Assembly (NCBI GenBank): GCA_040437565.1
Contig: JBDOQK010000006.1
Location: 744,001 to 804,608 of the forward strand
Length of the DNA stretch: 60,608 nucleotides
From: Albugo candida
Lineage: Eukaryota
Reading direction: 5' to 3'
Made by a program: the position numbers and the translations under genes. Position 1 is the stretch's first letter; every line of letters starts with the position of its first letter. This document shows, one piece after another, positions 1-60,608 of the stretch. The notes under the pieces are model-generated. The model saw nothing but the letters and a program-made list of their open reading frames with translations, made no database searches and was not told where the DNA came from.

Positions 1-893
1 GGCTGCTTTCTCAAAACGTTAGGTCTTGCTTTGGGAGTCTTCCTTGCCCATGATTCACGTGAGATTGATTCATGCAAAATCGGCTCGGTCAACAGAATTT
101 GAGAGAAGTATACTACTCAAAATAGAACCTCGTGTAAAATTTAACAAGAATGGAGCTCCTATAAAGCTCGCTGATTTGTGAAAAGACCATATTCGACTTG
201 ACCCTGGTCATTTAGAATGAGCCAATTCCTAAGACGGAATTGGTATGGACGAAAACACCCCAAGTAATTCTACCATTTCTTTGGCATAAATTCCATCCAG
301 AATATTCAATCACGAAATCAAACCAAGTGGAAACAACTGAAATTTTCAGTTATAAGCAAAATCCTGAAACATGTTACATCGGCTGGAGACTGAATTGGAA
401 ATCCTTGAACATATTGGCCAAAGGAATAGAATTCCACCATTACCCAGCCCCCTCTCTCGCTCTTGATGGATACATTTCACAGCATTTTGGGTAATATACG
501 CATGAACGGGTAACAGGAAATAGTCCTATACTTCAATTTGGAGAATCACAGGAGACCCAACGTATTCACATGCGTTTCCCGAAGACGGACATGCTATGTA
601 CAGAAGTCCGCTTTCCTTATTCGTATCAAATCTGCGAGCACGTCGAGTTCAGCTGCATCAAAAACCAAACAAAGCTGCCAGAATATTTCAAGCAAATCGG
701 AGAGACATTTCCTAATTTATTGCGTTTGGTGAATGGACGCTACCAGGGAAACCGTCAAACGTCAACTCCCCACATCTTAAAAATCAATAGTCAACTATCA
801 TTTACCTCGGGTTGAACATGAAACCAGCACGGGAAAACGAGGTCTTTTAAATTCAACTCGGCTCAATTAATAATGCAACCTGGGGACATTTGT

Positions 894-1098
894 TCTGAAG
901 ACTTATTGCTCACTTAGAAATTTATAACTGCCTAAATATAGGTCCTTAGTTCGCTACCCTGTGCTACCTCTAAGCCTATCATTCTAGGTCCCTCTATAAT
1001 GTTTCTAATGACGTCAGACCATGACGTCATCCTGTGACGTCATGGCCTGTCTAGCTTACAGTCAGCTCAATCTTGTTGCCCGACTCGGCGGCATGACA
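894..1098 (-). repeat. 3' LTR of Gypsy element (205 bp)
   Basis: Near-identical to 3906-4083 apart from a few substitutions, a 1-bp indel and a 26-bp indel; carries 3 TGACGTCA motifs. Confidence 0.93.
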
Positions 1099-1105
1099 TC
1101 TCCCC

Positions 1106-3447
1106 GGACTTGACTTCGCGTTGGCGGTCTCGAAAGTCTGTACTAGTCGCTGCCAATGCGAAACGTGGCGGATAGCTTTCTCCCGTTGCCAAGTACTATC
1201 ACACTNNNNNNNNNNNNNNNNNNNNNNNNNNNNNNNNNNNNNNNNNNNNNNNNNNNNNNNNNNNNNNNNNNNNNNNNNNNNNNNNNNNNNNNNNNNNNNN
1301 NNNNNCGGGAGAAGATGCATATATCGTCCAGATACACGACAACGAAGGTGCCTAGCTTGTCGAACAACGTTCGCATAAGACGTGACCAAACCCCAGGCAT
1401 TCCTGATAACCCCATTGGTGCTACGCACCATTGATACGTTTTCTTGTGGGTTCTTAAAGCCGTATAGGTTCGACTTGATGGCAAAACTACCATTTGATGG
1501 TACCCTATAGCAAGATCGAGAAGCTTAAAATACTTGCATCCAACCATGCGGTCGAATAGTTCTTGGATTAACGGCAAAGGAATTTTTGCCACGACGGACA
1601 TGCTATTCACATAACGGTAGTCAATTACCCAGCGAATGGGAATCTTCGAATTTCTGCTCCGAGCCATTCGGCGCGTTTTGGGAACTTTCCGGTTGTGGGA
1701 TCTTTCTATGGGATTCCAAAAATATTCGAGACCCATGGCGAGTTCGATACTTCTATCCATCCTTTGCGTATATTCTCTTCAACGAATTGCTGCAGTGCGT
1801 CTTGCTCAACCTTCGAAAGACGGAAGGGAGCACGGGCGCGCGGCACCGCATCAGGCTTTATTTGCAGTTCGAAGTTCACTGATCTCTTTGGAGGCATTTC
1901 ATTGGGAAGTTGTTCTGGAAATACGTCCTTGTACTCGTCCAGAACTGTTTTCAACTCCTGCAATATTTCTGATGGCTCTACGTTGGTAACCTTCAGTTGA
2001 TACATCTCCTCATATGCTTCGCTGTTCAGCTTCTCTTGGAAGGTAGGACCATCCACATCTTCGAACTTCGTGTGGGCTTCCACTTCAATATGTTGCGATC
2101 GCCAATCAATCCGTGGGTTGTACTTGGTGAACCATGGTTGACCAAATATTAAGTCATGCGTATCCGGCAGGTTCCATTCCATGAATCGCATCCTTGGGAA
2201 CTCCATACCGTCGATGCGAACGGTATCTTCCACTCTCTTCGTGGGATGACTCGGTGTCCACGTTCCGTCAAAACGACGCGCTTGTACCTTTTGTGCGCTT
2301 AGTATTTTTGAGGCCAGACCAGGCTTGATCAGATTTGTGGACGCACCAGAGTCGATCAAAATCTTGACGGATTTGTTTTCAATGACACCATCACGTACTA
2401 GTAGTTGACCTTGCACTGGCATGTCCGATCCAAAGCTGCTTGATTCTAAGCCAATAGGTTCTACTTCTGTCGTCTTTTGGACCTCTACGGCATTGATCCT
2501 GACGCGGTCGTAAACAGTGGATTCTTGTTCGTCCTCACGGCTTTCCACATTGTTGACTTGCTGACGACTTACGTTTTGCTGATAATTCCGTTCGGAACGA
2601 TTGTTACCTCGATCATTACGTGGCTGGCGCTGTCGACACTGTGCGGAGCGATGATTTGAACTTCCGCACTTGAAGCACAAATTACGGCGGCGACATTCGT
2701 CACGAGACGGAATTTGTACGTAGCTGATGTCCATTGGCTCCGGACCATCGTTCGATCGATATCGACGACTTCTTTCGTATGACCTGTACCGCCGTCTATC
2801 GTGCGAAATTCCTCGAGAGTGTCTCGGCGGATGAGAACGGTCAAAGTCTAACGCAACCGTAATAACTTGGGAGAGTATTGTACAGCGACGGTACTGAACT
2901 TCTTCCCGCGTGCGACCTGTCAGTCCACGGAGAAAGTACATGATCTGGTCCAGCTCGCTCATCTCTCGAACTTGAGTGACTACGTGGCAAACTTGCACAC
3001 ATAATCAGGAAGATCTTCGCAATCGCGCTCTCTCATATTGTTCATATCCTCACGCAGACGCTCTTGCAGATCAGCAGGGACAAATTCACGTTCGACTTTG
3101 CTGAAGAATTCGTCCACGTTTGTGACATACTGTTTTTGCATCGCATACCACTGAGCGGCTCCTTGCTTCAGTGTACCGCCTAAGACAGCGAGTATTCTTT
3201 GAGAAAGTTCTAGACTCTTCCAGTCCACTCCTCTTGCAAAGAAGTATTATTACACTTGCTCCTTGTAGAGTTGAAATGATTCATCCAACCTACCCTCATA
3301 CGTCGGAAGTTTCACACCCTCTAGCTTGATTTCCGAAAGCTGTTTTGATTTTTGAAATTGCTCGAGCAATTGCGCTTGTTTTTCCATACTTTTAGCCATA
3401 GAGTACAGCAATTGTGCATGCTGATCGGAACTCATCGGGGTGGACAT
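1106..3447 (-). pseudogene. Gypsy gag-pol, disrupted (in-frame stop ~3250, frameshifts ~2998 and ~1710)
   Basis: Gag start MSTPMSS; zinc knuckle CFKCGSSNHRSAQC; protease ILIDSGAST; RT IRWVIDYR...YLDDICIFS; chromodomain-like tail STWQREKAIRHVSHW beyond the gap. Confidence 0.9.
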
Positions 3448-3905
3448 TGTTGAACAAATACGATTAGTTAACTCTACGTGGTTGATCTGGGATTCTTTTT
3501 GGCTCTTGGGTGCTTCTCTTGACAGCCTTTGGTCCGGGTTTCAAGGAGGTTTTGGACTTGGAGGTCGGTAGTTGGCTTACGGGTACGGTTTTGTACCCTG
3601 GCGGTCCGGCACAAGGAAGGGACTCGGATAGTTTTGACCCTGTGCTTAGCGATTTCACGTGAGATGCGCAGGTTCACAGTGCTCTCGAATCTGAGCAATT
3701 CACTGGCGTGCGAGAGTAAGCGAGCTTTGATGTTTTTTGCGCGAGTCGGAGCGGTGAGACGTGTCCAGGTGTTTCTCGAGACGGCAAGAATGCAGCTGGT
3801 GCGGTAGGGACGGCGAGCTCGGCGAAGACGGCGATGCTGGAAACGGTGGTCCTGCAGGGACGGCGATGACGGCGGGGACGGCGAGGACCAACAAGTGCTA
3901 CCAGA

Positions 3906-4083
3906 TGTGAAACTTATTGCTCACATAGAAATTTAAAACTGCCTAAATATAGGTCCTTAGTTCGCTACCCTGTGCTACCTCTAATCCTATCATTCTAGGT
4001 CCCTCTATAATGTTCCTAATGACGTCATGGCCTGTCTAGCATACAGTCAGCTCAATCTTGTTGCCCGACTCGGCGGCATGACA
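3906..4083 (-). repeat. 5' LTR of Gypsy element (178 bp)
   Basis: TG...CA termini; abuts the PBS; single TGACGTCA at 4020-4027. Confidence 0.93.
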
Positions 4084-7000
4084 TTTGTACTCTACTTTTC
4101 GAGAATTCGAACATGGAAAGTGAATGGAAATTCGGTTCTTCATTTCTGAGAGCTGTTGACATATTTTTCTACTTCGAACCTGATTCATCAAAAAATTACT
4201 TTAAAGTGAAACAAACAAATCGCGAGTATTTTTAAAGTCTTTATCAGCCTGTGACGAATGGCAAAAGTGATCAGAATTACATAGACCCATCTGATACCAA
4301 CTACAAATATACATTGCAAGCTTGATTTTGTATGCACGTATGTCTAATTTCCTATCGCTGCTGCTTTCTCATGAAACAGGGAGCAACTTATAAAACTCGA
4401 ATAATTTCTCACTGGTTTAACTGTAGAAAAGTAACAATGAGCGTACAGAGCTGTGCAGAGAAATGACGTCTTAGCCAGAGCTCACACGAACGCTAAGCTA
4501 AAATAATATTTGCATCCGAACGCGCTGCTGAGTCGCAAATGTGAGGTAGGTCACCCATTGTATATCGCTGGAGACTCACGTAATGATTGCCGACTTGATC
4601 TTTGCTTCCGTGAATCGCTTCTCTGTTTGCAATATTGTACATTCAAGCGCAGCCATATCACGTGATATAGACAGAATCCCTCGTGTTCCTTCTTCAGAAT
4701 CCTTGAAGTTTTATCTTGTCGGACCACAAGCAGAAAAAAAAAACGTTTTTCCTGCCTTCCGACAAGGGATCATTATTGATCATAGCAGATACCTGACTTC
4801 TTGAATGATAACACACGTTCCATGTTGTTCCACGTAAAATTCCGCGTTCCAGCATAGGATGTACGCTGTCCAGCATTTTGAGAACAAAGCCCGCTTGTCC
4901 ACACGTGGTAAAACGAAGCTGAAGATGACACTCTTGGAGGGTACATAAAGTCGGTGGTGGCTTGCTGGTTCGCAATTTACCTCACATAAGTAGAGGTACA
5001 ACCAAATTGAGTTTCGAGAGTCGACCCAAATCAAATCCCAAGTATATAAAATCAAATTCGAAATACTCACATAGCAGTGTCTTCGACGCATCGAAAACAA
5101 AGATAGTTCCACGTGACCATTCTCCAAGCACAATCGAAGCACACGTTGACCCATACTTATCACCATGATTCCCGCTTATTTTTCTCGATAATATTGTGTG
5201 TTTTAATGCAATGGATACACTAACACCAATAAAAAGCTTGCCGAGTGCACGCATACCCCGTGATAGGCTGTGAAAGACGCCATTTCTTATTGTTTGGCAA
5301 TATTTGGACNNNNNNNNNNNNNNNNNNNNNNNNNNNNNNNNNNNNNNNNNNNNNNNNNNNNNNNNNNNNNNNNNNNNNNNNNNNNNNNNNNNNNNNNNNN
5401 NNNNNNNNNGCAGAGGGTATTTTAATTTAACATTGCAATGTATAATCCTACTTTTTGTCCAAAAAATCGATACCTAACTTGCGTTATTGACCAATTGCTT
5501 CAGATAGTCGTCTTCATAGCTGACCCAAGCTCGGGAGCTTTTGATTCGCCAGTATGGATATTAACATTGTGATCCATCAGAAAAAGAAGAACAGGTGCCC
5601 ATTAACAGAGAAAAGAGTACAGAAATCACACACACTAACCATCCGGTGAGGTCATTTAGTTGATCACACAGTCCTCGCTTGCGTTTGCGTACGAATTGCA
5701 GTTTGGGATCACATAGGGATCCCTTTTGATCTTTCGAAAGATACGATTCGATATTCTGGATTCTTCGTTATCAAGTTGGTGTGTGACGCTTTAGTCAACA
5801 TGAACCACCGTCAAATTCCGATACCGATGTGCAGGAGTCCATGAACGTGCATTTTATAGTCGCTGAGGATCCTCGGTGACGTCTACGACCCCCATCCTTC
5901 TACCATTATAGTTCCCATTCTATATGATATGTCCCAAAATCGGAATCCTGCATCAATAATACCCCCCATGTTGATTTCTTTGGAGACCGTTGGATTAGCC
6001 CCATGAGTAGACCTCCACATAATTCTAAATCACCTTCGATGTCGAGAAGCAAGTCATACAACTACTCTTTATACTTTGGTTGGCTGTATCGAAGATCCAT
6101 TCGAAAAGATCACAGCGGGGGATTGTGGACTTTCAAACCCGTGTCATGATGCCCATGTGTTTGGATGATTGCTGTGGGGATCAGTTTTACATGACATGCG
6201 TGCGAAGACTTGGTCATGTGATAGGATTACTCGTTTTTTCACAGAATCATCCTAAATGATGATAACATGCTCATTAGTCCAACTACATCTCTATAATACA
6301 CAATACACGGAATCGCACAAATTCACAACTAGCTGAGTATTGGCAGATGAATCACATTATTCACATTATTTACGTATGTGCATGGAAGTGTTTCAGGAAT
6401 ATTTCAAACCACAGGTTCTTTCTCACCTTCCTTTACAGTGCTCGTAGATGCGTCAAGTCGAACCACGGACCAAATCCTCGCCCGATACTTCTCCGCAGTA
6501 AGCTGTATTTATGGAAGGATTGCCGAGAGGATGAGGTGGAAAAAAGGTTGGATGTCAAGCAAATATCAACCCGGACCCGGACGTATTTTTTCTGTGGACT
6601 TGAAAACTTTTGATCCGAAGCGATCGGATCCGTGGTAATATGCTTGTAAGCTGGAAACTCGTGTATTCTATACTTGAAATTCCTGTTTTTTATGCTTTGT
6701 GTAATTATTCTTCCCACTTAGAGTGTGACCACAGATACGCACTTCTGCGGTGATCAACATTCTGCTCCAATTGTTACATAAAAGACATTCTTTTGAAAAC
6801 TAGTGCAATTAATTTATTTTGTTTATCCGAGAGAACATTTAACGCTATTCGTTAAAAGCAAATATCTCCAACTGCTTGTGAAACCGTCGTTAAGTAAAGA
6901 TTGGAAAGACTTGATTTACTCGATTAACGGGTAAAAGTCCATAATTGAAACGTTAAGAGATGCGCTAGAGTTTGCTTTCAATGTGAGTTGCTTTGTAAAG

Positions 7001-7375
7001 AACACTTTTCAATGATGCCTACGAAACATTATTTAATATTGAGTGTGGACACTTACCAATAACATTGGTTCGATAACACAGCTACTACTAGGTAATATTT
7101 GGATCGGAGTTGCACTTGCACTCTTCTTACCGGTATCAACCGGCGCCGACTGTCTATCATCACGGAGAGAATACATCAAGATGGAAACACGACGATACTT
7201 CTATGGCAATCAAATTAGAAATATAGATGTATCCAATTAAAAAGAATATCAGCTGTTCCTACTTCCTACATTGATTGTTTGTTTTTTCGACACCATTAGT
7301 TGCTGAAGTTGCTGTACCTGACGCTGCAAGTGGTCAACTGTTGCGCGCAATTCATCCACTATGTGATGTAACTCA

Positions 7376-7933
7376 TCATTTTCGATTTATAAAGGTTTGG
7401 TGAAGTGTCACCATCATTTTGGGTATCAAGACGCTTTGTAACGATAGTAATGCTGGTTGAGACTGCTGTACTTCCTCATGATATTCACCAAGTAGTCGGA
7501 ATGCGTACTGATATTCGGTTTGAACTTTTGTGAGGTTGCTTTTTCGATCCCCTAGTTCTGATAGAGTCGTTTTTAGCTGCAAGGAAAGCTTCCCAATGCA
7601 ATCCTTTTGGTCAGCCACCTCGTTTGTTTTCTGCTGAAGTAGCAGTGTCAATGTTTGATTCATTTCTGTTAGCTCGACTAGCGCCTCATTTTGATGCGTA
7701 AATGCTGACTCCGATTGAGCCTTCGAAGCCCTGAGATTACCAATCTCTCTCTTGAGCGACTCGTTCTCTTTGAGGAGTCTTTGGAGCTCGGTGCTGACGG
7801 TCGCTGAGTTTGCTGAGGCTGCTGGCCGGGTTCGCTGGTGTGGTTGCTCCTGAATTGGAACATAGCCACCACCAACGCGGCGTATGTTGGCGGGTTTAAG
7901 TCGTGAGTTCGTTGTTGTTTGTCTGATGTTCAT
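7376..7933 (-). CDS. Hypothetical coiled-coil protein (may extend to ~7270 in another frame)
   Basis: 185-aa ATG-initiated ORF with heptad-rich ELQRLLKENESLKREIGNLR segment; further coiled-coil-like VDELRATVDHLQRQVQQLQQ just downstream. Confidence 0.6.
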   Translation of the reverse strand: MNIRQTTTNSRLKPANIRRVGGGYVPIQEQPHQRTRPAASANSATVSTELQRLLKENESLKREIGNLRASKAQSESAFTHQNEALVELTEMNQTLTLLLQQKTNEVADQKDCIGKLSLQLKTTLSELGDRKSNLTKVQTEYQYAFRLLGEYHEEVQQSQPALLSLQSVLIPKMMVTLHQTFINRK

Positions 7934-8218
7934 CGTTGGTTAATTTGTTATTGAGAAACAAAGCACTCCGAGGATTAAGCATCGAAGTCGAAAGAATACG
8001 ACAGAAGAAAAGAACATCATTATATTGAGTCTCTTAGCTAGAAATTCGTCGTCTCCGATTCCTATTGTAGCTCCTAGTTTCGTGATGAAGCTTCTTGCTC
8101 AGCGGATATAAATTAGAAAAATTATATGCGAATTGACCACTTCAAGATTGAGTTGACACAAAATGACAAGACAATGGAAGTTTTATGAAGGAATCGTCTG
8201 TTGAATCGAGAAGAAGAC

Positions 8219-10340
8219 ATTATTTACTATTATTATGACCGTTTTCGGGGCGGCATCAAGTCCTTATTATCGGACTCTAGCTTTCACTTACTCCTGACTG
8301 TTTTTTATTCCGGTAGTATAATTCCTGCCTATTGCAGAGACGCTGAGTAAGTTGTTTCTAATGGCACGGTCTTGTTCTATAATTGACAGGGCTTATAGAT
8401 CTACTTTATTGCAGAGACAGACTGGAAGATATGTCGACTCGTAGATCCTTGTCGAGAATAGTTGGGAGGCAGGTAGGTGTACGACCCCGATAGGTGGCAT
8501 GTCACCAGCAGAATCATAGTATCGGAGCATGTTCAACTGAGCTGGAATAGTCTATGCGCGGCAAAGAATATGACCAAAGAGTGTCCATCGAGACCTCTTT
8601 AGGTGGAGTAGAAGCGGTGTATTACAGCGCGTGTACAGATCCGGGTTGCTAATGTGCTGGGGGTAGTGGATACGGAGGTCGCGGCGAAGATGACGACGGT
8701 GATAATTTTCAAGACTGCCAATGTCGCGGTCTATGAGACCTTATGTACCACAGTTGTACAGCAGAATAGGTAACACAGAGACATTATATGAGCGAACGCG
8801 TAGTGTTTCTGGAAGGAGGTGAGGATGGATCCATAGTTGCCAAAAACTTTTAAGGGAAGCTGTTTCATGAGCTTTACGCTGCTGCACGTCTTCGGATTCG
8901 CCAAGGAATGATCCCAGTGTGCGAACGGTACGCCAACTTAGGACGATCGTGTTCGGTGCACGAGCAATAATCGCTCGCCAAGTTTTGCTCACATTGATGG
9001 TCAAAGACCATGCCCGGAATACTCGCTCGGCAACAAGAAGCATATTATCACGACGAGTAGGATCATGGTGAATAAAATCCACATCATCTGCAAAAAGAAT
9101 GGTGCTGAGATCGTGCATGGAAATCTTGAGGTGCGGCATAAATCTCGTACTACCGCTTACAAGTAAACCACAAACAAAAGTGGGGAGAGCGCATCTCCTT
9201 GAGATGTACCATGATTACGTGTGAATGCTGAGTAGCATTTCATATCAAGTCGATTGGAGGGTCGTGGCGCTGAGGAGAGCTTTTATTAACCGGACCTCGT
9301 CTGGATCCAAAATCGAGTTGAGAACTATCAGCAATTGATGTAGGTCGATGGTGTCAAAAGCTTTGTTGAGGTCAATACCGAGAATGTGCATATTGGTCTG
9401 GAAGCGACGCGTTAGAGCGATATTCCATCTTAGGACCTAGACTGCATCAGACAGGCGACTCGAAGTCCACTCTGGCTAGACGAGAGCCACTTATCCACTT
9501 TGTAAGGATGCAATTTAGTATGACCGTGAATATGGTCTTACGAGTGGNNNNNNNNNNNNNNNNNNNNNNNNNNNNNNNNNNNNNNNNNNNNNNNNNNNNN
9601 NNNNNNNNNNNNNNNNNNNNNNNNNNNNNNNNNNNNNNNNNNNNNNNCGTTAGAGCGATATTCCATCTTAGGACCTAGACTGCATCAGACAGGCGACTCG
9701 AAGTCCACTCTGGCTAGACGAGAGCCACTTATCCACTTTGTAAGGATGCAATTTAGTATGACCGTGAATATGGTCTTACGAGTGGGATGAGAAAGGTGAT
9801 CGGTCGAAGGTTGTCACACTTGCCCGTCGGTTTAATAGGCCTCAGAACGGTGTTTATAGCACCGTACATAAGGCTTTCGCGCGTGGATGTGGTGGGGTTC
9901 TGGATATGACGATTTGCTTGCTTTAGCGAGGATGTCGGAAATCACTGGGGTCCTATACTTGAGTAATTCAGCTGGGACGTGATCTGCGACTGGTGCGCTA
10001 TGGTTGTTCAGAGATCGAAATGCTTGTGTAACTTCCTCCTCCGTAATGGGTGATGTCATGCTGTATCTTCCAACATAGACGTCAATGAGATGAGGTTTGT
10101 GAAACTGGGCTGAAAGAAATTCCATGATGACTTGGGCAGTTCCGCTGGAGCAACCAATGATGCGCCCATCATGATCACGTATAAATAGCGCTGACCGCTT
10201 TCGTGGCGTGAGCCGTCAGACGATTCGATACATCCTCTAGCAAAGCTTGTCGATGAGATCGATAGAGCAGTCGGTCGACAGGGTCATCTCTGCTGGTGAT
10301 CATGGCATGGAGATGTCTTTGCGTGCGAGAAAGCACTCAC
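8219..10340 (-). mobile_element. RTE-like non-LTR retrotransposon, 5'-truncated and degraded
   Basis: RT motifs DLNKAFDTI, SQGDALSP, ILFADDV and C-terminal LPILLYNCGT; (TAA)n-like tail at ~8219-8237. Confidence 0.88.
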
Positions 10341-10692
10341 CAATTCACTCAAATGGCCATCGGTACCTATTCGCATCAAAGCCATCGCGAATACCATCAT
10401 CTGACCCTAAATTGATACCGCACACCGTCTCGATCACAACTATGAGACAGCCGAGCTTTCTCGCACGCAAAAACATCTCTGTGCCCTGATCACCAGCAGC
10501 AATGACCCTGTCGACCTGCTGCTTTATCGATCTCACCGACAAGCTTTCCTGCGAACCATCGAAAAAGTGCAAGGAGACGGTGTAACCTAGCACATTATGG
10601 ATCTCAAAAAATACAAATACACGGAGAGGATGTATCAGATCGTCCGACGGCTCACGCGACGAAAGCGGTCAGAGCTATTTATACGTAATCAT

Positions 10693-12994
10693 TATAACGA
10701 AAGCACAACTAGTTCTCAGTGCTAAAAATGGAAAGTAATATTAAGAGTTAAAAACAATTTTAAAAATAAATGTATAAATCCCCTCCTAAACTGATCGCTC
10801 CTTCAAGATTGTTCGAAGAACACTGTCTCTGCAAGTTGCCCTTTTCACGACACATAAACGTCGTGATGCGTAATCCGCTACACGCCCTTTCAACTTGCAC
10901 TCTTGCGAATTCCACTTTCATTGCGTAGTTGCAGTAATTGGGGCGCACCAAGTGGCTTCGTCAAGTAATCAGCAAGCTGCACAGCTGAAGAGATATGATT
11001 GAGTTGGATCTCGCCTCGTTCAATGTGGTACCGAACATAATGCATCCTTAGGTCAATATGTTTAGCTCTTGGTGTATAGCCTTGATTCGTCGCAATACTT
11101 ATCGCCGACTTATTGTCCATGTCCACTGTAGTCGCGGTCTTGCACGTGGCACCCATCTCTTTGAGCAAGTAACGAATCCATATAATTTCTTGTGTAGCAA
11201 GTGCCAGTGCCATATATTCTGAAATAGCAGATGACAAAGCTACCGAAGTTTGGCGTTTGCTTTTGTATACGACAACCGCGCCACCGAGCAAAATCAATAC
11301 ACCAGATGTAGATCGACGAGTCTTCTTGTCACTTCCCCAATTCGNNNNNNNNNNNNNNNNNNNNNNNNNNNNNNNNNNNNNNNNNNNNNNNNNNNNNNNN
11401 NNNNNNNNNNNNNNNNNNNNNNNNNNNNNNNNNNNNNNNNNNNNACTCATGTAATTGATTTCGAAGTTGCACTCGGTTGTGAAGGTTTTTCTTCGCAAAG
11501 AACGTCTTAAGAGCCTCCCACGCCTCAATAGCCGACTCACATTCCCGAACCATAAACTGATAGGTTGGAGAGAGGAGCTTCACCAGCACAGCCAAGGCCT
11601 TCATGTCGGAGACTTTCCATTCGGGATGCTCCTGCAGCACTACAGGCTCTGGCTTGATCCTAACGTGATTCAACAGGTCTTTGCGCGCGAGGGTCATGCG
11701 TGCATTAAATTCCCACATGAAATAGTTGTCATCCGTGAGGATGTCATTGAGAGCTAATGTGTTTGGGCTCATACCCTATGGTGCATGACACTTAAAACCA
11801 GCAAACCCTGATTTTGAATGGCCAATTTTCGGATCATATTACCCTATAATGTTGCCGTTGCTGATTAGCTAAAGTAGATCATAAAACAAGGATATAATGT
11901 TGTCACTGTTGATTGGCTAAAAGTACATCATAAACAATCGTCCTTGCCCTGACCTAGGCTCAGTCATCACCACTAACCACTTACCCGCTTGAAACCTCAA
12001 CCATCAACCTGCATTCCGACTAATATCGTACAATTATGCCTCGCCTAGCAAAGTTAAAAAGGCAAATGCGGAGAGAGGTCAAGCGCGCCAAAACCGATAA
12101 CAGCTCAGGCATTCATATATCTACTGATAGCAGTTCTGGAGAAGACCTGGATGTTTCGGAAGGCAATGATGACGAAAATCTCGACTTCGCATCTGTTGAA
12201 GCAAATATTGGAAGAGCCTATCAAGCAGCTGTTATAGTTCTACCGTTACCAGGATTAAACCAGAAGGCAGCTGTTGGCTGTAATCTTTTGACCAATTACT
12301 TTGCTGTTGCAGGGCCAGTTTTGCAAGAAGCTGAGATTACGGATGAGGGTGACAAAGAGGATGACGACGAGGATGGTGCAGTCTGGACCAGGGAGAGGCT
12401 GACAACCACCATTAACACACTTGCCACTCGAGCAAAGACTGGTAAGGCCGAGTAAAACCGGCGACTTGCAGTTCTTTCTTATCTTCAGCTGGTAAAATCT
12501 GGATATGCGCGAATAGCAGNNNNNNNNNNNNNNNNNNNNNNNNNNNNNNNNNNNNNNNNNNNNNNNNNNNNNNNNNNNNNNNNNNNNNNNNNNNNNNNNN
12601 NNNNNNNNNNNNNNNNNNNAGGAAAATGCCAAAATTCAGACGACTTTGCACCGCTACTGCTCCATGAAAAGTTGAGATAATAAAAATCCGAGACTTGTGA
12701 AGGGAAGCTTAGAGCATGCTCTTTGTTGCCAAAGGCTTCTTTTCTGTGTAATTTGTATTTTGGCCAAGCCTTAGCGATTCTTGCAGGACCACTGAAGTTG
12801 CTGGCTAACGAAAGCACAACTACTTCTCAGTGCTAAAAATGGAAAGTAATATTAAGAGTTAAAAACAATGCTGAGAATGAATGTATAAATACCCTCATAA
12901 ACTGATCGCTCCTTCCAGATAGTTCGAAGACCACTGTCTATGCAAGTTGCCCTTTTTCACGACACATAAACGTCGTGATGTGTAATCCGCTACA
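10693..12994 (-). mobile_element. Ty1/Copia LTR retrotransposon inserted in the RTE copy (interior collapsed by a gap)
   Basis: LTRs at 10693-10882 and 12806-12994 (~93% identical by eye); TSD ATCAT/ACCAT; gag MSPNTLALNDILTDDNYFMWEFNARM; RNase H WGSDKKTRRSTSG...RAKHIDLR...LADYLTK; PBS-like GGGTATGAGCCC. Confidence 0.92.
11779..12805 (+). mobile_element. Insert at the copia PBS/5'-LTR junction, probably a DNA-transposon remnant
   Basis: Separates PBS+TA from TAACGAAAGC of the LTR; 139-aa acidic ORF 12036-12455 that continues past a stop as RRLAVLSYLQLVKSG; imperfect ~50-bp tandem repeat at 11844-11938. Confidence 0.45.
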
Positions 12995-14405
12995 ACCATG
13001 ATGGGCGCATCATTGGTTACTCCAGGGAACCGCCCAAGTCATCAAGAAATTTCTTTCAGCCCAGTTTCACAAACCTCATCTCATTGACGTCTCTGTTGGA
13101 AGATACAGCATGACATCACCCACTACGGCGGAGGAAGTTACACAAGCGTTTTGGTCTCTGAACAATAATGGCGCACCAGTTGCAGATCACGTCCCAGATG
13201 AATTACTCAAGTATAGGTCCCCAGTGATTTCCGACATCGTCGCTAAATCAAGCAAACCGTCATATCCAGAACCCCACCAGATCCACGCGCGAAAGCCTTA
13301 TGCACGGTGTTATAAACGCTGTTCCGAAGCCTAATAAACCGATGGGCAACTGTGACAACCTTCGACCGATCACCCTTCTCATCACACTCGTAAAACCATA
13401 TTCAAGGTCATACTAAATCGCATCTTTACATAGGTGGATAAGTGGCTCTCGCCTAAACATAGTGGCTTTCGAGCCATCGTACGCCTAGTCATGTCGCGGG
13501 ATCCCTTGTCTTCACAATGAGTTCGCATAGCGAGTCTATCGATACGAGGACCGCAAAGGTTGAGAAGCTACAAATAGCCATGCTATTCAAGCTGTTCTTT
13601 ACGTAGCACTCTCAGCCTTACGCTTTTTTGTTGGTGGATCAGAAAGTTTTCCGGCGCTAGCGGTCTAAGTCTAAGATGACATTCATATAGCGGGGTCAGC
13701 GAGTAGCTCAACAGGATAATCGTTTAGACAGTTCTCCCAACGCATGATTGTGATTCGTCAAGGGTGATTTTACAACTAGGATGAAATTGTCTACATCTAG
13801 TGCGTGATTTCACCAGATGCCATCCCGCAAAAGCCATTGAGTCGTCAGTAAAAATGACGGTCTACGCCAGCTTGGTGAAGGAATTAGTACTTTGAATGGT
13901 TTTTAGCAAGCGAATGCGCAATGGATGTTGTGGGTGCCGTTGCTGGCAAGAATGTGTTATCACTAATCGATCCTATTTGTGATCCTCGCTGACAACGCTA
14001 AGGATCATAACGTTGGCGCTGAATTGACTTCCCAAAGACAGGTTCACATTCACAGGCACGAAATGCGGTCATAATGATGCAAGCGTACAAGAAGGCAACC
14101 GCAAGTTTGAAAACGCGCTTCTTAAAAAGGTTTGATGAGGTCTTGGCATATACATAAAGAGCAAGAAGAAACCATCGATATACTTCGACTTTCTCTACGT
14201 TGTTAGTTACTATAAAATGTACGAGTGTGTGAATGAGATACAAGGATTTTCTCGTTCCTTGCACACATAAACGACTGACTCGTTCTCAATCAAAAGTTGT
14301 TCATATTACTCATTAGATTTATGCTGGTGACTTTCCGGGGTCATGACTGTACGTCCACTATAAACGGTAGTCCCTAAGTCATGCACGGGGCTTTGAAACG
14401 TAGAA

Positions 14406-16321
14406 ATGAGTCAATCAACTCAAAACGGCTTTCACGAGCGTAATCGCTACCGAAAATCACCACCGGATTTTTATGCACTAGCCCAGAAATTTCCAGCTTT
14501 GCTACCGCAGTACGATGAAAAATTGTTGATGTAATTTTTGACTGATTTTCGGCGTAGTCTGCGTAACGTTGATGCTACACGAAAGAGTGCAGGGTTTGCA
14601 TGGGACGATCCGTACGCACTACGGTAAGAAAACTTGTGCTTGATTGGTCCATTGAATTTACTCCGATGCATTATTAGGGAGCTTACAACAGTACTTCTGA
14701 AACACGATTTTGGTGTCAAATGGACGATGCCCATAAATCGTCTGTGCCCGCCGGTCAATATATATAATGCTGGGTTCCAGAATATAAAGTACTCAGAGTC
14801 AATTAATGTCGTATAGGTACCAAACAGGCTCAATTACTTGCACTGGATCGAAGAACTCGTCGAAAAAGCTGACCGCGAGGGCCTGGTGGGGGACGTGAGT
14901 TCAACCCAGTCAAAAAATACAAAAGTATTTGCTGGATTGGATATTGGAACCGGGGCAAGCTGCATTTTTCCTTTGTTAGGAACCTCATTGCACCCCGATT
15001 GGACTTTTATCGCAACAGAAATTGACAACACTTCATACTCGGCAGCTCTCATCAATCTGCAAAAAAATCCACACTTAATTGGCCGAATCAAATTGAAACA
15101 TGTTGTCGACAATCAATTCTTCAAAGGAGCACTAGATGAAGAATCCAAATCCGCCATCACATTTTCGATGTGTAATCCACCATTTTTCGCAAACTCGGAT
15201 GAAATAAAGCCTCACCCGCACGCATTCTGTATGGGCTCCCCTCATGAAATGATTTATCCTGGAGGAGAAGTATGCTTTGTTAGCGAGATGGTAGATCAAA
15301 GTGTCACCTACAAAGAGCGCATTGTTTGGTTCACGTCCATGCTAGGGAAAAAATCTAGTTTACGACCTCTACTAGCCAAAATGCGATCAACAAAACAAGT
15401 GACGTATTATTGCACAACTGACTTCTGCCAGGGGCAAACGAAACGCTGGGGTATTGCTTGGACATTTCACGAGGAGCTAAGGAGTGCATTTGAATCCTCC
15501 GAAGGAGTTGTAACGAAAGTCTTGGGTAAACGGAAGGCATATCGAAAACGCCAACTAGAATTTCAGATCAACATCAATGATTCAACAAGTAAGCTTCCTG
15601 AACATGCAACATTGTGCAATGACTCATTGGTGTGTTAGCCCTATCAGCTGGATTTCTTGATGTTATAAAGCGTATAAAAGGATTTTGTCAGAGTACGATC
15701 ACGAAACACAGTGAAGACTATAAGCTCTCGCTTATTGAACTGACTGAACAAAAATCAGTTGATAAAGGTGAATGCTTCATTGGCAATCTCAATCTGTGTG
15801 AAGGTGTCATGTCATCCACATCAAAGCCAAATAATATCTTGGACGCGACAATCGAAGTGACACCACATTCAGATTCGAAGCAGACATATGTACAAGTTTG
15901 CTTGACATATAAGGCCGGTCAGTGTGCTATATTTTGGACAACATCTGAGCAATTAAAAGCTTCTGTTCTTCGCACGGGACGAAAATGGCGGCGTATGAAC
16001 AACAGATCAGNNNNNNNNNNNNNNNNNNNNNNNNNNNNNNNNNNNNNNNNNNNNNNNNNNNNNNNNNNNNNNNNNNNNNNNNNNNNNNNNNNNNNNNNNN
16101 NNNNNNNNNNGCCAAATAATATCTTGGACGCGACAATCGAAGTGACACCACATTCAGATTCGAAGCAGACATATGTACAAGTTTGCTTGACATATAAGGC
16201 CGGTCAGTGTGCTATATTTTGGACAACATCTGAGCAATTAAAAGCTTCTGTTCTTCGCACGGGACGAAAATGGCGGCGTATGAACAACAGATCAGATTGT
16301 TGCAACACTAGGAAGACTTGA
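14406..16321 (+). CDS. METTL16: METTL16/RlmF-family RNA m6A methyltransferase (U6 snRNA methyltransferase-like), multi-exon
   Basis: Spliced N-terminus MSQ..HERNRY..PDFYALA / ELTTVLLKHDFG..RLCPP / VPNRLNYLHWI joined by short GT-AG introns; SAM motif GLDIGTGASCIFPLL; catalytic MCNPPFF; FCQGQTKRWGIAWTF. 3' exon partly duplicated across a gap. Confidence 0.92.
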
Positions 16322-16496
16322 AAGCTCCCATGAAGAGAAGAGGCACAGCTAACAATCGTCTCTCGGTGTCGCGCGATCTCACAGTCACTCCTCAGACGCA
16401 ATGGTACCAGAATTGACTACGGTACGAGCATTTGTGGCTCTGTTTGAGCTAAAATGATATCTTCTTATCTCAATTCTGCAATTCATTATTTCCGCC

Positions 16497-17927
16497 TCAT
16501 TTAAAACACTTGGTATGAGCACAGCAAAATCCCGACCGCTGTGCCCACTTCGAGCAATTGACAAAATTGCACCGCTTACCGCCCCCGTGAGATCGACACA
16601 GTCGATTCTGATGTGCATTTTTGAAGCACCCTGGAACATTGCATTGGCGGCCACCTCCGTGAGATTTACAAAGACCTCTTGTCTGTGCAAACTTATAACA
16701 GCCGTCTTTCTTGCACCGAGAACCTCCTCCATGATCAGGACATTTACCACGACTCAAGGCAACCCTATGACATCCAGAAAACTCACAACACTTGCCACAA
16801 TGACGATTGCAAAAGCCCCCAGAACGTCGCAAATTTGTGCATCCAGTATACGAACAGTAAACATGCAGCTTCTTTTCTTGGAGAGACCCGTTTGTGCTGG
16901 CGAGTGTGTGATACCGTTCAGGGGTCTCATTTAGTCGCAAGAACTTCCGTTGTGGTTCTGACTGCAATATTGCGTTATCTGTATTTTGTTCTTGAATGAT
17001 TCGATCAGTTGTTAGATCCAACATGTAAGTCGAATGAGGCACGTTCAGATCATCATCGTTCATCGCGGTCCCATAGACGCTATTGACGGAGCTAAATAAC
17101 GTAGAATCAACTCTTGCATCTTCAAAACTACTTATTGGTCGATCAAAATACGGCTCGTTCATGTCTTGGAAAAAGTACGAAGGGTGCCGGCAAAATTCTT
17201 GGATAAAAACTTTCGGTGGAGATACGAGGGCAGTCATCATGCCTGGATATTCTGTGCATACCGATTCACTATCGACAAAAGGTAGCTCCGATACTGCATC
17301 AGATCTTGAAGACGGGGTGCGGTTTGATCCGTACAACGATAAAAGTTTTGTCAGTGTCGGGTCTGTAAGTGAGCTAGTATGTCGTGGATGCAATTCCTTG
17401 CCGTTTGCACACGAATTTTGATGCTTATTGTTTGCTTCTGAAGCGACAGAAGATACTGCCGATAAAACAAGACGTTGATCATTGTAGGCGCAGCTACTTT
17501 CGTCAAATAACGCTGAAATTGGGTTTTGCTTGATTTTCTCCCCTTCACCAATGTATGGATATGAAGCAATAATCGGATTCGAAAAAGATGAGGTTCTCAG
17601 TTTTTGCATTCCGTCACTATACTGGAATGAGTGACCCATTTCCAGAGATATGTGATGTGCCATAGATGATAAACTCGAAGTACCAATGCAAGATTGCAAC
17701 TTGATGAGCGGTTTCAACTGACGATGTATACAGATTTCATTGTCGAAAAGCAGCTCGCGCAGTATGTCAGGTTCTTCGGATAAAGCTAGCAGTCCAGACG
17801 CTTTTGTCCCATTGAGGCTGGGCGGATACGACTTGATCAACTTGGTTGTCTCTGACATGTCTGACATGGATGTAAATTGTGGGTCTGAACAAGTTCTTGC
17901 GTCTGATTGACTTGTGATACTATTCAT
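16497..17927 (-). CDS. Oomycete WRKY19-like CxxxGC..CxxHGGG repeat zinc-finger protein
   Basis: 476-aa ORF; Ser-rich N-terminus and C-terminal repeats such as CKKDGCYKFAQTRGLCKSHGGG and CNVPGCFKNAHQNRLCRSHGGG. Confidence 0.88.
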   Translation of the reverse strand: MNSITSQSDARTCSDPQFTSMSDMSETTKLIKSYPPSLNGTKASGLLALSEEPDILRELLFDNEICIHRQLKPLIKLQSCIGTSSLSSMAHHISLEMGHSFQYSDGMQKLRTSSFSNPIIASYPYIGEGEKIKQNPISALFDESSCAYNDQRLVLSAVSSVASEANNKHQNSCANGKELHPRHTSSLTDPTLTKLLSLYGSNRTPSSRSDAVSELPFVDSESVCTEYPGMMTALVSPPKVFIQEFCRHPSYFFQDMNEPYFDRPISSFEDARVDSTLFSSVNSVYGTAMNDDDLNVPHSTYMLDLTTDRIIQEQNTDNAILQSEPQRKFLRLNETPERYHTLASTNGSLQEKKLHVYCSYTGCTNLRRSGGFCNRHCGKCCEFSGCHRVALSRGKCPDHGGGSRCKKDGCYKFAQTRGLCKSHGGGRQCNVPGCFKNAHQNRLCRSHGGGKRCNFVNCSKWAQRSGFCCAHTKCFK

Positions 17928-18451
17928 TAAAGAGACTATATATCAAGAATCAACCGATGCTTGCTTGGATAGACTTGACCCTCGAACAGGTAAATTCCTG
18001 ATGTAATGTCTTCAGCTGTAAGAGAAAAACGAAAAGTAGATGGCATGAGGCATCATGCTTAGAAACCGCGCCAGCAAAATCCGAAACTAACGCAAGCAAG
18101 ATGCCTTTCTAATTATATAGCAGGCTAAGCTGCATCTACATCTCGCTGTTGACACTCGGCAGAGTACGAGCCGCTGAGTAGGTCACCTGTATAACAGGGA
18201 ACCGTCATCAGAATATCAAAAATAGGTGCCCAGAAATACACCTAACCAAACTGGTAGCATCATGAATATGTAAGTGGATCTTTTCACGCAGGTTTTAATC
18301 CACATGTCCGTGACGCTTGTAAACTATTGAACTGTCAAAGGCGTTATTTTCACAAGTTAAACTATGTTACATTCATATCAAGAATCACTTTTACGTGCAT
18401 CCATATTGCTATCGACCATATCCATAGAAGCACCATTATCTCGATCACTGT

Positions 18452-19816
18452 TTAGTACTCTCGTGCAACCATTGACTGGACCGATGCTGGCCGATCGACG
18501 TTTCTTGGGTGCCGAATTAATTTCTCCAAGCGCTCTTGTGAATAGAATGGAACGCTAACTGCTTTTAGTAGCACCATCGCTACATCGTAGGCAGAAGGAC
18601 GCTTTTTAGGATCCTCTTGAAGCATCTGCTGGATGAGAATTGCAATTAAAGGTGGTATCGATATGAAATTGATGCAAAAATAGCATGATTGACAAAAACA
18701 GGTGTTCTCTATATGCTCGAAAACTTCTTTGCGCCAGCTCGGGTGGGACGACAAATATGATGATCCTCCTCGAAACCCCCATACAATACACTGCACCAAC
18801 TATCAAACAATTAGATCCATTGTGCCCGAAAACAGTCTCACGTACCACGACACCTGCCGACCATATATCGGCTTTTGCTCCATCAAAACCCTTGCGAGGA
18901 GCTGGCATTCGTGAATGATTGCGCACTTCGGGTGCAACAAATGCTGGTTTGAATTTGATACTTACATGCCCTGCACCAACGATGCCCCGGTGATCGGATA
19001 TCTGACTGCTCCCATAATCGATGATTCGAGGAGCACCTTGGCGATCAATCGCGATATTATAAACATCAAGATCCAAATGTGCCACATTTTGCGCATGTAG
19101 ATACGTCAAGCCTTGCATCAACCGTGTGAAAATTTGTACACTCTCACGCATCCAATCATTTCCTGCAGGACGATACACATAAGAAATGCATTCAAACTTG
19201 GTAGGGGAGCGATCGAGATTTTTCACTGCGAACTGTCGCAGATGCTTGACCTAAAAAAGTAATGATTAGGTCGAGAATTGCAACACTGAAACCCAAGTGA
19301 TACTTGTACCATTAGTTCACGTATCTTTTTGTGAGCGTACAACAAAAAGCTTCCGTTCGAAACAAACTCAGTTGCAATGTAATCATTGTACGCATCCTCA
19401 CTATACTCCCATCTTATAACGTATGGATTTGATAGTGGTGCTTCAACTCCACCCATTTGTAGTTGCGACATGATACGCAATTCATTTTCTACATCATCAT
19501 GTTGCTGTGTAATCTGCCCCTTGTCCATGACTTTTAATGCAACAGGTATCTGCTTCAAAGTCTCTTGCTTGATCGGTGCATATGTGCCAGCCAAGACAAG
19601 ACCGCATCGGCAAATAGCAAGTTCTACATGTTTACGCCGTAACGCGACAAGGCCACCACCTTTTCGATGTGCATCGATATTCCACGGTACGAATGCCTTT
19701 GGAATTTTCATTAGAAACGACGTTGTATGCGCTGAAATGGGTGGGTGCATATATTCTTCATATGTAGGAACTCCACTGGTTTTCTGATATTTCGTTTTGG
19801 CAAAATAAACATCCAT
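18452..19816 (-). CDS. Atypical Ser/Thr protein kinase (CAMK-like), multi-exon; exon boundaries approximate
   Basis: VALKVM, alphaC ENELRIM, HLDLDVYNI, IIDYG, FVAPE, ADIWSAG and MLQEDPKKRP spread over three adjacent ORFs. Confidence 0.85.
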
Positions 19817-19994
19817 CCTCCGTCACTATGGTTCGTATACTTCAAAGATCGATGATTGATGTGAAGTATTAGGTATGAAGGGTGTGAATTTTTACGAGAC
19901 GCCAGTCCAATGCAATAGCTTTAATGGATTTGTCCGAAATCAATATGAGGTTACACGTATAAGATATCGCCGAGAATCAGATAGAGGCATCGAT

Positions 19995-21056
19995 TTATGC
20001 TCTCTTTCGATTCCGCTTCCGTTGCTTCTTTTTTTTCTTCCTAGCTTGATAAAACTTCAGTAAATTGACTTCAATGGGATTCGCTTGTATATCTGATCCT
20101 GGTACAGGGAGCCCTCGAATGCAGTCTGGAAGTGACCGATTTGCTGGAATACTTAAAATATTCTCCAAGATTTTTGATAATGTATCTGGACCAGTTTTTC
20201 CGGATAGTACTCGACAATCTTCGTAGTGAGGCCGATTGGATTTGTTACATGCCGCTTCATAATCCTGGAAAAATGGAGCAACCGTATCTATCACATCATC
20301 ATGTGCTGGTTTGGCTGTTTCCCATGCGTGAAACGTATTAGAATCACCCAAATGGCTTATCTCTTTCTTAAGCGTATCAAAATTATCGATGCTTTTGCGC
20401 TCTCTATTCATCGAATCATCATCAGCCTTCATCGCTGGTGTCTTTCTAGCCTGTGTAGTTCCAGCACTCGAAACTTTTCGAATCCTGTTCTCAACCCTAC
20501 CGCGCTTGTCCGAATTTTCATTCCGAAAATGCATCGCGCTCTTTTTTATCTGCTTATTATTCTGAGTGACATTGTCGTTTATACCAAGCGCATCGATGGC
20601 CTCAACATTTGTTACAGAATTCATAGCAGTCACATCCTCGGATGATCTTGTGGTTTTGTGCGATGAAATGTTCACAAAGTCTCGCTTTGTGATACCCAAC
20701 GATGCAGGATTACTATCACATTGCACATCCGAGCTCTGTCGCATATAGGGATGCGTCGATTTACTTTCCATTGCATGATAGGCATAAACGCGTGAGTTAT
20801 GACCAGTTTGAAGCACTAAAACATTACCACAATTTATTCAGAAGCTGTGCAATCTCGTACTGCCATAATGATTCAGCTTCGCGTCTACTTCGCTGAAGCT
20901 GCAAACTATCGAAAGGGAGTTCCACATCTTCACAAACGGAGTTTTCTCTTCTATCATTATGTAGCTCATTCTACTTAGACAATTCAATAACTCAATTGCA
21001 ATCTTAAGGCAACGTCAGCCTACCTCTGTGATCTGTGCGGGAACCGAAATACCCAT
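19995..21056 (-). CDS. Hydrophilic multi-exon ORF, possibly the N-terminal extension of the kinase
   Basis: 273-aa ORF ending in a basic NLS-like RKKKKKQRKRNRK; upstream small exons MGISVPAQITE|gtaggc and ...EIAQLLNKLW|gtaatg. Confidence 0.55.
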
Positions 21057-21199
21057 CGTATTAGCTCTTCCACACCACAACTTGATCTGACTGACATTTT
21101 GTAAGCAATAATGTGGAGCTAATTGCTGTCCAGCATGTTTTTTCATCTCAGATTTTTGTGCTGCATAGTAATATTGACATCACGTTGATCGATATACTA

Positions 21200-24100
21200 T
21201 ACCTTTTACCTATAGAATGATCGCCTTGAGATGTAACGATTGGAGTATTTAATGCTGTTATACGTCGCAACTGTGACGCGTACATTATGGTCACTTGGAT
21301 ATCTTCGGGCAGTGTGAATTAAGCAAGTCTACAAATCTGATCCTAGAACATACGCTTTTTTGTTTTGTCGTCTACAAGTTGCATTATATACGTGGAAGCT
21401 TCTCGGTGCTAACGTATGTAGGTATACAGACAGTCGATACTCTGAGGGTGATATGAAATGTAGTTATTTTTACACAGATCCGACTTGTTAGCCTCTAAAA
21501 ATGCCTTGGTCGATAGCAGACATAAAAGCCACTCGATAGCATGCTCCTATAATACTCATCAAAGTTATATCAGGAATTATAATCAGTAATTTGAACCATC
21601 ACCAATCGAGCACCTGATACACTATGTTGAAAAACGCAACATCAGTTTTTGCCCGAGTCACCAAAGCAATGTGATCATCTCGAAATGCGCTATTTTAGTA
21701 ACAATACCGTCACATGTACAGCAAACGTGTATCCTATATGAACCATCACACAATGACACAACTAGAAATTGACTTGCATTGCCGTAAAATTTGGATCACC
21801 ATATAATTGAACGTCCATTCCAGTGATTTTGATATGAGGACCTACGTCGACAATCGGTGACTTCCACGAAAATCACCCTAGTTAAAAGTCAGAAAGAGAT
21901 GGGGCTGATAGAATTGACAATGCCCGAGGGGCCGGGCAATGGTTCAAGCTGCTGCCCAGAGTGTCTAAAACATAAATTACCTTCCGAACATATTTTCCTT
22001 CACTCAAGTCCATCTCGAGATTGCCTATGAGCCAAAAAAGATGACCTAGTGTCATGAGCGCTGACCACATGCGAAAAAGTTGATACTGCTTCCCTTCAAT
22101 GGATATAATCAAAATTATCAGACGCAGTTTTCGATATTCCGCTGGAAAGGCTTGCGGCAATAGAATTCTTTCAGACTCTTCGTTGTCGTAAGTTTTTACT
22201 ATAAAAAGTTTTGTTGTCGGAATCGTGTGACGTAGTGATCCAGTGGAGATGGACATTGCTGTCAAGTACGCCGTGAAAGTCTAAATTTTACCAAATGAAT
22301 CTGTCGACTCAGAAAATCATTCGATTTTGTCTTTCAAGAGAAGCCATAATGTGCCACTGGATTTGATACTCACAATGAGGCATATTTATCATGTTGAAGC
22401 GCTCAAATTTTCTGATTTTTCTGATGGTGCAGGATAAGATTGTCGGGTTCGAGAATAGGGGCTGTATGTAGCACAAATAGCCCAAACAGGCTTGGCAAAT
22501 GCAGTGCATCACTTGATCTCTCTAAACGTACAAGATCGTGCCTACCAGCAATATCTTTTTTAACAATCGTAGGATTTTCACATAGTCATGGAAGAACACA
22601 AATCGATTATGTCGTGGCCGCTTCAAATGATAAGGTAGTATAAATTTCACAAAATAGATCCTTGTTCAATCCATTTTTATCTCCCATTTCTCCATGCATC
22701 TCTTATCGACCAAGAATCAGTCATATTGTGTAATAAACATCCGCATAATTACTTGGAGAAAGACAACCTGATTCAGCACCAATGCTTGCTCAATGTTGCG
22801 TATATGAGGTCCAATTGTTTCGTACAATGTCACGTTTGCTTTATCGGGATGATCAAGTATTTTTTTGAATATCTCAGTACTCTGATTGCTGTACATATCA
22901 GGCAAAAACGATGTGAGAAAATTCGCACCCTCCTTTCACGTCAGAAACGAGCTATATCAGGAGTAATTATAGTCAGTTCATTGTGTGAGGATGCTTTATA
23001 TAGTATTTCATGTGTCCTTCTCCGTCCCGTCTTAAAACATCTTCTAGGGATCTGTCCCTGCGCACAAATGCGGTACGATGGTGATCTTGCAACACTTCAT
23101 ATTTTGTGATTAGATTTTACATCATTGTCCAATTTGCAATATGACTCCATCGTCAGCTTTTTTTTATCAATCTCAATCGCGCATCCTCCTCCCTTGACGG
23201 ACAACTAGGTCGATCCTGTAGGCGAAATGAACGCATCCATAATGCCTTGACTCGCTTGCAGTGAACCCTTATTCAATGTAATGCTTCCTCATCGCAGAAT
23301 CACGTAATCGCACTACTTAATATTCCTTCTGATGTCGACAAAAGTATTGCTCTACTTCGCAACAATCATGCATGAATGTCGCTGGTACTAATACGATTCC
23401 GAGTTTGCTTCATTCTAAAAATCTGTTGTTCTATATAACCTGAAGGAGTTGATATAAGTGTCGTATTTTTCCTCATTTCTGTAAAGCTCCATAATGGACC
23501 AAAAAATATTCGATAATACCATATGGCTATATGTTCAATGCCACTTCAGACGATCATCATTGTCATGAACTATCGGAATGACGCTAATGATTCTTTTATC
23601 AAGCGTTTCAGAGCTTGATTGATGATGAGAGCTTGGCTAAATTCCCGTGACTTTGAAATGGTCAGTCAGCCAAAACGCATCTCGGGACTTTATATCGCCC
23701 TTATGCATCTCAATCGTGTCAATGCTTAGTATATGAATTCTTTACCACTGAGTTGTTTTTGATGTGGCAACTCCGAAGTGGCAGAATACTCTGAAAAAGG
23801 ATTGTGATCAATTCATAATCGAGAAAACATAAGCACATAAAAAGTAGGCTCGTTGTGTGAAGTGATCTATCTTATGGCTCAATATAAAATAGTAATATTC
23901 CATCACACGCCATAGCGAATAACGTTTCATACCACTTCTGTACGGGCTAAACTGTCACAGAAATACTCAACTGTACAATTGATGTGCTTGTCTTCACATG
24001 TACTTCTTCATCATTATCAGCGAATTTCACCTATAATCTAAGCTAAGTTCTTGATGATTGATAGTTTTCTATCATCGATTGATTTATCACATTAGCATCA

Positions 24101-25420
24101 ATTCTCGAAAAGTATTTATCGCACTATGCATCTAGGTACATCTATATGAGTCGGATGTTGTCGATCCTATGATAACAATATATCAACCATTCTTCGATTA
24201 CCTGTAATATTCATTGCATTGTTGGGTCGAAGTCTTCATCTCGTTTCAATCACGCAACATACCCCAAGGAGCAAACTTATGGTAAGTTAACATAGTTTGA
24301 CTTCATGTGAAAATGAGATTTTCAGCTCCCATGCCGAGTATATGCTTAATGAAGGATAGTCGTGTATCCCATACACAAAAGTTCTTTCTACCACATCAGC
24401 ATTATGGCCAAATGAAAATTGAACAAGTCACTGTGNNNNNNNNNNNNNNNNNNNNNNNNNNNNNNNNNNNNNNNNNNNNNNNNNNNNNNNNNNNNNNNNN
24501 NNNNNNNNNNNNNNNNNNNNNNNNNNNNNNNNNNNTATCAACCATTCTTCGATTACCTGTAATATTCATTGCATTGTTGGGTCGAAGTCTTCATCTCGTT
24601 TCAATCACGCAACATACCCCAAGGAGCAAACTTATGGTAAGTTAACATAGTTTGACTTCATGTGAAAATGAGATTTTCAGCTCCCATGCCGAGTATATGC
24701 TTAATGAAGGATAGTCGTGTATCCCATACACAAAAGTTCTTTCTACCACATCAGCATTATGGCCAAATGAAAATTGAACAAGTCACTGTGACGCCTATCA
24801 TCGCAATGAGAACATACGTGCTAACGTATCCTCTCAAACATTTAAAACAAAACTTTTAGGTGCTTTATTTCCTAACTTGTTAAACATTTATCTGCTGTTC
24901 ATGTTGATCGCAGTTTTCTTTATACGTCGATAGATCTCGAAAACCTGAACGAGGTCCATCAGGTTCTTATCATCTGCATGGTAGCTCTTTTTGACCTTGA
25001 AGTCTTGAGCGATGTCCTGACTGCATATATTGTACATTATACCAGTGCTTCGACTCTTCCAATAATAGACATATGTGCAAGTCGTCTTCGAACTTGTTTG
25101 ATGGCCAAAATCATTCCAAGTCAAGTTTTTCTATGCTATGTTGATGCAAAATCAACGCTGCACAAGAAAAGCGTCTTAAAAAGGTAATCGTTCTTTGCAA
25201 GAAAGCATTCGCATACGAGAATTTTAGCTGTTGCTCCCTGCGGGCTCGCTCAAGCTCAACAGCTAAAAGGGATAATGATTATCCTCTCTGTTTGCATCGT
25301 CAGAATTTGAAATCGCACATAAGGTATCTAACGATTCTCTAGGATCGTAAGAGTTTCAATGAGCCAAGCAAACCTTACAAATAGGATTTTGCGCAGCTCA
25401 ATAATGATGGAATCAACCAT
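21200..25420 (-). other. Possible divergent or decayed multi-exon gene, not identifiable
   Basis: Scattered protein-like minus-strand ORF pieces (e.g. 22717-22905, 24888-25124) interrupted by stops; no recognisable motif. Confidence 0.2.
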
Positions 25421-25606
25421 TGGAAACGACGATACCTCGAACAATGGTCAAATAGTTCTAAGATTTACTTCGGCAAATTTTTCTGTTTAGCTTCAATAAC
25501 GCAGCAAATCTGTGATTTCTTACCTATAAAAATAATGGAAGGCAACATGATGCGTAGTTGTGCAGTACGCAGTGCGCACCATAACCATATCAAATAAAGA
25601 GCCGTC

Positions 25607-25849
25607 ATGCAAATCAATGGAAATGATTCGTCCATCGAAGCAACTGGAAAAAATGGGATAGAATCAATGACGGTCTCCAATCCTGACAGAGAGATCGACA
25701 CATATGAGAAACTATGTGACGTGGTCATTACAATAAATGCGTCCCTGATATCACTCAGCCGTAAGCTAGAAATAATGACCGAGATAACAACGGAACTAAA
25801 TCAGTTTACAAGCACATGGCTTCGCTTATGGAGTGTGTCAGAACACTGA
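25607..25849 (+). CDS. DASH/Dam1 kinetochore complex subunit, Duo1-like
   Basis: 80-aa helical protein; REIDTYEKLCDVVITINASL...NQFTSTWLRLWSVSEH resembles the Duo1 core pattern ending in WxRILSQTEH. Confidence 0.6.
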   Translation: MQINGNDSSIEATGKNGIESMTVSNPDREIDTYEKLCDVVITINASLISLSRKLEIMTEITTELNQFTSTWLRLWSVSEH

Positions 25850-28800
25850 ACAGTTAAAGCACGATATCGGGAAGTGAAGCTCCTCGGTTTAGTGCATTGA
25901 CAGGAATGTTTGCTGGTCTCAAGTAACATCCCGGACACATCCTGCTTGGAGGTGCTCTGAGCCTGAGAACATTTTTATAATACTTACGTGCAATTTATAT
26001 AATTGGTCTTCGCCTTTCCAAAAAAAATCTATAAGTAGTGTGAACATCGTTTACGTCTGATCGTACCCTTTCAAAATTATTCCAGAATCGATTGAAGCAA
26101 ACATACGCTAGGGTCGCTGAGCAAAATCTAATTTATCATGAGCTCTTGCCACGATCAGCAGGTCGAATTGGTATCACAACACACTAAGGTTATCGATTAG
26201 ATGAACCAAATTTTAAGATCAACATCTTTGCGTATTGCTAATTGGTCTAGAACAATTCACAAGCTCTATCCGTCAAACTGTGGCAGCTAAGATACTCAAT
26301 GCGATGATCTGGGCGACCTTCTCATGCGTGTACTGCCCTGCGTTAGCAAACTGATGTGATTCAACTTTAGTTGCTGAGGTTGAAGCATGTTGGAAGACGC
26401 ATGACTCACATAACATTGCAGAGGTCTTAAATTGTCAAACCTGCTTACCCCATTCCATAGTTACTGAGACCTCGAGCACCTTAATGTGCCGTTAAAGTTG
26501 TTCCACGTGAAAATACTCAAGAGACTCCGATCCCCTTCGAAGTAATTGTTTTACTGAAGAAATTGAACGGTAATTTTGTACTTTAATACGTTGGATTTTC
26601 GGCAGTCATTATCTTCTCCGATTTGCATGTAAGCAGCTTGAGTGCGGACTTGTACATATGGACGCATCGCGTATCACCAATGCATGGCATAGGAAGAAGG
26701 ACAAATTTGGATTGACACAGCCGTCTATTCCGTAACTCATGCTATTCCGGTAAGCCTACAGAGCACATCTTCGAGCTTCGGTTCCGATAATTGTTCCACA
26801 TGGATCGTCATAAATTAATAATCATACCGAAACAAACAACTCCTGTCGATTCGACTTCCTTCGGTTTTATTAATACAAATGGAACGAGTAAAGCTATCGG
26901 TAGCCATCAGAATATCTGAAGCCGTAGTGACTCTAGGTGCTCCTGTTTTTGACGAAAGCTCCGTGTATTTGCATCGCTCAATTTGACCTTTTTTTGACTA
27001 CAGGACTGCAGATGATCGATTAATTGAATCCGTCGCAGTCTTGCAGAAACATCTGATTGCTTGGAGATTGTACATAGTAAGCCATGGGATCTTTAAGAAA
27101 GTGGCAATTATCTTATTGAGGAGCACAATGCCCGTGTGAGCGTAGCAATAAGAATATGAATGATTAAATCGACTCAATGAATCAATCAAGCAAGTCCGCT
27201 TCAGGATCAGGAACTTGTAAAGCCACTAATGAGAGGGCATTTCCTATAATCGTACGATGATCGATCGTTGATAATTTCTAGTAAGTGATTAGGTTGGTCA
27301 AGAGGACTTTATCTTTGGCGCAACACAACTTCAGACGGTCTAATGTCCAATCTATCCGTACCAGTCGAGAAAATCTACCAAAGTAACTTGTTACTAATAT
27401 CGAACAGGGATTAAACTCGCTTCATTTTACGACTTTATCTTTTGAGCTTCAATTATACTTCTTGCAAAATTCTGGTTTTGTCTCTGTCGTCTTGCTCCGT
27501 CGCGAATGGCCAACTAGACCAGTGGGCGGATCCATTTATAAGTCAGGTTGGATGCTTTTGATTATAAAACTGTCACGATTGCCCCACCACAAAGCTAATT
27601 CAAATATGTAGGTAGGTTCATTGTGACATCCGCCGCATTCATCATTTCCAGATATCTTTTATTATTTCTTGTATTATTTCTCGAAGTAGAGAATTAAACC
27701 TTCGCAGCTCAATCAATAGTAAGTTGATCAGGGAATACCGAGCTCTTCGCTTTAGTTTTACTTTACAAAAGTGGCTGACATCTTTTGCTACAACCTGCAC
27801 CGTTCTGCCAGCTGAATGAAACACACTTCTTCAAACGGTATTGAATAAGGTTCAGTCGAGGACCCGCTTATACAGTCAGAGTTGCATGCGCCGATGCTGG
27901 GATTAAGTTGCTGTTAAAGCTGTTGATAAGATTGCTTCCATTTCTCGCATCTCCGTCTGCTGTTGCTTCTTCACTGATCTTCCCAGAATTTTTTATTCAG
28001 AATCATAACAAGACGGCACGATATCGCAATCATCATGCTTTGAAGCTCCAGCATATAATCTATAGTATCTGGATTACTTTCGGTCTGTCCAAACAGTCCT
28101 TTCACGAAATATGAACGTGTCTCTTGAATCCCATCTTTCCATTAGGAGGTGTGAACAATGTGATGCTCACTGGATACTTTAGTAAGCCTTAAGGCGATAT
28201 TATTGCAGCATCGGTGGAAATCAGACTGTAACTGGGTCATGAGATGATCAAGTGTATGGGTGGATCACTGATACCCTGTTAACTATATCCTGTATAGGGC
28301 AGAAAACGATCAGAGCTCGGTATGGTCGAGTGTGCGCTTCATCATCATGTCTTGCAGTCGTTGACTTGGTGAAACAGGTAGCGTCGATCGAGCTCATTGC
28401 AGCTGACAGCACATCGGATTTTGAAGAATCGCATGTAAAATTCGTGATGCAGAAATTACATTCCATAGCATATATCATCTTGTCACGACGAAAGGCTCGG
28501 ATTGATGATATGTATTCAAAGTGTTGTAGGAGACGGTGGACGGTATCGAGATGCAATGGTCCCATGAAGTCGCCGAGTTGCTGGGCAAACGCTGACGAGA
28601 TAATGATGAGTACAAGCGTGATTGTAGAAGGCGCCCTTCCATGGAGTCCTTCATAATAACTCATATACCCCCTGCAAGCCCAGCGTCACATAAATGTATG
28701 AACTGTGAAAAGACATTTGTTCTTTAATATCGTGTTTTCTGCTATCATGAAATGCTGCGGCGATACGAGCTGACATTTTTCTGGCTATGCAAACACTTTT

Positions 28801-29241
28801 CGTCAGCATGGCACTGACGACTTGCTCCAAGAACAGAGGAACAAATGCTAAGTTGGCTTTTTAAGGATAGGAAGCACGATATCGAAATATCATGTATCTA
28901 GGCACGGCTTCTCTGCTCGTCGACACATATTGATGATTTCTTCGGCATCAACACTCAGAACATAAGCAAAGACGCTCTAACGTATTTGATAGAATATCCA
29001 ATAGTTCAGATGTTATATCAATTTTGAACGAGTTTTTCTGAAAAAAAGTAATCTGCGACTAGCTTCGCTTTAGATTCTATGATGTAATTTGGATCTCGAA
29101 GCAAGACACTACCGAAGCTTCGATATATTTTGTTGATTTATTGTGATAAAGAATATCCAGTATGATTCTTGAATCGCAATTGCTTCCGTTGTGGTACAGC
29201 ACGTTGTGAATTCCAAACTAGATCCACTAATGAAGGGAGAA

Positions 29242-29746
29242 TTATCCCATCCAGCGATGAGATGGTAAATGATTGCCGTCTTCGTCAACGTGACAATCAC
29301 GATTAAGGCAGACCCAAATTAGGCTGAGTGTTGACTGCTTCACTCCATCATGCGAGCGAATAAACACCGCACCTTGGTGGGCACAATTCGGGCACACCAC
29401 ATCGTAATCGCGCTGTAGAGTCGGGTCGTCGATAATATCAGCCGGTAATACATCTAGCTGAATGCTACAGCAGATAATTGATTGGAATGACACAACGTGG
29501 ACACGGAAATCAATCTACCGAGTGTCCTTGACTAGCTCATTGACGTAGATGCAGTGTTCTTCTATTTCTTCCGCCTGTCCACAATTACGACAACGAAACA
29601 TCAATCGCCTAAGCTCCCGATCTTGGCTTGGATACAGCATGTTATTACTTTTTCACACATACGATATAGTCAGCTTAGATTCAACAATATTCGCAGTGAC
29701 GTTTTGCTTACCATTCACGGCAAAATCGAATTCCTGCAGCTGTCAT
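29242..29746 (-). CDS. RPB9: RNA polymerase II subunit RPB9 (exons 29746-29712, 29647-29519, 29464-29242)
   Basis: Spliced protein MTAAGIRFCRECNNMLYP..RCRNCG..CIYVNEL..IIDDPTL..CPNC..LIWVCLNRDC..HRW with two zinc ribbons; canonical GT-AG introns. Confidence 0.92.
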
Positions 29747-29936
29747 CTCTATTTTGACTGGATTTGTCTTAACCGCGCTCCTACCACTTAACTGTTCCGA
29801 AACTAGATTGTTTCATTCAGAATTACAGGAAGACATATCTTGCTACATTCTCTCTGTGGAGTACACCGACCGATAAAGCAAATTAGACTAACAAGTTAAA
29901 TAAATCGCCTCGTTCTCCCTCTGCATCAAAGTTGGA
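29747..29936. promoter_or_regulatory. Compact bidirectional promoter region between RPB9 and exportin-7
   Basis: 190 bp between divergent ATGs; TCATTCAGAATT at ~29813-29824 resembles the oomycete INR/FPR core element. Confidence 0.5.
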
Positions 29937-32900
29937 ATGGACGCTACGCAATTCCGTAATTTAGAAAACTTATGTACCCTTTTGTACGAATCGTCCAACG
30001 AGAGTGAGAGAAATCAAGCACAACAATATGTTTTGGTTTTGCAAAGCTCCGTAGAGTACATACCTCAGTGTCAGTATGTTCTGGACAACTCTTCGTCGCC
30101 GTACGCTTTGGTCGTAGCAAGTACGAGTTTGACGAAATTAATCACGGCACACTGGAATAACTTCTCAAGCTCCCAGCGCGTCGATATACGAAATTATGTT
30201 CTTGCCTATTTGGCACAGAAAGGGCCAAGCCTTGAAAAATTTGTCACAACATCTCTAATCCAATTAGTCTGCCGCATAACAAAATTAGGGTGGTTTGACG
30301 ATTCTCAACATCGAGAGATTGTGGACGAGGTTACAAAGTTTCTGCAAGCTACTGTGGATCACTGTATCATCGGGCTGCAAATTTTAAATGAATTGGTGAC
30401 TGATATGAATCTCCCAGTTGCTGGAAAGAATTTGACTTTCCATCGCAAACTGGCTGTATCGTTCAGAGAAGAAGCGCTGCTCCGTATTTTCCAAGTTTCA
30501 CTTACGACATTGGAGCAGTTGCATCTTCAAAACATTGGCGGTGCATCGGCTGATCAAGAACGCCGTATGGGGGAACAAGCTGTAGGACTGGTCATCAATT
30601 GTCTAACATTTGACTTTATCGGAACGAATTCTGATGAATGTACAGGCGAAACTGGCTCAGTACAGCTTCCGTCGTCGTGGCGTTCCCTGATTCAAGATCC
30701 ACAAACGTTGCAACTCTTTTTCGACTACTACAATTCAACGACGCCACCTATCGCGTCTAAATGCCTAGAAGTATTGATGCTGCTCGCGTCAGTGCGACGT
30801 AGCATCTTCTCGGAAAAAGATCGTGCCATCTTTCTTTCGCGGCTACTCACTGGCATCTGTCAAATTTTGTCGACTCAGCAAGGACTTTCAGAGCAAGAGA
30901 ACTATCATGAATTTTGTCGACTTCTCAGCAGAATCAAATCAAATTTTCAACTTGCTGAATTGCTCAAGTGTGATTCTTTTCAAGAATGGATTGAACGAAC
31001 TCCCGACTTCACTGTCAAATCCTTTCAGCAGTGGCAATGGTCTGCTAACTCAACACACAGTCTTTTGTTATTGTGGACTCATTTGGTGGCGGCATCGCCC
31101 TACATGCGTCTTGATAATAATCCTGGATCACTAAACTCAGCGTCCTCGTTCTTAGACGTAAGTGTTCCAAAGGTCATCGAAGCATATGTACAATCCCGAC
31201 TCGATTCTGCTCAGCAATGTTCAGCCGATAGCTCACTAGAAAATCCTATTGATGATGAAGGAGGACTTCTGGAACAGCTGGAAAAAATACATACGATTTG
31301 TCATTATGACTACGCATCTACTGGAAAGTACTTGATTGCACGCTTTGATGTTGTTTTAAATGGATATGTGGAGCTGACAAGGTCAGTAGATCAATCCCTG
31401 AGTGACACGAAACCAAATAATCTGGAAGGGATGGAAAATCAGCTAGCATGGTTGATTTACATCATTGGGTCTATCATCGGCGTACAAGCATACGCCCCAA
31501 ATTCAACTGAAGGTGATGAATTGATTGATGCAGACTTATCTCAAAGTGTGTTTAGAGCGATGCAAATAACCGAGAGTCGCCTGATTAGTACTGGCGGGCA
31601 ACATAAAGCAAGTCAACACTTTGAATTATCTTTATTATATTACTTCAGTAATTTTCGGCGAAGTTACATTGGAGAACAGCATGGTATGCCGTCGGTGGCG
31701 GCGCCACTATTACTACCCACTTGTGCTGTGGTCATTGGACCAGACGCGACATCAACAAACTCAAAAAACGCAACCTATCAAAGAATGTTTGAACATATGG
31801 GGTTTGGTGATCACACTGTTGTTGTGAATATGATTGTGACCAAGATTGGAAACAATCTCAAATTTTGGGGGAATAACGAAGTAATAGTCAGCAAAACAAT
31901 GGATTTATTTTTCGAGATTGCTTCCGGATACTCTTCTGGCAAACTACTTCTTGGTCTGGAAACCGTTCAGTATCTGATAGGGCACCACACGTCCGATGAA
32001 TTTCCGTTTCTTTCGAATCCCGCAAATACGCGACATCGAACTACGTTCCATATGGCAATAGCTCGCTTGTTGTTTACAACTCAGTTTGATGAATGTTCTG
32101 AACGCTTTGAGCGATTCATAGAGCCGATTGAAGACGTTTTGAACAAACTATTGCAAACTCCAAATTTTAGGCTACCTGAGGTTCGTGAAGCGATCACTGG
32201 AGTATGTCGCGATCTACGTGGAATCGTACAGCAAACATTCAATCGAAGAACTTATGCCTGCATTTTTGATATGCTGTATCCAATGTACTTTCCTATCTTC
32301 GTACGAGCTGCAAAAGATTTATTCGATGCACCCGCTGTTACGAACGCATTACTGAAATTCTTGCAGGAACTTGCGCACAATAAGGCACAACGCATAGTAT
32401 TTGATCAGGGATCAGCAAAAGGCATACTATTATTTCGAGAGCTGAGTAATGTGGTTGTAGCTTACGGGAGACAGCTCCTTGCTATACAAACTGGAAAGGA
32501 TCCGTACGCAGAAAAGTACAAAGGCATTTCGCTTTGCTTGGGAGTTTTGTATCGCGCAATGGGTGGCAACTATGTAAACTTTGGAGTTTTTGAGCTATAC
32601 AACGACAAGTGCTTGGAAAACGCCATTGAAGTGGGACTGCAATTAATTTTTGCCGTACCGGATGAAGATTTACTCACCTACCCAAAGCTCAAAAGCGCAT
32701 ATTTTTTCTTTCTAGAAATTTTGTTTCGAAATCAGGTGTCATCAGTAATCGCACTAGATACTACAATCTTCAGTCAGCTTCTACAATCGTTACATATGGG
32801 TATCACTTCGCAAGACTTGAGTATAGCTGCACAATGCGCTACTGCAGTGGATCATTTAGCAAGTTTATATTATCACGAAATGAAGAAGAAGCGCGATACA

Positions 32901-33242
32901 CCAATGAAGCATGCGCTTATTGCTCATGTACAGGGGAATCCGACTATGTGGACATCCATTTTGGCCGCCCTTTTCGATGTATTGATTTATGGTGACGCAC
33001 CCACCCAGTGGGCTGTATCAAGACCAATTTTGAGTGTAACTTTATGCAGCGAAGATGCTTTGAACTCGTACAAGCAAAGTCTTGCCAGTTCGCAGCCTGT
33101 TGAAAAGCAAAGCTTGGTCGAGCATGCGTTCACGACATTGTTTGCAGACGTCGCGCCAAATCTTGAAGCAAGTAACCGGGACAAATTCACTCAAAAGCTA
33201 GGACAATTCCGAACCGCTTTGCGAGGATTTCTTACGATCTAG
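29937..33242 (+). CDS. XPO7: Exportin-7 / RanBP16 (importin-beta family), intronless
   Basis: 1101-aa ORF; IBN_N-like N-terminus; family motifs CRITKLGWFD, NYHEFCRLL, KIGNNLKFW, GNYVNFGVF, QWAVSRP, NRDKFTQ. Confidence 0.95.
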   Translation: MDATQFRNLENLCTLLYESSNESERNQAQQYVLVLQSSVEYIPQCQYVLDNSSSPYALVVASTSLTKLITAHWNNFSSSQRVDIRNYVLAYLAQKGPSLEKFVTTSLIQLVCRITKLGWFDDSQHREIVDEVTKFLQATVDHCIIGLQILNELVTDMNLPVAGKNLTFHRKLAVSFREEALLRIFQVSLTTLEQLHLQNIGGASADQERRMGEQAVGLVINCLTFDFIGTNSDECTGETGSVQLPSSWRSLIQDPQTLQLFFDYYNSTTPPIASKCLEVLMLLASVRRSIFSEKDRAIFLSRLLTGICQILSTQQGLSEQENYHEFCRLLSRIKSNFQLAELLKCDSFQEWIERTPDFTVKSFQQWQWSANSTHSLLLLWTHLVAASPYMRLDNNPGSLNSASSFLDVSVPKVIEAYVQSRLDSAQQCSADSSLENPIDDEGGLLEQLEKIHTICHYDYASTGKYLIARFDVVLNGYVELTRSVDQSLSDTKPNNLEGMENQLAWLIYIIGSIIGVQAYAPNSTEGDELIDADLSQSVFRAMQITESRLISTGGQHKASQHFELSLLYYFSNFRRSYIGEQHGMPSVAAPLLLPTCAVVIGPDATSTNSKNATYQRMFEHMGFGDHTVVVNMIVTKIGNNLKFWGNNEVIVSKTMDLFFEIASGYSSGKLLLGLETVQYLIGHHTSDEFPFLSNPANTRHRTTFHMAIARLLFTTQFDECSERFERFIEPIEDVLNKLLQTPNFRLPEVREAITGVCRDLRGIVQQTFNRRTYACIFDMLYPMYFPIFVRAAKDLFDAPAVTNALLKFLQELAHNKAQRIVFDQGSAKGILLFRELSNVVVAYGRQLLAIQTGKDPYAEKYKGISLCLGVLYRAMGGNYVNFGVFELYNDKCLENAIEVGLQLIFAVPDEDLLTYPKLKSAYFFFLEILFRNQVSSVIALDTTIFSQLLQSLHMGITSQDLSIAAQCATAVDHLASLYYHEMKKKRDTPMKHALIAHVQGNPTMWTSILAALFDVLIYGDAPTQWAVSRPILSVTLCSEDALNSYKQSLASSQPVEKQSLVEHAFTTLFADVAPNLEASNRDKFTQKLGQFRTALRGFLTI

Positions 33243-33495
33243 TGCAGTAAAGTATCTCTACATGATTACTCAGTAAACAGCTTTAACACATTCGTGTTGC
33301 TCGACACCTTTCATAGTACTCAGTACATGATCTATGTATGTGCACACCTCTATGTAAGTGCTCGGCATTCATTGAATTGACGACTTGATGTTGAGCCATC
33401 GAAAACCTTAAATGATATCTCATTGCGTCAGTAGTTGTTTGCGAGAGGTCGCTCTCAGTTGTATCCGAGACGTCTCGTAAGAAACATTAGTCATC

Positions 33496-34760
33496 ATGCC
33501 ACCTGCTTTTGCACCGAAGTCCGGTGTAGGAGATGAATCCATACCCACTGAATTTCGACACCTTGGAAGTGTATTCTTGAGATCACAAGATCAAAAGCTA
33601 CAGCTCAAGCTGTTTCAGTGGTACATTGAAATAGCTTATGAAAATACTGTCTTTTTAAATCTTCTGGATTTGAAACAGGGATATGCAAGCGAATCTGCAA
33701 ATTGAGCGTTTCTACATCGGGGGTGAATTCGGTAGAATTGGAAATGGACAAGATATTGCTCTTCTCGATAGTTTCTTTTCTGACCAGGGCGTGAAAAAAA
33801 TTCTCAAGGTAATAAATACTTGCAATCTTGTCTAAAAATTCTTCAATACGTGTCTCCAGCTACCATCATGCAGTCCCGATATTGCCTGTGCATTGATGTA
33901 TAAAGAGCTGAAGACTACAGTGACCACATGTGCCTTTTTTGACAAGATCCTTGGATCGAGTACGAATTTTACATACTTGAGTCATCAAAAGAGATTGTAT
34001 CACCTGTCTTCGTAGATATTGTTTCACGCACCGGAGTTATTCGTCGATGTTTAAATGAATACCATAATGAAATTCCAATTGATGATCTACTCAAGAAAAT
34101 GATGGTAGAATCAGACAATGATGAAAACAATATTTTCACGAATGTAGAGCGCCAAGAGTTCATTTATCATATTTTTCGATCTGTAGTAGTTGGTGGGTCC
34201 CTCGCTCAAGNNNNNNNNNNNNNNNNNNNNNNNNNNNNNNNNNNNNNNNNNNNNNNNNNNNNNNNNNNNNNNNNNNNNNNNNNNNNNNNNNNNNNNNNNN
34301 NNNNNNNNNNGTAGATATTGTTTCACGCACCGGAGTTATTCGTCGATGTTTAAATGAATACCATAATGAAATTTCAATTGATGATCTACTCAAGAAAATG
34401 ATGGTAGAATCAGACAATGATGAAAACAATATTTTCACGAATGTAGAGCGCCAAGAGTTCATTTATCATATTTTTCGATCTGTAGTAGTTGGTGGGTCCC
34501 TCGCTCAAGCAGATGAAAATATTTTTTCGTACATTTCGGCGACAAAGTCGATATATAAAGGATTGCTTGCAGTAATAAAAAAACCGAGCAATCCGAATGG
34601 TCTTGAAATCACCTCACGAGTATATCAAGTCAGATGCCCGGCTATGTCACATTCCTCTCTATTTCTCACCAAGTCTTCCTACAATTCATGTTACGTCATT
34701 GTTGACCCGAAAAAGCGCTTGATTACAGCATGGCATTACTCGTATCAATCATTTTGGTGA
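33496..34760 (+). CDS. CFAP300: Cilia- and flagella-associated protein 300 (C11orf70 homologue), multi-exon
   Basis: KLFQW|DM, FFDKI, G-IRRC, ERQEFIYHIF..VVGGSLAQ.DE, TKSIYK, CYVIVDP.KR..WH; ~200 bp duplicated across a gap. Confidence 0.88.
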
Positions 34761-36486
34761 ATGAATACAGCACGGAAGCATCTCCTCAATGAACTCTGAG
34801 AGAGAAAATTGTTTAGCTTTCGGTAACGGAATAAAAAGTAACCTATATATTCGGGAGACTGCGCTGGACGCGAAGCGAAAATATTTCAAGTTAAAGCTGG
34901 CTACTAGAGGCTTCGATAACTTGATTTACCGCAGCAGAAACATGTACTTATTTTCGCATCGGCGCCATGTGCAACTAGCAATCGAGCACTCATCAGTTCC
35001 GGACAGACGGTATCTGGATAAATAGCTAAGAAAAAAGCGCACGCTTTAACTACGATAGCCTATCTCGGGACTAATCTATGTACCCATAAGTACCCATAAG
35101 TCTGAATTGAAGCACACCTTAGGCATCACATTATCATGTCCTTCCGGTGCCTGGATAGGACGAGAATTCCAGAAAATTATGAATTTGCATTGTGGGAGAA
35201 CTAGTTCAGCCGAATTGAATCAGCTTCTGAAATCTGTATCTGATGAAGTATTTCCTTCGCCTCGTCCACTTGAAAGTATCAGCAGAGAGTGTATTCAGAA
35301 CTTATGACTCACCATTTTTTTAATTTAGATCTGTCTAGTTACTGCGTATATGTGACCGAAAGTACAGCACAGGTTCTCAATGAGTCAATCAAAATCACTT
35401 AAAGCGGTAATCCGCAAGGAAGGCACATGTAGCCAAGATGGATAAGTCGAATGAACTTGACGATTTTTTTGTGGAGGTGTGGAAGGTTTGTGAAGACTCA
35501 AACATGTCGTGAGGAGGTTATTTCCAGTTTTGAAGCACAAATGTAGCGCTAGGTGTAGTAGCCTTGTCTGGTCGATCACTGCAGTGTTCCAAAAGGAGTG
35601 TGATAACTGATATCTGGGTATCGAAAACTAGATGGGCTCAGCCGACCATCGAAATATGTATCAAATTTGCGATTCGAATTAGAATATTGGATACTGATCT
35701 AGTCTTACAATAGTTATTGTCCCATATAAAACTCCGCCTAGTTGGCGCAGCAGGGAGATTCTGCTGACGAGCAAGACACTCCTTTATTTATTTGTAGTCT
35801 GAGAAATATACCGACGGTGGTATATCACACGGTCCGAGCAGTTTTTCCAATAGTTGTTTTGTGGCGGGTTCGAAAAATAAAAATCGTGGCCCCTATGAAT
35901 GCTTCGGCATGATTGGTGCTACTTGCACAATAGTAATGGCGAATGTTGCTCCTTAGCCTTCAAGTTTTACACATAAGTCCAAGGGTGAGAGTGAATGAAA
36001 TGACAATAACAGCGTTCGTCTCAAGAAGCACATTAAGGTACACGCTCGACACATCATCGCTATTTATGCCACTCCGACAGCAAAGTCTAGATATACTACT
36101 TCTCATTCATAGAGCACTGATACTAGTGCCATTGCTTGTTCAATCAGCCCTAGTCATGATGTTTGCGGTGTCCAAGAGCCCTCTGCTTCGGCTCGAATAA
36201 ATGTCGAAATTTCCTTCATTTTATGGCTAAATAAGCATGTTTAGCTATTCGCCTTTACATTACACTAGTATCTTTCGATCCAACTTCGTTCCATCTGTAT
36301 CAATTGACAGTTTGGTGATGATGCTCAAATTTTTGAAATTCGTTTTTCTGACACAATCGTCAATGACAATATTATTACACCTATAAAATCTAAAAATCTC
36401 GGAACGCTTTATTTTAGGATGCAACGGTACTTGCTCAGAAATCTTAGACCAATGAAACTGCATTTTGCCTATCGCCATCTAGAAGC

Positions 36487-36837
36487 ATGCTGCTTTTCGA
36501 ACTATTGGGTCTTGCAGGATCATTCATGTTTTCGGCAGCTTTGGTGCCTCAAATGATCAAAGTATATCGTACGAAAAGCGCGAAAGACATCAGTACGACA
36601 TTCCAATGCTTTTTTATCACCGGGGCTGCGCTTGTAGTCACGTACGGCATAGGAGAAGGACTATGGCCAATTTATATACCGTGCTCAATGGAACTTATTG
36701 GTGGTATTACGCTTATGTTGATGAAGTGTCGATACGACCGATTAGAACGCAATGCTGATGCCATCGACGATCATGGTAAGGTCATGACGACACCCAATGA
36801 AGCTCAGTTTCAAGTTGTGTTGACGCCTAAAAGATAG
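36487..36837 (+). CDS. SemiSWEET-like single PQ-loop (3-TM) transporter
   Basis: Intronless 116-aa ORF; three hydrophobic helices; PQMIKVYRTKSAKDIS, TYG, WP and MKCRYD match the SemiSWEET pattern. Confidence 0.85.
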   Translation: MLLFELLGLAGSFMFSAALVPQMIKVYRTKSAKDISTTFQCFFITGAALVVTYGIGEGLWPIYIPCSMELIGGITLMLMKCRYDRLERNADAIDDHGKVMTTPNEAQFQVVLTPKR

Positions 36838-36951
36838 TGGTTGGAGATCTGTGTGCATATCAAACGAGAAGTGAGGCATGTAGGTAGCTTACTTTTATTT
36901 TGAGTTTAAGACTGTCATATATGCCATATTGCTGCATTGCTTGATTTAGTA

Positions 36952-39900
36952 ACACAGACACTGCATTCTTTTTACCTAGATGAGATCAACTATATGGAGA
37001 GCAGGAAAGGCTTAATTCATACCGGTTGATGTGGAATGCGGACAAGAAAAGAAAACATATGAAGTACTGTAAATGATGGAGCGAGATAAAGAATCGAGTC
37101 GTGCACAGACACGGTTTTTGGTGCCACAAAGAAAGTTGATGAACAAAAAGGCTGATTGTCATTTGATTATCTCAACAGCATATTGTGCACAGGAGCCCAT
37201 CTAATCGCTTCTGCTGATATACGAAAACATGCATTACCCTTCATGTTCAATGGCTTGTAGTACCACTCCAGCCCCTCGCCCTTGTTGCGATTAACGACGA
37301 AAGTATCAAAAGATAAACTTCATCAGAACAGTAAGACTGATTACATGAACTATTCACCGTGCGGAACCATAACAATATACGCCTAAACACCTATAAACTA
37401 CACTGCGAAGTCATGATCTGTAATTAGAACTTGAATCGCGTGCCACATGTCGACAAAATTATGATGTTCACAAATATAAATAATTCCACTGTGATTCCTG
37501 CTCGTCGCGCACATACGATAGACTACCACCCCGCCGCAGTGTTACTCCATCGATTAAAAACCTGATCTTGTAAACAAGATTTTGAATTTTTCTGGTCTTG
37601 GTGCGTATCTAATGATCGCGTTGCGACCGGACTTGACCACCTATATTGACTTGTTGAAAGTGTTTGCTTTTTTGAATCTGATTTGAACATGCTTCTTATA
37701 GTATTATCCTAATCGAGCTCAAGTGATACGAGCGCCGCGACCCAAGTGAACTTAATAAGGCGGAACTCTCTACCTATCATGCTGTACATTGGGTTGACTA
37801 ACAATTTCGACCTATGCATCCAAGCTTAGAAGCGATTTATTGTATGCGTGCACTAGATCATGCATCACCAGATAAATAGCCTTCAAATGTGCTGAACCTT
37901 TTACCTACCACGTTATATCAACATGTGAATATGCGTGACGCTACTGAGTGCTTAATCTTCAATGGATGGTACGTTCTAGTCATATTTGTAAAGATCGCTT
38001 TTTCCAGATAGATAGAAAAACTTCCACCCCTCCACCAAATTTTCGTGACACAATGAGGACGCTATGCACCCCTTTATTTATTTATCAAAAAATCTGAGAT
38101 TCTACAAATGAAAGGTGCTCGAAAGGATAATCACCATGGTAAAATCAGATGCTGCAAAATTTGACCATGTTAAAAGTTTTTTTTGCTTGCTTACTTCATT
38201 TATTGAACCTCGTAACAATTAATTAAGACCTTCTATTACTGGAATCTCTCACGTTTTTGGCTATATTGCACTTGCATTGACATCACTCTATTAGATCCCT
38301 CCTGATTCCTCTTATTCGACCGCTGCATATACAACGGTATCTGCCTATCGAGATCCGAATTATCATGGATGTCTTTTGAGTTGAATAGGACTGCTGGAAA
38401 GTAACGAATACACATTGCCATCCGTCGGGCGTTTTCGTAAAAAGATCCAAGGAATCTAAATGGTGGTTTCGTATACCATCCGCTATGGACTGTCCCGATG
38501 CGGTGGTTTTGTAATTGATGAAGGCCGTAGAAAGAGAACCTAACAGTCATGAAAAAATGTATAATTACTTGTATTTTTGCCTCCCATCAGTAAAGCGACT
38601 TCCCTTTCCGTGCGGTGTTCTCAACAGGTTATAAGCCCAGCAATAAGTTGCTCAGGATCAAGCCCAAGCGCCAGCCGCGACTCACATCAGCAACGATGGA
38701 GCTAGTACAGCTTCAGGTGCGGGTGAGGACATGGAAAGGATGATGGATATGGTTACTGAACTGAAAGGTGACATTGGAGCTCGTCTCACCAGGCTTAAAG
38801 CGGAGATTCGAGGATGACCAAGCTTCGGTCGTGTCCGCCGGCAGTAGCACTTTTCGCGCTAATGCGGAGACGCGCGCGGGACTTGGCCGAATATGACGAT
38901 ATCCTCGTTAANNNNNNNNNNNNNNNNNNNNNNNNNNNNNNNNNNNNNNNNNNNNNNNNNNNNNNNNNNNNNNNNNNNNNNNNNNNNNNNNNNNNNNNNN
39001 NNNNNNNNNNNACACAGACACTGCATTCTTTTTACCTAGATGAGATCAACTATATGGAGAGCAGGAAAGGCTTAATTTATACCGGTTGATGTGGAATGCG
39101 GACAAGAAAAGAAAACATATGAAGTACTGTAAATGATGGAGCGAGATAAAGAATCGAGTCGTGCACAGACACGGTTTTTGGTGCCACAAAGAAAGTTGAT
39201 GAACAAAAAGGCTGATTGTCATTTGATTATCTCAACAGCATATTGTGCACAGGAGCCCATCTAATCGCTTCTGCTGATATACGAAAACATGCATTACCCT
39301 TCATGTTCAATGGCTTGTAGTACCACTCCAGCCCCTCGCCCTTGTTGCGATTAACGACGAAAGTATCAAAAGATAAACTTCATCAGAACAGTAAGACTGA
39401 TTACATGAACTATTCACCGTGCGGAACCATAACAATATACGCCTAAACACCTATAAACTACACTGCGAAGTCATGATCTGTAATTAGAACTTGAATCGCG
39501 TGCCACATGTCGACAAAATTATGATGTTCACAAATATAAATAATTCCACTGTGATTCCTGCTCGTCGCGCACATACGATAGACTACCACCCCGCCGCAGT
39601 GTTACTCCATCGATTAAAAACCTGATCTTGTAAACAAGATTTTGAATTTTTCTGGTCTTGGTGCGTATCTAATGATCGCGTTGCGACCGGACTTGACCAC
39701 CTATATTGACTTGTTGAAAGTGTTTGCTTTTTTGAATCTGATTTGAACATGCTTCTTATAGTATTATCCTAATCGAGCTCAAGTGATACGAGCGCCGCGA
39801 CCCAAGTGAACTTAATAAGGCGGAACTCTCTACCTATCATGCTGTACATTGGGTTGACTAACAATTTCGACCTATGCATCCAAGCTTAGAAGCGATTTAT

Positions 39901-40970
39901 TGTATGCGTGCACTAGATCATGCATCACCAGATAAATAGCCTTCAAATGTGCTGAACCTTTTACCTACCACGTTATATCAACATGTGAATATGCGTGACG
40001 CTACTGAGTGCTTAATCTTCAATGGATGGTACGTTCTAGTCATATTTGTAAAGATCGCTTTTTCCAGATAGATAGAAAAACTTCCACCCCTCCACCAAAT
40101 TTTCGTGACACAATGAGGACGCTATGCACCCCTTTATTTATTTATCAAAAAATCTGAGATTCTACAAATGAAAGGTGCTCGAAAGGATAATCACCATGGT
40201 AAAATCAGATGCTGCAAAATTTGACCATGTTAAAAGTTTTTTTTGCTTGCTTACTTCATTTATTGAACCTCGTAACAATTAATTAAGACCTTCTATTACT
40301 GGAATCTCTCACGTTTTTGGCTATATTGCACTTGCATTGACATCACTCTATTAGATCCCTCCTGATTCCTCTTATTCGACCGCTGCATATACAACGGTAT
40401 CTGCCTATCGAGATCCGAATTATCATGGATGTCTTTTGAGTTGAATAGGACTGCTGGAAAGTAACGAATACACATTGCCATCCGTCGGGCGTTTTCGTAA
40501 AAAGATCCAAGGAATCTAAATGGTGGTTTCGTATACCATCCGCTATGGACTGTCCCGATGCGGTGGTTTTGTAATTGATGAAGGCCGTAGAAAGAGAACC
40601 TAACAGTCATGAAAAAATGTATAATTACTTGTATTTTTGCCTCCCATCAGTAAAGCGACTTCCCTTTCCGTGCGGTGTTCTCAACAGGTTATAAGCCCAG
40701 CAATAAGTTGCTCAGGATCAAGCCCAAGCGCCAGCCGCGACTCACATCAGCAACGATGGAGCTAGTACAGCTTCAGGTGCGGGTGAGGACATGGAAAGGA
40801 TGATGGATATGGTTACTGAACTGAAAGGTGACATTGGAGCTCGTCTCACCAGGCTTAAAGCGGAGATTCGAGAATGACCAAGCTTCGGTCGTGTCCGCCG
40901 GCAGCAGCACTTTTCGCGCTAATGCGGAGACGCGCGCGGGACTTGGCCGAATATGACGATATCCTCGTTA
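36952..40970. repeat. ~1.96-kb near-identical tandem duplication (36952-38911 and 39012-40970) across a 100-N gap
   Basis: Only about 3 substitutions seen; includes the copia 5' LTR and gag start; probably overlapping contigs or haplotypes. Confidence 0.9.
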
Positions 40971-42256
40971 AAAGACGAGTTGATACGGAGTACAGTGCGA
41001 CATCACGCTGTATGACAAAGGCATCAGCGGTTGCGTGAGGAAGGTGGCAGACAAGGAGCACCGATGCAGCCACCAGCGGGTCCGTCATAAAGGCCACTGC
41101 CAGCACCGTCGTACTTTGCAGCGCAAAGACCCCTGCAGATAAGGGACCTGAAGCTTACCATCGAAAACTTCGACGGCAATGAGGTGTACCCAGGCATCGG
41201 GTCAGGGTTTGGACCCTGGAGGAAATTTATCGGAAGGTCAAAATCGCTGAAAACCTCAGTGGATGCCTGTGGGCTGAAGAAATACAGCTGGATTCTCTCG
41301 GTCGACATCTATCCTTTAGATGGACAGCCCTTTCACAGCCAGGTGGACATCTGGTGCGAGGAGAACCCCCAAGTTTGGTACTCAATGGACCGAATGAACA
41401 CCAAGTTCGACCCACGAATTTCGAAGTCACAAGCGTACAAGCTCTTCGCATCGAAGAAAAAGGAGGCCGTTTCGTCGAATGATCACATGCTGTACCTGAT
41501 ATCGCTGAGTAATGCTGTCGGTGGTGCTCATGACCAAGTTTTCGAAAATATTGCTGAGTTTGCCGGCTCTTTCAGGGCGTGCTATTGGCACGAATAAATT
41601 CTCAGCGTGAAGATTATTGCAAGCCGACTGTGGGCCACTGTGAAAGGCTCTATCGTTAGGCGAACTAAGAATAATGATGAGCGCCAACGTAGAAAACCGG
41701 GTGCCCGTTTCAAGTGCGGCAAAGAAGGTCACTTCAAACGAGAATGCAAACAAAAAGTCAAGAAAAAATTTGCGCTGGTCGTTGCGGACAATGTCGATGC
41801 CACCTGCCAATGAAATTTCAATAGTGACGAAACCATCCCTACTTAATGATACAATGGAGTGTGATGAGGACTACCTACTTCCAAACGGAGAAAGCTTAAA
41901 AATGCACATCAAAGGAAATGCCGATTTTGTGGTACGCGTCGACGAAGAGCTTCGTCAAATCAAGCTACGCAATGTCTATCACTCGGCAGATCTTCCATGG
42001 AATATACTATCTTATGGAAAATTCGAAGAAAGAGGGTATGACCTTCGCTATGATGGTACTACACGTCAGTGGTTCGACGAAGCGACGGTTTCAAGATTTT
42101 CGATTTTAAAAAGGACACGAATAACGTACTGGTGGTACGTGTCGTCACCGACGATGTCTTTGGAATTGATGTCATGAAAATTGAGGAGTCCGTAGCTGCA
42201 GCACTGGTTGAAGCCGCCCGTTCGACGATCCCAGATGCTCAACAAGGCAGTCTACT

Positions 42257-42497
42257 TTGTCAAGGTTTTCATTACACTGTTTATCTGGTAGTTTAACTAC
42301 CTTGCTTATCCTATCATGAGGCCCTGACCGTGTGAATATCACTTAAGTCTGACTTCATACCTAGAAAGGCAGATATTTCCCAAGCTTATTTCTTGACGCC
42401 TCAAACCTCTGCCCACACTACTGGGGATCGAACTAACGACCTCCGGCAGCGGGTCCGTGCGCTCGAGTGCTTAACTGACTAAGCTGGGTACGGACCC
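42257..42497 (-). mobile_element. tRNA-derived SINE (~240 bp); head also duplicated at 46482-46501
   Basis: Minus strand reads GGGTCCGTACCC-AGCTTAGTCAG (A-box-like) ... GGTCGTTA-GTTCGATCCC (B-box, 42423-42433); the whole nest is flanked by a perfect 17-bp TSD CAACAAGGCAGTCTACT (42240-42256 and 46502-46518). Confidence 0.8.
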
Positions 42498-42762
42498 GTC
42501 GGGGGGCTTAGCGGTTAGTACAAAAGGGCTGCGGTGGGGCCTCTCGGCGGAGGCAAAGATTCCTCCACGTAAATATCAACCTACGCAATGAAGATATGGA
42601 CGTGTCAAGACCGTCGGCAACTACACCAGAAAATAACTGTACAGGAGTTGGACCGGGCTCTTCAGAGCGTTACATACAAGGGATTAGAATACAGTAGATA
42701 AACGACCAAACTGTAGTAACAGAACGGTGTTTAAATAAAAGTACTACGGGCGAACACCCTTA
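42498..42762 (+). mobile_element. Short (~265 bp) non-coding insertion in the SINE head, probably a non-autonomous partner of the LINE
   Basis: Bounded by ACTRAGCTGGGTACGG at 42478 and 42763; GC-rich 5' end with GGCTTAGCGG and a GCCTC/GAGGC hairpin; no long ORF. Confidence 0.6.
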
Positions 42763-42781
42763 ACTGAGCTGGGTACGGGAC

Positions 42782-45700
42782 TTCTCAATTTGCCGGCTAC
42801 TACGTAACGCGTAAAACTGATACATCAAAGCGCCTTTTCAGCAAAAACACGCACTTTTCCACCCTTTCCTGTCGAAGACAATCGTTACTATCGACATATC
42901 CAGCTTACCTATCGTTACATCGCCTGATGTGGGTGGTACTTCTACATTTAATGTGTCCGTTACTGACACGTTACCGGCGGAAAGTACAGCTACCCGCACA
43001 CCTATACCGTCGGACTCTACCGCGTTCGCTGAGGTTATTGGCCAATCCGAGACCGAGATGGAGATTGACACGCCTCTCTCTCCCACTCCAATTTCTGCCA
43101 ATCAGCCGGTGGCAATGGAGGTTGATGACAAGAGCGCGTCATCAGCTTCGAAACCGGTTAAAACGGCGAGTGAAACCGACCATCGCCCAAGTTTAGCCGA
43201 GATCTTGAATGGTCAAGAAGAAGTTCGCAAGGACAAAGCTGTAAAAAAGCGAAGTGGAATGTTGAAATGCCAAAACGTTTAGCTTCAGATTTACGTGCAA
43301 TTAAACAACTTTTTTAAGGCGGACGTCAGTCCTGGGATGTTTTGGATGTACACTTGGCGGCAGCAAAGCCAATTATACTGCCAAGTGCAAAGTATTTGAT
43401 CGTCCTGGAGACGGGACAAACTCTTGTACGCACACCATCCGCCCAAATCCTACAATCGTTCGTTCGAGATCATGGGAGCACAATTCTTGACGATTTATTT
43501 GATGCGGGGAAAATTGGCCAACTGGCTAAATTGCCTGGGGGTAATTTACGCCTTCTCGTCAAGAGCGAGGAAGTTTGCCAGAAGTTGGATCATGAGAGGA
43601 TTACTCTCATGGGGAACCAGTACTCATTCCGAGAGTTCGATGTGCTCGGATCAAGATACTTCATGGACGTTTTCGGAATTGGACCGGAAATGTTCACAAT
43701 AATAATTGCATCAGCACTGCATCGTCTTGGCTGCGATGTTTTGTATGAAAACTTTCGTGAAGTTCTGGCTTATAAACGGCTATCCATGTCTACGTGGAGG
43801 GTGTACTTTCGCTCCACGTCATGTCCTGAACCTCTGGTCTTGGCTGGAAAAGTTTGCGAACAAATTTGTATCGAAGGGAGATACTATTTGGCTCGCGGAA
43901 AAGGGGCTCCGTTACCTGTTGAGCGATTGAGGATGAATGAGCGCAGTCCACACTGCTTATTGCTGCCAGTGAACACTCCGAACTCGACTCAGCGAGTAAC
44001 GAAAACCCTGACTCCAACAACTGAATCTAAATCGATGCCAAGCAAGCGCACCGGAAAAACAACAAAACTAGCTCAAGAGAAGCAATACATAGAAGATAAA
44101 AAAAAGAAATCAACCTCAAGTAAGGCCAAAAGTCCATCCAAAACTGACGAAAATCCTCTGTCCTCCGACAACTACCGAAGCTTATACATCGGAACGTCAC
44201 CAGAAGGCATCTTCGTCTCCTGTTTACGAACCGGACGAGAAGCTTGAAAGCAGTGAATCCCAACCGGCTGAGGAATCAAAACAAGCTCAAGAATCACAAC
44301 CAGCTTCTTGGAAAATTGTTCGCTCAAACAACAAAAGAAGCCGGTCGTTAACAGCTTCAAAAGCCTGCTCAGTAAAGATCCTCCAGAAATTGAAAGGGCT
44401 TGCCACCAGCAGTTTTTTCGATGTCTTAGCACTATCGATGTGGAATATACCAAGATAGATGTTGCGACCAATCCAGGGTTCGGAAGCGCTATCATATCGT
44501 TCCGATCAATGTTTTGGTACCTAAAGATGTAGCTACGTCGAAAGAAGCAGCACATTTTTTCACAAAGAAGCACACCAAAATCGTGAAAGACTCTCGTCCT
44601 ACTCGCGTGGGTGAAGTAGTAGTGAACTTGTTGACAGAAGATCTACTGACGGCACAAATCCCAACGAAGCCCGATCGGCTTCTTCAAGCGGAAATTCACG
44701 TGCTCAAGGCGGAGAAGCATCTTGGATTCACATCCAATGGAGATAGCCTTCTCCAGTTTGCATTCAATCATCCGATCGCATTACATGGAGTGCTCAATAA
44801 GGGTGTGCGATTCAATGATCCGTGTTTAGCTGAAGTGTTGCATGTCCACACGATCAATCGTATACTTGCTGCATCCGATCCGAATTTGGACACCACTTTC
44901 ATTACAAAATGGTCGAAAAAGATTGGAAGAAAAGTCCCAACAAAACGTCAAGCTATGTTTGACGCAACCAATAGTTGGTGGACGGAGTCACCTGAAGTAG
45001 AAGAGCTCACTTAAGCCACCAAATCGATCGCCTTATTCGAGCTCATGCTGATGTGCACTGCTCCGGCCATTTTTTATAATGACCACTGGATTCAACACAT
45101 TACTGGTCGTTCGGTGCTGTGGATACCAACACACCATTGTCGCTTACTACACACCAATGCACTGATTATGATATTGCGCTCCCCACTAGGCACACTTTGC
45201 CTTAGTGAGTGGTTTGATGCTCGGTGGGATAGTCCCCTTTACTACAATTTGGAAGCCATTCAGCTTTCGACAAATTCTCTACTCGATGAAGTATCTATTT
45301 TGCAACTGAGCGAAGTAGATGGAGTACAAACACTCATTGTGGGTGCTATCTCTGTTCAGTATCAAGGGAATCTTATCGGATTACAATTTTTGGACCAATA
45401 AAACCATTCTTTTAGTCAATACAAACGGAATCAAAAAGAATGGCCAACTTACAATCCAACATACGTTTTCAAAATAAGCACTTTGTTGCGTGCAGGATAC
45501 ACGTTTTCGTAATCGTCAGCAGCTGGAGACGTTTCGCTTTCACCTGACATCGACATTCAGAACTAAATCGTTTATCAGTGATATGAATAGTCTTCACTAT
45601 CACCCCTCTTAGGAACGAGTAAACGGTGTTATGACCATTATCCGGAACGATTTTCCTGGATTTCAAACTGCTAAAGCCGTGCACAACGCCACAGTTCCAG

Positions 45701-46481
45701 ATCGTTATCTGGTGGTCCGTTTGGTGGTTCATGGAGCACCAGTATACGTCCACAACGTTTATGCTCCGGGGGATTCAAAGGAACGAAAACCTTTTTTCGA
45801 TCAGCTTCCAATTGGATCATTCGAAGCAAACGCATCACATATCGTCTGTGGAGATCTCAACACAACTCTCTGTCCAAGTCTNNNNNNNNNNNNNNNNNNN
45901 NNNNNNNNNNNNNNNNNNNNNNNNNNNNNNNNNNNNNNNNNNNNNNNNNNNNNNNNNNNNNNNNNNNNNNNNNNNNNNNNNCTACGACTTCCTCTCCTCC
46001 GGGACAGGTGGAAGCCATTCAGGATGGTGTTGGAAGATCTTTGCTTTGCATTGGTTGCCATTGCGATCCACTTCATCTGGACGGATCGGAATAGACGACT
46101 TTTCGACCAAATATCTTCAACATCAACAGGACCAGATGTTTCGGTGATCTACAGCAAATTCAGCGCCCAAATTCGGTTTTATCAATGTCAGTGCTATGAT
46201 CCCGCACAGCATGATCAGCTTCAGATGGTTTTGCTCGGTCTATTCCAATCAGGTTCAGCAAAAAGATATTTCTCCGGGAGATCAGATCTTCTCAAGATAC
46301 AAAGGCGTGAGCGCTCATAAGTCTGAGTTGCGTGGCTAGTCTACTTAGCCGTCTTCAACCTCGCCAAGTTCACTTTTTGTGACATTTCAAGCCACATCTG
46401 CATGTATTATATGTTATTTATTGTAGTCTAGGCATTTAGAAAAGTCATTTACGTGTAATTCTAGTAATATAGACAACTTCA
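42782..46481 (+). mobile_element. Tx1/L1-like LINE with long frameshifted ORF1 and APE-RT ORF2 (RT lost in gap)
   Basis: ORF1 pieces 42929-45401; APE motifs LVNTNG, VQDT, VHNVYAP, IVCGDLN; C-terminal IWTDRNRRLF; bounded by the ACTGAGCTGGGTACGG duplication. Confidence 0.88.
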
Positions 46482-49400
46482 ACTGAGCTGGGTACGGACC
46501 CCAACAAGGCAGTCTACTGGAATTCCACTTGCGATTTGGTCACCTGGCGTATGACACCATCGAGAGAGTGGCTAATGACCCGTACAGCGGGATACTTCTC
46601 ACGGATGAGAATAGTCTGGCTTGCTTAACATGTGAACAGGGCAAGCAGAACCGCAGCCATCAACCTGTTCAAGACACAGGAATCAATGCTCCTGTCGACC
46701 GAGTGGGTGGAGTTATCTGTAGCGATATCAAAAGACCAATAGTGCCGATCGACAGGTGTGGAAACAGGTAACTGATCAATTTTGTTGATCACAAGAGCAG
46801 TACTGCCTTGTGTTTCAGGCAAAAACTCAGGATAAAGCGACCAAGGCGTTTGCAACCTTACTTATTTACTTCGATAAGCGATTTATCTGCAAGCTGCACT
46901 ACCTCCGTACTGATGGGGGAGTTGGGTACAAGGTCGTCGATCCATTTTTAGGAAAACCGGTGTGCAGCGCAAGGTATCGGAAGCGGATAACCAAGTACAA
47001 ACGGAAAGGCCGAGCGTATGCGCCAAACTCTGATGAACATGGTGCGCTCCATGATATTTGGGTCAGGACTGCCTTTGAGCCTTTGAGGAGACGCTGCGGA
47101 ATACGCGACCTATATACTAAACATCAGACCGACTCGAGGAAATGCGAGTCGTGCTTTGCCGCTTCAAGTACTTAGTGGAGTCAGCACAACACTGACGGAT
47201 ATCGTTATTTTTGGATCACCATGCACCCCGATTCGGATAACATATATAACACTCTTGACCGGCGTGGGGAAGCAGGGCTCATAATTGGCAAGAGAGACGA
47301 AACTAAAAGCTATCAGGGGCTGTTCACGAAGGATCGTGTCGTTTGTACGACGCAGCATGTCAGCAATAACAAGAACCTTAGCGAGGACGCGAATGCAAAA
47401 CTCGTTCTACCAAGAAGAAGACCGCTGATCCCATCGACATTACCGTCGATTCAACAGCTGAAACTTGTAAGTCTATTGAAACAATTCTAGAGTAAACTGG
47501 CGATATTGGGCATCGGGAGGAGCCTTGAGTAGGATCAGGGAAGGTCAAAAAGGGCGGCAATCGCGGTGGACGGAAAAGCAAAACGACTGAGGCTTAGCAA
47601 CCAAGCCAACAATGAGAATGAAGACGCGATTTGATGGGTTGAAAACCACACCACGCGAGATTATTGGCGCGGTTTATCGTGTGAATCCGAAGAACTGGAA
47701 AGAAGTCATCGAGAGCGACAATTGCGTGGCATGGAAGCGCGCTGCTGAATCGGAGATCTGCTCGCTCAAAGCCAATGACACGCGGGAAATGGTGTTGCGC
47801 AATGATGGAATGCGTCCTCTCACACAAAAAGTGGGTGTTCAAGACTAAGACAGATTCTGACGGAGCGTCGAACGGTCAAGGCGCGTACGGTGGCGTGTAG
47901 GAACGAGCAGTCATTTGAAGAATATTATACGCTGACGCTCGCCACGGTCATGGACATGATGATTGCGAAGGTTATCCTTGCACTATCCGATATATGAGGT
48001 GAACCGACACGTCATGGGAACGTGCCTGATGCATATGTCAAGGCCTCTGCTGAACCGGACTGGACATTTACCTACATGATCCACAAGAAATGAAAGTAAG
48101 TGAGAAGGAACTACAGCGTCGTGGCGCTCAGCGCACAAACAAGTGGTGCTTCGGCTTTAGCGCAGCCTTTATGGATTAAAACAAGCTGGAAGACTCTGGA
48201 CGCAACTCCTACATTCAGAACTACTTCGTTTCAGATTCGTTCAATGTGTCACAGACTCTTGTCTCATCTACAAAGGGGATCACGATGAAAAGATTCATCG
48301 AAGATTTGAGTGGATGATGCGTAAAAAAGCGGTAACGCTGCAGATCAAGGACCTGAACATCGTTAGCAAGTTTCTAGGGATGCGACTTACCTATTCTTCG
48401 GAGTTTGGTTTTCAGATGAGCTACTATTAAAGTTTGGCCTGAACGATGCACACCACGTGATGACACCCATAGTGCTCGATCATGATACCGACATGCGGGA
48501 AGCTGACCCGATTATACTCGCGGATGGGCTAGTCAGATCAGCATAACTGAAAGACTTTCAGTCGATCGTGAGATCGCTGTTATCGTTGACTCGATGCACA
48601 CGCCCGGACATTGCTTATGCGGTGCACCGATCTACGCGTCGAACCGATCCTCCTACGGTGAGCGACCGGCAATTGAGCAAAAAAATTGCCAGGTATTGAG
48701 AGGAATCAAAAACGTCAAGTTTCAGCTTGGACATAAACAGGTTCAGCAAACACTACTGTGCAACTTTCAAGCGCAAGCGATGCGGGCTTTGAAGATGATG
48801 ATATAAGTCGGTAAGCGGAGCGATTTTTCGTGTGGGTGACATGATAGCGGGCTGGACGTGCCGCAAACAAGCATCAGTATCGCTATCGACTATGAAAGCA
48901 GAATACACATCGGCTTCACATGCCGGTCAAGAGCTCCTCGGATTACGCGAACTAGTTGTTGAGATGGGGATAAACGTGGAATTTCCTATGCAGATGGAGA
49001 TAGACAATTAAGCAGCTATCCACCAGATGGAAAAGGAAGGAACTTCGACGCGAGCGAAACACATCGACTTTGAGCTGAAGTTTATTAAAGATTGTGCTAA
49101 ACGAGGCACCGTAAAGTCCTGTTATGTGCACACCGAAGATATGGCAGCTGATTTGCTTACGAAGGCACTTAGCTGTTCGACTAAAAGAATTGATGGGACT
49201 ATGTTCGCTATTACGCGAAACTAGCAAGGATCAGGACATGAATTTAGGTAACGGACACACGGCAGCGTGAAGAAGAAGTGTTTCAAAGTAACGAATACAC
49301 ATTGCCATCCGCCGGACGTTTTGGTAAAAAGATCCAAGGAATCTAAATAGTGGTCATGCGTACCTTCCGCTATGGAATATCCCGACGCGGTGGTTTCGTA

Positions 49401-49510
49401 ATCAAGGAAGGCCGTAGAAAGAGAAACTAACAGTCATGAATAATATAATTACTTCTATTTTTGCCTCCCTCGAGTAAAGCGACTTCCTATTTCGTGCGGT
49501 GTTTTCATGA

Positions 49511-52500
49511 GATTTGAATTCGAGAAAAAGGTAGTGTATTCAAATAAATTAACCGTTTGCTAGCCTATCCTTCATGTCTAGCTGAGTTACCAATATTCCA
49601 CATACCCATCTCTAGACGAGCGGTCAAACTCAAAATCTCTCTCTTGCAACTGAGCCTTGAATTCTTACAATCCTCATCGACCACCATGCGACTGTGATCT
49701 TCCTGTTAGGGAAGCCCGAAAACCGAGCGCAATTCCATCAGTCTCGGTGCCGGTAGTGCTTTGGTTAGAAGGTCCGCCATCATCATTCGTGATTCGAAGT
49801 ACAGAGGCGCGACAATTCCTCGTACAGCGAAGTCGCGGATGAACTTTCATGGAATGTCCACGTGTTTGGCGCTCGTCATAATGTCTTCGGACTCCAGCTG
49901 CTTAATGGATGCCTGGTTGTCAATCTTCATGGTCATGGGCTCGGTCCAATCTCTAGCATCAACCCACTTAGCACCAACAGTTCACGTCAACGTGAACGCC
50001 GAAGTAAATTCAGCCTCCATGGTGGAAAAAGAAACCCCCGTCTGCTTCATGTAGATGTATTGTACTGTATAATCGCACTATTCATCGTAATCACTGCCGG
50101 TAACGGACTTCTGATCTTGCTTGTCGTTCGTGAAATCCGAGTCGCTCCAGCTCTCAAGCAACAGATCATCTGCGTCCGACTCACTCATTTGCATGTACAG
50201 CTTCAATTCATTTGTACCTTGAGTTAGCGAGAAACCTTTTTTGCTAAGTTCTAGTCTTGTAAGGTCGGCTGGGGGGTTCGTCTCGATGCCATGTGAACGG
50301 TGAAACTTATATCCGGTCACGTACAGCGCCAACACCATAACAAACTCCCAACAAGAGACTGAAAATAGCGGACAATTGGCTCACCTAGTAATTCTTCCGT
50401 CACCATATACTTCATCTCACTCGCTTCAGCTTCATTTCTATCCTCGTCTGCTGGAATTTGTACCCCGTTCGCTTCAGCCAATCCGTGCTTCTACAGGAGT
50501 TCTTCAATAGTCGCCTGCTGATCTAGCGTCTAGCCATCCCCGTCGCTTAGCTCAGCGCGCATTTCCAAAATGTCCTTACTTTACCAAGGTCCTTTATTAA
50601 GAGTGTTTTCATTGTAAGAAAAAAATCTGCCACTAGCATCTGTAACCGTACGACGATCATTCCGTTACCCTATCGATTATAGTAAAAACACATGTCCGTA
50701 GTACACCGTGTAATTTCAGCATCTTCCAGTATGCCATGTAGTATCTGGCTCCATAATTTTCCTGCCTGCTTAAGTTTGTATAGAGGCTTCTTTAAACGCA
50801 ATGCAATTTGGCTCCGCGTATCCACACCGAGCTTCCGCATATCTTCTTTGCGGATTTCGATACCTTACGGTATACCCAGGTGAATATCCAAATTCTCTTC
50901 CTTGTCTGCCTTTGCGTAGGCTTTTGGGATTCCCCCGTGCCTCGCCGGCACACACCGTTTCTACAAAGACCAGTACCACTTTTACGGTACTGAGCTTCAT
51001 AACGGCAGCAAATGTGACGCCATAGTCGACGCCGAAAAGTTGCTCGTTCCCGCAAACCACGAGTCTGTCTTTGTCACGTTCGATAACACCATCCATGTCG
51101 GTCTTCCTCTTAAAAACCCACGTCGTGTGTAGTACATGGCTATGGTGGGAGGCACCTCCACCGTCCATAAGCTATTCTCATCGGATACCGGAGGTCTTCC
51201 CTTACATTCACGTCGCACCTTTACCATATTTTCCATCACTGCGTCCACAATGATGACCCTGCCGCGCTCGGTAATACTTAGAGACCCACCATTCGCAGTA
51301 ACACATTCATTCACGTGCTCCTCCGGGTCTTCAAGTAGGCTTACGACATTCACGGAGTGTTTAATGGACCCACTTTCGAGGATCCGATTTCTCTTGTTTA
51401 CAATTGAATTCTTGACAATAAGAACGAACTCCGTTTCTTGTCTTGCAGTGCGTCCTTTTTTTTCAACCTTTATGTGTATCCTTTTCCCGAAATTGTAACA
51501 CATCTCGCGTTCGGTCGTCCGTTCTTACCAAACTCACCAATTCTCATCCTAGCTGCCTTCCTCGTGTCTCTAACTCCGTAGATTGAGCGAAATGCGCTAT
51601 TCTTCTGCCTGGCGTGGGAAGTCGATCCACGTAAGGTTCAGACGCAAAATAATAGACATTCTTATGGCTGGGTCTGCGTAGTGCACAATTTTGTCAACGA
51701 TTAAGTTGTCCGCCCCACCGCACTCTTCACTCACAGCTACCAGCTCGAGGTAGTGTTCCGTACAGCTTCTCCTGCTGTTCTTGGGTGAGTAAACATCTTC
51801 ATGGTTATAAATGATGTTATTTTGGCTGCAAACGTATGCGTCAGTCTCTGGATCGCGTGCTCCAAAGTTGGTTCCTCCTGCCACCAACCGTCAACCTGTC
51901 GATTCTGATACCTTTCACCCACTCCTGCTAAGTGATGTACAAGTATGTCGACCTCTACATCCTCGCTCCACTGAAATCCACTAGCAAGTTCGGCGAACGA
52001 GATCTGCTACAAAAACAATTTCACCTAACGACAGGGGGGCCCCCTCTACACAATCCCTGGTACAATTCTTCGCCGTCAAAAGGGCTAATTCCTAGCTTCC
52101 TTTGACGCGTGTCTGGAACCCGCTCCAACTACGCAACAAGATCCGGACCTTGGTGTTTTCGAGGTGCCGGGAGGTATGCTGGTGACTGCACGTAGTGTTG
52201 AGGCAGCTCAGGATGTAAGGCATGTGCTGTCTCGACGTTAGACGCGGCCTGTCCATATCCGCGCTTCCTAGTTCCCAAGCAGGTAGCCGGTGACCGGACA
52301 CTTGTAAAGAGGCTTTCGGGGGTCACGTTGAGTCCAACGCCTCCCTAATCATAGCCCTGCCTTGACCAATAATCGGACCGAATAAGCTTGCCTCTTATCC
52401 TTTCTGCTCCTTCTCGTACTGTCACTATTGCGATGCCATCATGCGATCCATGCGTGCGGTGAGACCTGTTACAATTTCAAGAAGTCTTTCCAACGGGTTA

Positions 52501-52565
52501 AACCGTTGGGCTCATAACCTTTTGGCTGGATAGGATTGAATCCGAGAGAAAAAGTAGTGTTATAA
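49511..52565 (-). mobile_element. Ty1/Copia element B, internally deleted (integrase missing); ends approximate
   Basis: PBS GGTTATGAGCCC at 52508-52519; gag; protease ILESGSIKH joined directly to RT TTWVFKRKTD..RLVVCGNEQ; RNase H WSDSDF..TSAKHVDI..LTKALP. Confidence 0.8.
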
Positions 52566-52789
52566 GAATAGGGAGCCTTCAAAATCCCCTCAGTGCTTTT
52601 TGTAAAATCCTTTCAGTTTGATATGATTGGCTAATTGCATGTGGGAAGCGTTAAAATACCCTGTGCGTTTGCTAAAATTTTCTTACTTTGATATGATTCT
52701 ACATGATTGGCTAGTTTTCGAGCATGATAATTAAACCATACCGACTGCAAAAGAGACCATGATTCTTTCCACCTTCAAACTGGCTGGTA

Positions 52790-55700
52790 TCTATCTCTTC
52801 GTGAACCATTTTCCTACGTCCATGGTTTTTTCCCACGCACTTTTTTGCGTACTGCGAATCGCTTCGCCGTAGTTTTCTAGGTCAGACTGATGAACGGTAT
52901 TCACAAGTTCCACTAGCTTTTCTTCTACAGACCCCTCGTGAGAAGTCGATCCTTTTTTCCCATGTGCTGAGCGTGCCACCGGCCTTTCCCGATTCCAATT
53001 AGATTTCTCTTTATTCGGTCTTGCTCGCGCCACGGCTACTCTAGCATTTTTGCTATCTTGTACAAATCCTTGTTAAATTTTTTCATTCTCTCCAGCATTC
53101 AAACTTTCGATGTTCTTGACGTGTTGTGTGGTTACAGCAATTCGGTCCTTCTGTAGATACGTGATATCCCTTTGTGGATTCACCAATACCAATGATAAAT
53201 CCGCCTTGACCCCTCTCTGCAAAGTATTTCTTTTTTGGATATCGAAAGACCGTACACGGAGAGCCAAAACTCACAATCTCACCAATAGTGGGTGCTTTCT
53301 TCGTCAGCAATTGTGGCGGAGAAACTTTGTCAGCGGTAGCGTTTGTGGGTGAGGGGTTAAGCACGGAAGCCGCATATTGAACCGCATCACCTCAGAAGGT
53401 CAACGGCAATCCCCCGGAGAATATCATGCATCTGGACATGTTCTCAATCGTTCGATGTATTCTTTCAGCCTAACCATTACTCGCTTGATTTCTCGACTCG
53501 ATTCGTTGTCGGGCCACACACCTTGGTTCTTGCAGAGTAAGTCACTATTTTCATACTCTCCACTCGAATCGGTGTGTAGGATGTGAATCCTGCAATCGAA
53601 NNNNNNNNNNNNNNNNNNNNNNNNNNNNNNNNNNNNNNNNNNNNNNNNNNNNNNNNNNNNNNNNNNNNNNNNNNNNNNNNNNNNNNNNNNNNNNNNNNNN
53701 AGCAATTGTGGCGGAGAAACTTTGTCAGCGGTAGCGTTTGTGGGTGAGGGGTTAAGCACGGAAGCCGCATATTGAACCGCATCACCTCAGAAGGTCAACG
53801 GCAATCCCCCGGAGAATATCATGCATCTGGACATGTTCTCAATCGTTCGATGTATTCTTTCAGCCTAACCATTACTCGCTTGATTTCTCGACTCGATTCG
53901 TTGTCGGGCCACACACCTTGGTTCTTGCAGAGTAAGTCACTATTTTCATACTCTCCACTCGAATCGGTGTGTAGGATGTGAATCCTGCAATCGAATCGTT
54001 TTTCGAAATACATTAGGAAATTTTCGAATTGTTTTGCTGCCATATCCTTCGTGTTGGCGAGGAAAACTTTCACATAATTACTTTTGTAATCAGCAAAACT
54101 TCACCATGTATCGGTTTCCAAGCCGATCTCTGGGAGTCATTGGTCCCTTTAAGTCGGAGCACACAACCCCACCAATCCGATCGATCGGCGAGTGCTCAGC
54201 TGAGTCTTTTTTCGATTGGCGGTTCCTTGGATGCTTCTTTTGGGCACCTATGATGCAATTTGGGAGTCTGCGATCCGTTACTCCAATTCCCCCGATGCAG
54301 GATCCTTTGCCAGTCTCTCAATGGCGTCTTAATTTGCATGTCCGGGTCTTCGATGAAAATCAATGAGTGAACCCTTTTGGATGTTGTCCGAATGTATTTC
54401 TCCACTCTCTTCGTGTTAGTGATAGGTGCCACGACGACATTTCGTGATGTGGAGCAATTCTTCCGAATGTTTGCACGAACTATGAGTACATTTCTCGTCA
54501 ACTCACATCGAAAATAATCTTCTTCTTATCACTGCTCGCCAGTACGCGCTGGGTACCACGCCTCATAAGTGTGTATCACTTCATGTCCAGAACTCCATAC
54601 GAAAAAAGGTTATGTTTTAGCCCTTTGGCGTAATATACATCGGTGACCGTCACAATGCGTCGATGTCCCATAGCTGTTAGATTTTAGCCTGGCACTTCCC
54701 CTATTGGTAATAGTTGATGGTTTCCATCCGGCTGCACACACGTTCCAACAGCATCTTCACATCACCAAGCCAATTTTTATTGCTGATAGGATGCCTACTA
54801 CTCCCGCTATCCAGAATCCAAATGTCGCCATGTTCATCCTGAAGGTCCGCCATACCCAACGTGAAATCTGAGTCCTTGTTTTGATGAGATTCTTTGTTGC
54901 GACAATTTGCCATGACGTGACCCGATTTACCACATAGAAAACATCGCCTGTGTTTCTTGAAACGTCGACCTTGCATTTGCTCAGCATGCTCCTTTCCGGG
55001 ACGCTTGTTTCTCCTCCCTGGCTCCCACTCTTGCCCATTTCGACAATCATGAACGTGTCCATCAATCTCCTTTCCAATGCTCTTGTTTGGCATCCATGAC
55101 TCCCAAGATTGCGCGAAATGTGCTAGTTCTTCTGCCTTCTGTCAGTAATCTGTCCTTTGAGGATCGATTTTCGCCATCGTAGCAATTTTCATGTCTTCTG
55201 ATGCGTACTCAGCAATGTTGTTTAGTACCAAAAAGTCAGAACCTTCACTGGAAGCTCCTGCTACAGCATTCAGATACATAAGGTGCTCCATCTACGATCG
55301 TTTCGAATCCTTTGGGCTCGTGAAAAGGTTTATTGCTCGTGATGGCGTAATATTTACCTCAAACGCCTGAAGCATGCTCTTAATAGCATACTGGAGCGTG
55401 GCATTCTGATTCCACCAGACGTCGATTTGCTTATTGAAGTACCTTTTAGCCATACCATCTAAATATTGGCCTAATAAGTCCACCTTCACATCTTCAGGCC
55501 AATAAAAGCCACAAGCAAACTGTGGTAGAACTATTTGCCTTTCTAAGCTTTTTTCCCACTCCAGGAACCGGATCCCAAACCCTGGTATAATTTTTTCCCG
55601 CGAATCTTCAGCTCTTTCTGTCTTGCATCTGGGTAGGCGAGAACTCCTCTTGCTCCCTGGTTCCCTTCGATTTGTCCCACGGGAGAAGCCGAACCCGGTC

Positions 55701-56376
55701 CAGGATGATGATATGGCTGCGCATGTCTATTCTGTTCCTGTAGTCGTGCTTAGAGAAGTACCAATGTTGCACAGCATTTGGGGGTTTTCTCCTGTTTGCC
55801 TCTCTTTTCGGCGTTCCAGTCAGCGAGTCAAGATGCATACGCTGGCCTCTTCCCAAGGAAGATTCAAACAAGCTTGGGCTTATTTCGGTGCTTATCGGAT
55901 GATCTTCGGAAACTCTTCTACTCCTCGCACCTTCCGCAACTTTCTTGCGAAGCTCCGTCTGTGAGCTTTCCAGCCGATCCAGCCGATCAACCAGTCCTCT
56001 AACAAGGTTCAACAACTCATTGTTCCCACCTTGGCCACTTCCTTTTATCTAACATCTCTCTGAGAATTCTTTCCTCTCACCGGCCATTTACCAGCCAGGT
56101 GCGTCCACGGTTGGAAACGTAATATTCGCTTCGTCTGTGTATTCACATGCGAAGTCCCCCATTGGGCTCATAACCTGTTGAATATCCAGCAACGCTGTGA
56201 CAGACTTAAGGGAGCGCGAACGACGACCACAGAAGTCGAAGCAAAAAGGTAAATTGTATTAGTTTTTCTCTTGAAAAACCTACCGCTACACATGGGTATA
56301 AAATGCTGTGTAGTCCACGCATCATTATGCAAAATAAAGCTACGCGGTTAACCTTCATCGAACCGAGCTTTCAATA
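52790..56376 (-). mobile_element. Ty1/Copia element C, 3'-truncated (5' LTR, gag, protease, integrase)
   Basis: LTR 56176-~56376 (TGTTGAA...TTCAATA); PBS at 56164-56175; CFLCGKSGHVMANC; WILDSGSSRH; integrase ILHTDSSGEY and FGSPCTV; ends at the start of RT. Confidence 0.85.
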
Positions 56377-56899
56377 AAACCAATATGATTAATCGATAGG
56401 ATGCCTATATCACTGCGTCTACCTAAGATACATAATAGAATTTCGTATTTGATTTTTTCTTGCACTTCTTCGAGTCCGAGCGGTTCCCTGCTTCACCACG
56501 AGATCTACATAAAAGTTTTTTAAGGTTTCCCTTGGTTTCCTAATATTCAAACTAAGATAAATTGCGTCGCGTCGATCCATTTTGTTGGCGCGGCAATTCT
56601 TTTGGGCGCGCAATTACTGGCTCTTGCGAAGGTTTTGGAATTTGTTGCGAAAGGGTCTGAACCTCGTCGATTGTCGTAGCCTGCTGAAGGTCTGGCAAGA
56701 CCCCAAAGCAGGGGGTCAATTAATCAAGTAAGATCGGGGGACTTTTGGCTGGACGCAATGGAAGAGGACTTAGTTGGTGGGGCTTATCCAAGTGCCAATG
56801 CGGATGGATGTCGCTCATCCGCAAGCTCTGTTTTTAGTGCAGGTATTGACGCATTTTTTGCTTACAGGGAAGACCTCAGACTGTGAAATATACTCCAGA

Positions 56900-57960
56900 G
56901 CATACGCCTTCGTCGTTTCTTTGGGGCTGGAGGGCAACTTTTAACTGCTCGTGGTTTTTATTCAGTGCAAAATGAGAAAATTTCAAGTTGATATCCCGCA
57001 ACATCATTCCTTGAGGCGTTGGCTGTGTATTGTTACATATTCTCGTTTGTTGACGCTGTCGGGACACATCGTGCTCTGCAAGATTATTATCGATACATAT
57101 GTTATTTTTCGCAACACAAAAGAAGGTTATTCATGCTAGTTGGTATGTATTGCTTGAGCATGTGGTGAGCACTTTTAACGCGCGAGATTGCAGTATGACC
57201 GAAATGCGTTATACGGCCAGTAACAAACTTTTCTAGAGGTAATTCATGTTTTAACAATGTATTTGATTATTGCACTGTCTGCCCGCCATTCGAAACGTTC
57301 CCATACTTCATCGAAGGAGCCTTTTTTTTTTGCATACATGACTGCCCTCCATTCCTTCATGAAGGCTGTCTATTCATTTTCTTTTGGTAAACATGCTTTG
57401 CATGTCTTCACTATGTGTTTTCAATATGCCATACACATAACAGAATTTGTGAAGCAAGGAAGTGTTCTTGAATTCCTGAAGTTAGCGCCAGCTTGCGAGC
57501 AACGACAAAAACATTCGGTAGAAATTCGTCCCGAAAGATCGATCAAAAGAAGTTTATTGCTAAAGAGTATGAGAATTGACTCTTGCTCGTAATGATAACA
57601 TATTTGACGGCATTGTTTTTTCTACATTGACGAGTACCCAAAAAGATGCAACAAACGAAGCTTCAGAGCATCTGTCCTGTATATGGCATCCACCAGAAAA
57701 ATGCCATTGTGACTCCGAGCCATCTCTGTAGATCTTGGATGGGCAAAGAGCAAGTGGGAAATTTTGCCGTTATCATTGCTCACTATAATTTCAACATCAA
57801 ATGGCAATCTGCGAAATTGCTGTACAGTACGCTACCAAAAAGATTGTCGTTTTTTCAATCCATATTTTTTAGATCCAACCAAAGTCACTTCAACCACATT
57901 TACACAACCATCTTCAGCTCAATGCCTCTTAAACTTTCAATAGTTGTTCTAATGCATATG
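56900..57960 (-). pseudogene. MULE/Mutator-like transposase remnant (boundaries approximate)
   Basis: LLFAHP..GIFLVDAIYRTDALKLRLLHLFG matches the MULE DxTYxTN motif; downstream CVWHIEKH CxxH motif. Confidence 0.7.
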
Positions 57961-58049
57961 AAGAAGTGATTTCCCAAAAAAATTGATATAGATTGAATTT
58001 TAGACATTTTAATAATATTGGAGTACGAAACATGCTACCAACGAGTTGA

Positions 58050-59000
58050 TTCACCATTTGAAGTAAGAACTGCCTGAGTTCTGCCTTGGAGGGTGTCGAT
58101 TAAACTTTGCAACCAATCTTCATCTATCTTTGAACAAACATCTTGAATTTGATGCCACAATTCTTCTTCATTTTATGCCATGAGAAGTTCTAGATCTGAT
58201 CTTTGAATCTCGCCCACACATATTCGATTGTGTTCAGGGGGTTCAGGTCTGGGAATTTGGTGGCCAATTCAACTTTGCAATGCCTCTTTCATCCCTCCAT
58301 TTCTTAGGGGCATTGCTTCGATTGATTGAAGCGCCATCTTCCAATAATACTGAATCATTGAGCTCAGCCCAAAATCTGCCCAATACAATATCATAGACTT
58401 TCACGACCCATGCGAGCCAATCGACTCTTCTAATTTCCTTGAAAGGCACCCCAGACCATCACGGAGTAACGCCCTGATCTGAAATAGGGCGCTAGACAGT
58501 CCAAATTGTACCTCTCATAGGCTGTTTTCTATACAAGCGGCTTGAGGAAATTATTCCGATTTCAAAGCTGGCTTCATCTGTCCAGTAGACGGAATTCAGA
58601 ACTGTATAGTTGCATTTTTGTGTTTCCGTGCAAAGTCCAATCGACATGCAATATGCTTTGCACTTAAAAATGGCTTCTTGAGTGCTACGCGAGAAAATTA
58701 TCTAGTTTCATGAAGTCGCCTTCTTGCTGTTGACGGGCTGACTTGGAGAGTCATTTTGTTGGTGATGTCTTGAAGTGTTGCCCGCCGATCTTCCTTGATT
58801 TGTGGACCAAGTGCTCAACATCCCTTTCATCAAGTTTTTTTGGTCGTCCAGGGCTTTTCTTGGGAATAACACTGGATTCATTGCGGCTGTGCTTCACAGT
58901 GTTCGAAATGCAAGTGCAACTCGGATCCTCGTCCTAGTAGCTCACCGTATTGTGGCGCACACCAATTCGCACAACCCGGTATCTTGGACCATTTTACAGC
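58050..59000 (-). pseudogene. Tc1/mariner transposase remnant
   Basis: GRPKKLDERD (GRP motif), VYWTDEASF, LEDGASI, WPPNS..LNTIE.VW, all with stops or frameshifts. Confidence 0.8.
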
Positions 59001-59096
59001 TCACGGTACGTTAGGACCGTTACACTACTCACGGTACTTTTGGCCCATTTTTTTCACAACTTCTTACAACTTTCAACATTTATCCGTTACACTATG

Positions 59097-59275
59097 GATA
59101 CACACTCGTACGGTAGTGGTGGACGCTACTGCAATGCAGGACTAGCAACTAGGGTCATGATATCATCTCACGCAGGTTTTTTGCGAAACGTTTTTATATG
59201 TTTATATAGTATTTAAGATAGCCTAGGCAACTAGAGAAGTCAGTTAGTCTAATTCTAGTAATAGAGACACATTCA
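59097..59275 (+). mobile_element. 3' tail fragment of a LINE related to the 42782-46481 element
   Basis: 59219-59275 aligns at roughly 80% with 46424-46481 (TAG.CTAGGCA..TAGA.AAGTCA...TAATTCTAGTAATA.AGACA..TTCA); 5' boundary uncertain. Confidence 0.65.
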
Positions 59276-59519
59276 ACTATGCTTCACTTGCGCTGTACTT
59301 GACTTTGACTGATTTCGAAATGAGCTGCAATCAAGGAAGTTTCTGACCAGCCAATTTCATTCCGACCAGACGGCTTCTATCCTCAATAGAGAAGTTTTAC
59401 GCTTCCAGAGTTTGAGTAGCCATAGTTCTATTTTTGGGAAGTGAGACAAGTATATAGGAAGGGAGCGCGTCGTCAATTAAATTTCAGATATAAAAAACGA
59501 CTATTTTTTGTTAGGGTAC

Positions 59520-60050
59520 TGTACAAGGGCATCCATTGGTGTACGGTCATCTAAAGTTTGAAGAATTGCTGCTTCGCGGACGTTGTTGGCTCTTTTAGGC
59601 AAAACAAGTCCACGATCATTCCGCAAACATGCTTGAATGCTTCTCATACAATCCAACTATTTTCCATTTCTGTTTCGAGTCTGAGGTGGACTGGATGGGC
59701 GCTTGTGAAGGTGGATGGCATATGGTTATAATCTTCTTCAACCACCCGGAAAGTCCAATGCAGTCCATCCTGTATGGGCTTTCAAGCGGAATGGACAACG
59801 GGCAAGTACTGTCGAGGAATTTCGTGTTCTTGTCTCTTTTGTTGGACCAAACCGATTGCAGTAAGACCCTTATTGGTCACATTTGTAATGGACCCTATAT
59901 TGCCAGCTACGCTGCTTGTAGGATGATTTTGTCAGTATCCCATAGCCTTGGGTAGCAACCAAATTCATTCAATGCCTTTTCCATCGCTTTGCGAGAACTA
60001 TATTCGACTCCAACAAGTCCGCTTGGTAGCAGCAGCAATTTGCTCTAAAC
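59520..60050 (-). pseudogene. Probable MULE N-terminal (FAR1/WRKY-GCM1-like) remnant
   Basis: WTFRVVEEDYNHMPPTFTSAHPVH resembles the W..HNH.P...AHP segment of MULE transposases; same strand as 56900-57960. Confidence 0.45.
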
Positions 60051-60608
60051 ATTGACATCAGATTCTTTGGTGTTTTTTGAGTCCATTTTTGCTTAAAAGC
60101 TTGTATTATTGCGCAGCTCGTTGATTGTTGNNNNNNNNNNNNNNNNNNNNNNNNNNNNNNNNNNNNNNNNNNNNNNNNNNNNNNNNNNNNNNNNNNNNNN
60201 NNNNNNNNNNNNNNNNNNNNNNNNNNNNNNGATTCGTAGCATCACTCACTTTTGTAATCTTTTGTAAGTCATCATCTGAAACTTCCCTGAATGTACTCCG
60301 AGAATCTTTCCAGGATTATTCCCTCTGCATGGAGTCATGGAGTTTTACGCAACAATCATCGCGGACACACAATCAATAACAATGCTACGTGGGTGTTCCC
60401 ATTGTAGGCCCTACAATAAACGGAGTGAATGTTAGCTTTGTGAAATCGGATGCACCGCCATCATATCCGGAACGAATCTACTATCGTATGGTGGGATGTA
60501 ATAGCGCGAGAGTATTCCGAACCCACTATTTCCCACAAATTGACGGCTGCTCACGGTCATAGAATACAGCGTATCAGTGCAACTTACTGAAAGAAGCGTA
60601 TCCTCTGG

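What the first reader, a model, noticed from the sequence alone, without database searches (positions are those of the whole stretch)
42240..46518. A tRNA-SINE head appears to act as a site-specific landing pad for a Tx1-like LINE and a second short element
Seen: the copia pol gene is interrupted by a 4.2-kb block with a perfect 17-bp TSD. The motif ACTRAGCTGGGTACGG(ACCC) occurs three times, at 42478, 42763 and 46482. Its reverse complement GGGTCCGTACCCAGCTYAGT is the 5' end and A-box of a minus-strand tRNA-derived SINE. Two different inserts (42498-42762 and the LINE at 42782-46481) have their 3' ends joined at the same nucleotide, right after AGCTCAGT. Known: the Tx1 clade includes sequence-specific families that target other transposons, tRNA arrays and snRNA genes. 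Inference: an oomycete Tx1 family with an APE endonuclease that nicks the tRNA D-arm/A-box sequence, parasitises a SINE and regenerates its target via a ~20-bp TSD so insertions stack in tandem. I am not aware of this being described in oomycetes.
Basis: partly seen in the sequence, partly recalled or inferred. Interest (0 to 1): 0.85.

Follow-up and report, generated by a model that had tools for sequence, protein, structure and literature searches.

The report
LINE that lands in tRNA-like heads
In this white-rust oomycete genome a LINE retrotransposon and a short partner element repeatedly insert at one exact nucleotide inside the tRNA-like promoter motif AGCTCAGT, here in the head of another short element, which adds a new target to the known class of site-specific LINEs.

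Summary
A block at 42257-46501 interrupts a copia-type pol gene and has a perfect 17-bp duplication on each side. Contigs from 4 of 4 public runs show paralogous copia copies without the block.

The block is a high-copy minus-strand SINE (SINE-A). The first 16-20 nt of SINE-A occur three times. Between these copies lie a plus-strand 265-bp SINE (SINE-B) and a plus-strand LINE. Both have their 3' ends joined directly to ACTGAGCT.

The LINE encodes an APE endonuclease, a reverse transcriptase and a CCHC-like C-terminus (L1 group). A 100-N assembly gap hides about 3.3 kb of it, so the real block is about 7.5 kb.

Other loci in the read-derived contigs show the same pattern. The LINE 3' end is followed by ACTGAGCT, then 5-12 variable letters, then a full-length LINE 5' end or the SINE-B start. 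Several of the variable spacers read as canonical tRNA 5' ends. This supports site-specific insertion with a 16-20-bp duplication that regenerates the target, and it suggests the target is wider than this one SINE.

Three things are not shown: membership of the Tx1 clade, that the APE domain determines the specificity, and that SINE-A derives from a tRNA (Rfam and ARAGORN do not recognise it). I rate it a new member of a known kind.

The parts
42240..42256 (.). Left copy of the 17-bp target-site duplication in the copia-type pol gene
   Evidence: D3, 100% identical. joint 42239->46502 with 17 letters fitting both sides, in 4 of 4 runs.
42257..42497 (-). SINE-A, 241 bp, high copy. Its 5' head is the reverse complement of 42478-42497, with A-box-like and B-box-like motifs.
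   Evidence: summed word depth of about 21,000-49,000 against 63-66 for the matching single-copy copia-junction contigs in X1. Unrelated flanks follow 42497 (13 contigs in X4, agreement 0.39) and precede 42253 (7 contigs in X8, agreement 0.47). Sequence.
42478..42497 (-). Head copy 1 (ACTAAGCTGGGTACGGACCC on the + strand), contiguous with the SINE-A body
   Evidence: D1
42498..42762 (+). SINE-B, a 265-bp plus-strand short element whose 3' end abuts ACTGAGCT
   Evidence: summed depth of about 6,000-17,000 in the organism-A runs X1 and X5. Other copies carry ...CCGGTTCGAATCCCGG... just before 42521 (loose ends in X4 and X8). Other copies start at 42495/42496 directly after a LINE plus spacer.
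42763..42781 (-). Head copy 2 (ACTGAGCTGGGTACGG + GAC). It is the right duplication of SINE-B and the left duplication of the LINE.
   Evidence: D1
42780..46481 (+). LINE, full length at its 5' end and interrupted by an assembly gap. This copy is dead.
   Evidence: 5' start at 42776-42780 recurs joints. ORF2 N-terminus has 2 in-frame stops. tblastn with P0002.
43318..44247 (+). LINE ORF1 (309 aa open stretch), no Pfam family
   Evidence: 100% identical to a protein named as Albugo candida hypothetical protein.
45319..45881 (+). LINE ORF2 N-terminus, APE-type endonuclease
   Evidence: tblastn: P0002 residues 1-188, 83.5% identity. Exo_endo_phos E=0.0086, below the cut-off, on the fragment. 1.4e-9 on the full-length relative.
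45882..45981 (.). 100-N scaffold gap hiding about 3.3 kb of ORF2, including all of the RT
   Evidence: loose ends at 45881 and 45982 continue in the LINE reading frame.
45982..46320 (+). LINE ORF2 C-terminus and stop codon
   Evidence: tblastn: P0002 residues 1296-1397, 83% identity.
46482..46501 (-). Head copy 3 (ACTGAGCTGGGTACGGACCC), the orphaned SINE-A 5' end
46502..46518 (.). Right copy of the 17-bp target-site duplication
59198..59278 (+). Second, older LINE 3' tail (80.7% identity). Its flank keeps 6 of 8 letters of ACTGAGCT and then diverges.

Best explanation
**Proposed history and mechanism**

1. SINE-A retrotransposed into a copia-type pol gene and made the 17-bp duplication.
2. Two later, independent target-primed reverse transcription events hit the same phosphodiester bond in the SINE-A head. 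One was by an L1-group LINE (APE endonuclease, RT, CCHC-like C-terminus). The other was by the non-autonomous SINE-B, presumably mobilised by that LINE.
3. The hit bond lies on the strand that carries the tRNA-like sense, directly after AGCTCAGT. This corresponds to tRNA D-loop position 16/17, inside the pol III A-box motif.
4. The nicked 3' OH primed cDNA synthesis, so the element lies antisense to the head with its 3' end against ACTGAGCT.
5. The second-strand break fell 16-20 bp away, near the 5' end of the head. The whole recognition core was therefore duplicated, and a fresh target remained on each side. This explains the tandem stacks.
6. Insertion separates the A-box-like motif from the B-box-like motif of SINE-A, so it should silence that SINE copy.

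**Shown:** the anatomy, the empty and filled sites, the recurrence at other loci, and the coding capacity.

**Inferred:** the order of the two events, the exact nick (within 1-2 nt), recognition by the APE domain, and trans-mobilisation of SINE-B.
For: - Triplicated 16-mer, 3 matches against 0.01 expected.
- Perfect 17-bp duplication. The empty-site joint is present in 4 of 4 runs.
- The SINE-A head is native and terminal. In X4, 13 contigs run into unrelated sequence after 42497.
- Of 12 shown between-joint rows (6 more not shown), 8 leave the LINE only at 46489/46490, after ACTGAGCT(G).
  - Five different letter strings then lead into a LINE 5' start at 42776-42780: ATACGACCC, AGACAGGC, ACACT, ACATCCCCT, ACATCCCCCCA.
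  - Two lead into a SINE-B start: ACACTCGGGTCG, AGGTAACCCAAC.
  - Their depths (43-203) are near the depth of the single-copy junction contigs (63-78).
- Read on the other strand, AGACAGGC and ACATCCCCT give GCCTGTCT+AGCTCAGT and (A)GGGGATGT+AGCTCAGT. By standard tRNA numbering (established knowledge) these are tRNA positions 1-16.
- Two further SINE-A variants join directly to the LINE 5' start (42458->42780 and 42464->42780).
- The LINE encodes APE and RT. P0002 is 89% identical to the window fragment, with RVT_1 at 1.4e-32 and Exo_endo_phos at 1.4e-9. Its best solved relative is human L1 ORF2p at 3e-48.
- Precedents from passages read: APE-type Tx1 and R1 clades hold most target-specific LINEs (PMC4640811). 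Tx1-Mar and SINEU share a target inside another transposon, which was taken as evidence of trans-mobilisation (PMC4494074).
Against: - There is no genome-wide census. Only the best-supported rows were printed (29 joints, 6 between-letter rows and 625 loose ends were not shown). The side lengths of the 46489-> joints were not shown either. So the fraction of LINE copies at this site is unknown.
- The only other LINE tail in the window (59198-59278, 80.7%) has a flank that keeps just 6 of 8 letters of ACTGAGCT and no head-like sequence after it.
- Three other AGCTCAGT sites in the window are uninterrupted. The 8-mer alone is either not sufficient or not saturated.
- The duplication ends exactly at the SINE-A 5' terminus. 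That is a coincidence under a purely distance-based second nick.
- SINE-B and the LINE share no 3' tail beyond 6 of the last 9 nt. The partnership therefore rests on the shared target only.
- ACTGAGCT could formally be the conserved end of the LINE transcript.
Confidence: 0.72

Rival explanations
1. ACTGAGCT, possibly with a short variable tail, is the LINE's and SINE-B's own 3' terminus, for example read-through carried along from a master copy. Insertion is then not site-specific, and the match to the SINE-A head in this window is a one-off.
For: - ACTGAGCT is invariant at all 8 shown LINE exits, while what follows varies.
- The old tail at 59198-59278 keeps part of the motif in an unrelated flank.
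- The last 9 nt of SINE-B and of the LINE are 6 of 9 alike (D1).
Against: - The full 20-mer after the LINE equals the native SINE-A head and is followed directly by the copia duplication.
- Uninterrupted SINE-A copies carry the same head.
- Two more SINE-A variants adjoin a LINE 5' start with their own head variants.
- The variable letters read as tRNA acceptor strands of matching register, which a random tail would not.
Confidence: 0.1
2. The stacks arise without repeated endonuclease targeting. They come from RT template switching between LINE and SINE RNAs that carry read-through tails, or from ectopic recombination or gene conversion between head copies, after one founding insertion.
For: - Tandem LINE-spacer-LINE and LINE-spacer-SINE-B junctions are frequent.
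- The middle head copy differs at its end (GAC instead of ACCC).
Against: - At least 7 different spacers occur, with a narrow total length of about 16-20 nt including ACTGAGCT. This fits duplications of different targets better than jumps or a single amplified array.
- Both orders occur: SINE-B then LINE in the window, and LINE then SINE-B in the contigs.
Confidence: 0.12
3. The arrangement is a scaffolding or assembly artefact that joins parts of different repeat copies across the 100-N gap.
For: The window is a draft scaffold with 12 gaps of 100 N, one of them inside the LINE.
Against: - Both outer junctions are reproduced with 0-2 differences by contigs of separate runs.
- The two sides of the gap continue in the same LINE reading frame (loose ends).
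- The flanks are one copia gene with a perfect 17-bp duplication.
Confidence: 0.03

Closest known systems
Tx1-Mar LINEs with SINEU in crocodilians (Tx1 clade); Tx1L in the Tx1D transposon of Xenopus
   Same: An APE-type LINE and a short non-autonomous element share a preferred site inside another transposon, and the shared target is the argument for trans-mobilisation (PMC4494074, passages).
   Different: - Here the target is the tRNA-like promoter head of a SINE, and apparently other tRNA-like heads.
- Insertion is at one nucleotide with a regenerating 16-20-bp duplication.
- The host is an oomycete, whereas that paper describes the Tx1 clade as found in animals.
- Clade membership was not tested here.
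Dewa (spacer of tRNA-Leu arrays, zebrafish), Keno (U2 snRNA), Mutsu (5S rRNA): target-specific LINEs
   Same: Sequence-specific LINEs that use multicopy small-RNA genes as safe sites (PMC3706591 and PMC4494074, passages).
   Different: Dewa sits in the spacer, not inside the tRNA. None of the passages read describes an APE-type LINE inside the tRNA D-loop/A box.
NeSL-1_TV (tRNA-Pro), LIN15_SM and LIN25_SM (tRNA-Arg, tRNA-Glu), and oomycete Utopia (U2 snRNA)
   Same: LINEs inserted at fixed sites inside small-RNA genes. Utopia shows that oomycetes host strictly site-specific LINEs that occur in arrays (PMC4640811, passages).
   Different: Those LINEs encode a restriction-like endonuclease. This element encodes an APE-type endonuclease.
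Dada DNA transposons of Perkinsus marinus
   Same: They target the same motif. Their duplication TAGCTC is part of the A box of tRNA genes, and tandem insertions occur (PMC3706591, passages).
   Different: They are DDE transposase elements with 6-7-bp duplications, not retrotransposons.
Dictyostelium TRE5/TRE3 and yeast Ty3
   Same: They use pol III genes as safe havens.
   Different: They are positioned through pol III factors at a distance from or at the start of the gene, not at a fixed internal nucleotide (PMC3706591 passage; Ty3 from recall).

Membership tests
Target-specific APE-type non-LTR retrotransposon (functional class) | Encodes an APE-type endonuclease and a reverse transcriptase | tested here: met
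   The window fragment is 89% identical to the 1398-aa P0002. P0002 scores RVT_1 1.4e-32 and Exo_endo_phos 1.4e-9. The window's own RT lies in the gap.
Target-specific APE-type non-LTR retrotransposon (functional class) | Independent copies share the same 3' flanking target sequence | tested here: met
   Of 12 shown between-joint rows, 8 leave the LINE at 46489/46490 after ACTGAGCT(G), with 7 different letter strings following in the rows that lead into a LINE or SINE-B start. Two more SINE-A variants adjoin the LINE 5' start. There is no full census, and one old tail in the window keeps only 6 of 8 letters.
Target-specific APE-type non-LTR retrotransposon (functional class) | The endonuclease itself nicks the target sequence specifically | not testable with these tools
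   Needs a nicking assay with the recombinant domain.
Tx1 clade | The RT domain groups with Tx1 references in a phylogeny | not testable with these tools
   No Tx1 reference sequence could be obtained. None of the 120 listed relatives carries the name. The atlas gave only generic RVT_1/Exo_endo_phos/zf-RVT clusters.
L1 group (L1 and Tx1 clades) | APE-linker-RT-CCHC architecture, with the closest solved relative being L1 ORF2p | tested here: met
   Human L1 ORF2p at 3.2e-48 over residues 26-820, plus a weak second stretch (score 2.3 bits, i-Evalue 180, not significant on its own) in which the query's C...CGE...H...DC letters line up with L1's C-terminal cysteine-rich motif.
tRNA-derived SINE (SINE2), for SINE-A | The head is recognisable as a tRNA by tRNA models | tested here: not met
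   No Rfam match at E<=1 over 4.8 kb or at E<=10 over 551 bases. ARAGORN finds none at default, -ps90 or -ps80. Only at -ps70 does it call an undetermined tRNA with a 4-nt anticodon.
tRNA-derived SINE (SINE2), for SINE-A | A-box and B-box motifs at pol III spacing | tested here: inconclusive
   By eye: AGCTTAGTCAG from nt 13 and GTTCGATCC from nt 64 of the sense strand. Variants in contigs read GCTCAGTCGG. The box consensus is recalled, not computed.
SINE (generic), for SINE-A and SINE-B | Short, non-coding, high copy, with defined termini and flanking duplications | tested here: met
   Depths, random flanks at both SINE-A ends and recurrent SINE-B start. 17-bp duplication. For SINE-B, other copies show GGTTCGAATCC upstream of 42521.
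Pol III factor-guided targeting (TRE5-A / Ty3 type) | Insertion at a distance from or at the start of the gene, not at a fixed internal sequence | tested here: not met
   Every junction seen lies inside the head, directly at ACTGAGCT.

The most novel reading that the evidence does not exclude
An oomycete L1-group LINE family has evolved an APE endonuclease that reads the pol III A-box core (T/C)AGCTCAGT. It inserts antisense at tRNA position 16/17 in genuine tRNA genes as well as in SINE heads across the genome, and it takes SINE-B with it. Each hit decapitates a pol III unit and leaves a new target, so arrays grow. This would be the first APE-type LINE with an intra-tRNA target. If its RT groups with Tx1, it would also be the first target-specific Tx1 lineage outside animals.
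Probability: 0.4. Interest if true: 0.7.

Novelty: new member of a known kind. Interest (0 to 1): 0.55.

Why it matters
Site-specific LINEs are the natural models for programmable, RNA-templated gene insertion. They also show how mobile elements survive in compact genomes.

- **A new specificity to study.** This would be an APE-type element that reads a short, universally conserved pol III promoter motif and regenerates its own target.
- **Transposon against transposon.** Each insertion splits the promoter of a very abundant SINE.
- **Annotation.** Gene models in public records treat parts of this LINE as host genes. Stacked arrays of this kind also break short-read assemblies (12 gaps in 60 kb).

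Tried and rejected
- **Whole genome:** none is held for this window.
- **Earlier findings:** A second call failed on a missing field and was not repeated.
- **More DNA copies:**
  - Metagenome contigs gave 4 loci at 23-31% identity.
  - Viral contigs gave none.
  - Genome contigs gave 1 locus at 26% identity.
  - None of these belongs to this family.
- **RNA runs:** no RNA holder listed.
- **Self-comparison of the window:** the only hit besides the block itself was the 81-bp tail at 59198. tblastn with P0002 found no other LINE copy.
- **Duplication around the old tail:** an 11-nt repeat (58887 / 59277, 91%) is most likely chance. The stretch between has no LINE homology, and 10 such repeat families occur in 1.1 kb.
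- **Shared 3' tails:** among SINE-A, SINE-B and the LINE, all local alignment scores fell within the range reached by shuffles.
- **Pfam on ORF1 and the two ORFs between ORF1 and ORF2:** nothing at E<=1.
- **ORF1 structure:** mean pLDDT 44, with only residues about 40-120 above 65. The wide fold search gave a best Z of 3.3. The human L1 ORF1p central domain scored Z 3.2 (rmsd 3.2, 71 aligned), tied with unrelated chains, so this is no evidence.
- **Clade naming:** tried through relatives' names and the protein atlas. Neither gave a Tx1 or L1 label.
- **Prior description:** literature searches found none. 'L1-Tx1' with 'oomycete' gave 0 papers. PMC5006619 had no relevant passage. Supplements were closed, and Repbase Reports are not in the library. 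Either could hold such a family.

Full report
**1. What is in the sequence**

- The 17-mer CAACAAGGCAGTCTACT stands at 42240-42256 and 46502-46518, identical in both places (D3).
- The flanks encode a copia-type polyprotein. Pol_BBD scores 1.2e-4 upstream and gag_pre-integrase 4e-4 downstream. Both are below Pfam's cut-offs, but they are in the order seen in a related named protein.
- The 16-mer ACTRAGCTGGGTACGG occurs at 42478, 42763 and 46482. That is 3 matches against 0.01 expected, and 0 of 100 shuffles gave 3.
- Only the two outer copies continue with ACCC. The middle one continues with GAC.
- The window is a draft scaffold with 12 runs of 100 N. One run, 45882-45981, lies inside the LINE.

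**2. Is the block a real insertion?**

I laid the contigs of four public runs on 42000-46800 at 85% likeness (coded X1 and X5 'organism A', X4 'organism B', X8 'organism C').

- In 4 of 4 runs a contig joins 42239 to 46502, with 17 letters fitting either side.
- These contigs differ from the window's copia by 13-27 letters per aligned piece (26-27 in the 173-nt piece). They are therefore paralogous copia copies without the block.
- The filled junctions are also reproduced. Contigs cover 42000-42282/42285 with 0 differences (X1, X5). Contigs cover 46473-46800 (46473-46763 in X5) with 0-2 differences (X1, X4, X5).
- The best holders may include the sample the window was assembled from, so this is not fully independent. 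It does exclude a scaffolding artefact at the outer junctions.

**3. The parts**

*SINE-A (42257-42497, minus strand).*
- It is very abundant. Summed word depth is about 21,000-49,000 in X1, against 63-66 for the single-copy junction contigs. The tool warns that this is not a copy number.
- Its two ends are true termini. After 42497, 13 contigs of X4 run into unlike sequence (agreement 0.39). Before 42253, 7 contigs of X8 do the same (agreement 0.47).
- The 20-mer is therefore the native 5' end of SINE-A, and uninterrupted heads exist.
- The tRNA ancestry is not confirmed. Rfam gives no match at E<=1 over 4.8 kb or at E<=10 over 551 bases. ARAGORN finds nothing at default, 90% or 80% thresholds. 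At 70% it gives an undetermined call with a 4-nt anticodon.
- What is visible is an A-box-like AGCTTAGTCAG, which reads GCTCAGTCGG in family variants, and a B-box-like GTTCGATCC about 50 nt further on. An 8-bp stem pairs nt 1-8 with nt 40-47.

*The 265-bp piece (42498-42762, plus strand; SINE-B).*
- It is itself a repeat. Summed depth is about 6,000-17,000 in X1 and X5.
- Other copies carry ...CCGGTTCGAATCCCGG... directly upstream of 42521, which is a canonical B box on the plus strand (loose ends in X4 and X8).
- Other copies begin at 42495/42496 just as here. The window copy seems to lack the middle of the head.

*The LINE (about 42780-46481, plus strand).*
- It has a 309-aa ORF1 with no Pfam family.
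- Its ORF2 N-terminus matches residues 1-188 of a 1398-aa relative, P0002. Its C-terminus matches residues 1296-1397. Both are at 83% identity.
- The gap thus hides about 1,100 residues, or about 3.3 kb. The LINE is about 6.9 kb and the block about 7.5 kb.
- The loose ends at 45881 and 45982 continue in the same reading frame in all four runs.
- P0002 carries Exo_endo_phos (1.4e-9) and RVT_1 (1.4e-32). Its best solved relative is human L1 ORF2p, at 3.2e-48 over residues 26-820. A second, very weak stretch (2.3 bits) lines up a C-terminal cysteine-rich motif.
- The window copy is dead, with two in-frame stops in the ORF2 N-terminus.
- Relatives at 40-60% identity in the RT occur in records named Globisporangium, Plasmopara, Peronospora, Phytophthora and Aphanomyces.
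- ORF1 is 100% identical to a protein named as an Albugo candida hypothetical protein.

**4. Is the site used repeatedly?**

This is the core of the claim, and it could be tested only through.

- 12 rows of letters between joints were shown, and 6 more were not. In 8 of the 12, the contig leaves the LINE 3' end at 46489 or 46490, after ACTGAGCT(G), and never at 46481.
- Five different short strings lead straight into a LINE 5' start at 42776-42780: ATACGACCC, AGACAGGC and ACACT in X1, and ACATCCCCT and ACATCCCCCCA in X5.
- Two strings lead into a SINE-B start: ACACTCGGGTCG and AGGTAACCCAAC.
- One row leads, after 33 letters, into another SINE-A.
- Depths of 43-203 are close to the single-copy level, so each is one or a few loci.
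- Two further rows show SINE-A variants, with their own head variants, joined directly to the LINE 5' start (42458->42780 and 42464->42780).
- Read on the other strand, the spacers are AGCTCAGT preceded by 8-12 letters. Two of them (GCCTGTCT-AGCTCAGT and GGGGATGT-AGCTCAGT) have the exact register of tRNA positions 1-16. In 6 of the 9 junctions I could read, including the window's, the letter before AGCTCAGT is T, as at tRNA position 8. The tRNA numbering is established knowledge and was not computed here.
- The total spacer length is about 16-20 nt throughout.
- Both orders occur: SINE-B then LINE in the window, and LINE then SINE-B in the contigs.

Caveats:
- Only the best-supported rows were printed.
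- The side lengths of these joints were not shown.
- The tool warns that joints laid below 95% likeness can come from repeats.
- No census of all copies was possible.

**5. Evidence that cuts the other way**

- The only other LINE tail in the window (59198-59278, 80.7%) is followed by ACTATGCT and then unrelated sequence. This is either an old decayed copy, a related family with another site, or a sign that part of the motif belongs to the element.
- Three other AGCTCAGT sites in the window are intact.
- SINE-B and the LINE share no tail beyond 6 of their last 9 nt.
- The duplication ends exactly at the SINE-A terminus. A fixed-distance second nick does not explain this, although the spacer lengths at other loci (16-20 nt) make it a modest coincidence.

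**6. Mechanism**

The most economical reading is target-primed reverse transcription.

- It starts from a nick directly after AGCTCAGT on the tRNA-sense strand.
- A second-strand break falls 16-20 bp away, toward the 5' end of the head.
- The duplication contains the whole core, so each insertion leaves two targets, and stacks follow.
- Insertion separates the A-box-like and B-box-like motifs of SINE-A.
- Recognition by the APE domain is inferred by analogy with the Tx1 and R1 clades.
- Annealing of read-through RNA to the target could add precision.
- Guidance by pol III factors is unlikely, because the junction is at a fixed internal nucleotide.

**7. Comparison with what is known**

I read passages (find mode) of three papers. 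I saw no full texts and no supplements.

- *PMC4640811.* Target-specific LINEs fall mainly into the early-branched (restriction-like endonuclease), Tx1 and R1 groups. NeSL-1_TV and two LIN families sit in tRNA genes. Utopia sits in U2 genes of oomycetes, in arrays.
- *PMC4494074.* The Tx1 clade is described as found in animals. Tx1-Mar and SINEU share a target inside a Mariner element, and this was used to infer trans-mobilisation.
- *PMC3706591.* Dewa uses the spacer of tRNA-Leu. Dada DNA transposons of Perkinsus duplicate TAGCTC in the A box.

The present element works like these. It differs in three ways: an APE-type enzyme is combined with an intra-tRNA-like target, a SINE head serves as the landing pad, and the target regenerates itself.

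Eight searches found no description of such an element in oomycetes. Repbase Reports and paper supplements could not be checked.

**8. Verdict**

- The central inference is supported by several loci, namely site-specific, stacking insertion at the A-box-like core. It is widened beyond this SINE to other tRNA-like heads.
- Three points remain open: the Tx1 label, the role of the APE domain, and the tRNA origin of SINE-A.
- It is a new member of a known kind, of moderate interest.

Noticed in passing
window 1-60608: The window is a draft scaffold with 12 gaps of exactly 100 N (1206, 5310, 9548, 11345, 12520, 16011, 24436, 34211, 38912, 45882, 53601, 60131). Repeats such as this LINE are likely collapsed elsewhere too.
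   Followed up: partly
window 59198-59278: A second, older LINE 3' tail (80.7% identical) with no LINE coding sequence upstream and no clear duplication. Its flank keeps 6 of 8 letters of ACTGAGCT.
   Followed up: partly
window 43058-44996: A public gene model (P0127, named as a hypothetical protein of Albugo candida, 531 aa) is built from three 100%-identical pieces of this LINE's 5' region and ORF1 region, as if spliced. It is most likely a mis-annotated transposon.
   Followed up: partly
protein P0005 (relative; no window coordinates): A protein named as a retroelement pol polyprotein of Albugo laibachii fuses copia domains with a stretch 75-78% identical to this LINE's endonuclease. This suggests another LINE-in-copia nesting, or a chimeric gene model, in the sister species.
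   Followed up: partly
window 42450-42497, minus strand: Nt 1-8 of SINE-A pair perfectly with nt 40-47 and enclose the A-box-like motif. This is not a tRNA cloverleaf feature, and I have no explanation for it.
   Followed up: no
window 44430-45401: Two open stretches between ORF1 and ORF2 (194 and 128 aa) have relatives (P0007, 50% identity) but no Pfam family. This LINE family seems to carry about 1.1 kb of extra coding sequence of unknown role.
   Followed up: partly
window 8536, 36801, 50989: Three further AGCTCAGT octamers in non-repeat context, all uninterrupted.
   Followed up: yes
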